This document shows, one piece after another, positions 1-24,121 of a DNA stretch of 24,121 bases. The translations under genes and the position numbers were made by a program. Numbering within the stretch: the stretch's first letter is position 1; each line of letters starts with the position of its first letter. The notes beneath the pieces are model-generated. The model searched no databases and had not been told where the DNA came from. It worked only from the letters and a program-made list of their open reading frames with translations. This stretch comes from a virus. The DNA is taken from the UHGV virus genome UHGV-0136745. The stretch is one strand, 5' to 3'.

Positions 1-330
1 TACAACCCCCGAAGTATTAGCCTTGTTCCTTGTCGTGTTGCGGTTGTTATCAATCTTAGCTACTTTTCTCAAGTTTAATATTCTATTGTCATCCCTTATG
101 TGATTTATATGGTCTATCTCAAATCCTGTAGTCAGAACATCATTAGGGTTGCACATATCCCAAATTATTCTGTGAACAGGGATATGCTTGTTTTTATGTT
201 TCACGCGCACGTACCCATCGCGCTCCTTTGTGCCTGCTACTAAACTTCTTTTTGCACCCCTACGCCACTTTTTCCATGATAGTACCCCGGTATTGTGGTC
301 GTAATTGAAAATCTCATCCCAATAGGTCAT
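1..330 (-). CDS. HNH homing endonuclease (HNH_3-like), 3' end cut by window edge
   Basis: Reverse-strand translation from ATG at 330..328 gives MTYWDEIFNYDHNTGVLSWKKWRRGAKRSLVAGTKERDGYVRVKHKNKHIPVHRIIWDM...IDHINHIRDDNRILNLRKV..., the HNH_3 pattern (GY.V...H..VHRIIW...IDHIN...DNR..NLR). Open to position 1. ATG overlaps the helicase stop (ATGA). Absent from ORF track because no stop lies in the window. Confidence 0.7.
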   Translation of the reverse strand, partial: MTYWDEIFNYDHNTGVLSWKKWRRGAKRSLVAGTKERDGYVRVKHKNKHIPVHRIIWDMCNPNDVLTTGFEIDHINHIRDDNRILNLRKVAKIDNNRNTTRNKANTSGVV

Positions 331-1751
331 TTTTTACCTCTGCGCTTCATATACTCTAGTAATATGTCTTGTACTTGCTTTTTCTCGTCGGTACGAGCCG
401 CAACTACTTCATCCAAGGTATCTTTTGCGATTATATGGTAGATAAATACCGCTCTATTATAGCCCGCTTGTTTTTGACGGGTTGGACCTATGCGCTCAAC
501 AACCTGCAAATAGTGCTCAAGGTTCCAGCCTTGCGAAATAAACGCCAGATGATGTCCGCCGTCCTGTAAATTTAAACCGTGCCCGGCTGACGCCGGATGC
601 ACACACAAAATCTCGATTTCACCTCTGTTCCACGCTTCCATCTGCTTGTTACCCTTAGCACCTTTGGCAAACGCCTGCGCCTGCGGAAAACGTTTCAGGA
701 TGCGCTCCAGTTCGTGTTTAAACTGATAGGCCACCAGTAACGGCGCGCCCTGTAACTCCTCAACAATGGACTCCAGCGCATCCAGTTTCGTATCGTGTAC
801 TTTCTCCCAGTCTTTCGTTGCCTCGCCGTCCGGCCCTGATACATACACGGCACCGGATGCAATCTGCAAACACTTCGACGTCTTCGCCGCTGCGTTAGCC
901 GCCTCAACTTCTCCGCTCTCCAGTTCCGCAAATAACTTTTCCTCCATATCGATGTACGCCTGACGCGCTTTCTTCGGCAGGTCGATTTCAACCGGTACGA
1001 TAATGGGCGCCTCGCATCCAAACCACTCGGCGGGGTCGATGGTTAGACTGATGTCTTTCATCTTCTGATGAATTTCATTATCCGCACCCGGGCGCGCGTG
1101 ATACTCCCGTGCCATAGCGGATTTACCCTTCTGTACCGAATTAAACCAGCGGTCGGTGAACGCGGTGTATGAAGAGCCAAGACGCTCGCCGCCGTCTATA
1201 AACCAGTTCTGGCCCCAAAGGTCTTTGAGGCCGTTAGGCGATGGTGTACCGGTCAGATTAATGAAGCGCTTAACCTTCCCGAATGCTACCTTACTGAGCG
1301 CCTTTGCCCGCTTACTGCCACCAGAACGGCTACGGAAAGATTTCAGCTTCGTGCTCTCATCAGCGACGATAACCGTGAAAGGCCAGTCGTCTTTGCCATA
1401 GTAGTCAATCAGCCACTCGATAACTTCGTAGTTAGTGCACACCACATTAGCGTCGGACTCCAGCGCCGCGATGCGGCGCTTCTCTGAACCGGTTGCGTCT
1501 ACTACACGTAGCGTAGGGAAATTCCACTTCTCCTGTTCCGCGGGCCACGTACCTGACGCAACACGTAACGGGGCAAGGATTAACACGCGGTCGTCGTCCG
1601 TAAGTTGCCCATTACGGAACAGCCTGTTAAGGACCCACATAGTAGAGGAGGTTTTACCCCCTCCCATACCACACCAGATATTACAACGTGGGTGCTGTAG
1701 CATGAACGAAGTCATGAGCTTTTGGTATTCGCGCCTTTGGAATTTAGACAT
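327..1751 (-). CDS. Superfamily 2 DNA helicase (DEAD/DEAH-box, SNF2-like)
   Basis: ORF 327..1784; Walker A GMGGGKTSS, motif II DESTKLKS, ILAPLRVASGTW and LTGTPSPNGLKDLW typical of SNF2-type helicases. Start placed at internal ATG 1751 (MSKFQRREYQ), which has a GAGG SD and sits 5 nt from the upstream gene stop; 1784 is the alternative. Confidence 0.8.
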   Translation of the reverse strand: MSKFQRREYQKLMTSFMLQHPRCNIWCGMGGGKTSSTMWVLNRLFRNGQLTDDDRVLILAPLRVASGTWPAEQEKWNFPTLRVVDATGSEKRRIAALESDANVVCTNYEVIEWLIDYYGKDDWPFTVIVADESTKLKSFRSRSGGSKRAKALSKVAFGKVKRFINLTGTPSPNGLKDLWGQNWFIDGGERLGSSYTAFTDRWFNSVQKGKSAMAREYHARPGADNEIHQKMKDISLTIDPAEWFGCEAPIIVPVEIDLPKKARQAYIDMEEKLFAELESGEVEAANAAAKTSKCLQIASGAVYVSGPDGEATKDWEKVHDTKLDALESIVEELQGAPLLVAYQFKHELERILKRFPQAQAFAKGAKGNKQMEAWNRGEIEILCVHPASAGHGLNLQDGGHHLAFISQGWNLEHYLQVVERIGPTRQKQAGYNRAVFIYHIIAKDTLDEVVAARTDEKKQVQDILLEYMKRRGKK

Positions 1752-2427
1752 GGTTAGCCTCGTAAACTGCTTTTGCGAAACCACGCGGAGTTAACGAGCG
1801 GATTACCTTAGTGCGCGCGCTCTTGCCCCCCAACTTCTTGTGCTGGTCAGAATACCCAGCACCAACGGCAACGGGCTTAACCTCCGGCATAACGAAGCCG
1901 TTGCCAACCCACAGACACGTCTTTTTAGGATACGCATCTCGCGGCTTTATGTACTCGGGGAAGGTCGGGTGTGTATCATCCTCTGGCAAGTAGCCGCCGT
2001 ATTCGAACGGGTCAAACGTATAATCTGGCTTACGCCACATAGAGGAAAGCACGCTAACCGGATTCTCAATCATATACGGCACGTTGTATTTCTTCGCCAG
2101 ACGAGCCGCTACTTTACATGTGATAACTGCTTCAACCTGAAACGTTGCATTCTTTTTACGCTTAGCTTCAAAATGCGCAGCCCCGCTTACAGCAAGGTCA
2201 GTACACGGCGGGAACGCGAAAATAATATCTGGCGCTACGTCGAAGTCGAACTTGTTATCAATCCATGCGTTTACATAGTGAATATTCTCGTGCTGAACCT
2301 TAGCGCCGGCAGTGTTGTAGTCGCCGTGGTCGGCATCATCGTAATTGAAACAATAGCAAGTATGGCCTGCTTCCGCCCACGGCTGGACCATAAGGCCCGA
2401 ACCGTCAAACAGTGACCAGATAATCAT
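1744..2427 (-). CDS. DNA (cytosine-5)-methyltransferase-like protein, unusually compact (227 aa)
   Basis: Motif I-like SLFDGSG (FxGxG AdoMet site), motif IV-like FPPCTDLAVSG (catalytic PC), motif VI-like MIENPVS (ENV), C-terminal RSLTPRGFAKAV resembling the R.LTPRE.AR element. Far shorter than typical C5-MTases; no obvious target-recognition domain. ATGA overlap with upstream ORF. Confidence 0.55.
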   Translation of the reverse strand: MIIWSLFDGSGLMVQPWAEAGHTCYCFNYDDADHGDYNTAGAKVQHENIHYVNAWIDNKFDFDVAPDIIFAFPPCTDLAVSGAAHFEAKRKKNATFQVEAVITCKVAARLAKKYNVPYMIENPVSVLSSMWRKPDYTFDPFEYGGYLPEDDTHPTFPEYIKPRDAYPKKTCLWVGNGFVMPEVKPVAVGAGYSDQHKKLGGKSARTKVIRSLTPRGFAKAVYEANHV

Positions 2428-2615
2428 TTCAGCACCAGCACCAGTTCTTTACGCCCGAACGCCGTAACGTTACCTGTTACGTCCTCGATAACCAGTTTAC
2501 CGTTCGACTCGACGAACACCGTATCAACGGCGACAGGCTGGCGCGTCTTAACGTTGAAAATCATGTCACCTGGTACGATGTCACGTGCGGGTTTGCGGTC
2601 ATATTCGTGTTTCAT
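2424..2615 (-). CDS. hypothetical protein (63 aa)
   Basis: ORF in operon orientation; stop overlaps start of the MTase-like gene (ATGA). No recognisable motif. Confidence 0.45.
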   Translation of the reverse strand: MKHEYDRKPARDIVPGDMIFNVKTRQPVAVDTVFVESNGKLVIEDVTGNVTAFGRKELVLVLK

Positions 2616-2645
2616 TTCTCAATTCCTTATATTGTTGGTGTATGA

Positions 2646-3038
2646 CTAACTATAATAGTTTGCTATTAGGTCGTCAACCTGTTTGAACGAGCCAACGACA
2701 AAAACATTTGCGCCACGTTTACGCATCCGCTCATGTTCCCGTAGCTGGTGAGGGTCTGGCTTCGTGTTTTCGTCTTTCTTTACCTCGACGAACCAGATGA
2801 TGCCGTCGGGGAGAATTACCAGCAGGTCGGGGGCGCCTATTCTATTTTCGTACGACAACTTACGAACGAGGCCCCCGATGGCCTCGAATCGCTCTTTTGC
2901 GTATTTCTGAATCTTGCCTTCCGGGGTCATTAACCGATTATCCTGCTGAAAATAGCCGCGCCCAGTAATAAAGCTACAAGTACAGCGATTATAGTTATCA
3001 TAATACGCACCCCTCGCGTTTAGTATGTTCAATCCCAC
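2646..3038 (-). CDS. VRR-NUC domain nuclease (PD-(D/E)XK fold)
   Basis: C-terminal region GAPDLLVILPDGIIWFVEVKKDENTKPDPHQLREHERM matches the VRR-NUC signature (D...E.K plus downstream Q). Start uncertain: GTG at 3038 or internal ATG at 2930 (MTPEGKIQKY). Confidence 0.6.
   Translation of the reverse strand: MGLNILNARGAYYDNYNRCTCSFITGRGYFQQDNRLMTPEGKIQKYAKERFEAIGGLVRKLSYENRIGAPDLLVILPDGIIWFVEVKKDENTKPDPHQLREHERMRKRGANVFVVGSFKQVDDLIANYYS
2649..2677 (-). promoter_or_regulatory. sigma70-like promoter (reverse strand TTGACG-17 nt-TATAGT) with embedded palindrome AATAG-N4-CTATT
   Basis: Reverse complement of 2649..2677 reads TTGACGacctaatagcaaactatTATAGT. Same architecture as the sites at 6152..6180 and 8998..9026. 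Lies inside the last codons of the VRR-NUC gene. Confidence 0.45.
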
Positions 3039-3083
3039 AGCGCGGACAGATTCGGCAGTCTTCTTCGTAGAACCAGTAAATTT

Positions 3084-3215
3084 TCATTCCAGCACCCACA
3101 GATAAATTGCGATTAACATACGCAATACGGCGACCATCATGCCGTACTGGCCCTCGTGACAGTAGACACCGGCGGCGAATCCCGCCAGTGCTGTGACAAT
3201 CAGTTTACTTAGCAT
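3084..3215 (-). CDS. possible small hydrophobic membrane protein (43 aa)
   Basis: Reverse-strand ATG at 3215..3213 gives MLSKLIVTALAGFAAGVYCHEGQYGMMVAVLRMLIAIYLWVLE, stop at 3086..3084. Overlaps the polymerase 3' end by 11 nt. Below ORF-track cutoff. SD weak. Confidence 0.3.
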   Translation of the reverse strand: MLSKLIVTALAGFAAGVYCHEGQYGMMVAVLRMLIAIYLWVLE

Positions 3216-5406
3216 AACGTTTCATCTCCGCGCCTTCTGCGACTAAAGGGAACCCCTCGGCCCACTCAGGCAATGCGCACATTAATTTTTCCAGCTCAGC
3301 CACCGTGTACTCCGGTGTATCCGGGGTTTCGCATACCAGTTCATCGTGCACAGAAAGCACGATAGGATACCCACCACCCTCAACATTAACCATTGCATAC
3401 GCAAGTAAATCACGGCACAGCGCCTGAACAATGTTTTCACAGGCCTTGCCGCCGTGTGTGTACAGGGTGGTCCATTGGCGGGTTAACTGGTTTTCACCCT
3501 GGTATTTGATTCGCACATTTGTGTTTACCCGTCCGTCTTCGTCGGTTTCTTTTGTCACACTAACGCCGATTCCTGGATACGATAGAATCCGAGCCGACGG
3601 CAACTCCATACACAACCACCAACCGGGAACTTTCCTGCCGGACGAATCGGTTTCTACTGTTCTCCAGATTCGGATGGCGCGTTCACCATTCTTGCGCAGA
3701 TGCGCCCCTGCCCAAAACTCACGACCCGGATTTCTTACAGCGGCTAAAATTCCATCTTTAAGGTCGCGCCAGAAAGCTACTGTTTCCGGGTGTGACTCAC
3801 GCCACATACGCTTGATCGCGTCGCATGTACGCCAGACTTTCTTATCAAGAATATATGAAGGTCTGTCATCTTTTTCACCGGGACGCGGGGGGCGCTTGGC
3901 TTCCTGAATACGTGCCCACTCGTAACCCCGTGCCGTAGCGGCCCATATATGGTCAGGGAAAGTCCCGTCCATTGTTTTTGCCATCTCAATAAGGTCAAGA
4001 CCTAGGTTTTTAGCAAACGTAACGAACGCTCCTACGCCCCCCTCATAGCCTAGGCCAAGCTCGCAAGCCTTGCCTATCTGTCTGATTTCCTTGAAGTTTT
4101 TCTTAATGTCATCTGGGTCCATGCCGAACATCTTACCTGCGGTTACACAGTAAATATCCAGTCCGGCGCGGAACGTATCGAGCGCGGTTTCTTCTCCTGC
4201 CAGCCATGCCAACCCGCGGCCTTCGACGTTAGAGTAATCGGCGACGACAAACTTATGTCCTGCTTCCGGGATAATGCAGCTACGAACCGTCGATGCCGTT
4301 AGTTTGGCTACGTCAAAACGGCGATGCGCGCGCCCCTTAAGTAGCGCCGCAATTCCTTTATCCAGTTCATCGTCATGATAGTACCCGCGCGCCAGGTTCT
4401 GTGGCTGGAAGCCTTTACCCGCCCATCGCAGAGTACGTTTCGCCCCGCCGTACTGCAAGCAACCACGGCGGCGGTCGTCAGAAGAACGGCCCAACAGCAG
4501 GGGGTTATATTTCGTAGACGCAGTTGACGCCGCGCCCAGGCGCATTTCTATAATCGTGCGCGCATCGTCCGGTAAATCCTCGTCCGCCAGCAGGTCATGA
4601 AGTGTTGACTTCTGCGCATTGTGAATGCGGTGAGCGGGGGCCAGTTCACGCAGAATCGGCAGGAAGTCTTTGCCGGTTAGCGAGCCGCCGTATTTACGCT
4701 GAGCTTCTTCCTGCAACTGCGCCTTGTGTTTCTCTACGGCTTCAATCGCGGATTCCGCCAGAGCGACATCAACCTTAAACCCACGGTCGTTGATTAACTG
4801 GTCCAGTTCCAGAACCCGGTCCTCGAACTCGGAGTTACCCCAACGCGGCAGCTTGTGGAATACTTCACGCATCGCTGTTATGTCGCTCACGGCGTACTTG
4901 ATGAACAACGCCCACTCGTCCGGGTGCGTTTCGGCAGTGTAGCGACGGATTTTATAGTTCTTCGGCGTAGGTTTAGAGAAACGCTGAATCAGCGCCTTGC
5001 CTCGTTTGTCTTTTGCATTGTCCGCAGATACCCCAAGCACTTCACACAACGCATCGAGTGACCCCGGCAGCGCGTGGCGAAACGCCCAAATCATCGTATC
5101 AATGGTGTTGCTGACCGGAATATCGAAGTCCCAGCAGTGCTTCATGATGAGACGGTCGAACATTGAGCCGTTGTGCCAGACCATCTTGATACGGCTGTTC
5201 GGCTTAACCAGGCGGCGCAGTGCACGGTGCAAATCGCCTGGCATGTCGCTGCCGTCTGTGCAATCCCATACCTGAACAGGTTCATCGTCGAAGGCGTAGG
5301 TGCAGATAAGCACTCCGGTAGTCGGGTGTTCGGCGTAGGCATAGGAGCCGACTTTCTTCAAATCGGCTTCGGAGAAGGTTTCAAAGTCCAAGAACAGGTA
5401 ACTCAT
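3205..5406 (-). CDS. DNA polymerase, family A (Pol I-like) with 3'-5' proofreading exonuclease domain
   Basis: 733 aa. Exo I motif FLDFETFS near N-terminus; polymerase motif A VVADYSNVEGRGLAWLAGE, motif B RQIGKACELGLGYEGG (K...YG), motif C LSVHDELV. Confidence 0.9.
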   Translation of the reverse strand: MSYLFLDFETFSEADLKKVGSYAYAEHPTTGVLICTYAFDDEPVQVWDCTDGSDMPGDLHRALRRLVKPNSRIKMVWHNGSMFDRLIMKHCWDFDIPVSNTIDTMIWAFRHALPGSLDALCEVLGVSADNAKDKRGKALIQRFSKPTPKNYKIRRYTAETHPDEWALFIKYAVSDITAMREVFHKLPRWGNSEFEDRVLELDQLINDRGFKVDVALAESAIEAVEKHKAQLQEEAQRKYGGSLTGKDFLPILRELAPAHRIHNAQKSTLHDLLADEDLPDDARTIIEMRLGAASTASTKYNPLLLGRSSDDRRRGCLQYGGAKRTLRWAGKGFQPQNLARGYYHDDELDKGIAALLKGRAHRRFDVAKLTASTVRSCIIPEAGHKFVVADYSNVEGRGLAWLAGEETALDTFRAGLDIYCVTAGKMFGMDPDDIKKNFKEIRQIGKACELGLGYEGGVGAFVTFAKNLGLDLIEMAKTMDGTFPDHIWAATARGYEWARIQEAKRPPRPGEKDDRPSYILDKKVWRTCDAIKRMWRESHPETVAFWRDLKDGILAAVRNPGREFWAGAHLRKNGERAIRIWRTVETDSSGRKVPGWWLCMELPSARILSYPGIGVSVTKETDEDGRVNTNVRIKYQGENQLTRQWTTLYTHGGKACENIVQALCRDLLAYAMVNVEGGGYPIVLSVHDELVCETPDTPEYTVAELEKLMCALPEWAEGFPLVAEGAEMKRYAK

Positions 5407-5425
5407 TATTTCGACCCTTAGTAAA

Positions 5426-5445
5426 AAGGCCCAATAAAGGGCCTT
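5426..5445 (-). terminator. putative intrinsic terminator/attenuator between SSB-like gene and DNA polymerase
   Basis: Reverse strand RNA forms stem AAGGCCC/GGGCCUU with a 6-nt loop, followed by a U-rich tract (UUUUUAC). Located in the 58-bp gap between two co-directional genes. Confidence 0.4.
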
Positions 5446-5464
5446 AATTAAACATATTCAGATA

Positions 5465-6094
5465 TTAACCACGGCGACGACGTTCGCGGCGCGGTGCTTC
5501 ATCTTCTTCGTCGTCTTCCAGGTCATTGACGCTGGCCGCAACTTTAGAACCACCGAACGCTTTACCCTCGCCGACATATTTAATCGCCAGCAGGTTAACA
5601 CCGAGAACTTTGTACTTCTGGCTAAACCAGACTTCCACGCTTACGTTAGCAACGCAGCCGCTGTAAACCTGTTCACCTTCAATCTGTTCACCTTCGACAT
5701 TGAAGTCTGGCTCTACCTGAGTTTCACCTTTTTTAGAGGTTACAATCAGAGGTTGTTTCTGCGCCTTCGCTTTGAAGTAGAAACCTTCAGGGAAGTCTTC
5801 AAAAGGATTATCACGCTCGGCGATGTCCTTAATAGCACATTTATCCATGTGCTTGCCTTCGCCGTAGTTTGACTTCATCCACTTCTCGGCAGCGGCGGCC
5901 CCCAGTGCTTCTTCTACAACCGCGTAAACGGTGTCGTACATTTCGTCGATTTGCGCATGGTCAGACGGCAGGATGATAGTGGCGCTGTACTGACCTTTAG
6001 TGATAGAGCCATCGTCGTTTTCACGGTCTTTTTCGCGTTCGAATACGTTAACCCATGCAGTGTTTACTTTACGCAGATTTAATTTCAGTCCCAT
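5465..6094 (-). CDS. putative ssDNA-binding protein (DUF2815-like by architecture)
   Basis: 209 aa with acidic C-terminal tail (NDLEDDEEDE) then a basic end. Sits between a Cas4-like nuclease and Pol A, the position usually occupied by DUF2815 SSB proteins next to DUF2800-type nucleases. Assignment rests on context and composition. Confidence 0.45.
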   Translation of the reverse strand: MGLKLNLRKVNTAWVNVFEREKDRENDDGSITKGQYSATIILPSDHAQIDEMYDTVYAVVEEALGAAAAEKWMKSNYGEGKHMDKCAIKDIAERDNPFEDFPEGFYFKAKAQKQPLIVTSKKGETQVEPDFNVEGEQIEGEQVYSGCVANVSVEVWFSQKYKVLGVNLLAIKYVGEGKAFGGSKVAASVNDLEDDEEDEAPRRERRRRG

Positions 6095-6151
6095 TTGATT
6101 TCTCGCTTTTAAGTTTCGTTTACTCCGGGAGCTGCCCGGCCAGTGATTAGA

Positions 6152-6180
6152 ACTATAATAGCTAACTATTCAGTAGTCAA
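6152..6180 (-). promoter_or_regulatory. sigma70-like promoter (reverse strand TTGACT-17 nt-TATAGT) with embedded palindrome AATAG-N4-CTATT
   Basis: Reverse complement reads TTGACTactgaatagttagctatTATAGT. A CCGGG/CCCGG hairpin lies in the predicted 5' UTR (6126..6140) ahead of the SSB-like gene. Confidence 0.5.
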
Positions 6181-6184
6181 CACT

Positions 6185-6367
6185 TTATTCTAAATCTTCT
6201 TTCTTACACATCTCTAAAAAGGCTTTGTACGAGGTTATTCTAAATACCCGGTCAACAGCCTTAGACTTGCTTCTGTGAAGAACATGCACTAGTCCTCTTT
6301 TCTTTCGGGCCATAAACTCATCTAAATACGCCCGGCGCAATTGCTCAACTGTACTTGATTTACTCAT
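6185..6367 (-). CDS. hypothetical small basic protein (60 aa)
   Basis: ORF 6185..6397; start placed at internal ATG 6367 (MSKSSTVEQLRRAY), which overlaps the nuclease stop as ATGA. Confidence 0.45.
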   Translation of the reverse strand: MSKSSTVEQLRRAYLDEFMARKKRGLVHVLHRSKSKAVDRVFRITSYKAFLEMCKKEDLE

Positions 6368-7611
6368 TCTAAATCCTCCTCTGTTACCTGATTCCACTCA
6401 GGCCGTTTGTCGTCTGCCGTTGCTACGCACGGTGCACCTGGCTTACGTGTGATGAAGTCTTTCAGTTCTTCTTCCGGTATAACCTTAACCGCTTCGCTCG
6501 GCGTCATGAGAACAACTTTGTTTAGCATAGTGCCGTATGCCTCAGCCACCTTGTCAGCGTCTTTCCACGCACGATTACCCGGACGACCTTCTACCAGCTT
6601 GTAACCCGGCACTTTCTTACCGGAATGCAACGCGGCAGCCATAGCTTTCTCAACCTTGTCGATGTGCTGGCGCAACAACGGCAACTTCTCATACTCAGCG
6701 ACGAGTTGCTCAAGTGTCAATTCCAGCGCGAAGTCGTCCTCCAGTTCTTCTGCCAGTACCGAATTAACCGTCTTCGTTCTGGCGGCACACTGTTCTGAGA
6801 ACCTACACCACTGGCAACCGTCCGCCGACGGCTTGAAGTCCGACGCTTTCAGGTTCTTCTTACCGCGGAAGTACGCATCGAGTGCTAACAGCGCGCGTTT
6901 CTGTGCGAACTTAGCGAACAGTTCAAGACCTTCAACCGAGATATCCCACTCCGACGCACCACCGGCATACGGCTGGAATATGACCAGACGAACAGTTGTT
7001 ATGTTATAACGTCTCTTGAGTCGGCGATAAACACCGAGAGCATAGAGCATAAGCTGCTTGTTTTCTTTCGCTTCTACACGATGCCGTCCTGTTTTCAGGT
7101 CGCCGATAATGAGCATGTGTTCGTCAGTGTTCGCCAGTTCCTGAACGGCAACGAGGTCTGCAGTTCCGAATGTCTCAACGCCTTCGTATCCCGGATGCAG
7201 TACCTCAGTAAGATTGACGCGCATTTCAAGCTTGGCGTAAGTCGCTACGTCGATAATAGCTTTGCAGTAGTCGGTATACTTTCGCACCTGCTCAATCATG
7301 TCCGCTGTAATCAGTACCGCGCCTTCCATCGGGCTGATTAGCGCCTTAATCTGGCCTTTACCTTCATCCAGCACGTAAGCGCCGACTTCGCGTTCTAACG
7401 GCAGCGCAGTGCCCCGGATATAGGCGTTTAGGTGCACTTCTGCTATTGTATGACATGCGGTCCCCGTAACGGCAGCTTTACCGGATGTGTTCGGGATGTC
7501 TTTTTCACAGGCCAGTGATGCGGCACAGGTAAGCCACTTTTTAGCACCTGATGGCGACAGTAAGGCGTGCACATCGTTATTGCCGCCGCGTTCTTTTAGC
7601 TTCATGCTCAT
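6364..7611 (-). CDS. Cas4/RecB-family PD-(D/E)XK exonuclease with Cys cluster (DUF2800-like)
   Basis: Motifs ADLVAV...IIGDLKTG (D / D.K nuclease core) and C-terminal CQWCRFSEQC plus N-terminal Cys, consistent with a 4Fe-4S Cas4-like nuclease. Start at 7611 (ATGA overlap with upstream 50-aa ORF) or 7626. Confidence 0.8.
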   Translation of the reverse strand: MSMKLKERGGNNDVHALLSPSGAKKWLTCAASLACEKDIPNTSGKAAVTGTACHTIAEVHLNAYIRGTALPLEREVGAYVLDEGKGQIKALISPMEGAVLITADMIEQVRKYTDYCKAIIDVATYAKLEMRVNLTEVLHPGYEGVETFGTADLVAVQELANTDEHMLIIGDLKTGRHRVEAKENKQLMLYALGVYRRLKRRYNITTVRLVIFQPYAGGASEWDISVEGLELFAKFAQKRALLALDAYFRGKKNLKASDFKPSADGCQWCRFSEQCAARTKTVNSVLAEELEDDFALELTLEQLVAEYEKLPLLRQHIDKVEKAMAAALHSGKKVPGYKLVEGRPGNRAWKDADKVAEAYGTMLNKVVLMTPSEAVKVIPEEELKDFITRKPGAPCVATADDKRPEWNQVTEEDLE

Positions 7612-7760
7612 AAGTTCCAACCCCATTTAACTTTACGCGTTTTGCGTTTGCAGGCAACCGTGTCGCCGCTACGGTTGAAAATAATCAGCCAAGTTGAGTT
7701 ACTCACTCGAAAAGGCTGGTGACGTCTAACAAATAGAAGTCGCGCTTTACGGTTCGTCAT
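7608..7760 (-). CDS. small basic protein (50 aa), unannotated in ORF track
   Basis: Reverse-strand ATG at 7760..7758 preceded by GGAGG (spacing 7). Translation MTNRKARLLFVRRHQPFRVSNSTWLIIFNRSGDTVACKRKTRKVKWGWNL. ATGA overlaps at both ends with neighbouring genes. Confidence 0.45.
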   Translation of the reverse strand: MTNRKARLLFVRRHQPFRVSNSTWLIIFNRSGDTVACKRKTRKVKWGWNL

Positions 7761-8029
7761 ACCCTGACCTCCCACTGGTCAATTAAATGTCGTGTCTTAT
7801 GGTCACAATGCATCGCCCAGCTATACATTGATTCGAAGACATAAAAGTCAGGCTTAGCGAATGTCGTGCGCTTAATCTGCGACAGGTGACGGCCTATATC
7901 TTTCGGCTTCGGTACTTTTCCTAGGTAGGCCATCTCTTCCATCTGGTGCGCACCCGACGGTGCACGCAACAGCCACAACGCCTCTGTGTTATCTCGTCGG
8001 TCGATGCCGCGGTAGAGTTGGTAAATCAT
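7757..8029 (-). CDS. hypothetical protein (90 aa)
   Basis: ORF in operon orientation, ATGA overlap with the upstream 75-aa gene. No recognisable motif. Confidence 0.5.
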   Translation of the reverse strand: MIYQLYRGIDRRDNTEALWLLRAPSGAHQMEEMAYLGKVPKPKDIGRHLSQIKRTTFAKPDFYVFESMYSWAMHCDHKTRHLIDQWEVRV

Positions 8030-8253
8030 TGATCTTCCTCCGCTTCCTCCGCTTCCTCCGCTTCATCTGCGGCAGAAATAAGCGCTTTGGCAAGTTCTCG
8101 CGCCATGTCTGGGGTGTATTCCATAAACGACAGCCCTGTCATTTCGTCGGCTGGGTCAAAATCTAGTGTTACTCTTTTTTGCTTGCCCTGTATGGTGTTG
8201 CGCACCTCGAGGCTAACTCTGGCTTCATCGCTGTTAATATCTTTAACAATCAT
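8026..8253 (-). CDS. hypothetical protein with C-terminal (EAE)n acidic tail
   Basis: 75 aa ending EAEEAEEAEEDQ, encoded by a tandem 9-bp DNA repeat. Confidence 0.5.
   Translation of the reverse strand: MIVKDINSDEARVSLEVRNTIQGKQKRVTLDFDPADEMTGLSFMEYTPDMARELAKALISAADEAEEAEEAEEDQ
8037..8066. repeat. tandem 9-bp repeat (cctccgctt x3) inside a coding region
   Basis: Plus strand tcctccgcttcctccgcttcctccgcttc; encodes the EAEEAEEAEE tail on the reverse strand. Confidence 0.8.
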
Positions 8254-8270
8254 ACCTTGACCCTCTGTTT

Positions 8271-8294
8271 GCTGCCCTCACTAATGAGGGCAGC
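8271..8294. other. perfect 10-bp stem, 4-nt loop hairpin in intergenic gap
   Basis: gctgccctca-ctaa-tgagggcagc; no adjacent U/A tract on either strand. Lies between the acidic-protein gene and the next leftward gene. Confidence 0.6.
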
Positions 8295-8307
8295 ATATGT
8301 TAAGTGG

Positions 8308-8808
8308 TTATTCTTCTTCGAAATACTTGTTCTTAATCGCCGTCAGGCGTTCCAGGTATTCGGCCAGGTCTTCGTCTTTAATCGCGGCAATCTTCATCTT
8401 CTTACCGGTGAACTCTTCCAGCAGTTCATCGGAGTCGTCACACGCGGCATCGCTCGGGCCTTCGTTAATCGCATCGTCGATAGCCTGAATCTGGTCACGC
8501 AGAGACTGGTAATCGACTTCTTCTTTATCCTCTTCCGGCTCTGGCGCAGGATCCTCTACCTTAGCTTTACGTTGCTTGCGCTTCGGTTTCTCTTCTTCCG
8601 CCGGTTTAGTGTCGATAACTTCTTCACCTTCTACCGGGATTTCTTTTGTTACTTCTTCGGCGCACTCGGATACCTCTTCTTTGGCATACACTACCGTCTC
8701 TACTTCTAAAGGCGCTGCAACTTGTGCTGGCTGTTTCGCACTGTTAGCTGCAATCAGTTCATGTGCAACTACGAAACGTTCCAGTAATTTCAGAAATTGT
8801 TCTAACAT
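8308..8808 (-). CDS. highly acidic early protein (166 aa), function unknown
   Basis: Strongly Glu/Asp-rich (e.g. VEDPAPEPEEDKEEVDYQ, SDAACDDSDELLEEF, ends YFEEE). AGGAG SD 8 nt upstream of ATG 8808. First sizeable gene downstream of the leftward promoter at 8998..9026. Confidence 0.6.
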   Translation of the reverse strand: MLEQFLKLLERFVVAHELIAANSAKQPAQVAAPLEVETVVYAKEEVSECAEEVTKEIPVEGEEVIDTKPAEEEKPKRKQRKAKVEDPAPEPEEDKEEVDYQSLRDQIQAIDDAINEGPSDAACDDSDELLEEFTGKKMKIAAIKDEDLAEYLERLTAIKNKYFEEE

Positions 8809-8851
8809 TATTTGTTCTCCTGTTTATAAGTGTAAGTTTTAGATAAATATA

Positions 8852-8965
8852 TCAATTACGTCTATTTATGTAGTCTGATACCGTGTCCTTAACTAGCACA
8901 CATACTACATACATCAGGATTGCTATCGACGCTAGTAATACTATTGTTATGCTATCTGTGTGCAT
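8852..8965 (-). CDS. possible small membrane peptide (37 aa), unannotated in ORF track
   Basis: Reverse-strand ATG at 8965..8963 preceded by GAGAGGAGAG SD. Translation MHTDSITIVLLASIAILMYVVCVLVKDTVSDYINRRN has one hydrophobic helix-length stretch. Lies in the leader between promoter and acidic-protein gene. Confidence 0.35.
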   Translation of the reverse strand: MHTDSITIVLLASIAILMYVVCVLVKDTVSDYINRRN

Positions 8966-8997
8966 TTTGTTTCTCTCCTCTCGTTTGGTATGAGCTA

Positions 8998-9026
8998 ACT
9001 ATAATAGCAAACTATTCACCTGTCAA
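8998..9026 (-). promoter_or_regulatory. sigma70-like leftward promoter (TTGACA-17 nt-TATAGT) with embedded palindrome AATAG-N4-CTATT
   Basis: Reverse complement reads TTGACAggtgaatagtttgctatTATAGT: consensus -35, 17-nt spacer, near-consensus -10. Divergent from the HTH gene promoter. Confidence 0.55.
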
Positions 9027-9029
9027 CGC

Positions 9030-9058
9030 TTTTTATCAAAAAATTAATATGCTACTAT
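9030..9058 (+). promoter_or_regulatory. putative rightward promoter for HTH gene (-10 TACTAT, weak AT-rich -35)
   Basis: gCTACTATTCAcaTATC at 9051..9067 matches the -10 and downstream part of the 12546 and 13921 promoters; upstream is AT-rich (TTTTTA) rather than a good -35. Confidence 0.35.
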
Positions 9059-9089
9059 TCACATATCAATCAGCTAAGGAGTAACCATT

Positions 9090-9314
9090 ATGCAACAGTC
9101 ACCAATTGGCGCTCGTATGGAGCAACGCCGTAAAGAGCTTGGCCTGTCCCAGCGCCGTTTAGCTACTCTGGTCGGCGTTTCCCAGGGGGCGATTAACCAA
9201 CTTGCCCTCGGCGTAACTCAAGATGTCCGTCGCACCACTCTGTTTAAACTTGCGGAAGTTCTCGAAGTTAAGCCAGAGTGGTTAGCTTTCGGTGACCAGA
9301 CTCAAGGGGCTTAA
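9090..9314 (+). CDS. HTH-XRE family transcriptional regulator (Cro/CI-like)
   Basis: 74 aa; ELGLSQRRLATLVGVSQGAINQLALG is a classic XRE helix-turn-helix. AAGGAG SD upstream. Only rightward gene in this region. Confidence 0.85.
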   Translation: MQQSPIGARMEQRRKELGLSQRRLATLVGVSQGAINQLALGVTQDVRRTTLFKLAEVLEVKPEWLAFGDQTQGA

Positions 9315-9329
9315 CGCCCCTTTCTTTTT
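9305..9329 (+). terminator. intrinsic terminator after HTH gene
   Basis: AGGGGC-ttaac-GCCCCT stem-loop overlapping the stop codon, followed by TTTCTTTTT. Confidence 0.55.
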
Positions 9330-9331
9330 AC

Positions 9332-11596
9332 CTATTCCAAATCCTCCTCAGTCACTACCAGCATTTCGTTCGGTTCGTACACGGTCTTCGGTATCTTGCT
9401 GTCGTTAATCCTGGTGTTTAGCCTGTATCGCCCAGGTATTATCTGATTGTTCTCGTCAGTACCGGGTACAAGATATCCTGCTTCAACCATTTTCTTAATC
9501 TTACCGCGCTCTATAGCTTCCTTAGAGTTGAACGCCTTTGCATTAGGGTCAGACTGCGCAAGCTTATTAGCTGCGGCTACTGTGATACCTTCGTTGCCGT
9601 TGTAGGTTCCCTCCGCCAGTTCAAACGCAGCCAGTATCGTGGCTTCTGAACTGTTTACTGCGTTCTCTACGGTTTTTCGTACATTTTCTTTACCTTCCTT
9701 TGTCAGCCCTTCTTCCTTCTCTTTCTCTTCGTCAGTCTTGAATGGCTCAAAGCCCCACGGCATCAACACGAGCGCCTTATGTGGCTCCGGTAGGTCGAGG
9801 TTTACGATTGTGCCGTATTCCTCGGTGCTGCCGATGAATTCTACCGCGCGGTACGCCTTCGGAGGAGGGGCTTCACGGAACTGTACTGACTCCAGCACCA
9901 TGCCAATCGTTTTCTGTTGCGGCCCGTGCTTAAATTTAGTGTGTGACACGTTAATCTGGCGGTCGGTTGCACGTTCAATTGTCAGTTCCACATCGACACC
10001 CGCATACAGCGCACCACTGCCACGGGCTTTCTTTCCACCTTTTGGCGTGTGATGGACCACACCAACGGCGGCTTTAGTCGCGTCGCGGACTTCTTTCAGT
10101 ATGGCTATAACTTTACCCATACCGATTGCCGTTGATGAACTATTCTCGTCGAACTTATCAATCGTCAGGGCCAGCGTCTGGTTAAGGGTGTCGAACGCAA
10201 CCATGCCAATTGGCTCATCGCCAGCAGTTTCGCGCATCAGCTTAATCAGGCTTTTCAGTTTGCCGACGTCGCCCATATCGATAACGTGGATGTAGTTCTT
10301 CCCTTCCTCTCCGTACTTAGCCGCGAGCGCATCAATACGTGTGCGCGTAGCTGCACCGCCCTCACCATCGATATAAAAGTGATGGCAGCGTTGGGTGTCC
10401 GCACCTGCAAACCGATATCCGGCAGCGCTCAGGTACATCATGCCAAGGGTGTAGAAAGACTTATATGTGCCGGACTCACCGACAATATCCCAGATACAGT
10501 CCGACGGCATATAGCCCTCGACGACGAAATCGGCCTTTACCGGTTCCGGTAAATCGTCTTCCTCAGAGTCGTCGTCTTCCAGGTCGTCAAGGCTACATTC
10601 GACCGTTTCACGTGCACCCCAGCCGATGGCCTCAGCGACTTCACTGAACGGCAGCCCTGTCGCTTCGCAAGCGTATTTCCACACCTCTTTCGGCGACATC
10701 CCCTCTGTTGCCGTTAGGTCGGTGTCGTGAATCATGGTTACGTTAGGCGCAGCGTAGCCCTCGCGCGGGAAGCACAGCAGGAAATCATCCGGGCGCGGTG
10801 TCGGGTCACTGTAGTTCTCGGCGTGCTCAGGCGTCGCTGGCATCTTCAGACCACGTGGTGTAATGACACCGCCATACTCGAATGCCAGTGCTTCGAACGC
10901 GTCCGTAAACGCTGTGCGCAGTTCTTCCGGTATCTGGTAGTCGGATGCGCTGCTTACCTCGTAATCCGGGACTCCTTCCAGCAGACGGTCAGGGTCAATC
11001 ATGCCATTTCGGCGAGACCAGACGACCTCAGAGTTAACTGGCGGCAGGTACATCGGCTGGGACAGGGTAAACCCGCTGCGGTCAGCACCCATGCCTTTAA
11101 AGAAGTGCTCCAGCAGCCCGTGGCGGACGCGGATGATATCACCACCCTCTACCGGACGCGCCAGCGGCATGACGACACGGAAACGCGGTGATTCGTCGGT
11201 GTGTGATGCCGTGGTGTAAAGGCACATTGCTACACGGCTGCGCTTAACCAGACGCACAGCTTCCTGATACTCTTCTGGCGTCGCGCTGTCAAAATCCAGA
11301 TAAGCCAGTGACGATTTACTTACTGACGCGTCACAGCGGTAGAAGAAGCCCCGTCTCGCCTGTTTAAACTCGCCCGTTTCCGGGTCTTTCACGGTGCTGT
11401 GTGTTGAGCCGCACGCGGCAGTAATGTACCCCGGCGCGGTCTTTGGGTTAATCCCGTCACGAACGGCGTCAAGTGGCTGGATTAACTCTTTAAGGTCGTC
11501 CAGTGTTGCCGTGTGAGTGGTTCTGACGTTTATATCCTTTTTCTCCGCCCGCGCGTTGCGGCGAGACCATGAATAGGATAAAATTACATCGGACAT
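9332..11596 (-). CDS. DNA primase/helicase (primase-polymerase N-terminal region plus RecA-fold helicase domain)
   Basis: 754 aa. Walker A-like VGESGTYKSF, later VVHHTPKGGKKARGSGALYAGVDVEL (RecA/DnaB-like helicase motifs), acidic linker (DDLEDDDSEEDD). Size and position fit phage primase-helicase fusions. Confidence 0.8.
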   Translation of the reverse strand: MSDVILSYSWSRRNARAEKKDINVRTTHTATLDDLKELIQPLDAVRDGINPKTAPGYITAACGSTHSTVKDPETGEFKQARRGFFYRCDASVSKSSLAYLDFDSATPEEYQEAVRLVKRSRVAMCLYTTASHTDESPRFRVVMPLARPVEGGDIIRVRHGLLEHFFKGMGADRSGFTLSQPMYLPPVNSEVVWSRRNGMIDPDRLLEGVPDYEVSSASDYQIPEELRTAFTDAFEALAFEYGGVITPRGLKMPATPEHAENYSDPTPRPDDFLLCFPREGYAAPNVTMIHDTDLTATEGMSPKEVWKYACEATGLPFSEVAEAIGWGARETVECSLDDLEDDDSEEDDLPEPVKADFVVEGYMPSDCIWDIVGESGTYKSFYTLGMMYLSAAGYRFAGADTQRCHHFYIDGEGGAATRTRIDALAAKYGEEGKNYIHVIDMGDVGKLKSLIKLMRETAGDEPIGMVAFDTLNQTLALTIDKFDENSSSTAIGMGKVIAILKEVRDATKAAVGVVHHTPKGGKKARGSGALYAGVDVELTIERATDRQINVSHTKFKHGPQQKTIGMVLESVQFREAPPPKAYRAVEFIGSTEEYGTIVNLDLPEPHKALVLMPWGFEPFKTDEEKEKEEGLTKEGKENVRKTVENAVNSSEATILAAFELAEGTYNGNEGITVAAANKLAQSDPNAKAFNSKEAIERGKIKKMVEAGYLVPGTDENNQIIPGRYRLNTRINDSKIPKTVYEPNEMLVVTEEDLE

Positions 11597-11654
11597 GTGT
11601 ATATTCCTTCAGCAAGTAATTTGGCCTCGGCGTTCACCGCGTCGGGGCTTTCTT

Positions 11655-11945
11655 TTAACGTTTAGCCAGACATTCCATTAAATGTGAATATTTTCTGTAA
11701 TAGCAAGGAACTAAATCACACCCAAAATAATGATAAACATAATCCAAGTGGTCGGTAACATCTATAGCGGCCGACATTGTGCTAAGACGGCGAAGGCTAA
11801 TCAACTGTAATTCTTCCGTAATGCAAAATGGCTCATACGTATCAAGTTTGCAAGAAACGTTAAAACACAGAGCATAGCCGTCTTGTGCGGAGTGGACCAG
11901 AAATGCACTGTCGTTCTCTTTATCGTGAAAAATTACACCTTTCAT
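11655..11945 (-). CDS. hypothetical protein (96 aa)
   Basis: ORF in operon orientation; start overlaps stop of upstream AlpA-like gene (ATGA). No recognisable motif. Confidence 0.45.
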   Translation of the reverse strand: MKGVIFHDKENDSAFLVHSAQDGYALCFNVSCKLDTYEPFCITEELQLISLRRLSTMSAAIDVTDHLDYVYHYFGCDLVPCYYRKYSHLMECLAKR

Positions 11946-12112
11946 CTCACATTCTCCTTAACCCACGCTTCTACTTTATTTCGGTCAAACGTACCCGGCA
12001 TACGGCGGCCCATTACTTTAACGCTGCAATCAGGGAACTTCCCGCTTTTAATCCAGTTGTTTATTGTCTGGCGAGTAACTCCGATTAATTCTGCAACCTC
12101 GTTTATAGTCAT
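11942..12112 (-). CDS. AlpA/excisionase-family HTH DNA-binding protein (56 aa)
   Basis: MTINEVAELIGVTRQTINNWIKSGKFP is the AlpA/Xis-type HTH signature. Start at internal ATG 12112 with AGGAGA SD; track ORF extends to 12184 with an implausible Cys-rich N-terminus. Confidence 0.65.
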   Translation of the reverse strand: MTINEVAELIGVTRQTINNWIKSGKFPDCSVKVMGRRMPGTFDRNKVEAWVKENVR

Positions 12113-12522
12113 TTCACGCTCTCCTGTGTAAGATGTAGTGAAGTATAAAGCGGTAACTTTGTAAAAGCAACCAAAACAACACACAAAGCACTAAGATACA
12201 AAAGATGCTACTGGTATTGACTTTTACTTAAAAATATGCTAAGCTTCACTGAGCTTGTGAGATATCGCAAGCGACCGCGGAGCGGCAGGGAACGCAACGC
12301 GTGCCATCAGGCACTTGAGTGTAGTTCCGCTGGCGCTTTCGGAAGGGCCAAAGTCTATTGTTAATCACGCCTAAATACCCAAGTCACTGATAATTAAAGT
12401 TTCTATAGTTGCCGTAAGCAAGGTAGCGAGTACTTCACTCCGCTGGGGTGGGCTAACGCCCACCCACTGCGTTGCGTACTCTTTTAAGAAAACGAAGAAT
12501 CACAACGGCAACGAATCTTCGC

Positions 12523-12551
12523 TTGCACACCCCAATATAATAGGCTACTAT
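12523..12551 (+). promoter_or_regulatory. rightward promoter (TTGCAC-17 nt-TACTAT) with embedded palindrome AATAG-N4-CTATT
   Basis: cTTGCACaccccaatataataggcTACTATtcacttatcgaaacgag; about 45 nt are near-identical to 13896..13940. Precedes the first small-gene operon. Confidence 0.45.
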
Positions 12552-12585
12552 TCACTTATCGAAACGAGACAGATGAGTGGGGGTT

Positions 12586-12777
12586 ATGTTTAAGAAGGGT
12601 CAGTTGGTGCGAACCGCAGACGGCATCTATGGAGTTATCGAAAAAGAGAGTACTGTGTATCGAAGGTCGTATATAGTCCGTTCTCTTTATATCAGCGGGT
12701 CAGTATCTGTGCTGGTTTGCGACATAAATGAGCTACTACTCATCGGCAACAATTTTAAATTCAAAGGGGCGAAGTGA
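12586..12777 (+). CDS. hypothetical protein (63 aa)
   Basis: ATG 12586 preceded by GAGTGGGGG; alternative GTG at 12577. First gene of rightward operon. Confidence 0.5.
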   Translation: MFKKGQLVRTADGIYGVIEKESTVYRRSYIVRSLYISGSVSVLVCDINELLLIGNNFKFKGAK

Positions 12778-12980
12778 TGGAAGAATTATTTGAAGAACTG
12801 AAACACCATGAACTGGAAGAAGTGCATTTCCGGGTAAACAGATACGAAGTTGTTATTTTAGGTGGGGTAACAATTATCACAGCTTCTGCGGGAAGAATGC
12901 TTCATAGTTTACGTTCCATACGAACGACATCGAATCATGATGCCAGTGCCGACGACTCTGAGGGAGGTTGCCGTGAATAA
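12774..12980 (+). CDS. hypothetical protein (68 aa)
   Basis: Start overlaps upstream stop (GTGATGG). Acidic N-terminus. Confidence 0.5.
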   Translation: MMEELFEELKHHELEEVHFRVNRYEVVILGGVTIITASAGRMLHSLRSIRTTSNHDASADDSEGGCRE

Positions 12981-13028
12981 TTACACGTTTATTTTAATTG
13001 TCAGCGCCGTTTGTGTGGTGCACGCGTT

Positions 13029-13232
13029 ATGGGGGCTGGTGTGGGGATTCGAATAATCGACGTTGATTATGTTCTTCCGCCGGGTTATGGCGACCATTCA
13101 CTGCGCTACTTTGGCGTCTCCGTCGGAGATGAGTTCGAGGTTATAACTTATAACGATTACGGGTGCACCGTTGAGCATTGCGGGGAAGAACTGTACGTGC
13201 GTCGACGTGAATATGTGATTCTGGAGGGCTAA
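13029..13232 (+). CDS. hypothetical protein (about 67 aa)
   Basis: Track ORF 13011..13232 begins at TTG; first in-frame ATG is 13029. Start ambiguous; overlaps a candidate 27-aa hydrophobic ORF at 12973..13056. Confidence 0.4.
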   Translation: MGAGVGIRIIDVDYVLPPGYGDHSLRYFGVSVGDEFEVITYNDYGCTVEHCGEELYVRRREYVILEG

Positions 13233-13235
13233 GTT

Positions 13236-13379
13236 ATGAGAGAAGCATTTGAACGCTGGGCCGTCGTCGAGGGGTTGCCTGTTAACAAGGGTTCGAAGAA
13301 AGAGTACCTGAACGTTAAGACGCGTCTTGCGTGGCGTGCGTGGAAAGCTGGGGTTTTGTTTATCACGAATCAGAGGTGA
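13236..13379 (+). CDS. hypothetical small protein (47 aa), unannotated in ORF track
   Basis: ATG 13236 preceded by GGAGGG; translation MREAFERWAVVEGLPVNKGSKKEYLNVKTRLAWRAWKAGVLFITNQR; stop 3 nt before the next gene. Confidence 0.4.
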   Translation: MREAFERWAVVEGLPVNKGSKKEYLNVKTRLAWRAWKAGVLFITNQR

Positions 13380-13382
13380 GTT

Positions 13383-13586
13383 ATGGGCGAGTGGATTAAG
13401 TGTAGTGAGCGGATGCCGGAAGAAACGGGAGACATTATTGTTTGTTGCTTCGACGGCATAGTAATGTCCGGGATTTCTTACTCACGGAGTAAAGGGTTCT
13501 TCATAGCTGCGTTGGAGTATGACGATGATGAGCCGATTGACGATGTAGTCTACTGGATGCCGTTACCAGAGCCGCCGGAAGTGTGA
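13383..13586 (+). CDS. DUF551-like phage protein
   Basis: MGEWIKCSERMPEE...VVYWMPLPEPPEV: N-terminal W-x-x-C-x-ER-x-P and C-terminal WMPLPEPP are as I recall them for DUF551. GAGGTGA SD. Confidence 0.55.
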   Translation: MGEWIKCSERMPEETGDIIVCCFDGIVMSGISYSRSKGFFIAALEYDDDEPIDDVVYWMPLPEPPEV

Positions 13587-13628
13587 TGTTATATTGTAAC
13601 AATAGTTTGGGATTTTACTGAGTGACTT

Positions 13629-13666
13629 ACGCTGCTACACAGCAGCGTATCATTTTTCTCATTTTT
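13629..13666 (+). terminator. intrinsic terminator
   Basis: Perfect 8-bp stem ACGCTGCT-acac-AGCAGCGT followed by atcaTTTTTctcaTTTTT. Confidence 0.6.
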
Positions 13667-13719
13667 GTTCTATTTCACGAAACGCAACAATCGAAGCGAC
13701 TATTGCAGGAGATGCAACA

Positions 13720-13890
13720 ATGAAACCAAATGACATCGTAACCTGGGTCGGGCGTAACGGAGAAAAGCGATTCGGTCTTATCGTAGCTACCAACGGCAAC
13801 ACGTATCGGGTTATGCGCTGGCGACAGTGGGCTAAGAGGCCGAGGTACTACTGGATTAGAGAAGAGAGACTTTCTCTTAAACACCAATAA
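13720..13890 (+). CDS. hypothetical small basic protein (56 aa), unannotated in ORF track
   Basis: ATG 13720 preceded by GCAGGAG; translation MKPNDIVTWVGRNGEKRFGLIVATNGNTYRVMRWRQWAKRPRYYWIREERLSLKHQ. Preferred over antisense ORF 13675..13887, which lacks an SD and opposes operon direction. Confidence 0.4.
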   Translation: MKPNDIVTWVGRNGEKRFGLIVATNGNTYRVMRWRQWAKRPRYYWIREERLSLKHQ

Positions 13891-13897
13891 AATTTAC

Positions 13898-13926
13898 TTG
13901 CACACGTAGATATAATAGACTACTAT
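13898..13926 (+). promoter_or_regulatory. rightward promoter (TTGCAC-17 nt-TACTAT) with embedded palindrome AATAG-N4-CTATT
   Basis: cTTGCACacgtagatataatagacTACTATtcagttatcgaaacgag; near-identical to the 12523 promoter cassette. Confidence 0.45.
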
Positions 13927-13957
13927 TCAGTTATCGAAACGAGAGGAGAGACAGAGC

Positions 13958-14101
13958 ATGAATAACAAACCGGTACAAGAACCATCACGCGAGGTACTAG
14001 AGTTCTACGCATTGTCACCTAGGAATACCCGTGAACGCCAGACCGCTCGGTTATTACTGGAACTTATGAACAGAGAGGCTAAAAATGCAGAACGCAAATG
14101 A
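13958..14101 (+). CDS. hypothetical small protein (47 aa), unannotated in ORF track
   Basis: ATG 13958 preceded by GAGAGGAGAG; translation MNNKPVQEPSREVLEFYALSPRNTRERQTARLLLELMNREAKNAERK; 3' end overlaps next gene start. Confidence 0.4.
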   Translation: MNNKPVQEPSREVLEFYALSPRNTRERQTARLLLELMNREAKNAERK

Positions 14102-14522
14102 CGCAGTAATCGAGTTCCTGCTTAACCAGTTACGGCAGCAGCTAACGAAAAACCCATACAAGCAACAGTGCGAAGACCTGGCCCATGAGGTGTTGTCGCT
14201 CAAGAACCAGTTACGTGATGCTTCGGCGCTGGCGGCTGAGTTGCAGAAAGAGCTTGAGCACACAGGCAGTGAGTATCGACGCGCGATTGATTACGCTCTT
14301 AGCGATGCGCCTGAGCAATCTGGCTGCCGTAAAAATGATACCCAGGAGTGTTATCATAACTGGCGATTTGTTGGCGGTAAGTCACCGGCTGTATGTGTTA
14401 ATTGCGGTGTGACTAAGTCAGAAGGATGTGCGCACGATTGGAGGGTTGTGCAGTATTGCGCGGGGGTAGAGACGGATAAGTGTCGTATTTGTGGGGGAGA
14501 AAAAGAGGTTCACTACGAATGA
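14085..14522 (+). CDS. hypothetical protein with helical N-terminal half and Cys-rich (zinc-ribbon-like) C-terminal half
   Basis: 145 aa; C-terminal CYHNW...CVNCG...C...C...CRICGG suggests metal binding. AGAGG SD. Confidence 0.55.
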   Translation: MQNANDAVIEFLLNQLRQQLTKNPYKQQCEDLAHEVLSLKNQLRDASALAAELQKELEHTGSEYRRAIDYALSDAPEQSGCRKNDTQECYHNWRFVGGKSPAVCVNCGVTKSEGCAHDWRVVQYCAGVETDKCRICGGEKEVHYE

Positions 14523-14719
14523 CCACACTCCTTTTCATCTGGACTTTGACCGCGGGCCAGTTACAACTAGCGGCAACAGAAACGTTTTACTCACTTGAGG
14601 CGTGCCAGGCTGCAGCACGCAACGCAGAGAACGCGCACTTCCTGTTTCAGGATAAGCCGATTGATACTGAGGTGCGCGCAACATGTTCAACGAAGCGATT
14701 AGGTAAGCAGGAGAAATAA
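14519..14719 (+). CDS. hypothetical protein with N-terminal hydrophobic (signal/anchor-like) segment (66 aa)
   Basis: Start ATG 14519 overlaps upstream stop (ATGA); MTTLLFIWTLTAGQLQLAA is hydrophobic. Confidence 0.45.
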   Translation: MTTLLFIWTLTAGQLQLAATETFYSLEACQAAARNAENAHFLFQDKPIDTEVRATCSTKRLGKQEK

Positions 14720-14720
14720 G

Positions 14721-14903
14721 ATGGTACAGAGATACGAAATAGCCGGGAAATATATGGTGTACCCAAAAGACGAGGGGCGAATTGTTTTATACGAAGACTA
14801 CGCGAAACTCGAAGCCGAGTTACAGAAATACAAAGACCAGTTCCCAGATTACGTAGAGTGTCCGAATTGTGGGTCGTTTACACATGTGGAAGGGGTGGAA
14901 TGA
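14721..14903 (+). CDS. hypothetical protein (60 aa) with CPNCG motif
   Basis: GCAGGAGAAATAAG upstream of ATG 14721; single CxxC. Confidence 0.5.
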   Translation: MVQRYEIAGKYMVYPKDEGRIVLYEDYAKLEAELQKYKDQFPDYVECPNCGSFTHVEGVE

Positions 14904-15067
14904 CACTCGCAACTGACATCATGAAACACAGCGGCAAAGCGCCGCTGTCACCACGTAAAAGACATTTCAACACGCATCCGACGTATCTAGAATTACATGA
15001 GCGCCGGAAGACACCAGCACAACGACTGGCTGAATATTGGAGAAAGCATGACTACTATCGCGTTTGA
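14900..15067 (+). CDS. hypothetical small basic protein (55 aa)
   Basis: Start ATG 14900 overlaps upstream stop (ATGA); GAAGGGGTGG upstream. 3' end overlaps the HslV-like gene by 20 nt. Confidence 0.4.
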   Translation: MTLATDIMKHSGKAPLSPRKRHFNTHPTYLELHERRKTPAQRLAEYWRKHDYYRV

Positions 15068-15485
15068 CGGTAAGACGATGGCCTGCGACACCCGGGTTAC
15101 CTGCGGAGACACGTTCTGCAACACCGATACCAAGATATACGAGAACGATGCTTATGTTATCGGGGTCGCCGGTGACGCGGGTGTCGGAACTATGCTCGTT
15201 CAGGTGTCAAATATCCTGACTATGCGTACTTATGAGTATAACTTCCAGGCTATCGTATATGAGAAACATACCCAACGTATCTTCTATGTGTCGTTCGATA
15301 AAAAATGGGAGTCAAATAGCAGCGTTGTCCCAATTGTTGATAGCTACTTCGCCGTCGGTTCAGGGGCTGATTTCGCGCGCGCAGCTATGTATTTAGGTAA
15401 CACCGCAACACGCGCTGTTACGGTAGCTGCAGAGTTCGACATAAACACGGGGGGCAAGATTATTACCAAACCATTATTCGGATAA
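15048..15485 (+). CDS. HslV/proteasome beta-subunit-like N-terminal-nucleophile (Thr) peptidase
   Basis: From ATG 15048 (GGAGAAAG SD): MTTIAFDGK... with Thr directly after Met, as in HslV (TTIVSV...); VIGVAGDAG vs HslV VIAGFAGGTAD; YFAVGSGADFARAAMYLG vs HslV LIAIGSGGPYAQAAARAL. No HslU-like ATPase in the window. Confidence 0.65.
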   Translation: MTTIAFDGKTMACDTRVTCGDTFCNTDTKIYENDAYVIGVAGDAGVGTMLVQVSNILTMRTYEYNFQAIVYEKHTQRIFYVSFDKKWESNSSVVPIVDSYFAVGSGADFARAAMYLGNTATRAVTVAAEFDINTGGKIITKPLFG

Positions 15486-15501
15486 TTCCTAACCGTGGTA
15501 T

Positions 15502-15537
15502 CCTCCAGGTACAGCATACTAAATACGCACCTGGAGG
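15502..15537 (+). promoter_or_regulatory. inverted repeat that would sequester the holin ribosome-binding site
   Basis: CCTCCAGGT (15502..15510) and ACCTGGAGG (15529..15537), 18-nt spacer; the right arm contains the GGAGG SD for the TTG start at 15545. Confidence 0.4.
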
Positions 15538-15544
15538 ATTCATC

Positions 15545-15853
15545 TTGGATAAATTTACTGAAACTGTGACAGGCTGGCTTCTGGCTGCCGCACTAGCTGG
15601 CGGAGTAATAGGCCTACGGCAACATAAAGCCACTATTACCGGCCCTGTCGATGCTCTCTGTTTTCTCGCCACTGGCTTTGCGTGTGCCGTATTCGGTGCG
15701 CCTCTCGCCGCTCAATGGTTCGGTATCGCAGGTGAACGCGAAATAGCGGGCCTTGGGTTCATCATTGCTATTCTCTGGATGCCGATTTATTCCCGTCTCT
15801 CTGGCATTGTCGCCGGAGAATACATCGCACGTCGCGGAGGTAGCAATGACTGA
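15545..15853 (+). CDS. holin-like protein, three predicted TM segments (class I-like)
   Basis: 102 aa; hydrophobic stretches TGWLLAAALAGGVIGL, ALCFLATGFACAVFGAPLAAQWF, IAGLGFIIAILWMPIY; charged C-terminus. TTG start with GGAGG SD. Directly upstream of lysozyme. Confidence 0.55.
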   Translation: MDKFTETVTGWLLAAALAGGVIGLRQHKATITGPVDALCFLATGFACAVFGAPLAAQWFGIAGEREIAGLGFIIAILWMPIYSRLSGIVAGEYIARRGGSND

Positions 15854-16127
15854 GTTATTCTGGTTTGGCGGTATGCTCGCAATCGGGGGCACATCGCTGT
15901 TTAATGTATACCACCCCAGCGTAGATGATGGCCTGTTTGGGCGTGTGCTGTATATCCTCACTGCTATTGTTTGCGCCGCCGGTTGCATCCACCTGCTACA
16001 GGGCAGCATGTCACCGACGCTGCCGGAAACATTAATCACCCTGGTAGCGCTGCGACAGATTCGCCAGTCGTGGCTGCATTACCAGTCGAAAGGAGGGCAT
16101 AAGCGTGTCTCGAAACATTTCAGATAA
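15846..16127 (+). CDS. second holin/antiholin-like protein, two predicted TM segments
   Basis: From internal ATG 15846 (overlaps upstream stop): MTELFWFGGMLAIGGTSLF..., LYILTAIVCAAGCIHLL, basic C-terminal tail. Track ORF starts at 15753. Confidence 0.5.
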   Translation: MTELFWFGGMLAIGGTSLFNVYHPSVDDGLFGRVLYILTAIVCAAGCIHLLQGSMSPTLPETLITLVALRQIRQSWLHYQSKGGHKRVSKHFR

Positions 16128-16590
16128 TGGCTTGCATTTCTGCGCCGAGTTCGAAGGCTTCCGTGGAACTGCGTACCGCGCTACGCCGGATGAGAAGTAC
16201 CTGACTATAGGCTACGGGCATTATGGCGCAGACGTTAAGCCTGGTCAGACTATCACGCCGGGGCAAGGCCTCCTGCTACTCAATCGCGATATGGCTAAGG
16301 CGGTAGCCGCCGTTGATGCCGCGGCGCATCACTCACTGACGCAGGGCCAGTTCGACGCAGTATGCGACCTGGTGTTTAACGCAGGTGCTGGCGTTATCGC
16401 GGCTACTACCGGTACTGGTAAGGCCCTGCGCGCAGGTGACATTGCTACGCTGCGGGCTAAGCTGGCGCTGTTTATCAACCAGAACGGCAAACCGTTACTC
16501 GGCCTGCGCCGCCGTACAGCCGGGCGTCTGGCATTGTTCGACGGTAAACCGTGGCAAGAGGCGGTTGCTATCGGGAGGGCGGTAAAATGA
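16105..16590 (+). CDS. endolysin, GH24 lysozyme (T4 e / lambda R-like fold)
   Basis: N-terminal GLHFCAEFEGFRGTAYRATPDEKYLTIGYGH carries the Glu...Asp...Thr catalytic arrangement of phage-type lysozymes. GTG start with AAAGGAGGG SD. No TM segment, so holin-dependent. Confidence 0.85.
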   Translation: MSRNISDNGLHFCAEFEGFRGTAYRATPDEKYLTIGYGHYGADVKPGQTITPGQGLLLLNRDMAKAVAAVDAAAHHSLTQGQFDAVCDLVFNAGAGVIAATTGTGKALRAGDIATLRAKLALFINQNGKPLLGLRRRTAGRLALFDGKPWQEAVAIGRAVK

Positions 16591-16802
16591 TGGACGAATA
16601 CGAAGGCGTTTAGTATTCTGTTCATGCCAAGTTTTTCGTATTTGCTTACTGGAGGCCATTATGGCACTGCAAGAGTTCACCAACCCAGTTAAATCTCGTG
16701 ACGATATCGACGAGCAGATCGACTACGGCGAAGGTTGACACTTAATACTAATCCGACGATACTTAAATCACCTCCTGTATCACCCCTCTGCTCTCTGTTT
16801 CT

Positions 16803-16832
16803 CCCGGCCCTGACCCAGCCGGGATTTTTTTA
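16803..16832 (+). terminator. intrinsic terminator after lysis cassette
   Basis: CCCGGC-cctgaccca-GCCGGG followed by ATTTTTTTAT. Confidence 0.6.
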
Positions 16833-16853
16833 TCTATTTTCTGTAATGACTAG

Positions 16854-16882
16854 TTGACTATTACTCTGACACCAATTATATT
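16854..16882 (+). promoter_or_regulatory. sigma70-like promoter (TTGACT-17 nt-TATATT)
   Basis: ttGACTagTTGACTattactctgacaccaatTATATTtact, about 30 nt upstream of the 16916 gene and just after the terminator. Confidence 0.45.
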
Positions 16883-16915
16883 TACTCCATCGACAACGAT
16901 AACGGAGTAGAGAAG

Positions 16916-17113
16916 ATGAAAGACACTAAGTGGCAGAATGAAGCGTTACGTATGAGGACAAACAACATAGATGCTATCGCCGAAGCTCATCTTGATGCCG
17001 GGGTTTACGGTAGTGGCTGGCTTAAGGTTGATGTAAATGGGTATCTAACACGCATAAATCCTCTTGATATAGTCATAACCGTTAAAGCGTTAAACCGCGA
17101 GGAGGCTGAATAA
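16916..17113 (+). CDS. hypothetical protein (65 aa)
   Basis: GGAGTAGAGAAG SD before ATG 16916; first gene of a coupled small-gene block. Confidence 0.5.
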   Translation: MKDTKWQNEALRMRTNNIDAIAEAHLDAGVYGSGWLKVDVNGYLTRINPLDIVITVKALNREEAE

Positions 17114-17262
17114 TGAAAATAACAGATATCGAAGCATTCAAAGACGCGCAACTGATGGCACGTATCGCCGTTAGTAACCTGAGCAACAGCATTCCAGCGG
17201 ACGCGTTCTGGTTCGCCGCGATGCAGACACTGAAGGCAGCGTATGCAGGAGAGAAGAAATGA
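17113..17262 (+). CDS. hypothetical small protein (49 aa), unannotated in ORF track
   Basis: ATG 17113 overlaps upstream stop (TAATG); translation MKITDIEAFKDAQLMARIAVSNLSNSIPADAFWFAAMQTLKAAYAGEKK; stop overlaps next start (ATGA). Confidence 0.45.
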   Translation: MKITDIEAFKDAQLMARIAVSNLSNSIPADAFWFAAMQTLKAAYAGEKK

Positions 17263-17468
17263 GCGAAGTTACCGTCGGTGGCATCTACAGGAGTGATTAT
17301 TCGTGGGGTGAAGAGGATGACGCCAGATTCATCGTAACCGCGGTAGGGTTGGACCACATACTTATCGCGGACTGCCCATTGATAAAATTCAATGACTCAT
17401 ATTTAGAATATTGTGTTGGTAGAAAGGAGTTTGAGGCTAAATTTAAGTTTGCAGGAGAGAAGAAATGA
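17259..17468 (+). CDS. hypothetical acidic protein (69 aa)
   Basis: ORF with GCAGGAGAGAAG SD; flanked by a 24-bp direct repeat at both start and stop junctions. Confidence 0.5.
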   Translation: MSEVTVGGIYRSDYSWGEEDDARFIVTAVGLDHILIADCPLIKFNDSYLEYCVGRKEFEAKFKFAGEKK

Positions 17469-17626
17469 GCGAACAAGGTCAAGTAAGCCAACCGTTACGT
17501 GTGGGCCGTAAAGTCAGTCACACCCAGTTCCCGACACGTGAGGAACTGATGAAACGTAACAGTTTCCCGGGGCCGGACAAGAACAAGTATCTCAATCGCA
17601 TGTGGGGAGAGCGTAAAAATGACTGA
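17465..17626 (+). CDS. hypothetical small basic protein (53 aa), unannotated in ORF track
   Basis: ATG 17465 within the second copy of the 24-bp junction repeat; translation MSEQGQVSQPLRVGRKVSHTQFPTREELMKRNSFPGPDKNKYLNRMWGERKND; overlaps next start. Confidence 0.45.
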   Translation: MSEQGQVSQPLRVGRKVSHTQFPTREELMKRNSFPGPDKNKYLNRMWGERKND

Positions 17627-17804
17627 CCGTGAATATGAAAAGATGATGGTGGAGGCTGTTAACAACGGCGTAGATATTGGTCACGTTATGCACGTCCTGA
17701 ACACTAAAATCGCAGTAGCTGAGCAAATGGTGGAGTCGCTTTATGAGACTCGCCGTGAGCTTATTAACCGCTTCAACCTGAACAAAGGTGACAGCAATGC
17801 CTAA
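17619..17804 (+). CDS. hypothetical protein (61 aa)
   Basis: ORF translationally coupled to neighbours on both sides. Confidence 0.5.
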   Translation: MTDREYEKMMVEAVNNGVDIGHVMHVLNTKIAVAEQMVESLYETRRELINRFNLNKGDSNA

Positions 17805-18075
17805 AATCACAATCGCATCACTTGAACGCCGTATCCTGGTGCTGGAGTCAGAGAAGCAGACGTTAGGCGGGCAACTGTCTATCAATGGCGAGTTTCAGCT
17901 GGAGGCGTTTAAAGAACTACTGACTATTATGGCGGACATAGAAAATATGTGCTTGTTGCTAGAATCTGGGGAGTGGGCGGAGCATTGCACTAAGTCAGAA
18001 TTTGGCCAACGGCTCGAATTGGAGATTACTGACTTGCTTAGTGGTCTTGGATGGTCGCCAGATGAAATCGCCTGA
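17797..18075 (+). CDS. hypothetical protein (92 aa)
   Basis: Start at ATG 17797 (MPKITIAS), overlapping upstream stop; track ORF begins 17788. Confidence 0.5.
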   Translation: MPKITIASLERRILVLESEKQTLGGQLSINGEFQLEAFKELLTIMADIENMCLLLESGEWAEHCTKSEFGQRLELEITDLLSGLGWSPDEIA

Positions 18076-18244
18076 ACCAGTAGTCATTGATGGTGTCCTG
18101 TGGAAACCTTACGCGGTTAACCACATCGACGCCGACGGGAAGAAGTTCAGCTTCTACATTTTTGCAATTAGCCGTGAGCACGCCGCTTGTGTGGTCGACG
18201 ATATACGAGAAACGGCGTGGCTCGGCGATGAGATAGTAGGGTGA
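18062..18244 (+). CDS. hypothetical protein (60 aa)
   Basis: Start at internal ATG 18062 (MKSPEPVVIDG), overlapping upstream gene end; track ORF begins 18002 inside the previous gene. Confidence 0.4.
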   Translation: MKSPEPVVIDGVLWKPYAVNHIDADGKKFSFYIFAISREHAACVVDDIRETAWLGDEIVG

Positions 18245-18331
18245 GAGTATGAGCCTTGAAGTGGTTATAAGTTTAGTTGGTCTTAGTTATTTTATCAGGT
18301 TGACCGTCGGCTTTCTGTGGGGTAGATACTG

Positions 18332-18502
18332 ATGTTCGATAATATTGACGCAGCAATCGAAGAAGCAATCTGGCGTCGCCACAACGGCGAGCAACAACGA
18401 CACTTCTGCCTCGTGCAGCGCGGTAACATGATTGCCGTGGTGCAGGACAGAGATAATAAATACCCAAATGCGATGTGGACGACGAGGAATTTCTTAGGAT
18501 GA
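18332..18502 (+). CDS. hypothetical small protein (56 aa), unannotated in ORF track
   Basis: ATG 18332; translation MFDNIDAAIEEAIWRRHNGEQQRHFCLVQRGNMIAVVQDRDNKYPNAMWTTRNFLG. Preferred over antisense ORFs 18273..18651. Confidence 0.4.
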   Translation: MFDNIDAAIEEAIWRRHNGEQQRHFCLVQRGNMIAVVQDRDNKYPNAMWTTRNFLG

Positions 18503-18735
18503 TTACCAGCATTCCGAACCTGATTAAAGAATACGGCACGATGGCGGAGACATGCCGACAAACCGGCATCAACGAAATGACGATTCGCAAGTACAGCAAA
18601 GACGTTGATTGCGAGCGCCATGTAATTTATAACAACCGTCTCATGACACACGTTAAGACAAGCCCGGTGCTATTCACGCGCCGTGGCGTCACGAAGACTG
18701 AGCAACGCATTGCACGAGAGGAGAGTGAGGAATGA
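18499..18735 (+). CDS. hypothetical protein with possible HTH (78 aa)
   Basis: Start ATG 18499 overlaps upstream stop (ATGA); AETCRQTGINEMTIRKYSK resembles a helix-turn-helix. Confidence 0.45.
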   Translation: MITSIPNLIKEYGTMAETCRQTGINEMTIRKYSKDVDCERHVIYNNRLMTHVKTSPVLFTRRGVTKTEQRIAREESEE

Positions 18736-18836
18736 AACTGTTAATTATCCCGAACGCCTGGGCAATCGCGGTAGCCAACGACCACTACGGCGGCGATGGT
18801 AAAAGAGCACCGCGACACGGTTTATACAACTGATAC

Positions 18837-18862
18837 AAGCCCTCTACGGAGGGCTTTTCTGT
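18837..18862 (+). terminator. intrinsic terminator before packaging genes
   Basis: AAGCCCTC-tacg-GAGGGCTT followed by TTTCTGT. Confidence 0.55.
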
Positions 18863-18954
18863 ACATCCCGCCCAATCCCCTTATATAATCCCTTTAGACG
18901 CGTAGGGCGCGTCTGATGCGCTCTGATGGTCAGACGCATATGTCAGGGGGTTAT

Positions 18955-19500
18955 ATGAAACTTACACTTAAGCAACCATCACCTGAGGTGGTGAAAGCTG
19001 CGCATGAAGAAGCTGTTAGCGCCAACCGTCGCCGTAAACGACCACGCGGCAAACAGAGCCTTTATCAGTCATCCCGTAATTCCGCTGCGTTGTGGAACCC
19101 GGACTATTGCGACGAGTTAATCCGGTTCTTTGACCGTAACTCGTGGGAACTCGTACCTACGTCCAAGGGTGACGAACGCCCACTGATTCAGGACAAACCC
19201 CCGTCACTGGCCCGCTTCGCCTTACACATTGGCGTCACTATTCCGATTATTAAGCTGTGGTTACGCGAGATTCCGGCGTTTGCAGAAGCTTATGAAACAG
19301 CTCAGGCGCTGGAAGAGGCCTATTTCACTGAGACAGGGGCAGCGGGTATATCCGCCACGTTTGCTGCCGCTAAGCTGGGCTTAAGCAAAGAGAAACCGGT
19401 TGAATCTACCGAAGAAACGGCACCAACTGAGATTGTGTTCACCGTAGCGGAGCCTGTAGGTAAAATCGTTACAACGAACATGGGTGAGGTAGAGGAATGA
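18955..19500 (+). CDS. terminase small subunit (putative)
   Basis: Immediately upstream of, and overlapping (ATGA), the terminase large subunit; contains HTH-like LARFALHIGVTIPIIKLWLREIPAFAEAYETAQ. Start at ATG 18955 (GGGGG SD); track ORF starts 18916. Confidence 0.6.
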   Translation: MKLTLKQPSPEVVKAAHEEAVSANRRRKRPRGKQSLYQSSRNSAALWNPDYCDELIRFFDRNSWELVPTSKGDERPLIQDKPPSLARFALHIGVTIPIIKLWLREIPAFAEAYETAQALEEAYFTETGAAGISATFAAAKLGLSKEKPVESTEETAPTEIVFTVAEPVGKIVTTNMGEVEE

Positions 19501-20747
19501 GTATTCAGCTATCCGCCCCTCAGGCGCTGTTCCTTAACTGCGAGAACAAATACAAGGCATATGTTGGTGGTTTCGGCAGTGGCAAGACATTTGTTGGCTG
19601 TCTTGACCTGCTTACGTTTATGCTTAAACACCCCGGAACTCGCCTTGGCTACTTCGGTCCGACATACCCGGCTATCCGTGACATATTCTACCCAACGTTT
19701 GAGGAAGCGGCTAACCTCCTGGGCCTTGATGTGCTGGTTAAATCCGGCGACAAAGAGGTAGTGGTTACGCGGGGTAAGACGGTAATCGGCACCGTAATCT
19801 GCCGCTCGATGGATAACCCTGGCTCTATCGTCGGTTTCAAAATAGCCGCAGCGGTCGTGGATGAGCTGGACGTACTGAGCCGTGAGAAAGCGGAACTGGC
19901 ATGGAACAAAATCGTTGCCCGTATGCGTCTGGTTATCCCTGGTGTGGTGAACCACATCTCCGTTACCACGACGCCGGAGGGGTTCAAGTTCGTCTATGCC
20001 AAGTTCAAAGAGAACCCGACGCCGAGTTACTCGATGGTGCAGGCCTCGACTCATGAGAACGCCAGGTTCCTGCCGCCCGATTACATCAGCTCACTGACCG
20101 AGACATACCCGGCCCAGTTGATTAACGCGTACCTGAATGGTGAGTTCGTCAACCTGACCTCCGGCAGCGTGTATTACGCCTATGACCGCCGTAAGCACCG
20201 CAGCAAAGAGACAATTCAACATGGCGACACGCTGTACATCGGGCAGGACTTCAACGTTACGAAGAACGCAAGCGCCGTGTATGTGCAACGTAAAGACGGA
20301 TGGCACGCGGTAGCAGAACTGAAAGGCCTGTTCGATACGCCCGATACCGTGAGAGTTATTACTGAGAAGTGGAAGTCGCAAGGCCACCGCATCGTCGTGT
20401 ACCCGGACGCCAGCGGAAAGAACCGCAAGACCAACTCGGCGTCCATCTCTGACATCGCCTTACTACAGCAAGCCGGGTTCGATGTGCGGGCTAAATCCGC
20501 CAACCCGCCAGTTAAAGACCGTGTTTTAGCCGTGAATACTGCGCTGGAAAAAGGTAAGCTGTGGGTTAACGACCACTTATGCCCTGAGATAGCCAAGACG
20601 CTGGAGCAACAGGCGTACGACGACAACGGCGAGCCAGCTAAAGACGGCATCATCGACCATATGGCGGATGCGCTTGGCTATCCTGTAGTTTACGAGATGC
20701 CGGTGGTTAAACCTGTAATCAACATCCCGGTGACTTTCGCACTTTAA
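19497..20747 (+). CDS. terminase large subunit
   Basis: 416 aa; N-terminal Walker A YVGGFGSGKTFVG, followed by a nuclease-domain-sized C-terminal half; GAGGTAGAGGA SD. Confidence 0.85.
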   Translation: MSIQLSAPQALFLNCENKYKAYVGGFGSGKTFVGCLDLLTFMLKHPGTRLGYFGPTYPAIRDIFYPTFEEAANLLGLDVLVKSGDKEVVVTRGKTVIGTVICRSMDNPGSIVGFKIAAAVVDELDVLSREKAELAWNKIVARMRLVIPGVVNHISVTTTPEGFKFVYAKFKENPTPSYSMVQASTHENARFLPPDYISSLTETYPAQLINAYLNGEFVNLTSGSVYYAYDRRKHRSKETIQHGDTLYIGQDFNVTKNASAVYVQRKDGWHAVAELKGLFDTPDTVRVITEKWKSQGHRIVVYPDASGKNRKTNSASISDIALLQQAGFDVRAKSANPPVKDRVLAVNTALEKGKLWVNDHLCPEIAKTLEQQAYDDNGEPAKDGIIDHMADALGYPVVYEMPVVKPVINIPVTFAL

Positions 20748-20759
20748 GAGGATTATTCA

Positions 20760-22241
20760 ATGTTAACTATGAACGGTCAAAATCAGGGTGTTAAGACAAA
20801 ACACCGGGAATGGCTGCACCACTTTGATAAATGGCAGAAGGTGCGCCATGCGCTGGAAGGCGACCTTATCCGTTACCTGCGAAACGTCGGGAAGAACGAG
20901 CCGGACCCAACTTACGCTACCCAGCGCCAGGAAGAATATGAGAACGGAGCTATCTGCTACAACTTCACCAAGCGCACCCTATCTGGCATGGTCGGCTCAG
21001 TGATGCGCAAAGATCCTGAGCAGATTATTCCGCGTGAACTGGAATACCTGTTGCGTAATGCGGATGGCTCGGGTGTCGGCCTGTGGCAGCACGCGCAGGA
21101 TACGCTGATGGAAATTGACTCGGTAGGCCGTGGCGGATTACTGGTGGATGCGCCGGAGACAGCCGCAGCAACGGCAGCCGAACAGAACGCAGGATTATTA
21201 AACCCGGTCATCGCATTCTATACCGCAGAGAACATCATCAACTGGCGGCTCACTCGCGTGGGTTCTGTTAACCGCGTTACGATGGTAGTGCTGCGTGAGG
21301 TATGGGAATATTCAGAACCCGGTGCCGAGTTTGAAACAAAGTTTGGTGAACAATACCGCGTCCTCGACCTGATTGACGGGCGCTACCGCCAGCGCATATA
21401 CCGCTTCGATGCAGAGGGTGGTGCGCAGGGCGACGTAAAAGAAATCTTCCCGGAACTGGGCGAACAGTTGCGCGGTAAAATCCCGTTCACGTTTATTGGC
21501 GCGAGTAATAACGACGCGACTGTTGATGATGCACCTTTGTTGCCGTTGGCTGAATTAAATATCGGACATTTTCGCAACAGCGCGGATAATGAGGAATCAA
21601 GTTTCGTTGTAGGGCAGCCTACCTTGTTCATTGCCCCCGGCGAGAATATGAGCATGGAGCAGTGGCAAGAGGCCAACCCTCACGGCGTGCGCATGGGTTC
21701 ACGCTCAGGGCACAATATCGGCTACGGCGGCAACGCGTTTCTGGTACAGGCGGGAGAGAATAACCTCGCCAAGCAGAACATGCTGGACAAAGAGAATCAG
21801 GCTATCCAGATTGGCGCGCAGCTTATCACGCCTACGCAGCAAATCACCGCGGAATCTGCCCGCCTGCAACGCGGCGCTGACACGTCCGTAATGGCGACTA
21901 TCGCGCGTAACGTAAGCATGGCGTACACCGAAGCGTTGCGCTGGGTAGCTGCGATGCTGGGCCTGCGCGAAGGCACGGAGATTGAGTTTAAGCTGAACAT
22001 GGAGTTCTTCCTGCAACCAATGACAGCGCAAGATCGCGCACAGTGGATGGCGGACATTAACGCTGGTTTACTGCCGGCGACTGCTTACTACGCCGCGTTG
22101 CGTAAGGCTGGGGTAACTGACTGGACCGACGAGGAGATTATGACGGCGATTGAGGATGCACCTGTACCATTAGGTGCTGTTACTCAGGTAACTGGAGAAA
22201 TTCCGCAGTCGGCGCAACAGCAGGACACCACTCAGCAATAA
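20760..22241 (+). CDS. portal protein
   Basis: 493 aa ORF directly after terminase large subunit with AAGAGGA SD; size and position typical of portal proteins. Assignment by synteny; no motif confirmed. Confidence 0.7.
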   Translation: MLTMNGQNQGVKTKHREWLHHFDKWQKVRHALEGDLIRYLRNVGKNEPDPTYATQRQEEYENGAICYNFTKRTLSGMVGSVMRKDPEQIIPRELEYLLRNADGSGVGLWQHAQDTLMEIDSVGRGGLLVDAPETAAATAAEQNAGLLNPVIAFYTAENIINWRLTRVGSVNRVTMVVLREVWEYSEPGAEFETKFGEQYRVLDLIDGRYRQRIYRFDAEGGAQGDVKEIFPELGEQLRGKIPFTFIGASNNDATVDDAPLLPLAELNIGHFRNSADNEESSFVVGQPTLFIAPGENMSMEQWQEANPHGVRMGSRSGHNIGYGGNAFLVQAGENNLAKQNMLDKENQAIQIGAQLITPTQQITAESARLQRGADTSVMATIARNVSMAYTEALRWVAAMLGLREGTEIEFKLNMEFFLQPMTAQDRAQWMADINAGLLPATAYYAALRKAGVTDWTDEEIMTAIEDAPVPLGAVTQVTGEIPQSAQQQDTTQQ

Positions 22242-22251
22242 GTTCACCTGT

Positions 22252-22273
22252 AGCCCCGAAAGGGGCTTTCTTA
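22252..22273 (+). terminator. weak terminator/attenuator hairpin between portal and head morphogenesis genes
   Basis: AGCCCC-gaaa-GGGGCT followed by TTCTTAT (short, interrupted U tract). Confidence 0.35.
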
Positions 22274-22277
22274 TAGT

Positions 22278-23354
22278 ATGCTATTAACTTTAGCGCCACA
22301 GGGTTTATTTATGAGCTTACTGACATCATTAATCAGCCACCAGATTTGGCTGCAACGCAACGCATCCGGTGAAGTGAAAGACCTCGCACCATTCATTCAG
22401 GAGATGCGGGACGAAATCAAACGGCAGGTGCTGTTGTTCGGCGACGACGGGCGAAGCACCGCGCGTCTGAATAAACTGTTACGCGACCTAGAAGAAGCAC
22501 TGACGGGGCTTACAGGCGACTGGCAGACTAAACTGACAGAAGACCTCAAGGAACTGGCGGCGTATGAGGCTGAGTGGAATGTGAAGACACTCACGGCTAA
22601 CGTTAATGCGGAATTTGTTACCCCGACCGCTGAGCAGGTGTGGTCTGCTGCCGTGTTTCAACCGCTGGCGTTAAGCGACAAGCCAGTTGATTTCACTAAG
22701 CTGATGGAAGGCTGGGGTGAAACGGAAGTATCGCGCCTCGTAACCGGCGTTAAGATGGGATTTGTACAAGGCCAGACAACACGGCAGATTATAAAAAACG
22801 TTGTTGGCGGGGGCGGACTGGCAGACATCTCCGAACGCAACGCTGCTACTGTAATCCGCACCGCGCTTTCGCACGTATCTAACGAAGCCCGCAAAGAGAC
22901 GTACCGACAGAACAGCGACATCATCGAGAAATACGAATGGGTGTCCACGCTCGACAGCCGCACCAGCACAATATGCAAGGCCAGAGACGGCATGACATGG
23001 GAAATTGGCAAAGGACCTATGCCGCCCGCTCATTTTGGGTGTAGAAGTACCACAGCACCAGTAATAGGTTCAGAGTTCGACTTCCTTGATGCAGGCGCAA
23101 AACGCGCGGCTAAGGGTGCAGATGGTGGAACACAGGTTAGCGCGGACACCACTTACTACGAGTTTCTGAAACAACAGCCAGCGTGGTTCGTGGATGAAGC
23201 ACTCGGGCCGACCCGCGGTGCGATATTCAGGAATAGTGGGATATCACTAGAGGAATTTCGGGTAATATCTGTCGACGCGTTTGGGAGACCGCTAACCTTG
23301 AAAGAGATGGCGGCCCTCGACGGCAGAGTTGCTGAATATCTTAAATCGTTATAA
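22278..23354 (+). CDS. head morphogenesis protein (Mu F / SPP1 gp7-like minor head protein)
   Basis: 358 aa; PMPPAHFGCRSTTAP matches the conserved H..CRC-type motif of the Phage_Mu_F family. No SD before ATG 22278; ATG 22311 is an alternative start. Confidence 0.7.
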   Translation: MLLTLAPQGLFMSLLTSLISHQIWLQRNASGEVKDLAPFIQEMRDEIKRQVLLFGDDGRSTARLNKLLRDLEEALTGLTGDWQTKLTEDLKELAAYEAEWNVKTLTANVNAEFVTPTAEQVWSAAVFQPLALSDKPVDFTKLMEGWGETEVSRLVTGVKMGFVQGQTTRQIIKNVVGGGGLADISERNAATVIRTALSHVSNEARKETYRQNSDIIEKYEWVSTLDSRTSTICKARDGMTWEIGKGPMPPAHFGCRSTTAPVIGSEFDFLDAGAKRAAKGADGGTQVSADTTYYEFLKQQPAWFVDEALGPTRGAIFRNSGISLEEFRVISVDAFGRPLTLKEMAALDGRVAEYLKSL

Positions 23355-23412
23355 AGTGTAGTAGGTAGCTAGCTTTGGTCGGTGAACTACTAAAAACAGA
23401 GAAGAAACTAAA

Positions 23413-23466
23413 CCCCGCGGAGGTATGCCTTTCTCAGGCATCGACCAAACTCCACGGGGTTTTCTT
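23413..23466 (+). terminator. compound stem-loop terminator
   Basis: Outer stem CCCCGCGGAG / CTCCACGGGG (9 of 10 pairs) enclosing inner hairpin TGCCT-ttctc-AGGCA, followed by TTTTCTT. Confidence 0.5.
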
Positions 23467-23478
23467 ATAGGAGTAATT

Positions 23479-24048
23479 ATGGGTGTTGTTTTTGGAGTAG
23501 GGGTGAACGATGTTTCACCAATCAGTTATGGCAGAGTTCACATAGCTTCTTACGCCGCGTGGAAAAACATGTTGAAGAGATGTTATGACGAAAAATGGCA
23601 ACAAAGTAACAGAACCTATATAGGTTGCTGTGTGTCGGACGATTGGTTGGTGTTCAGTAATTTCAAGGTCTGGTTTGACACTTTTTATGTACCTGGGTGG
23701 CAGATAGATAAGGATTTACTGAACCCTGGAAATAAAGTTTATGATGCCTATAACTGTGTTTTCATCCCCAAATCCCTTAACTCTTTCCTCACAGCCCACG
23801 ACGCCCTCCGCGGCAAACACCCACTCGGCGTACATTTTCATAAACAAAAGAAAAGATTTATCGCCCAAGTGTCCGTGGATGGTGTATCTGAGCAAATAGG
23901 CGCTTACGAAACCGCTCAAGAGGCACATTTAGCCTGGTTTCATAGAAAAATTGAATTAGCCTATGAGTACAAAGGCCTTTGCGATAGCATAGACCCACGC
24001 CTTTTTGAAGGCGTCTTACGTAAGATTAACTCAATGAAAGAGGTTTAG
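23479..24048 (+). CDS. HNH-like endonuclease with C-terminal AP2 DNA-binding domain (homing-endonuclease-like)
   Basis: From ATG 23479 (AGGAG SD). C-terminal LGVHFHKQKKRFIAQVSVDGVSEQIGAYETAQEAHLAW matches the AP2 pattern (GV..K.W.A.I...G..LG.F.T.EEA..AY); upstream WQIDKDLLNPGNKVYDAYNCVFIPKSLN resembles a degenerate HNH_3 core. Track ORF starts 23425 inside the terminator. Confidence 0.55.
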   Translation: MGVVFGVGVNDVSPISYGRVHIASYAAWKNMLKRCYDEKWQQSNRTYIGCCVSDDWLVFSNFKVWFDTFYVPGWQIDKDLLNPGNKVYDAYNCVFIPKSLNSFLTAHDALRGKHPLGVHFHKQKKRFIAQVSVDGVSEQIGAYETAQEAHLAWFHRKIELAYEYKGLCDSIDPRLFEGVLRKINSMKEV

Positions 24049-24051
24049 TTT

Positions 24052-24121
24052 ATGGGCTTTTTCAAAGTAACTGATGTACCTTCGCGTCGCGTTGTTCAGT
24101 ACGCCCGCGTGTCTGGCTCCG
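24052..24121 (+). CDS. hypothetical protein, 5' end only (runs off window)
   Basis: ATG 24052 preceded by AAAGAGG; MGFFKVTDVPSRRVVQYARVSGS... open to window end. Confidence 0.35.
   Translation, partial: MGFFKVTDVPSRRVVQYARVSGS

Follow-up and report, generated by a model that had tools for sequence, protein, structure and literature searches.

The methylase-like gene and its neighbours

The stretch of phage DNA analysed here (the window, 24,121 nt, virus genome UHGV-0136745) is that of a Jersey/Kagunavirus-like siphophage, and all features described below lie on its minus strand. At 1744..2427, an ATG-initiated ORF of 227 aa, for a minimal C5-cytosine methyltransferase-like protein of the PHROG 757 family, lies between a 63-aa gene (phrog_4879, 2424..2615) and the gene of an SNF2-type DNA helicase (327..1751). 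Read from the sequence, the methylase ATG (2427-2425) and the TGA of the 63-aa ORF (2426-2424) share an ATGA overlap at 2424..2427, and the methylase TAA (1746-1744) falls inside the helicase ORF, giving an 8-nt overlap (1744..1751) if the helicase ATG is at 1751; the annotation of phage Jersey has the identical 8-nt arrangement. The ORF is thus present as the first-pass annotation had claimed, and the strings quoted there were all located in the translation: LFDGSG at residues 6-11, FPPCTDLAVSG at 72-82, MIENPVS at 119-125, GNG at 175-177 and RSLTPR at 210-215.

This is a genuine gene, far beyond chance, as its phrog_757 match, the number of its homologues and dN/dS show. The protein matches PHROG 757 ('DNA methyltransferase') over its full length (E 1.8e-89, residues 1-226 over profile positions 15-219 of 247), 7,497 homologues were found in a set of 5.8 billion proteins, and dN/dS values of 0.03-0.10 between the window gene and nine relatives indicate purifying selection. 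Members are by nature small, ~200-250 aa, and the family occurs in 1,525 of 50,697 phage records (~3% of sequenced phages) as well as in plasmids. A contig scan with an alignment of closer relatives gave 8 loci, two of them short fragments; the Burkholderia locus, the sole one of the 8 whose neighbours were inspected, is a prophage. In the searchable literature we found no experimental characterisation of any family member. Databases already label the family as methylase, and the name 'Dcm / C5 methylase' has weak similarity as its only basis: against PF00145 the window protein scores 18.8 bits, with a cut-off of 22 bits, over residues 3-102 only, and just 3 of 81 relatives reach E<0.01. The NCBIfam profile search with the window protein returned no match, and profile searches of PDB sequences returned nothing significant.

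Predicted fold and conserved catalytic residues

The Pfam comparison and structural modelling proposed in the first-pass annotation gave different answers, a weak, sub-threshold match in the former and a C5-MTase fold in the latter. The AlphaFold2 model (pLDDT 87, pTM 0.87) is predicted to have the C5-MTase three-dimensional fold, and its best Foldseek matches are the catalytic domains of DNMT3A/3B, down to E 9e-8. Aligned by hhalign with a profile of HhaI, HaeIII, DNMT3A and CmoX (Prob 95.9%, E 5.8e-9), the protein pairs F7, C75 and E121 with F18, C81 and E119 of HhaI.

These pairs fall in three recognisable motifs. Motif I, the AdoMet loop, is LFDGSG (residues 6-11, 2395..2412), in which Phe7 aligns with HhaI Phe18; its first Gly (Gly9) is part of FDGSG in the window protein and is not conserved family-wide, being Y, R, F or H elsewhere. 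Strand beta2 (2344..2361) ends at the motif II position in Asn28, a residue which is Asn in the subfamily of the window protein and Asp in 95 of 102 relatives. Motif IV is FPPCTDLAVSG (residues 72-82, 2182..2214), where the catalytic Cys75 aligns with HhaI Cys81; the nucleophile motif PPC75 is kept in all but one of the 102 relatives, and the Ser of the CmoX motif SPPC is replaced by Phe in 92 of them, as in the FPPC of the window protein. Motif VI is MIENPVS (residues 119-125, 2053..2073), with Glu121 at HhaI Glu119 and E121-N-P present in 102/102. Among 81-102 diverse relatives, G82, P123, Y166 and W173 are invariant as well, and conservation is 90% or higher at D28, K168, T170 and R210. The earlier assignment of catalytic Pro-Cys and ENV-like motifs is borne out by this conservation (Cys75 101/102, Glu121 102/102, both in register with HhaI), and one of the proposed refutations, a catalytic Cys that is not conserved, does not hold.

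M.HhaI and M.HaeIII can be aligned to the protein over motifs I, IV and VI, their catalytic Cys and Glu falling opposite its own, but these enzymes are 327-330 aa long, possess a ~100-residue recognition domain, motif IX, a Q-x-R-x-R motif VIII and a G-N motif X, and belong to restriction-modification pairs; the window protein remains below the PF00145 threshold. Local motifs strikingly resemble those of DNMT3A/3B ('SLFDG..TG' to SLFDGSG, 'SPCNDLS' to PPCTDLA, 'YFWGN' to CLWVGN and 'GRSWSVP' to IRSLTPR), and DNMT3 has the smallest recognition domain of the characterised enzymes. However, DNMT3 keeps the motif VIII arginines R790 and R792, motif IX and ~90 residues between motifs VIII and X, acts as a tetramer with regulatory domains, and is only 12-17% identical to the window protein.

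A short linker takes the place of the recognition domain

A lineage-specific insert (residues 147-163, LPEDDTHPTFPEYIKPR, 1939..1989), missing from Arthrobacter-phage, Burkholderia-prophage and other distant members, precedes the strand equivalent to motif VIII (residues 164-177, DAYPKKTCLWVGNG, 1897..1938). In this strand Y166, K168, T170 and W173 are near-invariant, and the motif itself reads Y166-P-K168-K-T170 (Y-x-K-x-T) with zero arginines, in place of Q-x-R-x-R. From the sequence-level alignment, T170 most likely occupies the position of the cytosine-O2-binding Arg (HhaI R165, DNMT3A R792).

The motif VIII strand is followed, after only ~34 residues, by a single C-terminal element, so that a recognition domain followed by both motifs IX and X is not present and one of these two motifs is absent; for comparison, the gap from VIII to IX in HhaI is ~100 residues and that from VIII to X in DNMT3A is ~90. 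The earlier statement that there is no room for a conventional target-recognition domain therefore holds. The linker in its place (residues 178-205, 1813..1896) contains a hypervariable loop, 181-197, of which close relatives show two alleles, and a semi-conserved LGGK. In those relatives no segment varies more than the one that coincides exactly with the expected site of a recognition domain.

The first-pass annotation had further noted an unusual motif order, with R.LTPR placed after GNG. Since GNG is not motif X, there is no such anomaly: Asn176 is found in only 42 of 102 diverse relatives, and the GNG segment trails the motif VIII strand as a poorly conserved tail, like 'RARYFWGN' in DNMT3A. 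GNG as motif X, and with it a motif permutation, was rejected.

The absence of the recognition domain, of one of motifs IX and X and of the motif VIII arginines raises the possibility that the protein is inefficient alone, either as a relic, weak or inactive, that persists as a binder of AdoMet or DNA, or as a catalytic subunit that needs a partner for recognition or motif IX. The latter has precedents in the split enzymes M.AquI and M.EcoHK31I, whose catalytic polypeptide lacks part of the C-terminal motifs and whose second polypeptide supplies the missing motif. Fused forms with extra domains also exist in the family (351 aa in Pseudomonas plasmids, and a 1,397-aa helicase fusion), phage C5-MTases with similarly disrupted motifs VIII-X were nearly or wholly inactive upon expression in E. 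coli (PMC8256090), and phage groups that commonly carry the family, Dhillonvirus and Drexlerviridae, are reported to be sensitive to restriction, with no association seen between methylase genes and resistance (PMC8594841). Against this, the Cys, the ENV Glu and the cofactor positions hardly vary across deeply diverged members and dN/dS is <0.1, which argues for retained catalysis. Unlike in M.AquI and M.EcoHK31I, no co-distributed partner was found for the window protein, the 63-aa gene being lineage-specific and the helicase adjacent in two modules only. We consider this explanation unlikely, though the most probable of the rival readings.

The C-terminal element and the choice of cofactor

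The conserved C-terminal element (residues 206-225, TKVIRSLTPRGFAKAVYEAN, 1753..1812) is probably, by its sequence, the equivalent of motif X. Within it 97 of 102 relatives share R210 and 88 share S211, and R-S-L-T-P-R would match motif X of the DNMT3A 'GRSWSVP' or CmoX 'GRMVPP' type no worse than motif IX. In short-block tests the element scored 10.6 as motif X and 5.4 as motif IX, with a register uncertain by one residue; hhalign with the C-terminal half alone was not significant (E 0.56), and with single DNMT3A or CmoX sequences it aligned motifs I-IV only.

An Arg at this place bears on the cofactor, as the enzyme might instead transfer a carboxymethyl group, in the manner of CmoX, from host CmoA-made Cx-SAM to cytosine C5, yielding 5cxmC without a phage cmoA. 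Enterobacterial hosts make Cx-SAM for tRNA, which counts in favour of this reading, and R210 (97/102) lies at, or one residue off, the motif X Asn position. In SpCmoX (PDB 8YF3), which shares the PPC catalytic motif, Arg350 replaces HhaI Asn304 and binds the carboxymethyl group (PMC12783734); moreover, an N-to-K change there turns M.MpeI and M.MedI into carboxymethyltransferases, an effect enhanced by E-to-D in motif II (PMC12015181), and the motif II residue in our family has a short side chain (Asp in 95/102, Asn in the window protein). Yet DNMT3A/B, the best structural match, has an Arg (R891) at the same position and uses AdoMet, and within the one-residue uncertainty of register hhalign pairs S211, not R210, with Asn304. 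The R-S dipeptide is also retained in Arthrobacter phages, and Cx-SAM production is not known in Arthrobacter hosts. SpCmoX differs further in its 372 aa, full recognition domain, motif IX and motif VIII arginines, and its gene adjoins cmoA and an amide ligase gene; the window and the complete Jersey genome lack both, in contrast to the 4,257 cmoA genes that accompany 5,615 CmoX candidates (PMC12783734). Carboxymethyl transfer is rated as quite improbable.

Genomic niche of the methylase cassette

The gene forms a cassette that is optional and exchanged horizontally, and its site is a hot spot for methylases. It is optional among otherwise near-identical phages, and in Guernseyvirinae its slot is empty in most genomes and filled in others by an unrelated short C5 methylase (phrog_363). 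The latter, found in Bas74 and, as 'C-specific methylase', in K1G, fills the identical slot in sister phages, with the 63-aa gene on one side and the helicase on the other, and is likewise short (264 aa), devoid of motif IX and equipped with a small recognition region; it is unrelated in sequence (BLASTP E 0.077), scores 59 bits against PF00145 and has canonical F-x-G-x-G-G, H-K-R-N-R and G-N-A-I-V-P motifs. Bas74 was considered as a natural test of the PHROG 757 family and rejected, its slot holding this different methylase. A Kagunavirus C5-methylase gene, in a phage whose cassette may be of either type, is co-transcribed with the DNA polymerase (PMC12645636).

Translational coupling to both neighbours had been proposed in the first-pass annotation. 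The overlaps themselves are real, ATGA with the 63-aa gene and 8 nt with the helicase; a functional meaning does not follow for either. All 448 records of the 63-aa gene (at least 90% identical) are from Guernseyvirinae, and it occurs without the methylase; because it is lineage-specific and borders directly on the helicase in methylase-free phages, its product was rejected as a recognition partner. No SNF2 helicase is found within 5 kb in most of 80 loci, and the helicase adjoins the methylase only in two related replication modules, those of Guernseyvirinae and of the Dhillonvirus type, on opposite sides; functional coupling with the SNF2 helicase is unsupported by these neighbourhoods, the one helicase fusion apart.

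The neighbourhood also bears on the substrate. Given that a minimal architecture leaves scant surface to read double-stranded DNA, the protein might methylate RNA (e.g. a tRNA cytosine, as Dnmt2 does) or host nucleic acid instead of phage DNA. We hold this to be very unlikely, since Dnmt2 scores lower than the DNA enzymes, the slot is interchangeable with a canonical DNA C5-MTase, and amino-type DNA methylases adjoin the gene in Arthrobacter phage Coral and in a Burkholderia prophage. Least probable of all, to the point of near dismissal, is the suggestion in the first-pass annotation that free nucleotides are the substrate or that the protein takes the first step of a hypermodification pathway: the small size of the protein and its missing recognition domain would fit, and other phage families do start hypermodification with C5-MTases (PMC8256090, PMC12783734), but neither the window nor the complete Jersey genome encodes a dioxygenase, glycosyltransferase, ligase, kinase, dCTPase or CmoA, and the gene can be dispensed with among otherwise near-identical phages.

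Discussion

Taking these results together, we favour with moderate confidence a phage DNA cytosine-C5 methyltransferase that stands alone ('orphan') and retains only the catalytic core. The analysis demonstrates its fold, conserved catalytic residues, purifying selection, cassette nature and genomic niche; its cofactor, DNA substrate, specificity and biological role are inferred. In such an enzyme motif I would hold AdoMet together with the Asn/Asp of motif II and the R-S element at the C terminus, cytosine would be flipped out of DNA, Cys75 would attack C6 while Glu121 activates the ring, and the methyl group would be placed on C5. The choice of target would be short or relaxed because ~34 residues replace the recognition domain, and the hypervariable loop 181-197 would probably read the target together with the catalytic loop and the 147-163 insert, perhaps in an oligomer as in DNMT3.

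Expressed alongside the replication genes, the methylase could mark new phage DNA against some host restriction enzymes, and an anti-restriction role of this putative methylase is plausible. Restriction of BASEL Kagunavirus isolates by K-12 cryptic prophages was considered as McrA acting on 5mC and rejected: McrA is deleted in the host, and the authors of that study attribute the effect to O-antigen glycosylation.

The family is carried by widely used groups of E. coli, Klebsiella and Salmonella phages, by therapy candidates, phage-plasmids and plasmids. An inactive protein, or one with another cofactor, would mean that thousands of database annotations mislead, and if the carboxymethyl reading is true, 5-carboxymethylcytosine made from host carboxy-SAM would occur in the DNA of coliphages and Salmonella phages. 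If it is active as a methylase, its ~200-230 aa without a recognition domain would make it the smallest natural DNA C5-methyltransferase core and a natural experiment on the minimal protein able to choose and flip a cytosine. The family may then also be a source of enzymes with short-motif or relaxed specificity for epigenetic tools, and its activity would be a variable to reckon with wherever phage DNA is exposed to restriction or to 5mC-dependent (type IV) defences.

The methylase-like gene and its reading frame

The methylase-like ORF occupies 1744..2427 on the minus strand and encodes 227 aa from an ATG start. It is a real gene, since it matches the phrog_757 'DNA methyltransferase' profile with an E-value of 1.8e-89, has 7,497 homologues in a set of 5.8 billion proteins and is under purifying selection, with dN/dS of 0.03-0.10 against nine relatives. 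All motif strings read in the first-pass annotation were recovered, namely LFDGSG (residues 6-11), FPPCTDLAVSG (72-82), MIENPVS (119-125), GNG (175-177) and RSLTPR (210-215). The overlaps behind the coupling to both neighbours described there are present as well: the stop of the upstream 63-aa ORF and the methylase start share ATGA at 2424-2427, and the methylase stop lies 8 nt within the helicase ORF, provided that the helicase starts at ATG 1751. The annotation of the Guernseyvirinae phage Jersey shows an identical overlap arrangement. For the SNF2 helicase (window 327-1784), mechanical ORF calling gave a GTG start at 1784 and 485 aa; ATG 1751, which gives 474 aa and the 8-nt overlap and agrees with the Jersey annotation, is the likelier start.

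The window comes from a Jersey/Kagunavirus-type siphophage of the Guernseyvirinae, with best DNA matches to Kagunavirus BCH953P1 (87.5%), Raoultella phage RP180 and Salmonella phage FSL SP-101. The minus-strand order is replicative primase-helicase, exonuclease, Gp2.5-like ssDNA-binding protein, DNA polymerase, VRR-NUC resolvase, 63-aa protein, methylase-like gene and SNF2 helicase. For the VRR-NUC ORF (window 2646-3038), the call gives 130 aa with a GTG start, although the true start is uncertain; only residues ~34-129 match phage endonuclease/resolvase profiles (phrog_93 over 34-129 and phrog_5702 over 68-129), and Jersey has at this position a 95-aa protein and a separate small ORF upstream.

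A compact and divergent C5-methylase-like family

The window protein is remote from canonical C5-methylases at the sequence level. The proposed comparison with PF00145 gave a partial match over residues 3-102 only, but its score of 18.8 bits is below the 22-bit cut-off, and only 3 of 81 diverse relatives match PF00145 at E<0.01. NCBIfam held no match for the window protein, and PDB sequence searches with single and profile queries returned nothing significant. Similarity to C5-methylases was recovered by hhalign against a reference profile of four sequences, DNMT3A, M.HhaI, M.HaeIII and CmoX, where the family aligned over residues 1-129 with a probability of 95.9% and an E-value of 5.8e-9, pairing Phe7 with HhaI Phe18, Cys75 with HhaI Cys81 and Glu121 with HhaI Glu119. 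The DNMT3A and M.HhaI sequences used are identical to PDB chains, M.HaeIII is identical to 3ubt_Y save the engineered C71S of 3ubt_Y, and CmoX was taken from the phage S-B43 genome.

An exhaustive search at E<=1e-3 yielded 1,291 cluster representatives, and because most of these have 200-260 aa, small size is a trait of the family rather than a truncation. Among ~100 diverse members, Cys75, Gly82, Glu121, Pro123, Pro140, Tyr166, Trp173 and Pro181 are essentially invariant, so that the catalytic Cys, on whose conservation the first assignment turned, is kept almost throughout, and both nucleophile and general acid are conserved. Asp28 (Asn in the window subfamily), Phe72, Pro73, Lys89, Asn122, Arg132, Lys168, Thr170, Arg210, Ser211 and Pro214 are kept in at least ~90% of the same members. 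At the first Gly position of motif I, Gly9 in the window protein, most relatives have Tyr, Arg, Phe or His. Motif VIII is without arginine and has a conserved triad Y166-x-K168-x-T170; in the best available register W173 would correspond to DNMT3A W795 and HhaI M168, which puts Thr170 at the position of the cytosine-O2-binding Arg.

Only ~34 residues (176-209) separate the motif VIII strand from the C-terminal element, which bears out the earlier remark that there is no room for a conventional recognition domain; in HhaI, ~100 residues already lie between motifs VIII and IX. The single conserved C-terminal element, TK-IRSLTPRGFA-AV, has the R-x-L-T-P-R lettering of motif IX, yet it forms the last loop-helix of the protein, resembles the motif X versions of DNMT3A ('GRSWSVP') and CmoX ('GRMVPP'), and in short-block profile tests scored 10.6 for motif X and 5.4 for motif IX. 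Whichever motif it represents, the recognition domain and one of motifs IX and X are missing. The GNG string had been taken as motif X out of order, a reading that does not stand: its Asn is present in only 42 of 102 members, and the string corresponds to the 'FWGN' tail of the DNMT3A motif VIII strand. Hence there is no anomaly of motif order.

The counterpart of HhaI Asn304 is R210 or S211, as the register allows both. In CmoX, Arg350 takes the place of this Asn and binds the carboxymethyl group (PMC12783734), and M.MpeI and M.MedI became carboxymethyltransferases by an N-to-K change there, aided by a motif II E-to-D change (PMC12015181). With Arg210 at or next to the motif X Asn position and Asp or Asn at motif II, the phrog_757 family might likewise transfer carboxymethyl from host Cx-SAM rather than methyl. 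This is quite unlikely, however: the AdoMet-using DNMT3A shares this Arg, the R-S dipeptide is kept in Arthrobacter-phage members too, and neither cmoA nor the ligase accompanies the gene in the window or the complete Jersey genome. The accessory enzymes of a nucleotide-level or hypermodification role are also absent from the window and the complete Jersey genome, and such a role is extremely improbable.

Relatives with at least 60% identity to the window protein vary most in two surface loops, which follow strands beta2 and beta3, and in residues 181-197 (window 1837-1887). This third stretch lies within the 34-residue linker that stands in for the recognition domain. Residues 181-197 occur as two alleles, 'GYSDQHKK' (window) and 'GDNPGWAK', in relatives otherwise at least 80% identical, and this loop is a candidate specificity determinant or candidate recombination patch. 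An insert at 147-163 is lineage-specific, being absent from Arthrobacter-phage, Burkholderia-prophage and other distant members.

An optional cassette at a methylase hot spot

The 63-aa gene was found in Guernseyvirinae only, in 448 records with an identity of at least 90%. Many of these phages, such as ZCSE9 (locus L005, 2501-4113), have no methylase at this point, and the 63-aa gene itself overlaps the start of the helicase; about two in three of the ~448 records have such an empty slot. Full-length DNA matches to the window methylase gene occur in only ~86 records. In at least 54 others, including K1G, K1ind1, NTEC3 and the BASEL phage Bas74 (locus L099, 2501-4900), the slot is occupied instead by an unrelated C5-methylase of phrog_363 with 264 aa. 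This protein reaches 59 bits against PF00145, and its motifs I, IV, VIII and X are canonical, but motif IX is absent from it too. The slot thus exists in no fewer than three states, being empty or holding phrog_757 or phrog_363 in different phages, which makes the junction of the 63-aa gene with the SNF2 helicase a methylase hot spot and the window methylase gene an optional cassette. Moreover, nucleotide identity to the closest relatives is 77-80% for the methylase gene (dS saturated) versus 89-92% for the 63-aa gene and 81-85% for the helicase; this greater divergence than in both flanks suggests that the cassette has been exchanged independently of them.

Contexts beyond Guernseyvirinae

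The phrog_757 family is present in 1,525 of 50,697 phage records, with other carriers among Dhillonvirus, Drexlerviridae, large myoviruses (~135-170 kb) of E. coli and Salmonella, and Vibrio, Rhizobium, Azospirillum, Roseobacter and Arthrobacter phages. Dhillonvirus-like loci (L038, L041, L044 and others, ~3580-5690) have the order pol, VRR-NUC, helicase and methylase. The methylase is thus downstream of the SNF2 helicase there and upstream of it in the window, and these opposite sides in the two related replication modules imply separate insertions beside the same helicase. In Shfl1 (Drexlerviridae), a member lies among small early genes. In Arthrobacter phage Coral (L096, 2586-4636) and a Burkholderia cenocepacia prophage (L009, 5845-7183), a member directly follows an amino-type DNA methylase (PF01555 or phrog_954), and the recombination/replication module that contains the pair also encodes RecT and RecE. 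The alternative that the family methylates RNA is very unlikely.

Plasmids carry the family as well, in 269 records. A 216-aa member adjoins rdgC (L098, 5004-5654) on E. coli plasmids of ~90 kb, whose replicons look like phage-plasmids. P. aeruginosa plasmid pF092021-1 encodes a 351-aa member (L097, 3890-4945), whose N- and C-terminal extensions have no Pfam match. Matches of ~197 aa were also seen on Acinetobacter and Agrobacterium plasmids. Among viral predicted structures there is a helicase fusion of 1,397 aa (A0A6J5SE15). With one genome per bacterial species, only eight loci were found, and the sole one with neighbours examined is a prophage.

Discussion

The methylase-like label of this family is not new. 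As far as we found in the literature, the combination is apparently undescribed: a distinct C5-methylase lineage under the Pfam threshold, with no recognition domain, one C-terminal motif and an arginine-free motif VIII, as one of two alternative hot-spot cassettes. No published biochemical or methylome test of the phrog_757 family was found in the literature.

In E. coli, phage C5-methylases with disrupted motifs VIII-X showed weak activity or none (PMC8256090), and an inactive or partner-dependent subunit is an unlikely alternative. In the BASEL studies, which tested only six systems, phages of Dhillonvirus, Drexlerviridae and Kagunavirus proved highly sensitive to restriction, and no association of methylase genes with resistance was seen (PMC8594841; PMC11990801). 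Within the limits of those six systems, efficient non-specific methylation is therefore disfavoured. The phenotype of Bas74, the one Kagunavirus isolate checked, is no test of the phrog_757 family, because this phage carries the other cassette. The analysis shows the fold, the conserved nucleophile and general acid, purifying selection, the cassette behaviour, a position interchangeable with that of a canonical C5-methylase and the proximity of other DNA methylases, and from these the cofactor, the DNA substrate, the specificity and the gain for the phage are inferred. On balance, and with modest confidence, we favour an orphan DNA cytosine-C5 methylase pared down to the catalytic core, which would use AdoMet, act on DNA at a short or relaxed target and may benefit the phage as an exchangeable anti-restriction cassette.

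Follow-up and report, generated by a model that had tools for sequence, protein, structure and literature searches.

[quoted passage not shown] Together with the neighbouring DNA polymerase A (PolA), they form a set that has already been described and is not new. The source is a Kagunavirus-like E. coli phage, a siphophage of the Guernseyvirinae. The window, which covers about half of the phage genome, was 84–88% identical at the DNA level to many Kagunavirus genomes where both genes are already annotated, the nuclease as 'exonuclease' and the SSB as 'ssDNA binding and annealing protein'. The two genes are likely to be the recombination and replication accessory pair of this phage, in which the nuclease would make ssDNA and the SSB would coat or anneal it. 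Both open reading frames (ORFs) named in a first-pass annotation were found, namely, 5465..6094 (minus strand, 209 aa) and 6364..7626 (minus strand), the latter with an in-frame ATG at 7611. The features of the region were as follows.

3205..5406, minus strand: 733-aa family A polymerase that has a 3'-5' exonuclease domain at its N-terminus and completes the three-gene module (PF00476, E = 8e-18; PF01612, E = 1e-4; PHROG 17, E = 4e-136)
5423..5445, minus strand: terminator-like hairpin (AAGGCCC-TTTATT-GGGCCTT) and T run, located after the stop of the SSB gene and before the start of PolA (read from the sequence; consensus match)
5465..6094, minus strand: T7 gp2.5-type (DUF2815 / Enc34 ORF6-like) SSB, 209 aa, with an OB fold capped by a long helix and a tail predicted to be disordered (PF10991, PHROG 112, profile–PDB search, AF2, Foldseek)
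6125..6139, minus strand: short hairpin CCGGG-CAGCT-CCCGG in the 5' leader of the SSB gene (read from the sequence)
6152..6180, minus strand: sigma-70-like putative promoter immediately before the SSB gene, TTGACT-17-TATAGT (called purely from the consensus, 10 of 12 positions matching)
6185..6367, minus strand: small ORF, 60 aa, whose ATG overlaps the nuclease stop (ATGA), in a variable slot between the nuclease gene and the SSB promoter
6364..7611, minus strand: DUF2800 RecB-family PD-(D/E)XK nuclease, 415 aa, with a four-Cys set of the Cas4/AddB type and a C-terminal helical/beta domain (PF10926, PF12705, PHROG 69, AF2, Foldseek)

The SSB call for the 5465–6094 product had been made from context only, and it now has a basis in family and fold. 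The protein matched PF10991 (DUF2815, now Enc34_ssDNA-bd) with 57.1 bits (cutoff 26; E = 2.3e-15; profile positions 3–173 of 176), and its predicted fold resembled Enc34 ORF6 and T7 gp2.5. PF10991 was the sole Pfam match and PHROG 112 (Gp2.5-like ssDNA binding protein and ssDNA annealing protein; E = 3.5e-41) was the sole PHROG match; the structure agreed with both, and an unrelated family was matched in neither collection. The first word-indexed homologue search gave 16 close relatives only, and a second search with their alignment gave the diversity used for structure prediction. All of the homologues found carried PF10991. The family profile matched 4jg2 (1.4e-19), 4klk (1.9e-15) and 5odj (3.6e-10) in the PDB. 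The AF2 model (pLDDT 85.5) placed strands at residues 3–16 and 36–43, followed by helices at 49–64 and 66–76. A long helix directly after strand beta2, which caps the OB barrel, is the hallmark of T7-type SSBs (PMC5686142), and this helix was present in the model. The top nine Foldseek matches in the PDB all came from 5odl, 5odj, 4klk, 4jg2, 5odk and 1je5, which represent Enc34 ORF6, two other DUF2815 proteins and T7 gp2.5. No other PDB fold was matched at E ≤ 0.001, and the next match had E = 0.54.

The solved DUF2815 proteins (Enc34 ORF6, 5ODJ/5ODL; 4JG2; 4KLK) share with the SSB both PF10991 and the helix-capped OB barrel that was predicted for it. As in Enc34 ORF6, the C-terminal tail, here predicted to be disordered, begins with acidic residues, and the gene is located in a replication module next to PolA. 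T7 gp2.5 (1JE5) showed the T7-type fold at a Foldseek E of 4.5e-6 with 14–17% identity, and each of the two genes occurs alongside genes for a family A polymerase and a primase-helicase. The residues of Enc34 ORF6 were placed on the SSB by our own mapping from the profile alignment, which is approximate in loops: Trp150 corresponded to W156, Tyr30 to W14 and Arg112 to K110. Lys46 was not kept and fell on Q35, with K33 nearby, and the Tyr156/Asn154 region fell in a gapped loop where the mapping is uncertain. The protein was only 17–20% identical to the solved SSBs, Enc34 ORF6 among them, OB folds are widespread, and the core barrel of Enc34 resembles CusF and PriB (PMC5686142); these points would suit a generic OB-fold protein that binds something other than ssDNA, such as a structural or metal-binding protein. 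We consider such an assignment very improbable and rejected it, as T7-type SSBs were the only fold matches within the threshold, the hallmark helix was present, the DNA-stacking aromatic positions were kept (on the approximate mapping), and a disordered charged tail accompanied a gene position between nuclease and polymerase.

Residues 198–209 of the SSB were predicted to be disordered (pLDDT < 50). The tail is composed of an acidic run, DLEDDEEDE, and an Arg-rich end, APRRERRRRG. The pattern was conserved in the subfamily, and longer relatives repeated the acidic/Arg-rich unit two or three times. The Enc34-type tail is acidic throughout, whereas the tail of this SSB ends in the conserved Arg-rich stretch. 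In T7 gp2.5, the tail is purely acidic, and its terminal aromatic residue is needed for contacts with the polymerase and the helicase. A speculative and unlikely proposal is that this subfamily has swapped the canonical all-acidic tail for a conserved acidic-then-arginine-rich unit (DDEEDEAPRRERRRR), which may be a distinct interaction or self-regulation device, and, as a separate matter, that the DUF2800 nuclease might remove flaps or primers instead of serving as a recombination exonuclease. The SSB could polymerise head to tail through alternating charge blocks; another possibility is that the Arg-rich end, in place of a terminal aromatic residue, recruits the DUF2800 nuclease or PolA. A tail of this kind would amount to a novel form of T7-type SSB control.

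The nuclease matched PF10926 (DUF2800) over the full profile (positions 1–368 of 368) with 230.1 bits (cutoff 21; E = 6e-68). The HMM searches for DUF2800 and DUF2815 that the first-pass annotation had proposed were hence both positive above the curated Pfam cutoffs. At E ≤ 0.01, the Pfam scan gave PF10926 and PF12705 (PDDEXK_1, E = 8.4e-9) alone, and the match to PHROG 69 ('exonuclease') had E = 6e-121. NCBIfam, in which these families are unmodelled, gave no matches for the SSB, the nuclease or two small ORFs. Nuclease homologues were present in 1,527 of 50,697 phage records, and some of those from E. coli siphophages shared about 45% identity with it. The PD-(D/E)XK nuclease with a Cys cluster that had been claimed from the sequence was borne out by an alignment of 60 sequences reaching down to 27% identity, where C27, H52, E127, D150, D169, K171, Q184, Y188, C264, C267 and C273 were invariant (residues counted from the M at 7605). 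These residues include the RecB-family motifs D, DxK and QxxxY (D150, D169-L-K171 and Q184-LML-Y188) and the pattern C...CxxCxxxxxC, in which C27 is N-terminal and C264-x2-C267-x5-C273 is located C-terminal to the core. The CxxCxxxxxC stretch aligned with its counterpart in 9iac and, in a second domain of low score, with AdnA.

The start of the nuclease is best placed at the ATG at 7611, with an uncertainty of up to seven codons. In-frame ATGs occur at 7626, 7611 and 7605, and the uncertainty arises because the gene callers differ, with 420 aa in JGI and 413 aa in ENA and most relatives. The ATG at 7611 was favoured because it overlaps (ATGA) the stop of an upstream 50-aa ORF (7608–7760) and because the aligned N-terminus MSMKLKERGG matches MILKERGG of Bas70.

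The AF2 model of the nuclease had a pLDDT of 92.5, and residues 290–413 formed a high-confidence folded domain. Foldseek matched the model with AdnA, MGME1, Dna2, AddAB, Exo5 and Cas4, as well as RecB; RecE and lambda Exo were distant matches (ranks 28, 38 and 43). Judged from this model, the closest solved structures are resection nucleases of the AdnA/AddB/Dna2 type. The profile built from the 60 sequences gave weak PDB matches to AdnA/AdnB (E = 1.4e-3 to 3.3e-2). These were reached only with the profile and not with the single sequence, for which phmmer against the PDB gave only butyrophilin (E = 0.98) and nothing meaningful. AdnA/AdnB, AddB, Dna2, Exo5 and Cas4 have in common with the nuclease the PD-(D/E)XK core, the three motifs, and four cysteines, of which one is N-terminal and three are C-terminal (C-x2-C-x5-C). 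In contrast to the AdnA/AddB-type enzymes, the protein here stands alone, lacks a helicase domain, and has its own DUF2800-specific C-terminal domain, and its Fe–S cluster is putative.

The label 'Cas4-like' of the first-pass annotation was accurate for the fold, the catalytic motifs and the four-Cys pattern and failed for the family, since no Cas4 Pfam family was matched at E ≤ 0.01 and Cas4 appeared in the fold search only at rank 25 or lower. The nuclease is therefore Cas4-like in fold and motifs, yet outside the Cas4 Pfam family. A true Cas4 that acts in CRISPR biology, for example by feeding host-derived spacers to host arrays or in anti-defence, next to an unrelated SSB gene, would agree with the shared cysteine pattern and RecB motifs, with the match to the Cas4 structure 8d3l (E = 7.9e-4), and with one distant phage homologue that is annotated 'Cas4-like exonuclease'. 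Such a role is scarcely credible. DUF2800 and PDDEXK_1 were the only Pfam families found, and AdnA, MGME1, Dna2, AddAB and Exo5 all preceded Cas4 in the fold search. The nuclease is about twice the length of Cas4 and has an extra conserved C-terminal domain, and its strict linkage to DUF2815 and PolA, seen in distant phages as well, speaks for a role in DNA metabolism. Moreover, cas or CRISPR-related families were absent among the scanned ORFs of the window. The CRISPR-type role was rejected on these grounds.

The nuclease (6364–7611), SSB (5465–6094) and PolA (3205–5406) genes were adjacent and co-oriented on the minus strand. PolA, which had been named as a neighbour, was immediately downstream of the SSB gene. 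The resemblance to DUF2800/DUF2815 recombination-replication modules that had been noted also held, as both families were matched and the order was that of the published 'duf2800-gp2.5-polA module', which typically occurs without a separate ssb gene (PMC8093625). Among the scanned window ORFs, no second SSB family was found with Pfam or PHROG. The order DUF2800, small ORF, DUF2815 and PolA was kept in two further contigs (L002 and L004), where the SSB identity was 39% and 24%, respectively.

The 60-aa ORF at 6185–6367 and the promoter-like site are also located in the span, and the first-pass annotation was silent on both. The small ORF had no Pfam, PHROG or NCBIfam match and no tblastn match in the 50,697 phage records. 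The same slot held an unrelated 67-aa ORF in Bas70, with both flanks near-identical, and another unrelated 73-aa ORF in the distant relative L002. Kinship of the small ORF with the other two was considered and dropped, as the comparison gave no real similarity. The slot between the nuclease and SSB genes is a swappable small-gene position.

In Bas70, the promoter-like site was identical in the -10 box, in the spacer apart from its first two bases and in positions one to five of the -35 box, although the ORF just upstream was unalignable. The leader hairpin was also kept in Bas70, save for one extra T in the loop. The terminator-like hairpin folded as RNA at -13 kcal/mol, with a z of -2.2 relative to shuffles; it was missed by the pattern scan, probably because the extended stem takes up part of the T run. 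On these sequence signals, the SSB gene seems to form a transcription unit of its own, with a putative promoter and a putative terminator. Its position between its own promoter-like site and a terminator-like hairpin suggests a higher expression than that of its neighbours.

For the nuclease, the family, motifs and fold were observed directly, and its polarity and Fe–S binding are what we infer from them. The DUF2800 protein would be a Mg-dependent nuclease of the RecB family, and its four conserved cysteines probably hold an Fe–S cluster, as in AddB, AdnAB, Dna2, Exo5 and Cas4. It would most likely resect or trim DNA ends and single-strand/duplex junctions, so that single strands become exposed. 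Experimental evidence exists for the DUF2800 protein Bas14_0045 (B14T): the purified enzyme, in a buffer with Mg2+, cut DNA where a stem-loop has its base, and the D177A/K179A mutant was inactive (bioRxiv 10.64898/2026.07.14.737667). D169 and K171 of the nuclease are the equivalents of D177 and K179 and were among the invariant residues. On Pfam family and motifs, the two proteins appear to correspond: both belong to PF10926 and have the catalytic D-x-K, and AdnA is the closest structure for each. Bas14_0045 is from a different phage group, and its C-terminal part is described as disordered (bioRxiv 10.64898/2026.07.14.737667), whereas residues 290–413 of the nuclease here are predicted to be folded. 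The activity reported for Bas14_0045 was endonucleolytic cutting at the junction and not processive 5'-3' resection (bioRxiv 10.64898/2026.07.14.737667), which counts against a resection role.

A role mainly in lagging-strand maturation was weighed at this point. The nuclease would cut 5' flaps or RNA-primed ends displaced by PolA, and the SSB would be replicative only. MGME1, Dna2 and Exo5, which process ssDNA flaps and ends, were among the nearest solved folds of the nuclease. PolA had 3'-5' exonuclease and polymerase domains and no Pfam match to a 5'-nuclease domain, the characterised DUF2800 enzyme cuts a stem-loop base, that is, a single-strand/duplex junction, and the nuclease gene is located within the replication module. 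However, the end-resection nucleases AdnA and AddAB were equally close or closer, primers could be handled by host Pol I and RNase H, and phage recombination systems classically combine a nuclease with an SSB that is able to anneal (PMC8093625). We regard the lagging-strand role as possible but rather doubtful as the main one. The lagging-strand and recombination roles of the nuclease are not mutually exclusive.

For the preferred assignment as a recombination and replication pair, the gene order and its conservation were observed directly, and annealing and the cooperation of the two proteins are stated conditionally. The DUF2815 protein would be the T7 gp2.5-type SSB of the phage, coating the exposed ssDNA and serving the replisome of PolA and the primase-helicase, which the phage also encodes. 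Enc34 ORF6, of the same Pfam family, binds ssDNA experimentally and has been solved in complex with ssDNA (PMC5686142). The SSB of this phage probably also anneals complementary strands, by analogy with T7 gp2.5. Strand annealing has been demonstrated for T7 gp2.5; we know of no report of it for any DUF2815 protein. Given the adjacency of the genes and the biochemistry of T7 gp2.5, the pair may act as an exonuclease and annealing protein in recombination-dependent replication, concatemer formation and break repair. The partner exonuclease in T7, gp6, is a FEN-type enzyme and not of the RecB family. Lambda Exo/Beta and RecE/RecT likewise pair a nuclease gene with a gene for ssDNA binding or annealing in the phage early region. 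However, their annealing partners are Rad52-like, whereas the one here is an OB-fold SSB; lambda Exo and RecE are a toroidal trimer or tetramer, whereas the nuclease here is of the monomeric RecB-like type with a Cys cluster; and the module here also includes a polymerase.

With these results, a guess from context becomes a well-supported annotation of a metagenomic Kagunavirus-like contig; as a discovery, they carry little weight. The nuclease/SSB pair is very common and of indirect practical relevance. A recent report names DUF2800 nucleases as the trigger of immunity by type IX retrons, Bas14_0045 being this trigger (bioRxiv 10.64898/2026.07.14.737667), and Gp2.5-type SSBs are potential recombineering tools. 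Correct labels for the pair are therefore useful in predicting how sensitive a phage is to defence and in selecting recombination proteins.

The window was a 24,121-bp contig of a Guernseyvirinae (Kagunavirus-like) siphophage. The whole window matched 507 phage records by megablast, the best matches being the E. coli phages CR01, NTEC3 and HSE2 (84-87% identity over ~70% of the window). For the stretch 5000-8000, 426 matching records were found at 80-95% identity, mainly from Salmonella and Escherichia phages. Lysis and head genes (endolysin, terminase, portal, head morphogenesis protein and HNH endonuclease) occupied the plus-strand half, and a minus-strand replication block spanned 327-12184 with the following genes.

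327-1784, minus strand: SNF2 helicase
1744-2427, minus strand: DNA methyltransferase
2646-3038, minus strand: VRR-NUC/Holliday-junction resolvase-like nuclease
3205-5406, minus strand: family A DNA polymerase (PolA)
[quoted passage not shown]
6185-6367, minus strand: small ORF, 60 aa, between the nuclease and SSB genes
6364-7611/7626, minus strand: nuclease (PF10926, PHROG 69)
between the nuclease and primase-helicase genes, minus strand: several small ORFs
9332-11596, minus strand: primase-helicase

A lone HTH transcriptional regulator/repressor-like gene (9090-9314, plus strand; PHROG 4 and 8) lay within this block and adjoined the primase-helicase gene; the closely related cultivable phage Bas70 was arranged likewise. 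The VRR-NUC/resolvase-like ORF encoded 130 aa from a GTG start versus 94 aa annotated for its Bas70 homologue, and it probably either starts further downstream or has an N-terminal extension peculiar to this phage. One small plus-strand gene of the early or lysis region (14997-15485) matched PHROG 1040 'peptidase HslV family' (E=1e-39). The HNH endonuclease gene (23425-24048, plus strand; PHROG 953, E=2e-77) was located 3' of the head morphogenesis gene, and related phages carried HNH homing endonucleases at differing sites, including the neighbourhood of the nuclease gene.

The first-pass annotation had called the SSB from context only. The call itself stood, and four independent lines now support it. 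The sole Pfam match was PF10991 (formerly DUF2815, renamed Enc34_ssDNA-bd; 57.1 bits, gathering score 26), and the sole PHROG match was PHROG 112 'Gp2.5-like ssDNA binding protein and ssDNA annealing protein' (E=3.5e-41). The single sequence gave weak matches to 4jg2 and 5odj in the PDB; a profile of 42 family members matched 4jg2 (1.4e-19), 4klk (1.9e-15) and 5odj (3.6e-10), the last being ORF6 of Enterobacter phage Enc34. The AlphaFold2 model on the family alignment (mean pLDDT 85.5) had strands at 3-16 and 36-43 and, immediately after them, a long helix (49-76), which is the hallmark of T7-type SSBs (PMC5686142). All nine PDB structures that Foldseek matched at E<=0.001 were Enc34 ORF6, T7 gp2.5 or one of the two DUF2815 proteins; the tenth-ranked match fell to E=0.54. 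For Enc34 ORF6, ssDNA binding was seen in gel-shift assays, and a crystal structure was obtained with (dT)35 (PMC5686142). In the profile alignment, which was approximate in loops, its DNA contacts Trp150, Tyr30 and Arg112 mapped to W156, W14 and K110, respectively, and Lys46 was not kept (Q35).

The SSB tail was the one mildly unusual feature of the module. The C-terminal 19 residues (5465-5521, minus strand), DLEDDEEDEAPRRERRRRG, comprised an acidic run and then an Arg-rich end, whereas the tails of typical SSBs, of Enc34 ORF6 and of more distant DUF2815 proteins are purely acidic. The acidic and Arg-rich tail was kept in all relatives down to ~36% identity, and longer relatives carried two or three copies of the tail unit.

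The nuclease matched the whole of PF10926 (DUF2800; 230 bits), and also PF12705 (PDDEXK_1; E=8.4e-9) and PHROG 69 'exonuclease' (E=6e-121). An exhaustive search gave homologues in 11,589 representative clusters (E<=0.001), and 1,527 of the 50,697 phage records contained one. In an alignment of 60 full-length members down to 27% identity (numbered from the M at 7605), C27, H52, E127, D150, D169, K171, Q184, Y188, C264, C267 and C273 were invariant; these are the D, DxK and QxxxY motifs of the RecB family and one-plus-three cysteines (C...C-x2-C-x5-C). The nuclease profile weakly matched the mycobacterial AdnA/AdnB nuclease domains (E=1.4e-3 to 3.3e-2), with the CxxCxxxxxC stretch aligned with AdnA in a low-scoring second domain, and matched a cyanobacterial PD-(D/E)XK protein (E=1.6e-4) with this stretch inside the aligned part. 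In the AlphaFold2 model (pLDDT 92.5), the C-terminal domain 290-413 was confidently folded, and the closest solved folds were AdnA, MGME1, Dna2, AddA/AddB and Exo5, with Cas4 next and RecE, RecB and lambda Exo after it. Because of these invariant motifs and cysteines and closest folds, the earlier wording "Cas4-like" with an Fe-S-type Cys cluster was fair for fold and motifs; by its pattern, the cluster would be a putative Fe-S site. Membership of the Cas4 family itself was rejected, as the protein had no Cas4 Pfam match at E<=0.01, about twice the Cas4 length and no CRISPR context in the form of cas genes among the window ORFs scanned. A 2012 survey of PD-(D/E)XK nucleases had placed DUF2800 as RecB-like (PMC3424549).

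The nuclease gene had three in-frame ATGs, at 7626, 7611 and 7605, and other gene callers chose 7626 or 7605. Alignment with Bas70 showed an inserted ORF of exactly 50 codons (7608-7760, minus strand) that separates the nuclease gene from the phrog_4965 gene upstream, with the ATGA stop/start overlap kept at both junctions. This arrangement favours 7611, the coordinate of the first-pass annotation, as the likely start. The 50-aa product, which begins MTNRKARLLF and had no counterpart in Bas70, matched 11 phage records with 86-88% identity and a further 29 more weakly.

The 60-aa ORF at 6185-6367 was coupled to the nuclease stop via an ATGA overlap; it matched no family, and tblastn gave nothing in 50,697 phage genomes. 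Since an unrelated ORF filled this slot in Bas70 between near-identical flanks, the slot appears to behave as a swappable small-gene cassette. A promoter-like TTGACT-17-TATAGT (6180-6152, minus strand; 10/12 consensus matches) preceded the SSB gene, with a short leader hairpin 3' of it (both within 6125-6180, minus strand), and a hairpin with a T run lay just past the SSB stop codon (5423-5445, minus strand; -13 kcal/mol, z=-2.2). The promoter-like site, leader and ribosome-binding region were near-identical in Bas70, where the adjacent upstream ORF was completely different. The sigma-70-like promoter, leader hairpin and terminator-like hairpin suggest, at the sequence level, that within the replication block the SSB gene is transcribed as a unit of its own, possibly at a high level.

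In a 42.6-kb contig (SSB 39% identical) and a 17.9-kb contig (SSB 24% identical), the genes again followed the order DUF2800, optional small ORF, DUF2815 and PolA. Close relatives label the genes 'exonuclease' and 'ssDNA binding and annealing protein'. The resemblance to DUF2800/DUF2815 recombination-replication modules noted at first reading was confirmed as an observation and supported as an interpretation, with both families present, PolA adjacent and the order kept in relatives. This arrangement has already been named the 'duf2800-gp2.5-polA module'; it occurs in phages that infect Gram-positive as well as Gram-negative bacteria, typically without a separate ssb gene (PMC8093625). The feature is an ordinary, previously described phage module in a phage close to many sequenced ones.

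Direct biochemistry for the DUF2800 family is recent. Bas14_0045, a purified DUF2800 protein of another phage group, cut retron msDNA at the stem-loop base in Mg2+ buffer, which needed D177/K179 and triggered type IX retron immunity; according to its authors, no function during the phage's own life cycle is known for the protein, and escape mutants with truncations were viable (bioRxiv 10.64898/2026.07.14.737667). Given this junction cutting, the fold similarity to Dna2, MGME1 and Exo5, and a PolA that lacks a 5' nuclease domain, the processing of flaps or primers may be a rival or additional function of the nuclease. From the observed family assignments, folds, motifs and conserved gene linkage, we infer that the probable task of the nuclease is to trim DNA ends or junctions between single strand and duplex, and that the SSB probably coats the ssDNA so produced, supports the replisome of PolA and primase-helicase and, by analogy with T7 gp2.5, anneals complementary strands. 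Together, the two proteins would serve recombination-dependent replication and break repair of the phage.

Follow-up and report, generated by a model that had tools for sequence, protein, structure and literature searches.

A small hydrophobic open reading frame in a variable first-cistron slot of a Kagunavirus-like phage

Results

The locus and its relatives

The DNA analysed here, which we call the window, is a stretch of 24,121 bp that constitutes a complete metagenome contig (ENA ERZ1749178, NODE_648, assembled with SPAdes at a coverage of 3.37x). Helicase, DNA polymerase, exonuclease and helicase-primase are encoded leftward; the genes for lysis, terminase and head are read rightward together with numerous small ones. 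The window has matches in more than 500 phage records of Escherichia and Salmonella, the best of them being that of Escherichia phage CR01 (87% identity over 70% of the window). Judged from its sequence, the phage behind the window is a virulent Kagunavirus-like siphophage of the Guernseyvirinae and an E. coli phage. At a coverage of 3.37x single-base errors are possible anywhere in the contig, small open reading frames (ORFs) included. The annotation of the CR01 record (OR061068) splits the genes for DNA polymerase, helicase-primase and terminase into two or three fragments each (3115..5314, 9663..11919 and 20288..21536), which suggests frameshift errors in that record; the window copies of all three are intact.

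The ORF that we set out to follow, p37, encodes 37 amino acids and lies between the gene of a 166-aa acidic protein and the divergently transcribed gene of a Cro/C1-type HTH regulator (Table 1). An earlier note on this DNA had reported a 37-aa ORF with a GAGGAG Shine-Dalgarno (SD) sequence, and both are present; the ORF is on the minus strand, which had not been given, and the SD ends 9 nt before its ATG. Since a promoter of the sigma-70 type, TTGACA-17-TATAGT, stands directly upstream (9026..8998 on the minus strand), p37 is the first cistron of the leftward transcript. This promoter is part of a divergent control region that is 83-89% identical in more than 160 phage records. The control region also contains two copies of a direct repeat, ACTATTCAC (extended forms ACTATTCACCTGTCAA and ACTATTCACATATCAA), the first of which abuts the -35 hexamer of the leftward promoter; the repeats are candidate operators for the HTH regulator.

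Table 1. Coordinates of the features discussed in the text
Feature	Position in window	Strand	Remarks
p23, 23-aa transmembrane ORF MITIIAVLVALLLGAAIFSRIIG	2930..3001	-	Not in the list of the earlier note
29-aa Cys-rich ORF MKIYWFYEEDCRICPRCGIEHTKREGCVL	2998..3087	-	phrog_38225, E 2.5e-22
p43, 43-aa ORF with two hydrophobic segments	3084..3215	-	Overlaps the 3' end of the DNA polymerase gene by 11 nt; phrog_10404
166-aa acidic protein	8308..8808	-	phrog_3127; labelled '13.88 kDa late protein' in relatives
Lineage-specific insertion, 157 bp	8809..8965	-	p37, 43-nt spacer and new SD; from alignment with EM1 and Bas72
Second SD, AGGAG	8817..8821	-	Within AAACAGGAGAACAAATAATG; predicted to serve the displaced 166-aa gene
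p37, 37-aa ORF MHTDSITIVLLASIAILMYVVCVLVKDTVSDYINRRN	8852..8965	-	One predicted transmembrane helix (about residues 6-25), polar net-positive C-terminal tail
Divergent control region	8966..9089		Holds the leftward promoter
SD, GAGGAG	8975..8980	-	Upstream of the p37 ATG
Sigma-70-type promoter	8998..9026	-	Leftward; near-consensus (11/12) in a consensus scan
Direct repeat ACTATTCAC	9011..9019 and 9054..9062
Cro/C1-type HTH regulator	9090..9314	+	PF01381, E 3e-13
Terminator-like hairpin	9304..9322		Follows the HTH regulator gene
p27a, 27-aa hydrophobic ORF	12973..13056	+	GTG start, GGGAGG SD; kept at 23-27 aa in relatives
Counterpart of the lysin gene	16105..16590		By position, of the lysin annotated in CR01
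p27b, 27-aa hydrophobic ORF	18249..18332	+	Stop overlaps the ATG of the next gene

A 157-bp insertion at the start of the leftward operon

Alignment of the window with phages EM1 and Bas72 revealed that p37 is carried by an insertion of 157 bp which these phages lack: in both of them the conserved control region runs straight into the ATG of the 166-aa gene. The site of insertion is exact: on one side of it stand the conserved SD and ATG with which the operon begins, and on the other the 166-aa gene, for which this ATG is the start codon in most relatives. The same SD and ATG (8975..8980 region) start p37 in the window and the 166-aa gene in relatives without an insert, so that this gene is the second cistron here and the first one there. 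Because it is placed directly at the conserved SD and ATG, the insert inherits the near-consensus promoter, a 5' UTR of about 25 nt and the GAGGAG sequence with its 9-nt spacer. The AGGAG at the other end of the insert appears to restore translation of the displaced 166-aa gene. The earlier note had placed p37 in the leader of the early leftward operon; p37 does head this operon, as its first cistron, but it is cargo of an insertion that most relatives lack rather than an ORF within a conserved leader.

The insert is compositionally foreign, as expected of acquired cargo. Its GC content is 0.32 versus 0.50 for the window, and its GC3 is 0.38 versus 0.57. Four of the five Ile codons of p37 are ATA, versus 17% ATA in the long genes, and the ORF contains two CTA codons and one AGA codon as well; ATA, CTA and AGA are codons that E. 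coli seldom uses. In a blastn comparison with 50,697 phage records, the 19-nt right junction of the insert exactly matches many Jerseyvirus and Kagunavirus records, and the rest of the insert DNA has no match there. Internal duplication as the origin of the insert was ruled out, as the window contains no second copy of it. A reading of the insert as a non-coding RNA was likewise rejected: there is no Rfam family in the insert region, and folding of the leader gave no significant structure (z = -0.23 versus shuffles). Consensus scans of 8700-9400 detected neither a terminator-like site on the minus strand nor an antisense promoter on the plus strand, and the only promoter-like site inside the insert (9/12) overlaps the start of the next gene.

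A variable first-cistron slot

We surveyed the position of the insertion in 28 readable relatives, a sample biased by the fact that the IMG/VR loci in it were fetched by an exact 27-mer from the control region. In 19 of them the slot is empty, with 124-125 nt between the two divergent start codons, and in the other 9 it bears an ORF, in each case starting at the same position. The cargoes other than p37 are 49 to 85 aa long and belong to five ORF families that are unrelated to p37, have no known function and include no hydrophobic member: a 49-aa family (Snoke gp049 and IMG/VR loci L004 and L022), a 58-aa ORF (L020), a 75-aa Cys-rich family (phrog_32657, in CR01 and as Bas73_0050 in Bas73), an 85-aa ORF (phrog_34383, SETP13 gp44) and a different 75-aa ORF (Shemara gp53). 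Among the surveyed relatives no slot contains a non-coding insert, and p37 is both the shortest cargo and the only hydrophobic one. Descent of p37 from one of the known cargoes was considered and rejected, tblastn of p37 against all fetched loci having returned noise only.

Despite the unrelated cargo, a right boundary of the form AAACAGGAGA..AAAT(A)ATG is common to the window, CR01, Bas73, Snoke, L004, L020 and L022. The left boundary GGAGAGAAACAAAATG and the right boundary GGAGAACAAATAATG are alike, the right motif being similar to the SD-ATG sequence on the left. This arrangement suggests precise loss or exchange of cassettes by short-homology recombination at the boundaries. Two of the occupied slots deviate from it: in SETP13 the boundary motif is contained in the last part of the cargo ORF (...AACAGGAGAACAAATAATG), whose stop overlaps the next ATG, and in Shemara the spacer differs from the shared right boundary. 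The motif AAACAGGAGA(A/G)..AAAT(A)ATG, found at 8809..8826 of the window, recurs in L003, L004, L020, L022, L024 and L025. The last codons of p37 (8855..8872 on the minus strand; ATA AAT AGA CGT AAT, encoding INRRN) loosely resemble the cassette boundary ATAAACAGGAGAAC of CR01 (INRRN, L003 9061..9075), a likeness that may be fortuitous or may go back to an earlier copy of the boundary.

Properties of p37 and searches for homologs

To judge p37 against chance, the insert of 157 nt was shuffled 20,000 times with its dinucleotides preserved and the ATG held fixed. In these shuffles an ORF of at least 37 codons occurred with a probability of 0.034 and a 19-aa hydropathy of at least 2.0 with a probability of 0.001, and the maximum 19-aa Kyte-Doolittle hydropathy of p37 itself, 2.9, was reached in none of the 20,000. 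The length and hydrophobicity of p37 are no by-product of base composition. AlphaFold2, run on the single sequence, returned one helix spanning residues 2-36 with a pLDDT of 94, and the model is compatible with a single-pass small membrane protein, in which a predicted hydrophobic helix of about 20 residues lies between polar or charged flanks. On its own contig the ORF had not been called as a gene.

We could not find a homolog of p37 in the 50,697 INPHARED phage records (tblastn and blastn), among 1.84 billion representative proteins (phmmer), by exact look-ups, or in E. coli genomes (blastn) and plasmids (tblastn). Nor did IMG/VR, JGI metagenomes or GTDB genomes contain a match to any of three degenerate-codon patterns (MYVVCVLVKD, MHTDSITIVLL and (K)DTVSDYINR(RN)), which demand exact matching over 9-12 residues. 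Of the family collections, Pfam, PHROGs, NCBIfam and PADLOC gave no match; in Pfam and NCBIfam nothing was found at E <= 10, toxin and holin families included. The tblastn searches were run with a low-complexity filter that may mask the p37 helix, and protein collections seldom include ORFs as short as this one. In all collections searched, p37 thus appears as an orphan. Since no relative or homolog carries it, conservation of its frame offers no evidence on selection either way. The literature on Kagunavirus small membrane proteins and on Guernseyvirinae early promoters contained nothing usable that we could find, and the BASEL paper does not discuss this locus.

The other small ORFs

The earlier note had grouped p37 with three other hydrophobic small ORFs preceded by plausible ribosome-binding sites, here called p43, p27a and p27b (Table 1). 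All four exist as it described them and encode hydrophobic helices, and as a set they exceed chance: in the whole window, 4 SD-preceded ORFs of 20-59 codons with a hydrophobic stretch were seen versus 0.3 +/- 0.6 expected (maximum 2) from 100 shuffles, in a scan whose SD rule missed the ORF at 18249 and picked up the extra ORF at 2930..3001. The note had also called them unannotated. This holds for the two 27-aa ORFs (p27b in CR01, NTEC3 and Bas72; p27a in CR01, RP180 and Ro145c2YLVW), but p43 is a phrog_10404 member, and both CR01 and NTEC3 have it annotated immediately after the DNA polymerase gene.

The same note had named conservation of the reading frames in related phages as a check on these peptides, and such conservation is evident for p43 and p27b, with retention of the ORF for p27a. 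p43 is 81-88% identical in 8 loci, falls in a 25-member 90% cluster and matches phrog_10404 over its full length (E 2.5e-29, residues 1-43 of 43); in HSE2 tblastn located it just past the annotated polymerase CDS. This ORF is real and represents an already known family without an assigned function. p27b, found in 44 phage records, shares 93% identity with its counterparts in CR01 and NTEC3 and 65-69% with those in two IMG/VR phages. Change in it is mostly synonymous, as 10 of its 15 differences fall at the third codon position and the codon changes comprise 9 synonymous versus 2 non-synonymous ones; in one relative it stands behind a different upstream gene, with its own SD. The case for p27b as an overlooked gene is, on this pattern of change, well supported. 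p27b is also a clean presence/absence cassette: HSE2 (L029 17290..17292) and L017 (13721..13723) join the flanking genes directly, with 86 nt missing (window 18246..18331).

For p27a, an in-frame ATG at 12937 would extend the ORF upstream to 39 aa and into the preceding gene, and the GTG with the GGGAGG SD is the more plausible start. DNA of p27a occurs in 42 phage records, and the ORF is kept in six other loci, among which its length changes in frame by +1 and -2 codons; in one relative a deletion shifts the frame. In L020 it starts with ATG in a different upstream context. The variable sites are spread flatly over the three codon positions (6/4/5), without bias. Because of this flat pattern, the claim that p27a is coding rests on retention of the ORF across relatives, the in-frame indels and the ATG-start copy in L020. 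p27a is probably a gene, the alternative being conservation of a DNA or RNA element. In most cases the p27a stop and the ATG of the next gene overlap (ATGA); this ATGA is mutated in the window, and therefore p27a is 3 aa longer here. The gene that follows (13011..13232, plus strand) most likely starts at GTG 13041, giving 63 aa, rather than at the mechanically listed TTG 13011; GTG 13041 aligns with the ATG that overlaps the p27a stop in RP180/L017, L020 and L023.

Between the DNA polymerase and VRR-NUC genes (2928..3215, minus strand), four small ORFs, with p43, the 29-aa Cys-rich ORF and p23 among them, are chained by ATGA or TAATG stop-start overlaps, and the VRR-NUC gene starts at ATG 2930..2928, not at the mechanically listed GTG 3038. 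At the position of p23, HSE2 has a 25-aa transmembrane peptide and NTEC3 an annotated 50-aa two-helix protein (phrog_14925). Searches of PHROGs with p37, p27a, p27b and p23 gave no match. Reading these ORFs as small membrane peptides, as the earlier note did, seems reasonable; conservation supports this reading for p43 and p27b, and ORF retention supports it for p27a.

Discussion

The evidence for p37 as a gene is architectural and not evolutionary. An ORF with a marked helix propensity forms the cargo of a precisely placed cassette, which has inherited its expression signals from the operon. Initiation of its translation is near-certain, because the promoter, UTR, SD and ATG are those that drive the first gene in relatives. 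p37 is probably a real accessory gene, and we consider it fairly probable that it is a recently acquired and early-expressed accessory inner-membrane peptide, housed in a variable slot and acting on a component of the host envelope. From this arrangement we infer translation, membrane insertion and whatever activity the peptide may have. Cassettes would be gained, swapped and lost by recombination at the short boundary sequences, and p37 would be translated from the first minutes of infection. The peptide would enter the inner membrane as one helix (about residues 6-25), and by the positive-inside rule its N-terminus (the short MHTDS end) would face out and its KDTVSDYINRRN tail the cytoplasm. 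Its target there would be a protein or process of the host envelope, and it might exclude competing phages or take part in host takeover, for example by inhibiting cell division or cell-wall synthesis. Small membrane peptides are recurrent and conserved in this phage group, as p43, p27a, p27b and p23 exemplify.

The insert could instead be non-functional filler, either the remainder of a larger, decaying accessory gene or useless AT-rich DNA taken up by illegitimate recombination, whose frame is translated only by virtue of the operon SD and ATG and whose peptide has no selected function. We regard this as doubtful, and as the alternative to be taken most seriously. It would account for p37 being a singleton with no homolog in any collection searched, for its atypical codon usage, rich in rare codons, and for its being the shortest cargo of the slot; moreover, the chance of an open frame of this length (0.034) is not negligible. 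It would not account for a hydrophobic stretch that none of the 20,000 shuffles reached, nor for the orderly layout of the peptide, in which a short polar N-terminus leads into a helix of about 20 residues with a charged tail behind it. The other inserts of the slot are all clean ORFs followed by an SD, and phage genomes are, as a general argument, under streamlining and packaging pressure, both of which speak against filler. It is quite improbable that p37 acts in cis as an upstream ORF, a leader peptide of which only the act of translation would matter, since coupling, mRNA stability or attenuation would adjust expression of the replication operon downstream. Such a role would suit a short first cistron that follows the promoter directly, with 43 nt between it and the next gene. 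However, the minus strand of 8700-9400 has no terminator or attenuator hairpin in our scan, the leader has no significant RNA structure, the downstream gene has a good SD of its own, the operon of most relatives works without any such ORF, and the extreme hydrophobicity of p37 would be left unexplained.

In size and layout, with one helix and a charged C-terminal tail, p37 resembles toxins of the Fst/Ldr/TisB class and the smallest holins, a likeness accompanied by no family match. A type I toxin-like or holin/antiholin-like peptide could damage the membrane for an abortive, addiction-like or lysis-timing use, and we consider this very improbable for p37. No toxin or holin family of NCBIfam or Pfam matches it, and the consensus scan revealed no antisense promoter-like site on the plus strand of 8700-9400. 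A role in lysis timing in particular is unlikely because the ORF belongs to the early replication operon and not to a lysis cassette, the lysin counterpart being about 7 kb away, and a membrane-damaging toxin made constitutively and early would hurt the phage's own replication. It is extremely improbable that the insertion arose through faulty assembly or sequencing of a metagenome contig, even at the 3.4x coverage of NODE_648, which does leave a sequencing error altering the p37 ORF possible. Both junctions are biologically precise, the left one being the conserved SD and ATG and the right one AAACAGGAGAACAAATAATG, which occupies the same place in other phages, and a chimeric join is disfavoured since such exact junctions (8808/8809 and 8965/8966) would not arise from it.

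Our preferred reading of p37, as an accessory inner-membrane peptide, may be extended to the slot as a whole. The slot would then be a dedicated 'first-expressed' cargo site of the Guernseyvirinae, in which tiny effectors are swapped via RBS-like boundaries, and p37 a new, homolog-free inner-membrane effector, possibly born de novo from AT-rich sequence, that for example excludes phages, counters a membrane-associated defence or arrests division. This extension is speculative, and we hold it to be unlikely in its full form.

Taken by itself, p37 is the sort of thing one expects in a variable phage slot, an orphan transmembrane peptide from a well-known class, the small accessory phage membrane peptides. 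Several small phage proteins that have been studied are potent modulators of the host. Gene callers systematically miss such proteins: p37 was not called, and the two conserved 27-aa ORFs are unannotated in the relatives checked. p27a, p27b, p23 and the 29-aa ORF deserve to be added to Kagunavirus gene lists. The slot, in which the expression signals are fixed and the mini-genes swappable, is more useful to follow than p37 alone. It provides a compact experimental system: behind a constant promoter, SD and ATG, its naturally occurring alleles comprise the empty one and at least six unrelated mini-genes, and the phage group includes culturable members of the BASEL collection (Bas70-76).

Variable slots with short conserved boundary sequences, known as morons or accessory cassettes, have been described for lambdoid phages. 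The p37 slot resembles them: it is filled in some close relatives and empty in others, always at one exact site, the cargoes found in it are unrelated, its boundaries are short and conserved, and the p37 insert has a foreign base composition. A classical moron, however, has its own promoter and terminator, whereas the p37 cassette has neither, using the promoter and SD of the operon and bringing only an SD for the next gene; at 157 bp it is also far smaller. Superinfection-exclusion membrane proteins, such as T4 Imm and Sp, HK97 gp15 and P22 SieA, are early, accessory inner-membrane proteins that vary between relatives. p37 would share with them, putatively, a phage-encoded product in the inner membrane as well as early expression and an accessory, variable nature, but with roughly 80 aa or more those proteins exceed p37 in size, and they have no sequence relationship to it. 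Within the Guernseyvirinae, p43 belongs to phrog_10404, the 29-aa ORF to phrog_38225 and the 50-aa NTEC3 counterpart of p23 to phrog_14925, all of them small-protein families without an assigned function, and by virtue of these memberships tiny membrane peptides are normal gene content of the group.

Small phage proteins have long been under-appreciated, as a recent review points out (PMC11323111). The closest functional parallel among the systems compared here is offered by Gp11 of phage PhiNM1, a 53-aa protein with two predicted transmembrane helices that was recovered in a screen of early genes and blocks division of S. aureus via MurG and DivIC (PMC11237401). Gp11 differs from p37 in host and phage lineage, has no sequence similarity to it, and has two predicted helices where p37 has one. 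Both, however, are very small products of an early operon, membrane-embedded in the case of Gp11 and predicted to be so in the case of p37, and by this analogy a function of the Gp11 type would suit the position of p37 in the operon and its predicted topology.

Follow-up and report, generated by a model that had tools for sequence, protein, structure and literature searches.

Promoter-embedded palindromes as candidate operators of a 434-Cro-like protein in a virulent Kagunavirus-like phage

Why should a gene for a small helix-turn-helix (HTH) protein in a phage lie beside divergent promoters that each carry a palindrome, and what protein, if any, reads that palindrome? The question arises at positions 8,998 to 9,058 of the window, by which I mean the whole stretch of 24,121 bp that was analysed. 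Judged by megablast, the window belongs to a Kagunavirus-like virulent siphophage of the Guernseyvirinae, about 85% identical to the E. coli Kagunavirus phages AV104, fFiEco03 and K1H/K1ind, with no megablast record reaching a coverage of 80% or more of the 6.5-kb query. The Guernseyvirinae are virulent siphophages with genomes of about 43 kb. Synteny with phages fFiEco03 and Snoke, together with Pfam, gives the following gene map.

327..1784, minus strand: SNF2-type helicase
3205..5406, minus strand: DNA polymerase A
5465..6094, minus strand: Enc34-type ssDNA-binding protein
6364..7626, minus strand: DUF2800/PD-(D/E)XK nuclease
9090..9314, plus strand: 74-aa, single-domain HTH_3/XRE protein
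9304..9322, plus strand: intrinsic-terminator-like hairpin closing the HTH transcript
9332..11596, minus strand: helicase-primase
11942..12112, minus strand: 56-aa HTH_17 (excisionase/MerR-like) protein (Pfam HTH_17, E 2e-9)
12586 to about 16590, plus strand: small genes, the last of them the lysozyme gene (16105..16590)
beyond these, plus strand: small genes, then terminase (18916), portal and head genes

The HTH gene and the helicase-primase gene are convergent. The locus does not have the make-up of a lambdoid CI/Cro lysis-lysogeny module: divergent from the XRE gene there is a 37-aa ORF, at the head of the nuclease operon, and in the complete relative Snoke there is no CI, no integrase and no excision module.

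The core of the palindrome, AATAG-N4-CTATT, spans 14 bp, and in its extended form it reads TGAATAG-N4-CTATTAT. Within the 24,121 bp, AATAGNNNNCTATT has exactly five matches (at 2654, 6157, 9003, 12539 and 13914), and in 100 dinucleotide-preserving shuffles it has none, so that five are observed where zero are expected. The extended 18-mer, TGAATAGNNNNCTATTAT, is found 11 times with three mismatches or fewer, against an expectation of 1.67. Then there are two conserved copies with a single mismatch, one at the -10 of the HTH gene (9046..9059, called O-H) and one at the -35 of a late promoter (16849..16862, the class C site). Their PWM scores, 9.8 and 6.5, are within the noise (the maximum in shuffles is 16.1), and the evidence for both is therefore their position and their conservation. 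Read on the minus strand, all six copies of the early region conform to T(T/C)GA(C/T)A-NN-TGAATAG-N4-CTATTAT, and the promoters that they serve lie on both strands. Chance does not account for the palindrome, which is real, conserved and embedded in promoters. The promoters and the putative operators within them are as follows.

8998..9026, minus strand: leftward promoter, class A, TTGACA-17-TATAGT, an 11/12 match
9003..9016, minus strand: O-A3, exact core, within the leftward promoter (spacer plus first -10 base); its 18-mer, TGAATAGTTTGCTATTAT, is at 9001..9018
9046..9059, plus strand: O-H, AATAT-GCTA-CTATT, with a mismatch in the left arm, over the -10 TACTAT (9053..9058) of the HTH gene promoter
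6152..6180, minus strand: A2, class A, TTGACT-17-TATAGT, exact operator at 6157..6170
2649..2677, minus strand: A1, class A, TTGACG-17-TATAGT, exact operator at 2654..2667, 18-mer CTAATAGCAAACTATTAT
12523..12551, plus strand: class B, TTGCAC-17-TACTAT, exact operator at 12539..12552 over the -10
13898..13926, plus strand: class B, TTGCAC-17-TACTAT, exact operator at 13914..13927
16847..16882, plus strand: class C, TTGACT (16854..16859)-17-TATATT (16877..16882), a 10/12 match; one-mismatch operator ACTAG-TTGA-CTATT (16849..16862) over the -35, in full TGACTAG-TTGA-CTATTAC (16847..16864)
12143..12171, minus strand: promoter-like TTGCTT (12171..12166)-17-TATACT (12148..12143) of the helicase-primase operon, conserved

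A first-pass annotation of this DNA had described the two divergent promoters beside the HTH gene as sharing one palindromic operator. The leftward promoter and its embedded palindrome are just as described there (TTGACA-17-TATAGT at 9026..8998, with AATAG-TTTG-CTATT at 9003..9016), and the related element at the HTH promoter, CTACTATTCA, is indeed present at 9052..9061, where it is the right arm of the imperfect palindrome O-H. What does not hold is the sharing. Each promoter has a site of its own, perfect in one case and conserved in an imperfect form in the other, and the two lie 43 bp apart from centre to centre in the window and 44-45 bp apart in relatives. Helical phasing of the two divergent operators was considered and set aside, the spacing of 43-45 bp not being fixed. 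The recurrences listed at 2649..2677, 6152..6180, 12523..12551 and 13898..13926 are all there, but they are not of the same architecture, since they fall into two registers, A and B. The class C site, the seventh of the window, was absent from that list.

The arrangement of genes downstream suggests what each promoter serves. The leftward promoter, the best sigma-70-like site in 20 kb, would drive the 37-aa ORF (8965..8852), then 8308..8808 and so on to the nuclease. A2 would drive the Enc34-type ssDNA-binding protein and DNA polymerase A, and A1, which lies inside the 3' end of an upstream ORF, would drive 2424..2615 and the SNF2-type helicase. The class B promoter at 12523..12551 probably serves the rightward small genes from the ATG at 12586, and the one at 13898..13926 the genes that follow rightward from 13958, up to and including the lysozyme gene. 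The class C promoter, just before which there is a terminator T-run, appears to head the small genes leading into terminase and the structural genes. The promoter of the HTH gene has a class B -10 and a poor -35; I assume that it is from this promoter that the XRE gene is expressed.

Related phages permit a stricter view of the element. It is present in all 41 of the Kagunavirus-like loci examined, and complete genomes hold 9-11 copies, each of them shortly before a transcription unit. In a second approach the conserved leader, and not the motif, served to retrieve orthologous promoters, which makes the result independent of the motif itself. Among sequences retrieved in this way, the exact core is found at A2 in 23 of 25 distinct orthologues and at A1 in 25 of 28, each exception having one changed base, and what varies in these orthologues is the central N4 and the 2-3 nt that follow the -35. 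O-A3 is kept in Kagunavirus loci, and its Jerseyvirus orthologue has a mismatch in one arm. In the two Jerseyvirus genomes the core is kept at orthologous promoters, with T/A in the flank instead of G.

The imperfect sites are imperfect in a consistent way. The defective arm of O-H, AATAT, occurs in 14 of 14 distinct upstream sequences drawn from 38 loci, and the ACTAG arm of the class C site is kept in every Kagunavirus sequence retrieved by the anchor. In Jerseyvirus the late promoter again has one defective arm, and it is the opposite one (AATAG-TTGA-CTAGT, where Kagunavirus has ACTAG-TTGA-CTATT). That arms should be conserved as imperfect, and that the imperfection of class C should swap sides between genera, suggests selection for an intermediate affinity.

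Farther afield, the motif is kept in part by Serratia phage Smarc3, at class A and class B positions: TGAATAG-AATA-CTATTAA stands at the promoter of the genes for the ssDNA-binding protein and polymerase, and two other promoter sites have one mismatch. In Salmonella phage vB_SenS_SE1 the orthologous promoters keep their -35 and -10 and the palindrome is lost. No replacement motif could be defined in that genome, where only GATTAGT-like half-sites recur.

How does the palindrome stand in relation to the promoters? Register positions were computed with transcription assumed to start 7 nt after the -10. In class A the core lies in the spacer and reaches into the -10 by one base, from about -25 to -12. 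In class B it lies over the -10, from about -19 to -6, shifted by 6 bp relative to class A and with the 18-mer inverted. In class C it lies over the -35, from about -40 to -27. Sigma-70-type hexamers at 17-bp spacing are found upstream of the transcription units, and all operator-bearing spacers in the window measure 17 bp (some relatives have 18 bp at the orthologue of A3). In classes A and B, 11-12 nt separate the assigned -10 from the shared leader (AACGAGAGGAG), a constancy that supports the assignment of the hexamers. The number of promoter-like sites in the region, 24, is not above the 20.7 in shuffles, and hence the case for each individual promoter rests on its position and conservation. 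Three registers and both orientations with respect to the sigma-70 hexamers are what one would expect of an operator and not of a core-promoter element.

An alternative view is that no trans-acting factor is involved, either because the palindrome is carried along in an inherited promoter cassette or because it belongs to the promoter of a phage-specific polymerase. The latter has been proposed in print: in phage fBC-Eco01 a PHIRE annotation found the same element as a set of 20-mers, PP1-PP7, with the consensus tgAATAGTa-ccTATTat-T, and assigned them as phage RNAP promoters to a phage-encoded RNA polymerase (PMC9825357). The seven locations match the positions of the element in other complete Kagunavirus genomes. 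The notion of a cassette gains from the flanking leader common to the sites (ACCAAACGAGAGGAGAGA or ATCGAAACGAGAGGAGAGA), which marks the sites of one genome as paralogues, part of whose similarity must be by descent, and it gains as well from the promoters of vB_SenS_SE1, seemingly intact without the palindrome. It is too much, however, to ask of a single fixed promoter element that it be turned round with respect to transcription in class B and cover the -35 in class C. Nor was a polymerase to use it found: the annotation of a complete relative lists neither an RNA polymerase nor a sigma gene, and Pfam detects none in the ten large window ORFs submitted to it. The spacer bases of sigma-70 promoters are normally not conserved; here the two arms are retained from genus to genus, and it is the N4 centre and the adjoining spacer bases that drift. 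I consider both versions of this view improbable. A hairpin promoter of the N4 type was rejected on the same grounds as a phage-RNAP promoter, the lack of the gene and the variability of register and orientation. What also tells against a hairpin is that the sites, placed before the inferred starts, would not be transcribed. As to an RNA element, there is no Rfam match in the window, and the hairpin of the A2 leader is no more stable than in shuffles (z = 0.15).

Which protein, then, would bind an operator of this kind? The most likely candidate is the neighbouring XRE protein. The product of 9090..9314 matches Pfam HTH_3 (PF01381) with E 3.2e-13 and 50 bits, against a cutoff of 23. By phmmer the closest sequence in the PDB is 434 Cro (E 5e-7), followed by the N-terminal domains of 434 repressor and P22 c2. 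The AF2 model (mean pLDDT 76.8) has five helices, and its top PDB matches by Foldseek are 2cro, the best, and 1adr, 3jxb and 3cro, with TM 0.68-0.73; C.AhdI and C.BclI are also among the fold matches. The adjacent gene had been called Cro-like from the first, and 434 Cro does come out best both by sequence and by fold.

The operators of phage 434 are 14-bp dyads, ACAA-N6-TTGT, with conserved outer bases and a centre that is not contacted, and the A at position 1 is read by the Gln that begins helix 3. In the XRE protein the recognition helix is SQGAINQL, and its helix-3-initial Gln is invariant. The likeness to 434 Cro extends to a single-domain, five-helix HTH_3 protein of about 70 aa (P22 c2/Cro being close as well), to a gene that is divergent from a strong promoter and has an operator of its own, and, with regard to OR and OL of 434, to a 14-bp dyad of conserved outer 4-5 bp and a variable centre of 4-6 bp that overlaps promoter hexamers. 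The differences are that the half-site is AATAG here and ACAA there, that a CI partner, an integrase and tripartite OR/OL arrays are all lacking, and that operators occur singly, one to a promoter, seven in the window and 9-11 in a genome, in a virulent phage. A divergent and autoregulated gene is typical of regulators of the Cro/CI type, and the layout found here is of that type: the dyads O-A3 and O-H flank the divergent promoter pair beside the XRE gene, which adjoins the strongest operator and promoter and carries a weaker operator of its own.

A second HTH protein is encoded nearby, the HTH_17 protein of 11942..12112, and it is conceivable that the palindromes are operators of this protein, or of some uncharacterised small early protein, although I hold that to be unlikely. 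HTH_17 was taken up as a possible regulator when it turned out to be absent from vB_SenS_SE1, the phage in which the palindrome is lost. It is 75% identical between Kagunavirus and Jerseyvirus, where the XRE protein is 50% identical, and in this it is the better match to an unchanged core. Its own promoter, moreover, is free of the operator, the only early promoter of which this is true. It was downgraded on account of two other phages. In LM02P1 the helix of HTH_17 is strongly divergent (GVSPMTLNRW against GVTRQTINNW) while the motif and the XRE protein are unchanged, and Smarc3, which has no HTH_17 homologue, nonetheless keeps sites of class A and class B. With the motif kept in both, the XRE protein is favoured. 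Small winged-helix domains of the excisionase type, furthermore, usually bind direct repeats as monomers and not 14-bp dyads, which counts against HTH_17. Among the HTH proteins, only the XRE protein is shared by all motif-bearing lineages.

Against the XRE protein stands vB_SenS_SE1, a genome that has lost the palindrome and yet encodes an XRE homologue, 38% identical and with the helix TQSAISHL; that phage lacks HTH_17 as well, so by itself it cannot separate the two candidates. A further difficulty is that between Kagunavirus and Jerseyvirus the XRE recognition helix differs at four of eight positions (SQGAINQL against SQSLITHL) and the ten core bases are the same. As to covariation of helix and operator, the shift in the flank from G to T/A with the core unchanged is weak evidence. 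A homologue search gave the XRE protein no independent genomic context, returning close relatives only, of which the longer contigs measure about 26-45 kb, the size of a phage. The IMG/VR loci whose identity is no higher than 43% hold CI-type genes of temperate phages and no AATAG dyads.

One might look instead to the host, supposing that a transcription factor such as one resembling TrpR couples phage transcription to host physiology. That the core stays the same among phages with differing XRE helices would be understandable on this supposition, and the class C site has one arm of the CTAG type in each genus. Its sequence, ACTAGTTGACTATT, agrees at 14 of 18 positions with ACTAGTTAACTAGT, which I take to be the trp operator. 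The other sites do not bear this out. A TrpR operator has two CTAG half-sites 8 bp apart, and the single CTAG arm is confined to class C; six of the seven window sites have CTAT and not CTAG in both arms (CTAT/ATAG), and a change from CTAG to CTAT cripples the binding of TrpR. An AATAG-N4-CTATT site is not known for any enterobacterial factor, and the sites of TrpR, ArgR and Cra were rejected for a mismatch of spacing or of half-sites. The motif is lost, moreover, in vB_SenS_SE1, a phage with the same host genus as the Jerseyviruses. A host factor seems to me very unlikely.

I propose, with moderate confidence, that the promoter-embedded palindromes are operators of the XRE protein, and that it acts on them as a repressor, by occlusion, with an operator strength graded from site to site. 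It is from the DNA that I infer where transcription begins, that the protein binds, that it represses and in what order of affinity the sites stand. A dimer of the XRE protein would bind the 14-bp palindrome, one operator to each host-sigma-70 promoter, and the bound dimer would block RNA polymerase at class A (the replication and nuclease operons), at class B (the small-gene and lysis operons and the XRE gene) and at class C (the late genes). The XRE protein would be produced early, from its weak promoter, and as it accumulated its targets would be turned down one after another, the better the operator the sooner. First to be occupied would be the perfect operators of the replication and small-gene promoters, and last would come the operators with one defective arm, at the XRE promoter, amounting to autoregulation, and at the late promoter. 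RNA-seq of Kagunavirus K1B4, with timing resolved to the level of genes, places the HTH-domain gene K1B4_008 among only four genes that peak early (PMC12645636). Gene order would make K1B4_008 the orthologue of the XRE gene.

It could also be that the XRE protein binds these sites and that its role is that of an activator or dual regulator, repressing class A and helping the weaker promoters of class B or class C, in the manner of phi29 p4 or lambda cII. The position of the operator does differ systematically with the class of promoter. The class B hexamers are weaker (about 8/12) than those of class A (10-11/12), and the -35, on which the class C site is centred, is the place at which activators of the lambda cII type bind. 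But a core over the -10, as in class B, is incompatible with known modes of activation, and the promoter of class C is already a good match (10/12) without help. Spacers of 17 bp throughout need no realignment of the MerR type, and sites of that type, with a dyad in a spacer of 19-20 bp, were rejected for the same reason. On this analysis an activating role would be an unlikely one.

Repression by occlusion through the XRE protein would be an ordinary kind of switch. What is unusual is its genome-wide use, in a virulent phage, without CI and with one operator per promoter. The nearest precedents for one phage repressor with many dispersed operators are C1 of phage P1 and gp71 of mycobacteriophage L5 with its "stoperators", which act at separate promoters or units. 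Both are immunity repressors of temperate phages and recognise asymmetric sites, which in L5 lie also within transcription units; the sites described here are symmetric, are strictly embedded in promoters and belong to a phage without a lysogeny module. The controller (C) proteins of restriction-modification systems and the Aca-type regulators of anti-CRISPR genes are likewise small dimers of the XRE fold; they exert feedback control by binding to short inverted repeats that overlap their own promoters, but each governs one local operon, whereas here a site is found on most promoters of the genome. With respect to fBC-Eco01, it is the lack of an RNA polymerase gene and the variable register and orientation that point to an operator and not to a polymerase promoter.

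A bolder claim, which I put forward as a tentative and on balance doubtful one, is that a strictly virulent subfamily times almost its whole transcription programme by means of a single Cro-like protein and a graded set of operators, with perfect dyads at the replication, small-gene and moron promoters and one defective arm at the protein's own and the late promoters. If this were true, it would be a minimal temporal switch of one protein, without CI, and an operator core common to several genera could cause transcriptional cross-exclusion between co-infecting relatives. The Guernseyvirinae (Kagunavirus, Jerseyvirus) are repeatedly isolated for use in phage therapy and food biocontrol, and their transcription programme is essentially uncharacterised. 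Beyond the fBC-Eco01 and K1B4 reports (PMC9825357 and PMC12645636), no experimental work on the element or the protein was found in the literature, and the sole published mention labels the element as the promoter of a polymerase that these phages do not encode. The operator reading offers in its place a model of how a module of the temperate style might time the genes of a phage that has no lysogeny. Related phages combined in a cocktail might interfere with one another's early transcription, and the promoters could furnish well-defined, repressible parts for the engineering of Guernseyvirinae phages.

There remains the matter of how far the regulon extends. The first-pass annotation spoke of one regulator for the early programme, with a copy of the palindrome heading every early operon, and on both counts the boundary has moved. 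As judged from the positions of the motif, the regulon goes beyond the early genes and takes in the late promoter together with the moron promoters of complete relatives, that is, class B promoters upstream of sliding-clamp-like and superinfection-immunity genes that lie on the opposite strand within the structural region. At the same time there is no palindrome at 12143..12171, the promoter that serves the HTH_17 / orf96 / helicase-primase operon (12112..9332). By the same token this operon is the one early transcription unit that would fall outside the regulon, and it would escape control by the XRE protein. The idea that the class B element serves this operon too, as a bidirectional promoter (antisense TCGATA-17-TATATT), was dropped in view of the separate and conserved TTGCTT-17-TATACT that lies just upstream of the operon.

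The start of the HTH_17 gene, whose product is a rival to the XRE protein as candidate regulator, lies further downstream than mechanical translation places it. The 80-aa ORF obtained mechanically (window 11942..12184, from a GTG at 12184) runs past the promoter of its own operon. The true start is the ATG at 12112, giving a product of 56 aa, and upstream of it are a Shine-Dalgarno sequence (caggagag) and a promoter, TTGCTT-17-TATACT. The gene is absent from the two outlying relatives, vB_SenS_SE1 (SE1), classified in Guernseyvirinae, and Smarc3, whose record has no assigned taxonomy. In both, the helicase-primase module is inverted (4112..7002 in the SE1 locus, L079; 5989..8757 in the Smarc3 locus, L082), so that the XRE gene stands at the head of the helicase-primase operon instead of converging upon it.

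In Snoke (L002), a class B promoter and its operator (15399..15412) fall within a CDS annotated as 'superinfection immunity' (15167..15496, 110 aa). Phage buks has a homologue of just 60 aa, and so the annotated start of the Snoke gene is probably too far upstream.

Several further features were noted in the window:

12190..12520, non-coding region, rich in GC and about 340 bp long
6100..6146, minus strand, hairpin CCGGG-N5-CCCGG in the leader of the SSB-polymerase operon
22272..22285, weak possible eighth operator site, TATAG-TATG-CTATT
16849..16862, late-promoter operator (in relatives, L003 near 41225 and L007 near 25253)
8966..8997, 12553..12585, 13928..13957 and 16883..16915, copies of a 5'-UTR cassette

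The non-coding region is flanked on one side by the promoter of the helicase-primase operon and on the other by the first of the rightward class B promoters. Local dyads occur in it, it varies strongly among otherwise close relatives, and it gave no match in Rfam; an origin or an RNA not yet characterised may lie here. Kagunavirus, Jerseyvirus and SE1 all retain the leader hairpin, whose place in Serratia phage Smarc3 is taken by a hairpin of different sequence. Its stability is no greater than that of shuffled sequences (z = 0.15); it could serve as a translational or RNA-processing signal.

The portal gene is followed by a terminator-like hairpin, and the possible eighth site comes immediately after it. 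Three Kagunavirus genomes keep this site, but it scores no higher by PWM than shuffled sequences can, and it lacks a convincing -35.

The late-promoter operator has a single defective arm, and the side on which it lies differs between the genera: ACTAG-TTGA-CTATT in Kagunavirus versus AATAG-TTGA-CTAGT in Jerseyvirus. Each of these forms is similar to one half of the trp operator of E. coli, ACTAGTTAACTAGT.

The cassette common to several promoters reads (A)TACCAAACGAGAGGAGAGA, ATCGAAACGAGAGGAGAGA or ATCGACAACGATAACGGAGTA. A 35-bp stretch comprising the -10 and leader is found too, 97% identical, in P818, a T1-like phage of the Drexlerviridae (L080 2501..2535), where the palindrome and -35 are replaced by a terminator hairpin.

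Follow-up and report, generated by a model that had tools for sequence, protein, structure and literature searches.

A host-type promoter family with a shared putative operator in a Kagunavirus-like phage

Two near-identical repeats in a 24,121-nt stretch of the virus genome UHGV-0136745 (the window, by which we mean the whole stretch analysed) appear to be members of a genome-wide family of host sigma-70 promoters, with about ten members per Kagunavirus genome. All family members carry the palindrome TAATAG-N4-CTATT(C/A); this 16-bp sequence, lying over the -10/spacer region, would be the operator for a dimer of a 434-Cro-like protein encoded at 9090-9314, and the weak promoter of the regulator gene itself holds a variant of the same site. 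Binding of the protein would occlude RNA polymerase, and the accessory and replication operons would in this way be co-ordinately shut down or tuned. Homologous recombination between co-infecting relatives would resolve at the same cassettes, leaving joints at which accessory genes are replaced. We regard this combined model (a sigma-70 promoter family, a shared Cro-like operator, and recombination joints) as the best explanation of the data, with a confidence that is moderately better than even.

The repeat and its promoter family

The window derives from a Kagunavirus-like lytic siphophage (Guernseyvirinae), one of a group of E. coli/Salmonella phages, and its best whole-window matches reach ~70% coverage at 84–87% identity. 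Minus-strand genes to the left of ~12112 encode an SNF2 helicase, DNA polymerase A, a PD-(D/E)XK nuclease, an ssDNA-binding protein, and an AAA_25 helicase-primase; the same region also codes for two small HTH proteins, a 74-aa HTH_3 protein (9090-9314, plus strand) and a 56-aa HTH_17 protein (11942-12112, minus strand). Right of 12586 the genes lie on the plus strand. The first small-gene operon, behind copy 1 of the repeat (12586-13586), consists of five ORFs of 47–73 aa (12586-12777, 12774-12980, 13011-13232, 13236-13379, and 13383-13586, the last being a DUF551 gene), and its content is mosaic among relatives. It ends at an intrinsic terminator (13628-13657, plus strand), a stem-loop TACGCTGCTacacAGCAGCGTA followed by a T-run, with a fold of -19.4 kcal/mol (z -4.6). 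A 56-aa plus-strand ORF (13720-13890) separates this terminator from copy 2, behind which a second rightward block (13958-16590) carries small ORFs, then holin-like genes and an endolysin (16105-16590; Phage_lysozyme match). We also observed a conserved, covarying RNA of ~115 nt directly after its own strong promoter (12217-12245), ~160 nt upstream of copy 1.

An earlier note on this DNA had described a near-identical repeat of ~45 bp heading both operons. The repeat is real; its true extent is 48 nt (copy 1, 12522-12569; copy 2, 13897-13944; both plus strand), and 42/48 bases are identical. Both sites had been located correctly, although the coordinates given began 1 nt early and ended ~4 nt short. 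A degenerate 47-nt pattern derived from the pair matches exactly these two sites in the window and had 0 matches in 100 dinucleotide-preserving shuffles, and both copies are found 25–28 nt upstream of co-oriented small-gene operons.

The layout of -35, palindrome, and -10 proposed in the same note holds at both copies. Copy 1 (‘copy 5’ of the family) has the -35 hexamer TTGCAC (12523-12528), a 17-nt spacer, and the -10 hexamer TACTAT (12546-12551), with the palindrome TAATAG-N4-CTATTC at 12538-12553 (arms TAATAG, 12538-12543, and CTATTC, 12548-12553); its predicted start is A12558, from which the leader would run to the ATG at 12586. Copy 2 (‘copy 6’ of the family), a conserved island in 10/10 genomes compared, repeats this arrangement with TTGCAC at 13898-13903, a 17-nt spacer, TACTAT at 13921-13926, and the palindrome TAATAG-N4-CTATTC at 13913-13928 (arms TAATAG, 13913-13918, and CTATTC, 13923-13928); here the predicted start is A13933, and the Shine-Dalgarno region GAGAGGAGAGA precedes the ATG at 13958.

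The two copies had been taken for a duplication, but they are not an isolated pair: they belong to a family of about ten copies per genome. The core TAATAGnnnACTATTCA occurs at 7 sites in the window against 0.17 expected, and at 7–12 sites in each of 10 related genomes. Conservation of the cassette in related phages, which the earlier note had proposed to look for, was found in 211 phage records. Two promoter types share the palindrome. Type B, to which both copies examined belong, reads TTGC(A/G)C-ACCCCAA-TATAATAG-GnT-ACTATTCA, with the -10 TACTAT within the right arm of the palindrome; each Kagunavirus genome has 4–6 of these, some of which head minus-strand gene islands in the structural region. 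Type A (window positions 2652, 6156, and 9002) has this 16-bp palindrome reversed, within strong minus-strand TTGACx-17-TATAGT promoters that head replication operons. In type A the palindrome takes up the spacer and reaches into the -10 with no more than its final two bases, a register ~5–6 bp off that of type B. The three type A members, all on the minus strand, are TTGACA-17-TATAGT at 8998-9026 (palindrome 9002-9018 in the spacer), which is divergent from the regulator gene and has the same leader, AAACGAGAGGAGAGA, as copy 2; TTGACT-17-TATAGT at 6152-6180 (palindrome 6156-6172), which heads the ssDNA-binding protein/DNA polymerase operon; and TTGACG-17-TATAGT at 2649-2677 (palindrome 2652-2668).

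A host-derived promoter, or a site for a host transcription factor, was considered as the source of the motif and found no support. The 61-nt cassette had no match in 5,426 complete E. coli genomes, and the matches listed for the core (16 specified bases) in 596 Gb, for which we estimate ~280 by chance, included only scattered single matches in unrelated taxa; we judged these to be at chance level.

The palindrome and its candidate ligand

We recovered orthologues of copy 1 through their flanking sequence, independently of the motif, and obtained 41 distinct sequences, 40 of them from Kagunavirus. ATAATAG and TACTATTCAC are unchanged in 40/40 Kagunavirus orthologues; variation is found in the centre of the palindrome (GGAT/GGTT/GTAT/GGGT/GGCT), in the spacer just upstream, and in the leader from +5 to +8. 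The spacer of a promoter makes no base-specific contacts with sigma-70. Conservation thus exceeds the -35 and -10 hexamers, and the invariant spacer half-site points to a regulator site, bearing out the earlier proposal that selection acts on more than RNA polymerase binding. Since one of its halves overlaps the -10, the palindrome owes part of its conservation to RNA polymerase itself. Nevertheless, the reversed orientation and shifted register of the palindrome in TTGACx promoters go beyond what sigma-70 contacts alone account for. Since the spacer arm is invariant and the 16 bp recur in another orientation and register, a dimeric DNA-binding protein is the simplest explanation. A 16-bp dyad over the -10/spacer in both promoter types, with invariant half-sites and a free centre, is the pattern of an operator, probably one for a phage repressor controlling all copies. 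Exclusion of polymerase would be expected, because a protein bound in either register overlaps the -10 and the spacer.

These observations have to be weighed against a rival possibility, that the copies are host promoters without a separate ligand. The palindrome would then be a by-product of a -10-like TATAAT next to TACTAT, and the similarity among copies would stem from common descent, gene conversion, and selection on promoter strength only. The palindrome does hold a perfect TATAAT as well as the functional TACTAT, one half-site always overlaps a -10, and the copy-2 allele of the window resembles a patchwork whose leader is of the copy-1 type, a hint of conversion; similarity between paralogues could indeed come partly from gene conversion rather than selection. 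What this account leaves unexplained is that the half-site outside the -10 stays fixed in 40 orthologues while adjacent spacer bases vary, that the centre varies freely, as in dimer operators, and that the same 16 bp are kept reversed and in the other register in type A promoters. It is further weakened by Cornellvirus VSiP, which has a different palindrome, ATATTA-N6-TAATAT, over the -10 of its promoters (TTGCAC/TTGACA-type) at analogous loci, with 7 sites against 1.3 expected. We therefore consider the account without a ligand unlikely.

For the operator reading, the best candidate ligand is the 74-aa single-domain HTH_3 (XRE) protein encoded at 9090-9314 (Pfam HTH_3, 3e-13). Among solved structures, phage 434 Cro is the most similar (E 5e-7, aligned over the full length), as befits a small HTH_3 protein of Cro type, and the nearest homologue outside the subfamily comes from a lambdoid Klebsiella phage, where it takes the Cro position. 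Conservation is 77–80% in Kagunavirus, 51% in Jerseyvirus, and 38% in Cornellvirus, and this was the only HTH regulator found to be common to the three genera. The layout upstream of the gene is that of an autoregulated locus: a type-B-like member of the family (9045-9061, plus strand), with the variant palindrome TAATAT-GCTA-CTATTC, the -10 TACTAT at 9053-9058, and a weak -35, heads the gene and stands back to back with the divergent type A site at 9002-9018. Both the site upstream of the XRE gene and the divergent arrangement are kept in Kagunavirus and Jerseyvirus. In Cornellvirus VSiP, where the palindrome differs, the XRE homologue (38% identity) also has another recognition helix, which would give some, but not decisive, comparative support to the XRE protein as the ligand. 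The same comparison between Kagunavirus and Jerseyvirus was set aside as uninformative: their recognition helices differ (SQGAINQ and SQSLITH, respectively) yet the half-site TAATAG is identical, which makes covariation of regulator and operator weak evidence.

The second candidate is the 56-aa HTH_17 (excisionase/MerR/AlpA-like) protein (11942-12112, minus strand), which might bind the palindrome and there activate transcription or serve as a promoter-loaded antiterminator. Its gene adjoins copy 1, the protein has an HTH_17 profile match, relatives carry it under the annotation of an AlpA-family or excisionase-type regulator, and an HTH gene classed as early in K1B4 is probably this one; weak promoters (8/12) would also suit an activator. 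However, we found no homologue in Cornellvirus VSiP (tblastn, and Pfam on neighbouring ORFs), a phage that retains palindrome-bearing promoters, and the HTH_17 gene's own promoter (TTGCTT-17-TATACT, 12170-12142, minus strand) has no good copy of the palindrome. The geometry of the site also favours the other family, as a 6-4-6 dyad with half-sites one helical turn apart is classic for Cro/CI-type HTH_3 dimers, and the dyad here is a perfect one. We consequently ranked the HTH_17 protein below the XRE protein, given the homologue not found in Cornellvirus, and consider its role as ligand improbable.

Strand, polymerase and leader

On the evidence of their hexamers and of their placement upstream of co-oriented operons, both copies read as host sigma-70 promoters firing in the sense direction, in agreement with the promoter nature first ascribed to them. 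Each copy has TTGCAC-17-TACTAT, scoring 8/12 against the consensus, with hexamers invariant in orthologues, and the -35 form TTGC(A/G)C is retained in 40/40 Kagunavirus orthologues of copy 1. Across GenBank genomes and 80 IMG/VR loci, 138/142 unique type-B sites have a co-oriented ORF within 70 nt, the Shine-Dalgarno sequence and ATG of which follow within ~25–35 nt. Furthermore, minus-strand islands within plus-strand structural operons are headed by type-B copies, for example ORF15-18 of K1H, and have no other promoter candidate.

The consensus promoter scan had a cut-off of 9/12 and therefore did not list the sense promoter (8/12); at copy 1 it listed an antisense promoter instead, TCGATA-17-TATATT (9/12; minus strand, 12562-12534). 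If this were functional, the conserved ‘leader’ would be the -35 of an antisense promoter, and the cassette would be bidirectional, also firing leftward. The quasi-palindrome does give -10-like hexamers on both strands. The proposed -35, however, is not conserved: the TCGATA positions vary in orthologues (TCCGAT, TCAATA, TCTATA, ACGATA), and the equivalent positions at other loci are not -35-like. At copy 2 the antisense -10 is TATATC, lacking the final T; no ORF lies in the antisense direction, and the leftward HTH_17 operon has its own gene-proximal promoter, both in the window and in relatives. Given that promoter and the non-conserved antisense -35, we rejected bidirectional firing as the main cause of leader conservation and think it very improbable. 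Weakest of all is the attribution to a phage-encoded RNA polymerase, the label given to PP1-PP7 of Kagunavirus fBC-Eco01, where the reverse complement of the motif is listed seven times as a phage-RNAP promoter (PMC9825357): it must be wrong, since neither the window nor the annotated genomes of K1H and CR01 contain an RNA polymerase gene, proteins above 700 aa all being DNA polymerase, helicase-primase, or tail proteins, and every site has sigma-70-type hexamers at 17-nt spacing, so we give it next to no credence.

With sense-strand sigma-70 transcription as the preferred reading, RNA synthesis would begin near A12558 and A13933, and an unstructured, purine-rich leader of 25–28 nt would run into the first gene. 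The 5′ UTRs measured from these predicted starts are 28 nt (to 12586) and 25 nt (to 13958), and they are purine-rich with a Shine-Dalgarno region. Both leaders fold worse than shuffled controls (z +1.8 and +1.3), and a search of 11500-14500 against Rfam returned nothing. This pattern suits a translation-initiation region and argues against RNA structure; a structured 5′ UTR or riboswitch was accordingly rejected, and the conserved 5′ UTR element envisaged in the earlier note is essentially the ribosome-binding region. Short elements of the leader do recur, namely TTA at the start site and AACGAGA(G) before the Shine-Dalgarno sequence, among paralogues, in both promoter types, and in three genera.

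Conservation extending into the leader had also been claimed. In the window the leaders are indeed near-identical (TTATCGAAACGAGA in both copies), but this reflects a minority copy-2 allele, as most relatives carry TTTACACAAACGAGA at copy 2. The identity of the two copies within a genome ranges from 32 to 41 of 47, with the window at the maximum. The minority allele may be a conversion product, for which the pattern is only suggestive.

Mosaic junctions and comparison with known systems

The homology around both copies is mosaic when compared with ten genomes. Copy 1 stands as an isolated island (12494-12571) against three of these (L002, L009, and L010), and in a fourth (L008) homology starts there; copy 2 is an island (~13879-13955/69) against all ten. 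The ORF at 13720-13890, which lies downstream of the conserved terminator and before copy 2, has for the most part no match in the ten genomes. We compared the genes downstream of each copy in ~36 distinct Kagunavirus genomes. Two unrelated genes alternate behind copy 1, and their junction lies directly after AAACGAGACA; behind copy 2 we counted at least 15 different families of first gene, joined at the start codon ATG. One gene family (MNKATASVV...) is found at two kinds of site: in CR01 and others it follows the copy-1 promoter, whereas BCH953P1 has it after a copy in the structural region. At position 4344 of L011, a terminator comes immediately after a type-B promoter, as though the gene between them were missing.

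The cassettes are thus exchange joints for accessory genes. Otherwise unrelated neighbours have only the segment between about -50 and the start codon in common, and recombination would therefore resolve at the cassettes. It had been suggested that the repeat could mediate the swapping of gene cassettes, and a look for natural deletions between the two copies had been proposed. The cassettes do coincide with mosaic breakpoints and gene replacement, but recombination between the two copies has left no trace: in 34 distinct genomes both copies are present, 996–2102 bp apart, and we saw no deletion or fusion between them. Exchange appears to take place between phages at the conserved cassette, rather than by looping out between the two copies.

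A more far-reaching reading joins these elements. A 434-Cro-like protein without a CI partner would, in a strictly lytic subfamily, act at about ten dispersed promoters, which occur in two orientations and two registers; divergence between genera would have affected operator and regulator together (TAATAG-N4-CTATTA in Kagunavirus/Jerseyvirus, ATATTA-N6-TAATAT in Cornellvirus); and the cassettes would be the principal recombination joints, a siphophage counterpart of the promoter-associated T4 elements (PeSLs). We put this forward tentatively, as a reading whose chances fall somewhat short of even.

Phages of the genera Kagunavirus and Jerseyvirus have found wide use in phage therapy and biocontrol, and a role as synthetic-biology chassis has been proposed for them. 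To our knowledge, their transcription programme is unstudied. The sigma-70 and shared-operator reading would give a testable regulatory model of one protein and ten promoters, as well as portable, probably co-regulated promoter parts, and the cassettes, as natural sites of accessory-gene exchange, would be useful insertion points for engineering. Nothing is overturned by this: repeated early promoters, Cro-type operators, and promoter-linked mosaic joints are all of known kinds, and the regulation is ordinary for a phage.

Our search of the literature on Guernseyvirinae transcription, repressors, and TSS mapping yielded PHIRE lists and one Kagunavirus RNA-seq course, which gives coarse timing and no promoters. 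The motif itself has been published in genome notes, misattributed to phage RNAP. Seven PHIRE promoters are given for vB_EcoS-Golestan (PMC7203180), and for fBC-Eco01 the seven ‘phage RNAP promoters’ PP1-PP7 have the consensus tgAATAGTa-ccTATTat-T (PMC9825357). Read as its reverse complement, this consensus gives TAATAG-N4-CTATTCA, and the two copies described here have PP6 and PP7 as their orthologues. Both papers give 20-mer lists only, without the -35/-10 context, the two orientations, the operator palindrome, or the mosaic junctions. New with respect to the searchable literature are the sigma-70 reading, the operator-like conservation, the link to a Cro-like protein, and the quantified role as mosaic joints.

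Among known systems, the lambdoid Cro/CI operators (434 OR/OL, P22, lambda) share with the present one a small 434-Cro-like HTH_3 protein and 16-bp dyads with half-sites one helical turn apart, which overlap the core promoter and occur several times per genome, including at divergent promoters flanking the regulator gene. In contrast to those systems, the operator here is a putative one, the phage is strictly lytic, and the annotated relatives (K1H, CR01) contain no CI, integrase, second XRE gene, or lysogeny module, for which reason the system is not an immunity switch. Whereas the lambdoid operators form tandem OR1-3 arrays, about ten putative operators are dispersed here, one per promoter.

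The T4-type PeSLs, or promoter-early stem-loop cassettes (PMC2839356, PMC4122927), resemble the cassettes in that many copies of a motif flank variable small ORFs, with the endpoints of indels and replacements lying in the motif. The cassettes differ in belonging to siphophages of ~43 kb rather than T4-type myophages and in having a palindrome of the protein-binding type; no stem-loop or terminator lies inside 12522-12569 or 13897-13944, the nearest terminator being 270 nt upstream of copy 2, and the 34 distinct genomes surveyed, a limited sample, contained no intragenomic deletion between copies. Morons, the promoter-gene-terminator units known from lambdoid and other siphophages, offer a third parallel, as certain family members stand before a single small gene lodged between conserved genes, and the promoter followed by a terminator at position 4344 of L011 is likewise moron-like. 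The two copies studied here, unlike morons, head multi-gene operons and are conserved at fixed loci in all the relatives we examined, instead of being inserted sporadically. Taken by analogy, the closest counterpart in function would be a Cro-type operator system, and in evolutionary behaviour the PeSLs of T4 and morons.

A structured RNA upstream of promoter copy 1

Promoter hexamers, folding and covariation analyses revealed a promoter with a structured RNA element at 12217-12360 (plus strand), upstream of promoter copy 1 (12522-12569), the first of two near-identical 48-nt cassettes. The strong promoter TTGACT-17-TAAGCT (12217-12245) heads the element, and the RNA of ~115 nt directly 3' of it is GC-rich, contains no ORF, and folds at -49.3 kcal/mol (z -3.5). 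In the alignment, 95% of cells were paired, versus 31-47% with partners slid; compensatory changes occurred at 7 pairs, and the covariation score was 0.201 versus 0.096 in shuffles (0/500 shuffles reached 0.201). Covariation supports this RNA structure. Rfam gave no match to the RNA.

In many genomes of Kagunavirus the RNA occurs twice, as paralogues that share 77-83% identity: the first is at the 12217-12360 locus and the second precedes the spanin genes (4614-4727 in the annotated relative K1H). Jerseyvirus has a single copy (5754-5854 in Kenya-K7), and Cornellvirus has none. The RNA is structured, promoter-proximal, present in two copies, and reads into long operons with internal terminators, a layout that may parallel that of the HK022 putL/putR antiterminator RNAs. 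Between this element and copy 1 lies a hairpin, GGGTGGGC-taac-GCCCACCC (12446-12466), with a perfect, GC-rich 8-bp stem and no adjoining T-run on either strand; it is kept in some relatives (L003 and phage BEU33), and a different hairpin takes its place in others.

Possible decay and turnover of promoters

Just 3' of a terminator, CTATTTCACGAAACG (13670-13684, plus strand) resembles the right arm of the operator-like palindrome (TAATAG-N4-CTATT(C/A)) plus leader (CTATTCACTTATCGAAACG), and may be a decayed promoter ahead of the variable ORF 13720-13890. The homologous spot in Jerseyvirus Kenya-K7 holds a palindrome with one mismatch (38050). The same Kenya-K7 genome contains a decayed orthologue of copy 1 (37072-37260; TTGCAT...ATAACAGGATGCTATTC) with no gene behind it, and an intact second promoter 140 bp downstream, the predicted driver of the orthologous MFKK gene; this pairing argues for promoter turnover at the copy-1 locus. 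On the minus strand of phage BEU33 (~4300-4375), terminator AAGGCCCCttaatGGGGCCTTTTAT directly follows a type-B promoter (TTGC(A/G)C-17-TACTAT, the class of copies 1 and 2) with no gene in between, an arrangement that looks like an emptied promoter-gene-terminator unit.

Shared leaders and translation-initiation cassettes

The leader AAACGAGAGGAGAGA is common to promoter copy 2 (13897-13944) and an unlisted 37-aa hydrophobic ORF (MHTDSITIVLLASIAILMYVVCVLVKDTVSDYINRRN; 8852-8965, minus strand) directly behind the minus-strand promoter 8998-9026. A 27-nt repeat (G.TGCAGGAGAGAAGAAATGAGCGAA; 17241-17267 and 17447-17473, plus strand, 96% identical) spans the RBS and first three codons (MSE) of two small adjacent ORFs, unrelated apart from the repeat, and is a further case of a translation-initiation cassette common to more than one gene. 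Analogous promoters of Cornellvirus VSiP (7673, 14868, 27442, 37445, 38061 and 40950) carry a palindrome, ATATTA-N6-TAATAT, that differs from the Kagunavirus one and overlaps the -10 TAATAT; their leaders likewise contain TTAACGAGAGG or TTAACGAAGAGG.

Terminators next to palindrome-like sites

At 22252-22288 (plus strand), terminator AGCCCCgaaaGGGGCT plus T's is directly followed by TTATAGTATGCTATTAA, a palindrome-like site with one mismatch that sits just 5' of the head-protein gene (358 aa) and is kept in K1H (2787). A terminator-promoter composite at 16803-16882 (plus strand) joins terminator CCCGGC...GCCGGG plus T-run (16803-16831) to a TTGACT-17-TATATT promoter 3' of it (16854-16882), whose -35 is overlapped by the palindrome-like site TAATAGTCAACTAGTCA (16847-16863, minus strand). 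The entire unit is kept in all Kagunavirus genomes compared, and is nearer in form than copies 1 and 2 to PeSL, the promoter-early stem-loop cassette of T4-type phages.

Follow-up and report, generated by a model that had tools for sequence, protein, structure and literature searches.

The window that we analysed is a DNA stretch of 24,121 nt from a virus, and on sequence grounds the phage is a Kagunavirus (Guernseyvirinae) siphophage. Across positions 12100-12600 its identity was 96% to NRG857CP3 (Kagunavirus) and 92-95% to phiEc3, phiEc4, AV104 and others. A non-coding interval lies here between two divergent operons, and it was delimited as 12113-12585 because the HTH_17 gene ends at 12112 and the first rightward gene starts at 12586 (Table 1). 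The divergent arrangement agrees with an earlier reading of the DNA alone (the original prediction), in which the region was said to separate a leftward AlpA-like/primase operon from a rightward operon. Beyond the HTH_17 gene the left operon continues with a 96-aa ORF and then with a 754-aa AAA_25 helicase-primase. The small ORFs present in the gap were not conserved, as expected from the claim that it holds no credible ORF, and with ARAGORN we found no tRNA or tmRNA genes in the window. The fold of the whole gap had a z-score of -5.15, and 0 of 100 shuffles were equally stable.

Read against its relatives, the gap was resolved into at least five separate elements and not into a single structure, and it is a compound control region. 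Of the structured non-coding region of about 400 bp that had been proposed, the non-coding nature and the folding beyond chance stand; however, it is a mosaic of elements, and the gap is slightly larger than the 12113-12520 originally given. The gap has one AT-rich stretch (12100-12250, 34-37% GC), which is accounted for because two back-to-back promoters lie there. The leftward one stayed below the threshold of the promoter scan, and we infer that it would serve the AlpA-like/helicase-primase operon; in the alignment its hexamers were kept as TTGTGT/TATAGT in K1G and as TTGATT/TATACT in the Salmonella phage Kenya-K6 (Jerseyvirus). The rightward promoter, TTGACT-N17-TAAGCT, is near consensus and occurs only once in the window. 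It was kept almost base for base 5' of every copy of the RNA core described below, at both genomic loci, and the divergent Jerseyvirus class carries a homologous promoter, TAGACT-N17(TGn)-TACGCT. The same promoter was independently annotated as a host promoter by the authors of fBC-Eco01. A second rightward promoter, at 12523-12552, belongs together with 13897-13944 to one repeat family, of which the copies in phiEc4 are always directed at the adjacent gene.

Table 1. Features of the gap between the divergent operons and of its borders (positions in the window).
Feature	Position	Strand	Evidence or remark
HTH_17 (AlpA/excisionase-type) gene, 56 aa	11942..12112	-	abuts gap on left
Non-coding interval between divergent operons (473 nt)	12113..12585	.	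gene bounds, no conserved ORF, fold z = -5.15
Predicted leftward sigma70 promoter of AlpA-like/helicase-primase operon	12142..12170	-	-35 TTGCTT 12170..12165, 17-nt spacer, -10 TATACT 12147..12142
Rightward promoter of RNA module, extended -10	12217..12245	+	-35 TTGACT 12217-12222, 17-nt spacer ending TGc (TG 12237-12238), -10 TAAGCT 12240-12245
Structured RNA core: P1, P2, conserved single-stranded tail	12251..12360	+	predicted transcript start ~12251-12253; covariance model R1 111.6 bits, E 2e-30
P1 hairpin, 8 bp, GAUA loop	12253..12272	+	stem base GCU/AGC invariant in all classes
P2, long irregular hairpin	12275..12342	+	folds and covariation
P2a	12275-77/12340-42	+	paired arms; bulged C12278 adjoins
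P2b	12279-84/12334-39	+	paired arms
P2c	12286-88/12330-32	+	paired arms
P2d	12289-93/12324-28	+	paired arms
P2 apical hairpin GUGCC-AUCA-GGCAC	12301..12314	+	at least 5 stem sequences in relatives, all paired
Conserved unpaired 3' tail AAGGGCC-AAAG-UCUAUUG	12343..12360	+	UUCGGAAGG.CC and UAUUG nearly invariant across all classes
Downstream block of early intergenic region, whole subfamily	12381..12520	+	90% identical in K1G, which is without core at early locus
GUUGCCGU, 5' strand of possible long-range helix enclosing GC hairpin	12408..12415	+	8-nt perfect complement of 12505-12512
GC hairpin GGGUGGGC-UAAC-GCCCACCC, 8-bp stem	12446..12465	+	inverted repeat; differing stems in other clades
ACGGCAAC, 3' partner of 12408-12415, within invariant AATCACAACGGCAACG box	12505..12512	+	complementarity
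Second rightward promoter	12523..12552	+	-35 TTGCAC 12523-28, N17, -10 TACTAT 12546-51; overlapped by palindrome AATAG-GCTA-CTATT (12539-12552)
First rightward gene	12586..12777	+	right border of gap

The RNA core consists of two hairpins followed by the tail, with P1 through P2 extending over ~90 nt. P2 is irregular, comprises 22-23 bp and includes a conserved internal loop, in which the semi-conserved GAGUGUAG lies. The fold of the core (12251-12349) had a z-score of -3.99, and none of 200 shuffles was equally stable. Six core variants and the Jerseyvirus class were folded independently and gave the same minimum-energy architecture, that is, P1, P2a-P2d, the internal loop and the apical hairpin. 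Invariant nucleotides were found in the base of P1 (GCU/AGC), in the junction and the base of P2 (ACCGCGG.GC ... GC.UUCGG) and in the tail (AAGG.CC ... UAUUG), and the interior of P2 was variable in both sequence and length. Two hairpins of the original prediction are part of this fold: GCTTG..CAAGC around GATATC corresponds to P1 (12253-12272), and GTGCC-atca-GGCAC (12301-12314) is the tip of P2, where relatives carry the compensating stems GGGAC/GUCC, GGUGC/GCAC, CACG/CGUG and GGGCG/CGCCC. A third one, TTCCG...CGGAA at 12325-12344, falls outside the conserved fold, in which GUUCC at 12324-12328 pairs with GGAAC at 12289-12293 and UUUCGG at 12337-12342, in the other arm, pairs with the 5' strand of P2a/P2b at 12275-12281.

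With a covariance model of the common fold (R1), 66 instances were found in 64 Guernseyvirinae loci. Covariation across related phages, proposed earlier as a check, was determined from 35 distinct sequences including the Jerseyvirus class; in this alignment, which was fitted to the model and hence favours the structure, 93.3% of the pair cells were canonical, as compared to 27-41% when the 3' partners were slid by 1-3 columns, and 10 of the 28 pairs had changed on both sides (93 cells). The covariation score was 0.279 versus 0.111 in column shuffles, and it was reached by none of 500 shuffles. The main helices were also recovered in a plain MAFFT/RNAalifold result and in the independent single-sequence folds. 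For example, pair 12281/12337 is A-U in the window, C-G in 16 and U-A in 15 other distinct sequences, and pair 12290/12327 is G-C in the window and U-A or A-U elsewhere. The + strand fold was more stable than the - strand fold in all 21 variants (mean -39.4 versus -29.2 kcal/mol). Because G-U pairs are conserved the fold is specific to one strand, and the + strand preference matches the direction of the promoter, which argues for an RNA over a DNA cruciform. The earlier proposal of a regulatory RNA is in substance supported by a conserved promoter that leads into a ~100-nt fold, which compensatory changes and G-U pairs maintain on the + strand only. The core is a strongly supported structured RNA family that is coupled to its own promoter and was previously undescribed.

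A small protein of ~35-40 aa was considered, as several GenBank records (for example Bas74_0007 and fBCEco01_09) annotate a hypothetical protein of 36-39 aa over the core, and the authors of fBC-Eco01 placed a hypothetical CDS over the RNA. A frame through TTC GGA AGG GCC is open in many variants and gives a common ...AFGRA..YC stretch, in which a few of the differences are at third codon positions. However, 5' of this stretch the variants run in different frames (KRPRRGQ.., EQATAARQ.., SDRGA..), and the frame is cut by TAG in the ten closest relatives of the window and by 1-nt indels in others. Radical substitutions (A to P, L to G, R to L) are present, the candidate starts fall within P1 and have no Shine-Dalgarno sequence before them, and no reading frame with start signals was conserved across the core homologues. 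We consider it scarcely credible that the core encodes such a protein. Many GenBank records carry a "hypothetical protein" over the RNA, an annotation that according to the evidence presented here is wrong.

Rfam 15 (4,227 models, including EAR, riboswitches and small ribozymes) gave no match to the window at gathering thresholds, and with E values up to 10 the only match in 11900-12700 was OrzO-P at chance level, on the opposite strand (17.8 bits, gathering threshold 60). A host homologue or mimic was not detected with blastn in 5,426 complete E. coli genomes. When 185,579 bacterial species genomes were scanned with a pattern, only chance matches were seen, together with one phage contig that was mis-binned in a Bacillota MAG. 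In a metagenome scan with the junction/tail pattern many chance matches and no sequence types beyond those known were obtained, and loose pattern and 15-mer searches in viral sequences yielded mostly noise. The literature on fBC-Eco01 and Golestan contains generic promoter and terminator predictions only and proposes no RNA, the K1B4 RNA-seq paper does not treat non-coding regions, and a search for strings of the core sequence in papers returned nothing relevant.

By blastn with the gap it was found that 12217-12360 is ~80% identical to a non-coding stretch elsewhere in most Guernseyvirinae. This second place, the S locus, has a Hoc-like head-decoration gene on one side and the Rz/Rz1 spanin genes on the other, with the scaffold and major capsid genes shortly downstream. 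In phiEc4, which is of the window's clade, both copies are present (4997-5139 and 37483 onward) and are 79.6% identical. Contigs that hold both copies have them 10-13 kb apart in the same orientation, and because of this spacing the S copy of the window phage would fall just past the end of the window. Among the 181 matching GenBank phage records, 180 carry the S copy at 90% identity or more, and 43 show the second place, namely the early (E) copy. A divergent S class was found at the same locus in the Jerseyvirus group of Kenya-K6, SETP3, SS3e and SE2, in 269 further records; it was detected only by the covariance model (44 bits, E 2e-11). The S-locus copy is thus found in a total of ~450 GenBank phage records, in two sequence classes (181 and 269). 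As the apparent non-carriers hold the divergent class at the S locus, the S element is essentially universal in the subfamily.

The S copy is also better conserved than what surrounds it. In a comparison of K1ind1 (Kagunavirus) with FSL SP-101 (Jerseyvirus), identity was 91-96% in the S gap and 62-90% in the flanking genes. Similarly, in 32 distinct S sequences the interval from promoter to Rz, linker included, hardly varied, whereas the Rz codons that follow varied freely. At the early locus, K1G and Kenya-K6 have another sequence in place of the promoter and core and keep the downstream block and the second promoter; because these relatives keep just the latter two, the window's clade has an extra copy of the promoter and core only. 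We also considered the early-locus cassettes of K1G and Kenya-K6 as very diverged cores and rejected this, R1 scoring them at 8.3 bits or less. Judged from these comparisons, the promoter and RNA unit of the window is a diverged, lineage-specific duplicate and the S copy is the subfamily-wide original. Core variants have been swapped between the two loci in different phages (for example L028 and L058), and because of this exchange the module is regarded as portable. As far as comparison of relatives can tell, the unit at 12217-12360, as the second, diverged copy in the early gap, is a real new RNA element; its functional role is one that we infer.

The block downstream of the core was present in three sequence forms across the clades. 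Common to all three are AAGU.CUGAU, UGCCGUA, a GC hairpin with differing, compensating stems, and the invariant AATCACAACGGCAACG box, which is located just 5' of the second promoter. The GC hairpin at 12446-12465 had been predicted as a perfect stem and holds up, as other clades have different, compensating stems at the same place, GGUGCC-UUCG-GGCACC or GGGCAGGC..GCCUGCCC with UUUAGUU, the latter being the K1ind1/Kenya-K6 form. The terminator scan called no intrinsic terminators in 11800-12800; the hairpin was not called because it has no U-tract, and it is followed by ACUGCGUUGCG. At the S locus, the module and Rz are separated by a GC hairpin that scores highest of the + strand terminator candidates and is annotated as a terminator in fBC-Eco01. 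Its stems also compensate (GCCCCGC/GCGGGGC, GCCCUGC/GCAGGGC, GCCCGAC/GUCGGGC and GCCCGGC/GCCGGGC), and the hairpin of the Jerseyvirus class has a poor U-tract. In the minimum-energy fold of the early region 12408-12415 is paired with 12505-12512, and both strands are nearly invariant. Variation is sparse, and in the UGCCGU/ACGGCA pairing three variants keep it through G-U and two break it, so that the long-range helix around the GC hairpin is a weak proposal. The downstream block may act as a weak terminator or as a structural 3' domain, or it may be a DNA site that serves the promoter after it.

As to function, the working model with the best support is a leader of the put or nut type. Under this model, the extended -10 sigma70 promoter at 12217-12245 would start a rightward transcript in which the ~100-nt folded RNA is begun at once. 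The leader RNA would act on the transcribing RNA polymerase, either alone, as HK022 put does, or together with a factor, as in lambda nut, and polymerase from 12217-12245 would then pass the GC hairpin or terminator ~85-105 nt downstream and enter the rightward operon. The invariant cluster formed by the P1 base, the P1-P2 junction, the P2 base and the 3' tail would be the functional surface, and the variable interior of P2 would be a scaffold. That the RNA is a cis-acting 5' leader governing read-through of its own transcript is the reading towards which we lean, without calling it probable.

We lean towards cis action because the unit that was duplicated and exchanged consists of the promoter and core without any terminator, because at both loci the module is directed into a long operon, from which a GC hairpin separates it, and because the conservation of junction and tail points to a specific macromolecular partner. 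Moreover, no known antiterminator protein was seen among the window ORFs (Q, N or other antiterminator Pfam domains were not found in the 28 ORFs of the 24-kb window), and the layout parallels that of putL (PMC9378689). As the hairpin at the S locus is the best + strand terminator candidate and is kept by compensation, a strong promoter would there be deliberately followed by a hairpin before essential late genes. However, some findings count against a cis leader. The hairpin at 12446-12465 has no U-tract and that of the Jerseyvirus class a poor one, so that there may be little termination to overcome; the whole S interval from promoter to Rz is conserved, which a discrete ~200-nt RNA would fit equally well; and the second promoter (12523-12551) already serves the rightward operon.

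In phage HK022, putL is made up of two stem-loops just downstream of a promoter, with two similar copies per genome; put acts in cis against both intrinsic and Rho-dependent terminators, needs no phage protein and is blocked by mutations in the zinc-binding domain of the RNA polymerase beta' subunit (PMC9378689). The element described here is like putL and putR in that a sigma70 promoter lies directly 5' of it and the RNA is predicted to begin within a few nt of the start, and in having two stem-loops of which one is long and irregular (P1 from 12253, P2 to 12342). It can likewise occur in two similar, non-identical copies per genome, each at the head of an operon, has terminator-like hairpins downstream and goes without a recognised dedicated protein factor. 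It is unlike put in its size (~90-nt fold versus ~72 nt), in being carried by a virulent and non-lambdoid phage, and in that the universal copy heads late structural and not early genes. Homology to putL/putR, read from NC_002166, was considered and rejected, with no common motifs and an R1 score of at most 8 bits with filters off (E = 2). The RNA might be a processive antiterminator that needs no factor and binds the host RNA polymerase during elongation, with a put-like function on an unrelated, independent fold, and would then be a portable cassette universal in a virulent siphophage subfamily (~450 genomes); in this specific form we hold the proposal to be rather doubtful.

Lambda offers two further comparisons. 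With PR'-qut-6S RNA-tR' the S locus has in common a strong promoter that looks constitutive, a ~200-nt non-coding leader and a hairpin before the Rz/Rz1 and head genes. Unlike in the Q/qut system, no Q-family protein was found in the window, what is conserved in both copies is an RNA fold and not a promoter DNA site, and the copy in the window precedes early or accessory genes. The lambda nutL and nutR sites are similarly paralogous RNA sites near the starts of two operons, whereas the element here is ~100 nt as compared to the 15-nt boxB hairpin and no N-like protein was recognised. A boxA-like UACUCUUUUAAG (12476-12487) lies 3' of the GC hairpin in the window/K1G form of the downstream block and is absent from the other two; a lambda nut site was rejected, the boxA-like string being confined to one of the three block forms and no boxB-type hairpin being present. 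When a riboswitch-type attenuator was considered, the invariant junction and tail with a variable distal stem were found to be an aptamer-like pattern of conservation. The best duplex between the core and the 5' arm of the terminator was -13.1 kcal/mol, no convincing antiterminator alternative was obtained, and the early-locus hairpin is found in core-less phages too.

The cis leader has a serious rival in a discrete sRNA or in a terminated leader of the lambda 6S kind. The module may produce a stand-alone trans-acting sRNA of ~200-220 nt, from the promoter at 12217-12245 to the hairpin at 12446-12465, with host or phage targets or a host protein as its partner, the early copy being a paralogue of the S-locus sRNA. 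This we regard as a distinct possibility, although not a likely one. A GC hairpin lies ~200-220 nt from the predicted start at both loci, the S unit is complete with linker and hairpin, nearly invariant and more conserved than its neighbour genes, and the conserved tail, being unpaired, might function as a seed; in addition, the Kagunavirus-type S hairpin is the one that scores, and is annotated in fBC-Eco01, as a terminator. However, the early copy came without a terminator of its own, the hairpin downstream of it is part of a block that core-less phages have as well and is without a U-tract in the window, we identified no target complementarity, and the 5,426 complete E. coli genomes contain no homologue that it could mimic. 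RNA processing or stability is a less plausible role, and one that we think improbable: P2, either as a double-stranded RNase III-type site or as a 5' stabiliser, would determine the 5' end of the downstream mRNA and its half-life, in the manner of the T7 RNase III sites. These sites (R0.3, R1.1 and others) form a paralogous family of hairpins, irregular and 50-70 nt long, that share a conserved internal loop and lie in polycistronic transcripts. The size and shape of P2 appear similar to those of R1.1-type sites, and the paralogous copies with a conserved internal loop, here at operon heads, are a further likeness. Unlike the T7 sites, however, the element has its own promoter, to which it is tied at every copy, a second hairpin and an invariant single-stranded tail; the strict sequence conservation of junction and tail exceeds what a dsRNA cleavage site needs, and processing right at the start of a transcript is of little obvious use.

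Two DNA-level roles had been suggested originally. As a replication origin the region would use the promoter for a primer or R-loop transcript and its hairpins in single-stranded DNA. It adjoins the helicase-primase operon and includes the AT-rich 12100-12250, and promoter-dependent phage origins exist, such as the T7 primary origin and T4 oriF/oriG. However, the gap has no iterons or direct-repeat arrays, its AT-rich stretch is explained by the back-to-back promoters, the fold, owing to its G-U pairs, is strand-specific as RNA, and the ancestral, universal copy lies in the structural-gene module while many relatives are without the early-locus copy, all of which makes an origin very unlikely. 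If the AlpA-like HTH protein used the region as a DNA binding platform, this would be in keeping with the 56-aa HTH_17 gene that abuts it, as regulators often bind beside their own gene. No repeated DNA motif was found within 12113-12520, though, and the covariation keeps the pairing and not the sequence, which is unexpected for a protein-binding DNA site. The operator-like palindrome AATAG-N4-CTATT, with 9 sites in the window against 0.59 expected, instead lies at 12539-12552, outside the interval proposed, and at promoters elsewhere in the genome, and we give the platform next to no weight. What is left after these readings would, as a rough division, go to something that we did not consider.

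Phages of the Guernseyvirinae (Jerseyvirus, Kagunavirus) rank with those most frequently isolated and suggested for treating infections with Salmonella and pathogenic E. coli. To our knowledge, their genomes lack genes for an RNA polymerase, a sigma factor and any recognisable antiterminator. An RNA that is coupled to a promoter, exceeds the neighbouring genes in conservation and stands directly before the spanin, scaffold and capsid genes is an obvious candidate for the missing control point in the timing of their gene expression. If a put-like modification of the polymerase were true, the element would represent only the second RNA class of this kind in enterobacterial phages; the cassette would give terminator-resistant transcription to whichever operon follows, and it would provide a compact part for terminator-proof expression.

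A resemblance to CRISPR was also noted, in that the window-type core shares the 10-nt CCGCTGGCGC with what we take to be the antisense of the E. coli type I-E repeat. The string is not shared by the other core types and conflicts with the covariation-supported fold, and it was treated as a chance match.

The AATAG-N4-CTATT palindrome occurs at nine sites in the window against 0.59 expected, and the setting of its copies is invariably promoter-like sequence. It lies within the spacer of three leftward promoters (TTGAC.-N17-TATAGT) and overlaps the -10 of two rightward TTGCAC-N17-TACTAT promoters. The same consensus was recovered with PHIRE in the fBC-Eco01 paper and was attributed there to a phage RNA polymerase; no RNA polymerase was recognised when 28 ORFs of the window were scanned against Pfam. 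The palindrome has the look of an operator to which a phage-encoded regulator would bind, either the HTH_3 protein (9090-9314) or the HTH_17 protein (11942-12112).

The same half-sites, in the opposite arrangement, make up CTATTCGAATAG, a perfect 12-bp palindrome that abuts the promoter of the RNA module (an extended -10 promoter with a structured RNA core) directly 5' of the -35 in most module copies at the structural locus, between the head-decoration and Rz spanin genes, including those of the relatives L002-L005. The window's own module copy, at the early locus between the divergent operons, does not have CTATTCGAATAG, and this difference in sequence suggests that the two module copies are regulated differently.

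Positions of palindromes and terminator-like hairpins in the window and in the relative L005
Feature	Sequence	Positions
AATAG-N4-CTATT, perfect copies	window	2654-2667, 6157-6170, 9003-9016, 12539-12552, 13914-13927
AATAG-N4-CTATT, one-mismatch copies	window	445, 9046, 16849, 22272
CTATTCGAATAG palindrome, example copy	L005	4985-4996
Intrinsic-terminator-like hairpin	window	22252-22267
Intrinsic-terminator-like hairpins	L005	2756-2771, 4339-4359, 7597-7618, 11671-11690

The rightward late operon is interrupted by strong intrinsic-terminator-like hairpins 3' of the portal, decoration, major capsid and tail genes. Expression of the genes beyond these hairpins requires either read-through or internal promoters, which makes the hairpins relevant to the antitermination hypothesis.

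At the early locus, the block downstream of the core varies among relatives. In Golestan-type Kagunaviruses (L018, L026, L031, L077, L086, L096, L116 and L166) it carries a (CTCA)n microsatellite of variable copy number, from 3 to 7 units, followed on the 3' side by a GGUGCC-UUCG-GGCACC tetraloop hairpin that replaces the GGGUGGGC hairpin of the window. In L023, L058, L073, L078, L100 and L116 the second rightward promoter is followed by a different first gene of the rightward operon, which starts with ATGAACAAAGCGACCGC and is absent from the window. This start matches 16 of the 17 nt, with one indel, of ATGAACAAGCGACCGC, the segment from the P1 loop to the base of P2 in the common core type, and the match may be a trace of recombination. 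L116 (JAEWLW010000073.1) is a 6.2-kb contig labelled "MAG: Bacillota bacterium" in which the early-locus RNA module is complete (106.7 bits) and is accompanied by Guernseyvirinae sequence; it is a phage contig wrongly binned into a Bacillota MAG.

Two short matches involve the core itself. ACGCAACGC (12291-12300), which makes up the 5' strand of the internal loop in P2 and is found only in the core type of the window, has a perfect complement in GCGUUGCGU (12469-12477), directly 3' of the GC hairpin of the downstream block, and this complementarity is absent from the other core types at the early locus. As about 0.5 such 9-mer complementarities are expected by chance per 500 nt, the pairing may be fortuitous. 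Additionally, the 10 nt of CCGCTGGCGC (12326-12335) match, base for base, a stretch of the type I-E CRISPR repeat of E. coli read in antisense (GAGTTCCCCGCGCCAGCGGGGATAAACCG). Chance probably accounts for this identity, because other core variants differ from the window at these positions and the covariation-supported fold puts the bases to another use.

Follow-up and report, generated by a model that had tools for sequence, protein, structure and literature searches.

A fast-evolving region of small genes between the replication and lysis modules of a Kagunavirus-like Escherichia coli phage

The window analysed here, a stretch of 24,121 nucleotides of viral DNA, belongs, judging by its sequence, to a Kagunavirus-like siphophage of E. 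coli (Guernseyvirinae). The island of small genes that it carries is probably (about 0.7) an instance of the hyperplastic accessory region common to all Kagunavirus/Guernseyvirinae phages, located between the replication and lysis modules, and we read it as ordinary phage architecture. Nothing that we found shows any island gene blocking a bacterial defence system.

Layout of the region

The island has leftward helicase-primase/HTH genes on one side and the lysis cassette on the other, and its gene order is that of annotated relatives (Table 1). The rightward genes are 12 well supported ones and one doubtful ORF of 27–39 aa, o2b, and with the latter counted in, the about 13 small genes of the preliminary description were recovered, every ORF named there being found on the + strand. 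The size range given for them, 45–70 aa, fits most of the genes, but o8 and o12 are 145 aa each. The ATGA/TGATG overlaps said to join them were seen at three of nine junctions (o1/o2, o8/o9, o10/o11); at the other six, gaps of 1–3 nt separate o3/o4, o4/o5 and o9/o10, overlaps of 17–20 nt join o7/o8 and o11/o12, and o2/o3 is the exception with a gap of 48 nt, occupied by o2b. The ORFs are closely packed, as for translational coupling. A Shine-Dalgarno-like purine run, supposed to precede each gene, stands before all starts but two, the ATGs of o2b and o3. A family is recognisable only for o5 (DUF551) and o12 (HslV-like), which agrees with the earlier statement that most of the genes lack a recognisable motif.

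Table 1. Features of the island and the adjoining lysis genes.
Feature	Position	Strand	Remarks
P1, promoter/leader element	12523..12569	+	TTGCAC 12523-12528, 17 nt, TACTAT 12546-12551
o1, 63 aa	12586-12777	+	phrog_12538, E 2e-9
o2, 67 aa	12777-12980	+	TGATG overlap with o1; phrog_30617, C-terminal part only
o2b, doubtful hydrophobic peptide	12937/12973-13056	+	39 aa (ATG 12937) or 27 aa (GTG 12973)
o3, 67 aa	13029-13232	+	phrog_10916, E 4e-11; third-position substitution excess
o4, 47 aa	13236-13379	+	phrog_15836, E 3e-34
o5, 67 aa, DUF551 domain protein	13383-13586	+	Pfam PF04448, 50.7 bits (cut-off 22)
Intrinsic terminator, end of operon 1	13628..13659	+	9-bp stem 13628-13649, then TCATTTTTCT, dG -17.7
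o6, 56 aa, facultative gene between terminator and P2	13720-13890	+	phrog_9384, E 1e-18
P2, promoter/leader element, second copy of P1	13898..13944	+	TTGCAC 13898-13903, TACTAT 13921-13926
o7, 47 aa, rare cassette in hypervariable slot adjoining P2	13958-14101	+	Three clusters, all same slot
o8, 145 aa, coiled coil and zinc-ribbon-like modules	14085-14522	+	phrog_6094, E 2e-35
o9, 66 aa	14519-14719	+	phrog_3766, E 3e-29
o10, 60 aa	14721-14903	+	phrog_29624, E 4e-31
o11, 55 aa	14900-15067	+	Weak phrog_9632 match
o12, 145 aa, HslV-like N-terminal-nucleophile hydrolase, facultative	15048-15485	+	PHROG 'peptidase HslV family'
Holin-leader hairpin	15500..15539	+	ATCCTCCAGGT ... ACCTGGAGGAT, dG about -22
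Lysis cassette, downstream part of P2 unit	15545..16590	+	Holins 15545-15853 and 15846-16127, endolysin 16105-16590; phrog_2359, phrog_2508, Pfam Phage_lysozyme
Intrinsic terminator, end of P2 unit	16802..16832	+	Stem of CCCGGCC...GGCCGGG type, then ATTTTTTT

Turnover of gene content among related phages

The published cluster of 'hypothetical protein' genes between helicase-primase and holin in Kagunavirus/Jerseyvirus phages (such as K1G-type phages, Bas70-76, RP180, fFiEco03 and phiWAO78-1) agrees with the island in position and strand, in its promoters and terminator and in the genes of the scaffold, and it has positional homologues for 11 of the 12 well supported genes. The window differs from it in having its own mix of alleles, the rare o7, a short o11 and the facultative o6 and o12. 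Megablast matched 228 records of the Kagunavirus/Jerseyvirus type, and no more than 54% of 12400-15600 is covered by the best GenBank record.

In a comparison with 50 related loci, the relatives keep a scaffold of o1, o4, o5, the terminator, P2, o8, o9, o10, an o11-like gene and the holin, and four slots exchange whole cassettes, with 12–23 arrangements per slot. The proteins o1, o5 and o8 are only 42–46% identical to their relatives, as compared to 86–91% for the lysis proteins. Mosaic content, an amino-acid identity far lower than in the flanking core genes, and dN/dS bear out the preliminary view of an accessory island whose small genes lie, in two tightly packed rightward operons, between those for replication and lysis; the island is also fast-evolving.

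The genes of unit 1 vary in different ways. A homologue of o1 was found in 36/50 loci (median identity 46%, dN/dS 0.55), and column conservation shows conserved ends (MFKKGQLV... and ...LIGNNFKFKGAK) around a hypervariable core; o5 likewise has a hypervariable core between conserved ends, with a median identity of 42%. Full-length o2 is present in 13/50 loci and is poor in substitutions at codon position 2, and its C-terminal tail SNHDASADDSEGGCRE also occurs on unrelated proteins that fill this slot in relatives. The start of o3, present at ≥70% coverage in 12/50 loci, is uncertain, the ATG at 13029 having a poor Shine-Dalgarno sequence and a GTG at 13041 being the alternative. The most conserved gene of operon 1 is o4, found in 42/50 loci with 60% of its substitutions at codon position 3. 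Between the operons, o6 is present in 14/50 loci (dN/dS 0.10, 55% of substitutions at codon position 3).

Among the later genes, o10 has a conserved MVQRY start and the C-terminal sequence ...LEAELQKYKDQFPDYVECxNCGSxTHVEGVE, and is often in tandem duplicate among relatives (dN/dS 0.18). The o11 gene is an internally deleted short form, seen in 4/51 loci with the window included, of a 97-aa family that is present in most relatives; the 97-aa relative matches phrog_9632 at E 4e-55. In its resemblance to HslV (ClpQ) and proteasome beta subunits, which are N-terminal-nucleophile hydrolases, o12 begins with Met-Thr-Thr and keeps lysine 29 and a Gly-Ser-Gly motif, the last two of which we take to align with the catalytic residues of HslV. 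It matches HslV and proteasome chains in PDB weakly, its score against the Pfam Proteasome model is under the cut-off and its structure model is of low confidence (pLDDT 60). From these residues o12 is probably an active threonine protease. The other products may be small and single-domain and, instead of acting as enzymes, bind and modulate partners from the host or the phage.

Lambdoid exo-xis and nin regions are likewise runs of small, packed, mosaic and mostly unknown early ORFs with host-polymerase promoters. DUF551, which occurs in lambdoid Ea22 variants (PMC10834534), is the only gene content that they have in common with the window. However, the window phage is virulent, its region is fused to the lysis operon, and o5 is a stand-alone 67-aa DUF551 protein, whereas in the Ea22-like coiled-coil protein DUF551 is the C-terminal domain.

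Transcription units

The division into two operons is supported because a promoter/leader element of 47–48 nt is duplicated, as P1 and P2, in a near-identical direct repeat for which 0 matches are expected by chance. In addition to the hexamers, P1 has AATAG-N4-CTATT, which is an inverted repeat, and the conserved leader TTATCGAAACGAGA. In 39 related loci P1 precedes the o1 homologue, and P2 is present in 45. TTGCAC-N17-TACTAT is invariant in the copies of relatives and an internal TATAAT is variable; the pairing of TTGCAC with this TATAAT was rejected, since their spacing is only 7 nt and it is the former arrangement that relatives keep. The predicted hexamers match consensus weakly, at 3/6 and 4/6 positions.

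The strong terminator and the 56-aa gene described between the operons are both there, and the terminator is kept in 40/40 related loci that have both landmarks. The proposed end of the second operon did not hold. Neither 15067 nor 15485 is a unit boundary, because operon 2 runs without a terminator into the holins and endolysin; terminator and hairpin analysis found none between the start of the P2 unit and the holin, the first being at 16802-16824, and the next promoter past the unit is TTGACT-17-TATATT at 16854. The hairpin in front of the holin is not a terminator because it has no T-run. Within it the ribosome-binding site of the TTG-start holin, GGAGG, is base-paired, and the hairpin is kept in 45/45 examined loci with a close, full-length holin match.

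The AATAG-N4-CTATT repeat overlaps both P1 and P2, and both are conserved in position. The core of the repeat is also found inside the three strong leftward promoters of the replication genes, as well as in that of a Cro-like regulator gene (9090-9314); a third copy of the promoter precedes the Cro/XRE-like regulator gene. An independent report on Kagunavirus fBC-Eco01 describes the same repeated motif in 7 copies per genome (PMC9825357). It appears that host sigma-70 RNA polymerase would transcribe unit 1 (o1-o5) up to the intrinsic terminator, and unit 2 (o7-o12) with reading on through the holins and endolysin. The two units and the replication genes may form one early/middle regulon, which one phage HTH protein could control through the shared operator. 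In published Kagunavirus RNA-seq the adjacent HTH gene is early and helicase and lysozyme are middle, and the island genes have no class there (PMC12645636).

Possible functions

The fast turnover would reflect adaptation to particular hosts, which could include counter-defence but equally takeover, exclusion or lysis tuning. A tentative reading, short of probable, is that the conserved genes of the scaffold (o4, o9, o10, the o8 coiled coil and the o11 family) work for phage development itself, such as in lysis timing, the control of transcription or an accessory role in replication, and that only the slot cassettes are truly accessory. The almost universal o4 and o9 are uniformly conserved, with median identities of 91% and 79% and dN/dS of 0.08 and 0.15, although the universality of o9 is biased in 40/50 loci because those were collected via o9 itself. 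In GenBank, 10/10 relatives have an o9 that is 73–95% identical. The lysis cassette is contiguous with unit 2, and o9, whose hydrophobic N-terminus, with LAA at its end, and two cysteines are conserved, is probably a small secreted protein that would act in the periplasm, the site of lysis execution. The N-terminal coiled coil of o8 (aa 2-73) has 21 invariant positions, but the changing number of modules behind it fits poorly with a fixed housekeeping target, and no similarity to a known regulator, spanin, antiholin or replication protein was found in Pfam, PHROGs, NCBIfam or PDB sequences.

It is rather unlikely, though still worth considering, that the region is a counter-defence island where at least one small protein inhibits a host defence by stoichiometric binding and the turnover reflects an arms race. 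This overlaps with the accessory-region explanation, and the two are not exclusive. Across 33 loci, 19 families occupy the slot directly after P2, in 20 arrangements, o1 and o5 have their hypervariable cores, and o7 is very rare yet conserved as a protein. No tblastn match to o7 was found in 50,697 phage genomes, and complete E. coli genomes and the 50 related loci gave none either; it has three clusters among 5.8 billion proteins, all from the same slot of Kagunavirus-like contigs, and 12/16 and 14/20 of the differences from these only relatives are at codon position 3. In o8 the coiled coil is followed by two CxHxW...CxxCG zinc-ribbon-like modules, and the family, with 896 protein-database clusters, has 0–4 modules of several types that are shuffled. 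The cassette o7 and the module-shuffling o8 are the best anti-defence candidates.

The AlphaFold2 model of o8 (pLDDT 78.5) gave no informative fold match, and there was no informative Pfam match. The head-to-tail H-x-W ... C-x-x-C-G modules of o8 resemble GHxW...C..CxxCG repeats that stand in tandem in proteins of metagenomic bacteria, either secreted or anchored as lipoproteins. The likeness is weak (E 1e-10 to 1e-4), and repetition and a high share of cysteines help it. Those bacterial proteins are long and extracellular and carry dockerin, transglutaminase or BspA-LRR domains, whereas o8 is cytoplasmic-looking, 145 aa, and has a coiled coil.

Anti-CRISPR loci have a conserved promoter that drives a variable first gene, and the organisation after P2, with a conserved promoter and leader and then a slot that differs between phages, recalls them by analogy. 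Contrary to such loci, however, the slot has no Aca-type regulator gene at its end, and the unit runs into conserved genes and the lysis cassette. Apparent co-transcription with lysis genes is atypical of an immediate-early counter-defence cassette. The profile check that had been proposed matched no ORF to a named family of anti-defence proteins; it covered Pfam, PHROGs, NCBIfam and PDB sequences, with o2b compared to Pfam and PHROGs alone and o10 to all but NCBIfam. A Lar-like hint for o10 (phrog_3592, E 0.009) was weak and was rejected on the cysteine pattern of that family, which o10 does not have. Ten alternative cassettes from the variable slots of relatives were scanned, and all ten were likewise without known function. 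Mosaicism and fast divergence are general to phage accessory regions whatever their function, and Kagunavirus isolates were reported in published phenotyping to be highly sensitive to restriction-modification systems and variably to Old (PMC11990801). It is also arguable whether the island is the most likely place in the window for anti-defence genes, as the preliminary description held, since 16916-18735 holds a second cluster of this sort, also made up of uncharacterised small genes.

T-even, T5 and T1-like phages have small envelope proteins with an exclusion or envelope role, and secreted o9 together with hydrophobic o2b might in the same way block later infections or alter a receptor. This is improbable as an account of the island. 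The conserved N-terminus, LAA motif and cysteines of o9 would fit, as would o2b as a single-pass hydrophobic peptide after a strong Shine-Dalgarno sequence (GAGGGAGG, before the GTG at 12973). However, o9 has neither a lipobox nor a positive N-terminal region, neither protein has a family match giving such a function (o2b has none at all in Pfam or PHROGs), o2b lacks a coding signature, and at most 2 of the 13 ORFs would be covered.

Coding signal and selection

The substitution patterns against relatives show that the ORFs are under purifying selection. Substitutions concentrate at codon position 3 in o3-o6 and o8-o12, as compared to a flat distribution across codon positions in an internal non-coding control (13622-13719). 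The codon-position bias of o1 was not significant. The dN/dS of the island genes is 0.08–0.55, higher than the 0.04–0.07 of core genes. The DNA of o2b is conserved among relatives, but its substitutions show no codon-position bias, and neither do those of a 33-aa ORF that spans the terminator (13622-13723). These two, and the fact that several ORFs are shorter than 60 aa, could suggest that the ORFs arose by chance or are what is left of decaying genes within a long regulatory spacer, a reading that is hardly credible and was rejected for all but o2b: twelve ORFs have a third-position excess or dN/dS below 1, ten belong to PHROG families at E < 1e-6, dozens of relatives keep the ORF lengths and start contexts, and the GC skew, which changes sign at about 12.5 kb, going from negative values to +0.25, is consistent with the strand.

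Identity of the phage

A megablast search with positions 12400-15600 against 50,697 phage records gave 228 matching records, all of them named as Kagunavirus, Jerseyvirus-type or Escherichia, Salmonella, Klebsiella, Raoultella or Shigella phages, which are siphophages. The best GenBank coverage of the query was at most 54%, at 82-92% identity, and five of the nine annotated records that were fetched carry a Guernseyvirinae/Kagunavirus taxonomy line. The helicase and the lysis proteins are 84-97% identical to those of the relatives. Annotated relatives have three leftward genes, for the helicase-primase, a small protein and an HTH protein, and then 11-15 rightward 'hypothetical proteins', sometimes including an 'HslV family peptidase', after which the holins and the endolysin come. 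Nucleotide similarity and a gene order in common with classified members place the virus in Kagunavirus (Guernseyvirinae). The matches, the flanking genes and the gene order together imply that the window comes from a metagenomic member of a group of phages that is well sampled, and the island of small genes between the replication and lysis modules is this group's standard block of unannotated small genes. It is already found in more than two hundred public genomes as hypothetical proteins, and such a region is ordinary for a phage genome. One record, OR594180.1 (Escherichia phage vB_EcoM_SHAK7693, 45 kb), has the taxonomy line Autographiviridae/Kayfunavirus and a name implying a myovirus, but it is probably mislabelled, since gene order and sequence of the region are those of Kagunavirus.

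Kagunavirus phages are common, small (41-45 kb) and strictly lytic, and have been adopted as therapy candidates and as chassis for synthetic biology; the island makes up about a tenth of their genome. It is likely, with a probability of roughly 0.7, that the island would consist of two operons of translated small proteins, transcribed by the host polymerase within the early/middle regulon of the phage, and that exchangeable slots would be held in a fixed scaffold. What is added here is the map of these slots, the putative common operator motif, the rare gene o7 and the modular nature of o8.

Coding content of the island

The preliminary description had proposed about 13 small genes, and every ORF that it named was found on the sequence. 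Here o1 to o12 are the well-supported rightward genes of the island, and o2b is a doubtful ORF (Table).

Table. Features of the island and its surroundings.
Feature	Position	Strand	Remarks
Core motif, six copies	2651-2690, 6154-6190, 9000-9036, 9043-9080, 12536-12552, 13911-13927	+ (as written)	
Cro/XRE-type regulator	9090-9314	+	74 aa; phrog_4, phrog_8 and others, E 1e-12
Replicative helicase-primase	9332-11596	-	753 aa; phrog_3228, E 6e-282
95-aa ORF		-	
HTH_17 regulator	11942-12184	-	
o1	12586-12777	+	
o2	12777-12980	+	
o2b	12937 or 12973 to 13056	+	
o3	13029-13232	+	
o4	13236-13379	+	
o5	13383-13586	+	
o6	13720-13890	+	
o7	13958-14101	+	
o8	14085-14522	+	
o9	14519-14719	+	
o10	14721-14903	+	
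o11	14900-15067	+	
o12	15048-15485	+	
Holin	15545-15853	+	
Second holin	15846-16127	+	
Phage lysozyme	16105-16590	+	

Three independent lines of evidence for coding were used: PHROG families, dN/dS and codon-position counts. Function-unassigned PHROG families were matched by ten ORFs (E 1e-7 to 3e-38). In tblastn-guided codon alignments to relatives the Nei-Gojobori dN/dS of the island genes was 0.08-0.55, and that of the helicase, holins and endolysin was 0.04-0.07. The codon-position counts were made on plain nucleotide alignments and are free of protein-alignment bias. Codon position 3 takes 42-60% of the substitutions in o3, o4, o5, o6 and o8-o12, and 72-78% in the lysis genes; in o2 the substitutions are depleted at codon position 2. 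A 33-codon ORF over the terminator (13622-13719), taken as a negative control, was flat, with 30% at position 3. The p-values of these counts are inflated, since the counts are not phylogenetically independent, but the contrast between the coding ORFs and the control is clear despite this. For o1 there was no significant codon-position bias (37% at position 3), and its status as a gene rests on its conserved length and termini, its PHROG family and a dN/dS of 0.55. The doubtful o2b has a strong SD ahead of a GTG at 12973, from which the product would be a hydrophobic peptide of 27 aa; no coding signature was seen for it in the substitution tests.

The genes had also been described as joined by ATGA/TGATG overlaps, each with a plausible SD. 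Such overlaps are present at three junctions, but elsewhere there are three gaps of 1-3 nt and two overlaps of 17-20 nt. A purine-rich SD-like run is found ahead of every start, with the ATGs of o2b and o3 as the exceptions.

Promoters, terminators and a putative common operator motif

The proposed division into two operons is supported by an element that had gone unmentioned, 47-48 nt long and duplicated with 88% identity at 12523-12569 (P1) and 13898-13944 (P2), for which shuffled sequences gave no chance matches. A survey of ten GenBank relatives and forty IMG/VR contigs found the same element upstream of the o1 homologue (39 copies) and of the second operon (45 copies). In all these copies TTGCAC and TACTAT, 17 nt apart, are invariant, but a perfect TATAAT within the spacer varies (CATAAT, TAGAAT, CGTAAT), and we therefore read the promoter as TTGCAC-N17-TACTAT. 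A pairing of TTGCAC with TATAAT is ruled out also by its spacing of 7 nt. The match to sigma-70 is 3/6 (TTGCAC) and 4/6 (TACTAT) at the 17-nt spacing, below the threshold of the scanner, and the conserved leader ends in a GAGG-type ribosome-binding site.

P1 and P2 both contain the inverted repeat AATAG-N4-CTATT. The window has six copies of a TATAATAG-N4-CTATTCA core, all on the + strand as written. Each of the copies at 2651, 6154 and 9000 falls within the spacer of a strong leftward promoter (TTGAC[G/T/A]-17-TATAGT on the minus strand) that serves replication genes; the remaining three lie in rightward promoters, and the copy at 9043 precedes the gene of the Cro/XRE-type regulator. This gene is located inside a leftward block, its P1/P2-type promoter standing back to back with that of the helicase-primase. 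We infer that the core would be an operator common to several promoters, for one phage HTH protein, and the Cro/XRE-type protein is a candidate binder. In the Kagunavirus fBC-Eco01 the motif tgAATAGTa-ccTATTat-T, with seven copies per genome, was attributed to a phage RNA polymerase (PMC9825357), and it is the reverse complement of the core found here. No RNA polymerase gene is visible within the window, and the core looks more like an operator than a site for such an enzyme.

An operator common to P1, P2 and the replication promoters would imply that the island belongs to the regulon of the replication genes. In the sole Kagunavirus RNA-seq study (K1B4; PMC12645636) the neighbouring HTH gene is early, and the helicase and lysozyme are middle; the text of that study names no class for the island genes, the classes of single genes being shown in a figure.

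The strong terminator that had been suggested between the operons is present: a stem at 13628-13649 of 9 bp with 5 GC pairs and a 4-nt loop is followed by TCATTTTTCT (dG -17.7), so that 13628-13659 has the make-up of an intrinsic terminator, and its core is kept in 40 of the 40 loci having both flanking landmarks. Unit 1 (o1-o5) stops here, 3' of o5. The gene o6 lies between this terminator and P2 and may depend on read-through, since a promoter of its own is not evident. Unit 2, which begins with o7, had been thought to end at 15067 or 15485, but the first terminator is found at 16802-16824, and the next promoter 3' of it, TTGACT-17-TATATT, is at 16854. It appears, on the sequence, that a single transcription unit runs from o7 to o12 and on through the lysis genes. 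In the 59 nt that separate o12 from the holin there is a hairpin without a T-run (15500-15539, dG about -22). The 3' arm of this hairpin is GGAGG, the ribosome-binding site for the first holin, and this holin has a TTG start. The hairpin is kept in all related loci examined, some of them carrying differences that extend the stem, and translation of the holin looks damped by it. A 25-aa acidic ORF (MALQEFTNPVKSRDDIDEQIDYGEG; 16661-16738, + strand), preceded by GGAGG, lies 3' of the endolysin and ahead of the terminator that ends the P2 unit. No spanin-like genes are evident downstream of the endolysin.

Fixed scaffold and exchangeable slots

A comparison of 51 loci, the window included, revealed a common arrangement of the region. 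In unit 1 the order is P1, o1, an o2-like gene, a slot, o4, o5, the terminator and another slot, and in unit 2 it is P2, a slot, o8, o9, one or two genes like o10, a gene of the o11 family, then either o12 or no gene, and the holin. ORFs of the loci were called with a simple in-house caller and clustered into families with a 70%-coverage rule. The number of families in each slot is an upper bound, because some of them are distantly related to each other: 16 families in 23 arrangements between o1 and o4 (34 loci), 13 in 12 arrangements between o4 and P2 (36 loci), 19 in 20 arrangements between P2 and o8 (33 loci), and 19 in 19 arrangements between o9 and the holin (46 loci). Several of the P2-slot proteins have a VCDGDxK motif in common.

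Median identities to the proteins of the window are 46% (o1), 42% (o5) and 45% (o8), and 91% (o4), 79% (o9) and 86-91% (lysis proteins). In o1 and o5 the first 9-13 and last 12-14 residues are nearly invariant, but the cores barely align; o4 and o9 are conserved along their whole length. The view of the island as accessory and fast-evolving is upheld by this low protein identity and by the diversity of the slots. Set against the four exchangeable slots, the fixed scaffold is o4, o9, the stalk of o8, o10, the promoters and the terminator.

The o2 slot holds unrelated proteins that have one C-terminal tail in common, ...SNHDA.ADDSEGGCR (SNHDASADDSEGGCRE). It is encoded by a 56-nt block, 12923-12978, which also holds the SD and the GTG of o2b and is about 91% conserved in more than 35 relatives, with different genes on either side. 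The block points to a shuffling of the region by recombination at conserved boundaries of genes, and may itself be a recombination junction.

Properties of the island proteins

The most unusual island protein is o8. Its homologues form 896 clusters in the protein database, with lengths of 104-244 aa, and most of them come from contigs of 41-45 kb. The N-terminal coiled coil is present in every one and has 21 invariant positions. Inserts may follow it, and then 0-4 tandem modules, mostly two, of the form EQSGCRKEDTQE-C-x-H-x-W-(8-25 residues)-C-x-x-C-G, which are of several types and vary in order. The structural model (pLDDT 78.5) has one long helix and two small beta-hairpin units; Foldseek searches of PDB and BFVD returned generic zinc ribbons and Jerseyvirus homologues and nothing further, and no Pfam model matches the protein. 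When the C-terminal 70 residues were used in a full HMMER search, the phage family was found and, weakly, long secreted bacterial proteins with tandem GHxW...CxxCG repeats. Metagenomic bacterial proteins of this kind (e.g. P0260, P0269), secreted or lipoprotein-anchored, have long tandem arrays of GHxW...C..P.TCxxCG, and some also carry dockerin, transglutaminase or BspA-type LRR domains. The GHxW repeat unit gave no significant match in Pfam, only a sub-threshold C1_1 at the HxW start.

For o7, the gene in the P2 slot of the window, tblastn gave no match against the phage records, nor was one seen in complete genomes of E. coli or in the 50 related loci. An origin from E. coli genomes or prophages was dropped, as no match was found there. 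Among 5.8 billion protein clusters there are three, o7 itself and two at 89-91% identity, and all three lie directly 3' of P2 in Kagunavirus-like contigs. Compared with the two relatives, codon position 3 holds 12 of 16 and 14 of 20 nucleotide differences, and the length of 47 codons is kept. o7 is a genuine but rare gene.

The product of o12 matches PHROG 1040 'peptidase HslV family' at E 3e-38, but it scores 17.0 bits against a cut-off of 22.4 for Pfam Proteasome and 24.8 against 191.9 for NCBIfam 20S_bact_beta, and PDB profile matches were seen at E 0.01-0.05 only. The protein starts MTT, so that removal of Met would leave a Thr first, and T2, K29 and G104-S105-G106 are invariant in 21 homologues. 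By the alignment ranges of the PDB matches these would correspond to the catalytic residues of HslV. The residues point to o12 as a putative, facultative HslV-like protease. A lead connecting HslV with anti-defence, JSS1_004, proved irrelevant, as it concerns a T7-like kinase.

o5 is a DUF551 protein (PF04448), with 50.7 bits against a gathering cut-off of 22 and residues 3-66 matching profile positions 1-68 of 68. Elsewhere DUF551 is found at the C-terminus of one Stx-phage Ea22 variant and in the prophage protein YfdS, its function being unassigned (PMC10834534). o9 is probably exported to the periplasm; its hydrophobic N-terminus, which ends in LAA, is conserved, and two of its cysteines are invariant. 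o10 keeps its MVQRY start and its ...LEAELQKYKDQFPDYVECxNCGSxTHVEGVE end, and in relatives it is often tandem-duplicated, the copy having a different tail. The Lar family requires a four-cysteine zinc ribbon, and a Lar-like nature of o10 (PHROG 3592, E 0.009 over 36 residues) was rejected: 45 distinct sequences of its family have at most one CxxC and one His, and Pfam gave no match to Lar_restr_allev. o11, with 55 aa, belongs to a 97-aa family (phrog_9632) from which it differs by an internal deletion, and the short form is present in four loci. An AP2-like reading of the 97-aa family was dropped, as Pfam gave no match at E up to 0.01.

Does the island carry anti-defence genes?

The island had been put forward as the most likely place in the window for uncharacterised anti-defence proteins. 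Acr, Ocr, Ard, Tad, Acb, Gad and other such families, as represented in the libraries, were looked for in Pfam, PHROGs, NCBIfam and PDB sequences, and no ORF gave a match to any of them, with E limits of 0.01-0.1 for the family libraries and 1-5 for the PDB sequence searches; Pfam and PHROGs covered every ORF, NCBIfam o1-o9, o11 and o12, and PDB o1-o12. The notable matches of the ORFs in the Pfam, PHROGs, NCBIfam and PADLOC scans were DUF551, HslV-like and weakly Lar-like only. The PDB searches, with single queries and one concatenated query, returned a weak proteasome match for o12 and coiled-coil or zinc-ribbon noise, nothing further, and the ten ORFs tested against the PADLOC defence-system models had no match. 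Ten alternative slot cassettes of relatives matched DUF7170 and DUF7438 only.

That at least one island gene encodes a counter-defence protein seems possible but rather unlikely to us. The fast turnover, a first gene that varies behind a conserved promoter, and the module shuffling in o8 would fit an arms-race locus, but they fit equally any accessory region of a phage. Seven Kagunavirus isolates in the BASEL study were highly sensitive to RM systems and variably to Old (PMC11990801), which argues against a general anti-restriction function in the region and is silent on other defences. The 'Acr candidates' listed for a relative come from prediction tools only (PMC12919940). Still more doubtful is the specific proposal that the P2 slot and o8 together are an arms-race locus, where o7 and the alternative cassettes would be unrelated, host-specific inhibitors of defence systems, and o8 an inhibitor or decoy of a new kind, its specificity changed by shuffling CxHxW...CxxCG zinc modules on a constant coiled-coil stalk.

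The analysis singles out three proteins that can be tested: o7 as a rare cassette, o8 as a module-shuffling zinc-ribbon-like protein and o12 as a putative, facultative HslV-like protease. If one of them acts on host immunity or on lysis timing, this would explain differences in host range between near-identical phages, and would make clear which genes an engineered phage can lose and which it must retain.

Other features of the window

Between the HTH gene and P1 there is a divergent intergenic region of 400 nt (12185-12585) with short ORFs only, and a GC-rich hairpin, GGGTGGGC-TAAC-GCCCACCC, is found inside it at about 12445-12464. Relatives have small leftward ORFs annotated at the equivalent position. 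Rfam and tRNA scans of the whole window, this region included, gave no match; an origin or a small RNA may be located there.

About nine small rightward genes without assigned function make up a second cluster, 16854-18735, located between the lysis cassette and the terminase genes, behind the promoter at 16854; accessory functions could as plausibly reside here as in the island. A 27-nt direct repeat with 96% identity, at 17241-17267 and 17447-17473, comprises the ribosome-binding site and first codons (GCAGGAGAGAAGAAATGAGCGAA) of two adjacent small genes, which suggests a tandem duplication.

What the first reader, a model, noticed from the sequence alone, without database searches (positions are those of the whole stretch)
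15502..15537. Holin ribosome-binding site buried in a 9-bp inverted repeat; two holin-like genes
CCUCCAGGU would pair with ACCUGGAGG, which contains the GGAGG SD for the TTG-initiated holin-like gene at 15545. This suggests translational gating of lysis timing, analogous in principle to the lambda S gene upstream structure. A second holin-like protein with two TM segments overlaps the first, compatible with a holin/antiholin pair. No spanin genes are evident after the lysozyme.
Basis: partly seen in the sequence, partly recalled or inferred. Interest (0 to 1): 0.4.

Follow-up and report, generated by a model that had tools for sequence, protein, structure and literature searches.

The report
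Hairpin locking a phage holin's ribosome site
A conserved RNA hairpin in this Kagunavirus phage hides the ribosome-binding site of the first lysis (holin) gene in transcripts arriving from upstream, and a promoter-like motif overlapping the hairpin's first arm may make transcripts that escape the lock; the principle is already known from phage T4, so this is a new example, not a new kind.

Summary
The inverted repeat is 11 bp perfect (15500-15510 / 15529-15539, 18-nt loop), and its 3' arm holds the GGAGG (15533-15537) that serves the TTG start at 15545. The window is a Kagunavirus with the lysis cassette already annotated in relatives: HslV-like protease, class I-like holin, a second holin-like gene, endolysin.

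A perfect 11-bp repeat somewhere in 24 kb is not rare by chance. The case rests on four other results:
- The hairpin alone folds at -19.6 kcal/mol (z -5.4).
- This Shine-Dalgarno (SD) sequence is the most occluded of 49 candidate SD-start-ORF sites in the window.
- Four holin lineages, including the genus Dhillonvirus, keep a hairpin over the SD, with compensatory and G·U-preserving changes. That points to an RNA structure on the + strand.
- An extended -10 motif (TGnTATnnT, 15496-15504) is invariant across the four lineages. It would start transcription at about 15511, just past the 5' arm.

My best reading is a T4 gene e-type device. Read-through transcripts are translationally locked, and locally initiated transcripts are open. 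The promoter is inferred, not shown.

The lambda S dual-start analogy fails. Spanins lie in the head module in relatives, and no spanin homolog is in the window. This is a new member of a known kind, of modest interest.

The parts
13898..13945 (+). Upstream promoter-like repeat element (TTGCAC-17-TACTAT with an internal TATAAT, plus conserved leader). It is the likely source of read-through transcripts that reach the hairpin.
   Evidence: The scan finds no + strand terminator-like site between it and 15500.
15048..15485 (+). HslV-family (Ntn) protease gene, the last gene before the hairpin. The likely true start is ATG 15048 (MTTIAFDG); the stop TAA is at 15483-15485, 14 nt before the 5' arm.
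   Evidence: phrog_1040, E 1.2e-39; weak Pfam Proteasome match; the Sciku homolog is 145 aa.
15477..15482 (+). Weak -35-like hexamer TTCGGA (TTAAGA in most relatives), 16 nt upstream of the -10-like hexamer. Inferred.
   Evidence: The same TTATTAAGATA block is kept in a non-coding context in fBC-Eco01 and in L074 while the spacer diverges.
15496..15504 (+). Extended -10-like motif TGGTATCCT (TGnTATnnT). It overlaps the first 5 nt of the 5' arm.
   Evidence: TG, TAT and the last T are invariant across four lineages. Within Kagunavirus the 'n' position (15498) is one of only two balanced polymorphisms in the intergenic region. The PWM rank is only moderate.
15500..15510 (+). 5' arm of the hairpin, ATCCTCCAGGT (anti-SD-like CCUCC).
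15511..15528 (+). Loop of 18 nt, with 2 inner pairs (GC 15514-15515 with GC 15527-15528). A15511 is the predicted transcription start, 7 nt after the -10-like hexamer.
   Evidence: The loop is nearly invariant within Kagunavirus but unrelated in L074.
15529..15539 (+). 3' arm ACCTGGAGGAT, containing the Shine-Dalgarno GGAGG at 15533-15537.
   Evidence: SD opening energy is 15.1 kcal/mol in read-through RNA and 4.4 in RNA starting at 15511.
15545..15853 (+). Holin-like gene 1: TTG start, 102 aa, three hydrophobic segments (class I-like).
   Evidence: phrog_2359, E 4.8e-29; hydropathy; the same start is annotated in Sciku.
15846..16127 (+). Holin-like gene 2: ATG start, 93 aa, very basic C-terminus, 1-2 TM segments. 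It overlaps gene 1 by 8 nt and has its own GGAGG.
   Evidence: phrog_2508, E 2.3e-30; homologous to the second gene of Dhillonvirus.
16105..16590 (+). Endolysin (phage lysozyme, GH24-type), GTG start, with no N-terminal hydrophobic (signal-anchor-type) segment visible by eye.
   Evidence: PF00959, E 4.5e-28; phrog endolysin matches. The absence of a signal-anchor segment is my reading of the N-terminal sequence, not a prediction run.

Best explanation
The inverted repeat encodes an RNA hairpin on the + strand that insulates the holin gene from transcription arriving from upstream.

Transcripts that read through from the upstream operon (promoter-like element near 13900, then the protease gene) contain both arms. 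In them the GGAGG of the holin is held in an 11-bp stem, so 30S subunits cannot bind and holin is not made from these messages.

The DNA for the 5' arm overlaps an extended -10 promoter-like motif (TGGTATCCT, 15496-15504). RNA polymerase starting there would begin at about A15511, the first loop nucleotide. Such transcripts lack the 5' arm, have an open SD, and can be translated from the TTG. Holin output would then be set by this weak local promoter and the weak TTG start, not by the stronger upstream transcription.

In the sister genus Dhillonvirus the same device carries a U-tract, so it should also terminate read-through transcription.

What is shown and what is inferred:
- Shown computationally: the hairpin, its stability, its covariation, and the invariance of the -10-like motif.
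- Inferred: promoter activity, the start site, and the effect on translation and lysis timing.
For: 1. Structure and strength. The stem is 11 bp perfect. The hairpin folds at -19.6 kcal/mol, z -5.4. SD opening costs 15.1 kcal/mol, the highest of 49 candidate SD-start-ORF sites in the window, where the median is 2.2.

2. Conservation as RNA. Four lineages of the same holin family keep a hairpin whose 3' arm holds the SD. They are Kagunavirus, L074/L075 (67% identical holin), Dhillonvirus (about 47%) and L076/L077 (49%). On the structural alignment A3, 92.4% of cells pair against 73.5% in shuffles (0/500). Seven of 12 pairs change on both sides, and slid registers give 47% or less. One-sided changes are transitions that give G·U (L037, L074, Dhillonvirus). 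These keep the helix in + strand RNA and would be C·A mismatches on the other strand.

3. Promoter geometry. C-x-TG-n-TAT-x-x-TC is invariant in all four lineages, while the flanks and the 'n' vary. The position 7 nt after the hexamer falls at or just inside the 3' end of the 5' arm in every lineage, although arm lengths differ. The conserved module boundary, where homology to most relatives begins (about 15433-15468), includes a promoter-sized upstream stretch. The -35-like TTATTAAGATA block is kept in non-coding contexts.

4. Two-state energetics. SD opening is 12-15 kcal/mol in read-through RNA and 1-4.4 kcal/mol in RNA from the predicted start, in five of seven representatives.

5. Read-through is expected. 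The region is a same-strand operon, and the scan finds no + strand terminator-like site between 13650 and 15500.

6. Precedent. T4 genes e, soc, 49 and I-TevI use exactly this logic (PMC3014915).

7. More distant holin homologs also separate the holin from the upstream gene with a hairpin, but as terminator, then TATAAT, then a free SD. Insulating this holin from upstream transcription therefore looks like a general theme.
Against: - No experimental start-site, expression or lysis data exist for these phages in the literature I could search.
- The promoter match in this window is only moderate. With an approximate sigma-70 matrix it ranks 128th of 48,150 positions, and the -35 is poor (TTCGGA). 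The consensus scanner does not list it.
- Part of the -10-like motif lies inside the stem in Kagunavirus, so its invariance there is partly explained by the stem and by SD complementarity.
- The covariation rests on essentially four lineages, so phylogenetic non-independence inflates the shuffle statistics.
- In L074 the hairpin competes with an alternative fold in a longer context (opening energy only 3.1). In L037 it is weaker, at 6.9.
- If the local promoter is constitutive, the device alone does not explain late timing.
Confidence: 0.5

Rival explanations
1. Constitutive translational throttle. There is no internal promoter and every holin mRNA carries the hairpin. The SD is exposed only by rare breathing of the stem, or by an unknown factor or temperature. 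That keeps holin synthesis slow and sets the lysis clock.
For: The hairpin is stable, covers the SD and is conserved. The start codon is also weak (TTG), which fits selection for low output. The promoter match is only moderate. Lambda S has an upstream stem-loop that limits access to an SD.
Against: An opening cost of 12-15 kcal/mol would, by established RBS-occlusion thermodynamics (my knowledge, de Smit and van Duin), cut initiation by many orders of magnitude. That seems too much for an essential gene. This model does not explain the cross-lineage invariance of TG-n-TAT--T outside the stem in Dhillonvirus, or of the -35-like block. In Dhillonvirus the hairpin plus T6 would also terminate most such transcripts.
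Confidence: 0.25
2. Mainly a transcription terminator or attenuator for the upstream operon. The overlap with the SD is a by-product of tight gene packing.
For: In Dhillonvirus the homologous hairpin is a 12-bp stem with a 6-nt loop followed by T6-T7. It is the top terminator-like call of the scanner. Distant homologs have a canonical terminator in front of the holin.
Against: In this window and in all Kagunavirus copies there is no U-tract (UUCAUCUUGG follows the stem), and the loop is 18 nt. The scanner does not call it. A by-product would not be expected to keep SD pairing through compensatory changes in lineages lacking the U-tract.
Confidence: 0.12
3. A DNA-level operator: a palindromic binding site for a dimeric phage or host regulator that controls lysis-gene transcription.
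For: It is a perfect 11-bp palindrome with arms 29 bp centre to centre, overlapping a promoter-like motif. The phage uses another palindromic motif at its early promoters.
Against: Substitutions in relatives keep G·U pairing, which is valid in RNA on the + strand but is a C·A mismatch in the DNA symmetry (L074 has 4 wobbles in 12 pairs). Arm sequences differ between genera while pairing is kept. Arm spacing varies from 3 to 18 nt. The motif occurs nowhere else in the window or in Sciku.
Confidence: 0.04
4. A chance inverted repeat with no function.
For: About 23% of shuffled 24-kb sequences contain at least one perfect repeat of 11 bp or more with a short loop.
Against: Its position is exactly on the holin SD. 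It is near-invariant in 51 distinct Kagunavirus sequences, with less variation than the adjacent coding region. It covaries across four lineages.
Confidence: 0.01

Closest known systems
Phage T4 gene e (lysozyme) translational control; the same logic applies to T4 soc, 49 and I-TevI
   Same: A lysis gene lies downstream of earlier transcription. Long transcripts fold a hairpin that sequesters the SD or start. A promoter lies in the DNA that encodes the 5' strand of that hairpin, so locally started transcripts lack the inhibitory arm and are translated (PMC3014915). The geometry here is the same: a -10-like hexamer overlaps the 5' arm, and the predicted start is the first loop base.
   Different: The T4 promoter is a gp55-dependent late promoter (TATAAATA), which gives true temporal control. 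Here the motif is a host sigma-70 extended -10 type and is unproven. The regulated gene here is the holin, not the endolysin. There is no sequence or phylogenetic relationship.
Phage lambda S gene upstream stem-loop (sdi) with dual-start holin/antiholin
   Same: A short stem-loop immediately upstream of a holin gene controls ribosome access to an SD.
   Different: The lambda stem partitions initiation between Met1 and Met3 of one reading frame to set the antiholin:holin ratio. There is no dual-start motif here. The putative antiholin, if any, is a separate gene, and the stem here is much more stable and covers the only SD.
Dhillonvirus (HK578/SO-1-like) holin leader hairpin
   Same: It is homologous in position and context. 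TGATATAGT overlaps the 5' arm, the 3' arm holds the SD-like GGGA, and the holin begins MDK. It has the same two-holin plus lysozyme cassette.
   Different: It has a 12-bp stem, a 6-nt loop and a T6-T7 tract directly before an ATG, so it is also a canonical intrinsic terminator. The window's version has no U-tract, a long loop and a TTG start.
Generic SD-sequestering leader hairpins (RNA thermometers, translational attenuators)
   Same: An anti-SD-like CCUCC pairs with GGAGG in a cis hairpin.
   Different: There is no Rfam family match and no evidence of ligand, temperature or leader-peptide control.

Membership tests
cis SD-sequestering hairpin (translational occlusion) | A stable stem that includes the SD of the regulated gene | tested here: met
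   The 11-bp stem contains GGAGG. Hairpin energy is -19.6 kcal/mol (z -5.4). Opening energy is 15.1 kcal/mol, rank 1 of 49 in the window.
cis SD-sequestering hairpin (translational occlusion) | The structure is conserved with compensatory change in relatives | tested here: met
   92.4% of cells pair against 73.5% in shuffles (0/500). Seven of 12 pairs have double changes, and slide controls give 47% or less. The data come from four lineages only.
cis SD-sequestering hairpin (translational occlusion) | The stem reduces translation of the downstream gene | not testable with these tools
   This needs reporter fusions or toeprinting.
T4 gene e-type promoter-in-hairpin switch | Upstream transcription reads into the gene and carries both arms | tested here: inconclusive
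   The region is a same-strand operon with a promoter-like element at 13898-13945, and the scan finds no terminator-like site before 15500. There are no transcript data.
T4 gene e-type promoter-in-hairpin switch | A promoter in the DNA encoding the 5' strand, so that local transcripts lack it | tested here: inconclusive
   TGnTATnnT is invariant in four lineages, and the predicted start falls at the end of the 5' arm in each. The motif score is moderate, rank 128 of 48,150, and no start site has been mapped.
T4 gene e-type promoter-in-hairpin switch | The promoter is a T4-type late promoter (TATAAATA, gp55-dependent) | tested here: not met
   There is no TATAAATA in 15470-15545. The motif is of the sigma-70 extended -10 type. 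The element therefore works like the T4 device but is not a member of that system.
Lambda S-type dual-start holin with sdi stem-loop | Two in-frame start codons a few codons apart, giving antiholin and holin | tested here: not met
   The N-terminus is M-D-K-F-T-E-T-V. The only nearby in-frame start-type codon is GTG at codon 8, with no SD. Dhillonvirus homologs also lack a dual start.
Lambda S-type dual-start holin with sdi stem-loop | A stem-loop overlapping the upstream SD | tested here: met
   the lambda description comes.
Intrinsic (Rho-independent) terminator | A G+C-rich stem with a short loop followed by a U-tract | tested here: not met
   In the window the loop is 18 nt, the tail is UUCAUCUUGG, and the scanner does not call it. 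The feature is met in the Dhillonvirus homolog.
Class I holin (three TMDs, N-out/C-in) | A small protein with three TM segments, encoded next to the endolysin | tested here: met
   Three hydrophobic segments by hydropathy. phrog_2359 'holin' match, E 4.8e-29. The Sciku homolog is annotated with 3 TMDs by TMHMM. Hole-forming function is untested.
Rfam RNA families | A match at or above a family's gathering score | tested here: not met
   Only sub-threshold miRNA-like noise, 16 bits or less against gathering scores of 57-84.

The most novel reading that the evidence does not exclude
The roughly 75-nt leader is a portable, self-insulating expression module for a holin. A host-type promoter is nested in the 5' arm of a hairpin. 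The hairpin acts as a translational lock in Kagunavirus and as a lock plus terminator in Dhillonvirus, against all upstream transcription. The lysis cassette could then be dropped into any early or middle operon of a mosaic siphovirus genome without causing premature lysis. The module travels with the holin gene across genera while the upstream genes are swapped.
Probability: 0.35. Interest if true: 0.5.

Novelty: new member of a known kind. Interest (0 to 1): 0.35.

Why it matters
Kagunavirus and Dhillonvirus phages are widely isolated as therapy candidates against uropathogenic and K1 E. coli, yet nothing I could find in the literature explains how their lysis timing is controlled.

Their lysis cassette sits in the middle of a long same-strand run of small early-type genes, not in a dedicated late operon. 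That raises the question of how premature holin synthesis is avoided. A hairpin that locks the holin SD on read-through transcripts answers that question.

If the nested promoter is real, the element is a second, independently evolved case of the T4 gene e strategy, built from host-type signals. It would also give a compact (about 60 nt) part for insulating toxic genes in engineered phages. For annotation, it supports the TTG start and warns that this hairpin should not be labelled a plain terminator.

Tried and rejected
- Rfam search of 15300-15800 at a permissive E-value found nothing meaningful.
- I tested whether the conserved loop sequence is a repeated phage promoter or operator motif. 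There are no further copies in the window or in 37 kb of phage Sciku beyond chance.
- CGTGnTATCCT is not enriched in the window: 21 matches against 18.7 expected.
- The consensus promoter scanner does not list a promoter at the hairpin. It lists a 9/12 site at 15436-15463 inside the protease gene, but that site is not conserved in relatives, so I set it aside.
- The metagenome pattern scan for the 3' arm plus holin start returned 77 loci but no new stem or -10 variants. The non-Kagunavirus hits were unrelated sequences, for example a 12-codon ORF in gut contigs.
- The 'terminator' annotated in phage fBC-Eco01 near this region lies inside the holin gene, not at the hairpin. That paper's 'phage RNA polymerase promoters' are the palindromic repeat noted below, not this element.
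- Dual-start (lambda-like) regulation: rejected, because there is no second start.
- DNA operator: disfavoured by the G·U-type substitutions.
- Translational coupling from the protease gene, considered and rejected by my own inference. Its stop codon is 14 nt before the 5' arm (17 nt in Dhillonvirus, more than 60 nt in L074). By my knowledge of ribosome footprints, a terminating ribosome would not reach the core stem.
- Spanin search in the window by tblastn with the Sciku i- and o-spanins: no hit.

Full report
**What the window is.** The region belongs to a Kagunavirus (Guernseyvirinae), an E. coli siphovirus. The closest GenBank relatives are 85-87% identical over about 70% of the window. 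The 1.9 kb around the finding matches 122 phage records. The local gene order is:
- an HslV-family Ntn protease (ORF 14997-15485, likely true start 15048; phrog_1040);
- holin-like gene 1 (TTG 15545-15853; phrog_2359);
- holin-like gene 2 (ATG 15846-16127; phrog_2508);
- a phage lysozyme (GTG 16105-16590; PF00959).

Relatives annotate the same cassette as class I-like holin, class II- or III-like holin or antiholin, and endolysin.

**Checking the observation.** The inverted repeat exists and is longer than reported. ATCCTCCAGGT (15500-15510) and ACCTGGAGGAT (15529-15539) form 11 perfect pairs around an 18-nt loop. GGAGG (15533-15537) lies in the 3' arm, 7 nt before the TTG.
- The RNA of 15490-15565 folds at -22.7 kcal/mol, z -3.24.
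- The hairpin alone folds at -19.6 kcal/mol, z -5.43, with 0 of 200 shuffles as good.

A perfect 11-bp repeat with a short loop is not rare in 24 kb, since 23% of shuffles have at least one. The repeat alone therefore proves little. What is unusual is where it sits. I computed the energy needed to unpair the SD for 49 SD-spacer-start-ORF candidates in the window. This one is the highest, at 15.1 kcal/mol, against a median of 2.2 and a 95th percentile of 8.4.

**Conservation within Kagunavirus.** In 37 IMG/VR Kagunavirus loci, phage Sciku and about 40 metagenome contigs, the intergenic region is almost invariant. Among 51 distinct sequences only two intergenic positions show balanced polymorphism: 15492 (A/C) and 15498 (G/C). 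The adjacent holin codons vary much more.
- Most relatives have ATCCTCCAGTT, which gives a U·C mismatch at the tenth pair and a hairpin of -14.7 kcal/mol.
- The window has G there, which makes a G-C pair.
- The Salmonella phage LSPA1-like locus L027 changes the partner to A, which makes a U-A pair. It also extends the stem into the loop (-21.6 kcal/mol).
- L037 has A to G, giving G·U.

**Conservation across lineages.** Searching with the holin protein found three further lineages.
- Dhillonvirus (holin about 47% identical) has AGTCCCAGTGAG, a 6-nt loop, CTTACTGGGACT, then T6-T7, then ATG. The SD-like GGGA is in the 3' arm.
- L076/L077 (49% identical) has the same design with a U-A to C-G swap.
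- L074/L075 (67% identical) has a cassette with only one holin gene. Its stem is 12 pairs with four G·U wobbles, and its loop is unrelated.

On a register-correct alignment (A3), 92.4% of cells form standard pairs against 73.5% in shuffles (0/500). Seven of 12 pairs change on both sides, and sliding the partner by 1-3 columns drops pairing to 47% or less. The one-sided changes are exactly those that give G·U in + strand RNA; on the other strand, or as DNA symmetry, they would be C·A mismatches. This favours an RNA structure in rightward transcripts over a DNA operator. The caveat is that there are effectively four independent lineages.

More distant holin homologs (about 38% identical, in larger phages) have a different order: a canonical terminator, then TATAAT, then a free SD.

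**A second conserved signal.** Across all four lineages the columns C-x-T-G-n-T-A-T-x-x-T-C are invariant, while the neighbouring columns, the 'n' and hexamer positions 4-5 vary. This is the pattern of an extended -10 promoter, TGnTATAAT. The versions found are:
- TGGTATCCT in the window (15496-15504);
- TG(C/G)TATCCT in other Kagunaviruses;
- TGATATAGT in Dhillonvirus.

In Dhillonvirus the TAT lies outside the stem, so the stem does not explain its conservation. The polymorphic 15498 is the 'n' position. A -35-like block is also kept: TTAAGA in most relatives and TTCGGA in the window, with a 16-nt spacer. It is conserved in fBC-Eco01 and L074, where it is non-coding, while the spacer between it and the -10 diverges. 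Homology between mosaic relatives begins about 77-110 nt upstream of the start codon, enough to include a promoter.

The base 7 nt after the hexamer is A15511, the first loop nucleotide. In each lineage that position falls at or within 3 nt of the end of the 5' arm, even though arm lengths differ. RNAs starting there have an SD opening energy of 1-4.4 kcal/mol. Read-through RNAs need 12-15 kcal/mol, except L037 (6.9) and L074 (3.1 in the long context).

The weakness is motif strength. With an approximate sigma-70 matrix (frequencies recalled from the literature) the window's site ranks 128th of 48,150 positions. The common Kagunavirus version would rank 27th, Dhillonvirus 24th and L076 8th. 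The consensus scanner does not report the site.

**Context for read-through.** The + strand from about 12.5 kb to the end of the window is one long run of same-direction genes. A repeated promoter-like element lies at 13898-13945. The scan finds no + strand terminator-like site between 13650 and the hairpin. Transcripts carrying both arms are therefore expected. The protease stop codon lies 14 nt before the 5' arm. My inference, not tested here, is that a terminating ribosome would not melt the core stem.

**Most likely mechanism.** The element is an insulator of holin expression. Read-through transcripts are translationally locked by the hairpin, and in Dhillonvirus they are also terminated. 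Transcripts started at the nested promoter lack the 5' arm and are translatable, from a weak TTG codon. This is the logic shown experimentally for T4 gene e, soc, 49 and I-TevI (PMC3014915). The hairpin and its selection are well supported. The promoter and all functional effects are inferred. I put about 0.5 on the full model and about 0.85 on 'a selected RNA hairpin that occludes the holin SD'.

**Rivals.**
- Mainly a terminator: about 0.12 for this window, because there is no U-tract and the loop is long.
- A DNA operator: about 0.04.
- Chance: about 0.01.

**Comparison with known systems.**
- The lambda S analogy is only partial. Lambda's upstream stem-loop controls access to the SD for Met1 and partitions starts between Met1 and Met3. 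Here there is no dual-start motif.
- The element works like the T4 gene e device but is not a member of that system, because it has no T4 late promoter.
- No Rfam family matches.
- Papers on Kagunavirus and Dhillonvirus that I could search are genome descriptions with no analysis of this element.

**The other claims.**
- Holin-like 1 has three hydrophobic segments.
- Holin-like 2 has one strong segment (34-50), a weakly hydrophobic Gly/Ala-rich N-terminal segment, and a C-terminal tail of net charge +5. Relatives disagree on whether it has one or two TMDs. It is homologous to the second gene of Dhillonvirus and absent from the L074 lineage. This suggests gene 1 is the essential holin and gene 2 an accessory or antiholin. 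That assignment is untested.
- Spanins are not missing from the phage type. Sciku has an overlapping i-/o-spanin pair in the head module. No homolog lies in this window, and by synteny the pair would fall just beyond its end.

**Verdict.** This is a real, conserved regulatory hairpin on the holin ribosome-binding site, and most likely one half of a promoter-in-hairpin switch of the T4 gene e type. It is a new member of a known kind, of modest interest (0.35).

Noticed in passing
window 6154-6172, 9000-9018, 9043-9061, 12536-12554, 13911-13929: A palindromic motif TATAATAG-NNN-ACTATTCA occurs 5 times, against 0 expected in shuffles. It overlaps promoter-like sites on either strand. It resembles the PHIRE consensus tgAATAGTa-ccTATTat-T that the fBC-Eco01 paper assigns to a 'phage-encoded RNA polymerase'. 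No RNA polymerase gene is annotated in the relative Sciku, so it looks more like an early promoter/operator family.
   Followed up: partly
window 15048-15485 (ORF listed from 14997): An HslV/proteasome-like Ntn protease gene lies directly upstream of the lysis cassette, with a likely start MTTIAFDG that exposes a Thr. Some Kagunaviruses carry it and others have an unrelated small gene at this position, so it is a mosaic boundary just upstream of the holin leader. Its role is unknown.
   Followed up: partly
L074 2001-2813 and L075: A related phage lineage (holin 67% identical) has a cassette of one holin followed directly by the lysozyme, with no second holin-like gene.
   Followed up: no
L040 1403-1437 (Dhillonvirus ZCEC10) and L041, L043-L056: The Dhillonvirus holin ATG follows directly after the T-tract of a canonical terminator-like hairpin whose 3' arm holds the SD-like GGGA. 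A near-consensus extended -10 (TGATATAGT) abuts the 5' arm.
   Followed up: yes
window 8270-8295: A second perfect 11-bp inverted repeat, TGCTGCCCTCA/TGAGGGCAGCA, with a 4-nt loop. It gives the second-highest SD occlusion in my scan, but the ORF there (63 aa, + strand at 8297) may not be a real gene, and I did not check it. The repeat may be a terminator.
   Followed up: no
window 16735-16763 and 16854-16882: Two near-consensus sigma-70 promoters (TTGACA-17-GATACT and TTGACT-17-TATATT) lie immediately after the endolysin gene and head the next block of small genes.
   Followed up: no
window 15855-15905 (holin-like 2, residues 4-20): The first hydrophobic stretch of holin-like 2 (LFWFGGMLAIGGTSLFN) is Gly/Ala/Ser-rich and only weakly hydrophobic. 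From memory it resembles the releasable TMD1 of pinholins, although by eye the endolysin N-terminus shows no signal-anchor-type hydrophobic segment.
   Followed up: no
metagenome loci: One metagenome contig carries the window's exact 82-nt variant of the leader (G at 15509, A at 15513 and 15521). This variant is otherwise rare, found in 2 of 51 distinct sequences.
   Followed up: no

Follow-up and report, generated by a model that had tools for sequence, protein, structure and literature searches.

The stretch of DNA analysed here, 24,121 nt long and referred to below as the window, is a metagenome contig of a Kagunavirus-like siphophage of the Guernseyvirinae (ENA ERZ1749178 NODE_648). Between the endolysin gene (16105-16590) and the gene of the small terminase subunit (starting at 18916) lies an array of small, tightly overlapped genes (16916-18735). 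It is preceded by a sigma-70-like promoter, TTGACT-17-TATATT (16854..16882, + strand), recognised by its consensus match alone, and, just before this, by a hairpin with a run of seven T (16803-16831, CCCGGC...GCCGGG, -13 kcal/mol, z = -2.6), so arranged that the array looks like a separate operon after the lysis genes. The part of the array considered here comprises a 49-aa gene (17113..17262, + strand, PHROG 2180) whose product ends in AAYAGEKK-stop, a 69-aa gene (17259..17468, + strand) and a 53-aa DUF2737 gene (17465..17626, + strand) whose product starts with MSEQG. A NinH-like gene follows further along, beyond the DUF2737 gene, and the remaining genes of the array all belong to PHROGs of unknown function. 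Scans of the window against Rfam and for tRNAs gave no matches. A 1.5-kb region around the locus matched 434 phage records, mostly Kagunavirus and Jerseyvirus; no match of this region to E. coli genomes was found, and it is therefore not a prophage region.

Variation is also seen in array genes on either side of this part. The 65-aa gene at 16916-17113, which precedes the 49-aa gene, is itself variable, being present at 85% nucleotide identity or more only in contig L148 and in L206, a contig with the same sequence as the window, and at 74% in SETP13-type phages, while other relatives have unrelated ORFs or none at its position. In the 92-aa gene at 17797-18075 the N-terminal ~45 aa (MPKITIASLERRILVLESEKQTLGGQLSINGEFQLEAFK) are kept in all relatives and the C-terminal half differs widely between genomes, matching several PHROGs, so that a mosaic joint must lie inside the gene.

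The initial annotation had drawn attention to an exact 24-bp direct repeat around the 69-aa gene, and had read each copy as the AGEKK-stop of one protein, a Shine-Dalgarno (SD) sequence and the MSE start of the next; both statements hold, the former in the sequence and the latter from the ORFs and their translations. The 24-mer TGCAGGAGAGAAGAAATGAGCGAA occurs on the + strand at 17244-17267 and 17450-17473, these being exactly two copies in the whole window, with no third copy in the window even when up to three mismatches are allowed, and with a chance expectation of 0 in 100 dinucleotide-preserving shuffles. If one mismatch is accepted the repeat extends to 27 nt (17241-17267 and 17447-17473), at a spacing of 206. 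In the left copy (J1, 17244..17267, + strand) the 49-aa gene ends in AGEKK-stop and the 69-aa gene starts with MSE, an AGGAG SD and an ATGA overlap being included; in the right copy (J2, 17450..17473, + strand), identical in sequence, it is the 69-aa gene that ends in AGEKK-stop and the DUF2737 gene that starts with MSE, with SD and overlap as before.

The shared module, here called J, has the core GGAGAGAAGAAATGA and, in its 19-mer form, reads tgcaggagagaagaaATGA. The AGGAG lies 7 nt before the ATG at both copies, and stop and start codons overlap as ATGA at both junctions of the 69-aa gene; J1 and J2 thus both combine a stop/start overlap with an SD placed 5-9 nt upstream inside the preceding ORF, and J is, to judge from these features, a translational-coupling junction with a near-optimal SD. 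Because the SD, and an ATG overlapping the upstream TGA, lie within J, any ORF upstream of it ends in ...GEKK-stop. That the repeat in the window is 24 rather than 19 nt long is due to the cassette allele of the window beginning with ATGAGCGAA, as the DUF2737 gene does; other alleles of the 69-aa gene start with ATGAGCGAC, ATGATCGAC or ATGAACAAC. As the 19-nt core is kept at both cassette ends in most carriers, the exactness of the repeat, judged on the sequences compared, is not by itself a sign of a recent event. Third codon positions are conserved at 0.94 in J as against 0.82 in the upstream coding sequence, a modest excess which fits a role as ribosome-binding site (RBS); since J is also functionally constrained in that capacity, its conservation by itself is no proof of a role in recombination. 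J is purine-rich and non-palindromic, and neither an inverted repeat at J nor a promoter-like or terminator-like site overlapping it was found.

The 69-aa gene (product MSE...FKFAGEKK-stop) is a rare accessory cassette, present in 17 of the 434 related phage records. Its product matches phrog_20019 (E = 2.7e-37), a family of unknown function, and no Pfam family. Between most of its alleles dN/dS is 0.17-0.47, and the ORF is therefore a genuine protein-coding gene under purifying selection; the exact protein is present on several independent contigs. One of five AlphaFold models is confident (pLDDT 80, as against 51-54 for the other four), and the predicted fold is that of a small beta-barrel resembling SH3/KOW domains; a Foldseek search of the PDB gave nothing below E = 0.1 and only generic SH3/KOW/Tudor-like barrels.

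Occupancy of the site was compared across 9 + 7 loci from GenBank and 54 from IMG/VR, anchored on the 49-aa protein. This protein-anchored retrieval was used in place of a scan of IMG/VR (2.9 million contigs) with the 15-nt core, which returned at least 120 stretches, nearly all with a single match, and was too unspecific. In 25 of 60 related loci the site is empty, the 49-aa gene, a conserved left neighbour with J at its 3' end, being joined straight to the DUF2737 gene, the conserved right neighbour, through one J. The exact 24-mer forms this single junction in 19 of the 25 (K1H, K1G, vB_VIPECOMC04 and 16 IMG/VR contigs). Relatives without the 69-aa gene and with one junction copy, which the initial annotation had proposed to look for, thus do exist, and the opposite pattern of all relatives carrying both copies with diverged repeats was not seen; together with the unrelatedness of the 49-aa and 69-aa proteins, the empty sites support its suggestion of a cassette at a gene junction.

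Both copies of J were present in all 12 compared genomes that have the 69-aa gene, and in 7 of these 12 the 19-mer is exact on both sides. The 24-bp pair itself recurs in three further independent contigs (L204, L205 and L207), and the isolates VT223 and SZH-1 have the gene order of the window. The exact DUF2737 protein was also used to look for an empty site in the backbone of the window itself; the one contig obtained, L208, has 94% identity and, at the site, another cassette of 67 aa. Judging from these sequences, the arrangement in the window may have arisen by gain, or may merely have escaped loss.

The 49-aa / DUF2737 junction has other occupants as well, about ten unrelated families of small ORFs (49-94 aa), each starting at J. 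Some of the cassettes at the site have another junction on the right, for example ...WEIVE-stop with AATGGGAGATTGTAGAATGA, and not every exchange therefore uses J on both sides. Beyond this site, no fewer than 7 ORF families are found upstream of the core GGAGAGAAGAAATGA (up to two mismatches allowed) and no fewer than 16 downstream of it, and phage ST20 has three cassettes in a row, of 69, 94 and 51 aa, bounded by four copies of J and each ending in GEKK-stop. J is thus one short sequence bordering non-homologous genes, and between the fixed borders of the 49-aa / DUF2737 junction modules are alternative or absent.

A second junction of the array shows a comparable situation. ST20 (1688-2079) carries a 79-aa cassette between the DUF2737 gene and a 61-aa gene; compared with the window at 17597-17627, this cassette ends in ...YKND-stop where the DUF2737 protein of the window ends in ...RKND-stop, both tails being encoded by a shared junction, AAAAATGACTGA, of 13 nt only. 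On this sequence comparison it is a J-type phenomenon at a second junction. In Jerseyvirus SETP13 (1407-1448) the 69-aa gene is followed by a 13-codon remnant (MKVYIVYGWEVQE and a stop) of a cassette that is intact, as a 151-nt insert, in the Jerseyvirus contigs L163 and L165; from its sequence the remnant looks like an internal microhomology deletion.

In other lineages the cassette is found within junctions of local type. SETP13 has GAACAAAA in both copies, with the tails AGEQK-stop and AREQK-stop, and in Shuimuvirus IME207 and contig L195 GGAG(A/G)AAACAAAATGA stands on either side of the cassette, with the tails ...GETK-stop and ...VEETK-stop. Phage C1 presents the empty site of the IME207 type, ...KALGEAK-stop being joined to MKLIDLL..., and in Raoultella phage RP180 the cassette lies at the copy of J after the DUF2737 gene. 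Homologues in the integrase-adjacent elements L198-L201 and in phage Av-05 are without such a junction and have other tails. Across homologues of the cassette the tails vary with the genomic context (VEETK, GGVESD, HSDAA, KLSE), and the last ~five residues are therefore junction-encoded and lie outside the cassette core.

Two further observations concern members of this family. Proteins P0026 and P0029 combine ends of IME207 type (MSNKK..., ...FEFVEETK) with an interior of Kagunavirus type, and from their sequences it seems that exchange also takes place within the cassette, the junction-encoded ends remaining local. The homologue in L198-L201 (1468-1677), 58% identical to the 69-aa protein, is solitary, has its own RBS and no J-type junction, and is located ~230 nt upstream of a tyrosine-integrase-like gene, on contigs that resemble integrated elements.

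Traces of exchange are found in the distribution of differences around J. Over J1, cassette and J2, a comparison with the window shows 1 difference in 230 nt for each of the contigs L204, L205 and L207; the changes are synonymous and distinct (17279 in L207, 17282 in L205 and 17285 in L204), and cluster in adjacent Gly-Gly-Ile codons. The flanking genes of the same contigs are 6-16% diverged from the window: 10-21 of 131 nt differ in the 49-aa gene and, in the DUF2737 gene, 11 of 153 nt in L205, the ungapped counts of 19/153 in L204 and 12/153 in L207 including a terminal run that is out of register owing to a length difference. When the cassette tract was tested against 257 flanking nt ending before this run, Fisher's p was 3e-4 to 3e-8. 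The closest flanking mismatches lie 3-9 nt to the left of J1 and 6-15 nt to the right of J2. The remaining cassette alleles are 11-17% divergent, and the low divergence of the tract is therefore not simply a matter of constraint.

A second allele behaves similarly: between VT223 and the XY1 group 2-3 of 182 cassette nt differ, as against 14-16 of 131 nt of the 49-aa gene, and an entirely different gene follows the cassette on the right. Finally, alignment of the cassette-bearing L207 with the empty-site contig L160 gives two arms that share precisely the 24 bp of J: 339 nt at 99.7% identity on the left, and 95.6% identity on the right. For L207, one crossover at J1 alone would also be a sufficient explanation. 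In each of these comparisons (L204/L205/L207, VT223/XY1 and L207/L160) the mosaic joints coincide with J. Among empty-site genomes, linkage across J was also considered, and correlations between adjacent 66-nt windows were low everywhere.

Taken together, the sequence comparisons show that the gene is present or absent, with only one J where the site is empty, that other cassettes can take its place and that identity breaks off at J, and they make it probable that the two 24-mers are copies of a conserved junction at which these phages gain, lose and swap single small genes. As J recurs at several boundaries within the array of small genes that follows the lysis genes in Guernseyvirinae, it would serve as a homology patch, and recombination between its short identical copies would insert, delete and exchange cassettes precisely and in frame; the 69-aa ORF (17259-17468) would be one such accessory cassette within the 49-aa / DUF2737 junction. 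Recombination of J1 with J2 would delete exactly 206 bp and restore an empty junction of the K1G/K1H type, and insertion may proceed by double crossover, through a circular intermediate or by copy-choice. Against this reading, 15-24 bp is little sequence for homologous recombination to act on efficiently. Among the products of the window are a Gp2.5-like ssDNA-binding/annealing protein (5465..6094, - strand; phrog_112, E = 3.5e-41), an exonuclease (6364..7626, - strand; phrog_69, E = 6e-121) and a resolvase-like endonuclease (2646-3038, - strand), which from their sequences may form a putative self-contained recombination toolkit of a virulent siphophage. The phage annealing protein with the exonuclease, host recombination or template switching are the candidate agents inferred for the exchange.

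These data have to be weighed against a simpler reading in which J is an RBS and translational-coupling signal only, and rare illegitimate recombination occurs anywhere, selection keeping those insertions that have a working J on both sides, so that the repeat is the pattern left by the survivors. The ideal SD spacing and the ATGA overlap of J agree with this, as do the several cassettes at the site that have no J at their right end, and the local junctions around the cassette in SETP13 and the IME207 group would be expected from a functional filter too. Such a filter does not account for 19-24 nt of identity that includes the Ala-Gly codons and synonymous positions and extends across unrelated ORFs, or for near-identical cassettes in backbones diverged by 6-16%, with both tract ends 3-15 nt from J in four comparisons, as repeated homology-independent events are not expected to place tract ends at J. 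The signal-only explanation is accordingly unlikely, while being the least improbable of those considered against recombination at J. The 206-bp unit could also be thought of as an autonomous or trans-mobilised element (a transposon, a homing element or an integron-like unit) with the repeat as its target-site duplication, given that local direct repeats of the target flank the cassette in three phage lineages. This is very improbable: the sole product of the unit is the 69-aa protein, beta-barrel-like and devoid of any signature of a nuclease, transposase or integrase, and neither a transposase or HEG gene nor terminal inverted repeats were found in it; J, purine-rich and non-palindromic, is unlike attC; many unrelated ORFs are found at J; and 19-24 bp would be unusually long for a target-site duplication.

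The remaining two explanations are refuted by the data. The AGEKK shared by the C-termini of the 49-aa and 69-aa proteins could have pointed to tandem paralogues with similar ends, and the initial annotation had proposed to check whether the two proteins have a common ancestry. In BLASTP, however, only their last 9 residues align, 6 of them identical and all encoded by or adjoining the repeat; the two belong to different PHROGs (2180 and 20019), and the tails of homologues depend on the context. They share nothing except this repeat-encoded tail of 6-9 residues, paralogy over the full length as expected for a tandem duplication is not found, and gene duplication can be discarded. An artefact of metagenome assembly was suggested by the low coverage given in the name of the contig record (cov 3.37), and is contradicted by the identical sequence of L206, from an independent sample (100% over 3683 bp), and by the presence of the same structure in three other assemblies and in the isolates VT223 and SZH-1; of all the alternatives it is the one to which we assign the least weight, just below the paralogues.

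The recombination proposed at J has close parallels in other phages. The modular theory of Susskind & Botstein includes short conserved boundary (linker) sequences where genes of lambdoid phages meet, and Clark et al. 2001 proposed them for HK620 (cited in PMC2327257 and PMC3029335). The resemblance consists in a short sequence bordering unrelated modules, mosaic joints that coincide with it and alternative modules between the borders; like lambdoid phages, the window also has genes of nin-region type in its array (DUF2737, NinH-like). A difference is that J belongs to a virulent siphophage of the Guernseyvirinae, lambdoid phages being temperate, and that it lies inside coding sequence, giving unrelated proteins a GEKK-stop tail. 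The candidate recombinase is Gp2.5-like here, unlike the Red/Erf-type of lambdoid phages.

A closely similar pattern to that of the 69-aa cassette was reported by Pope et al. 2011 (PMC3029335) for gene 68 of mycobacteriophage Island3, a small ORF without homologues that a close relative lacks; its C-terminal residues, and the DNA coding for them, are copies of the 3' end of the gene before it. The authors read this pattern as recombination at a short repeat, by deletion or intermolecular insertion, and invoked short conserved boundary sequences (PMC3029335). The repeat in Island3 measures ~50 bp (18 residues), as against 24 bp here (5 codons and the start of the next gene), and what the present case contributes beyond it is the large number of unoccupied sites and of alternative cassettes, along with tracts of identity that end at the repeat.

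In T4-type phages, short repeated regulatory motifs (PeSL) flank non-essential ORFans in hyperplastic regions (Arbiol et al. 2010, PMC2839356), and recombination between them leads to insertion, deletion and replacement and may yield circular intermediates (PMC2839356). A PeSL is an intergenic unit that combines, within the repeat, a sigma-70 promoter and a stem-loop terminator, whereas J consists of an SD and a stop/start overlap and has neither promoter nor hairpin; by analogy, J is a functional counterpart of PeSL cassettes without being a PeSL itself. Like integron cassettes, the genes at J are single promoterless ORFs, arrayed behind a common promoter and bordered by a repeated site. Unlike attC, J has no imperfect palindrome, and among the window ORFs scanned no match to an integrase or tyrosine recombinase was found, so that neither the attC-type site nor the integrase of an integron is seen there. 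Exchange at J is most likely brought about by general or short-homology recombination. In the literature on recombination in Kagunavirus and Guernseyvirinae, we found no description of J or of the array.

It can be asked whether junctions of this kind go beyond passive homology, having been selected in virulent phages as a docking system, specific to each lineage, for cassettes of one gene; we advance this as a tentative proposal that is clearly less likely than not to be correct. The cassette core, approximately from GTNGGTGG to AAGTTTG in the 69-aa gene, would then enter an SD-ATGA junction, and its entry, through copy-choice or a circular intermediate, would duplicate the local junction; the Gp2.5-like annealing protein may be what drives the process. 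If true, this would explain why the cassette is surrounded by the resident junction variant in Kagunavirus, in Jerseyvirus SETP13 and in the IME207 group, and why unrelated proteins have identical junction-encoded C-terminal tails, and it would constitute an analogue, at the level of translation, of PeSL or integron cassette systems.

Returning to recombination between copies of J as the preferred reading, the case is a clean new example of the known boundary-sequence route to phage mosaicism and no new kind of system. It provides a sequence-resolved instance of the shuffling of a single accessory gene in virulent phages, in which the junction measures 15-24 bp, many natural alleles, empty or filled, are available, cassettes are almost identical although their backbones have diverged, and the same cassette is re-tailored to local junctions in other phage lineages. 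For annotation, it implies that the GEKK-stop and GETK-stop tails of small proteins are by-products of the junction and not evidence of homology. It predicts that the cassette is readily lost through a 206-bp deletion, and it presents J as a natural in-frame docking site for the engineering of therapeutic phages of Kagunavirus and Jerseyvirus.
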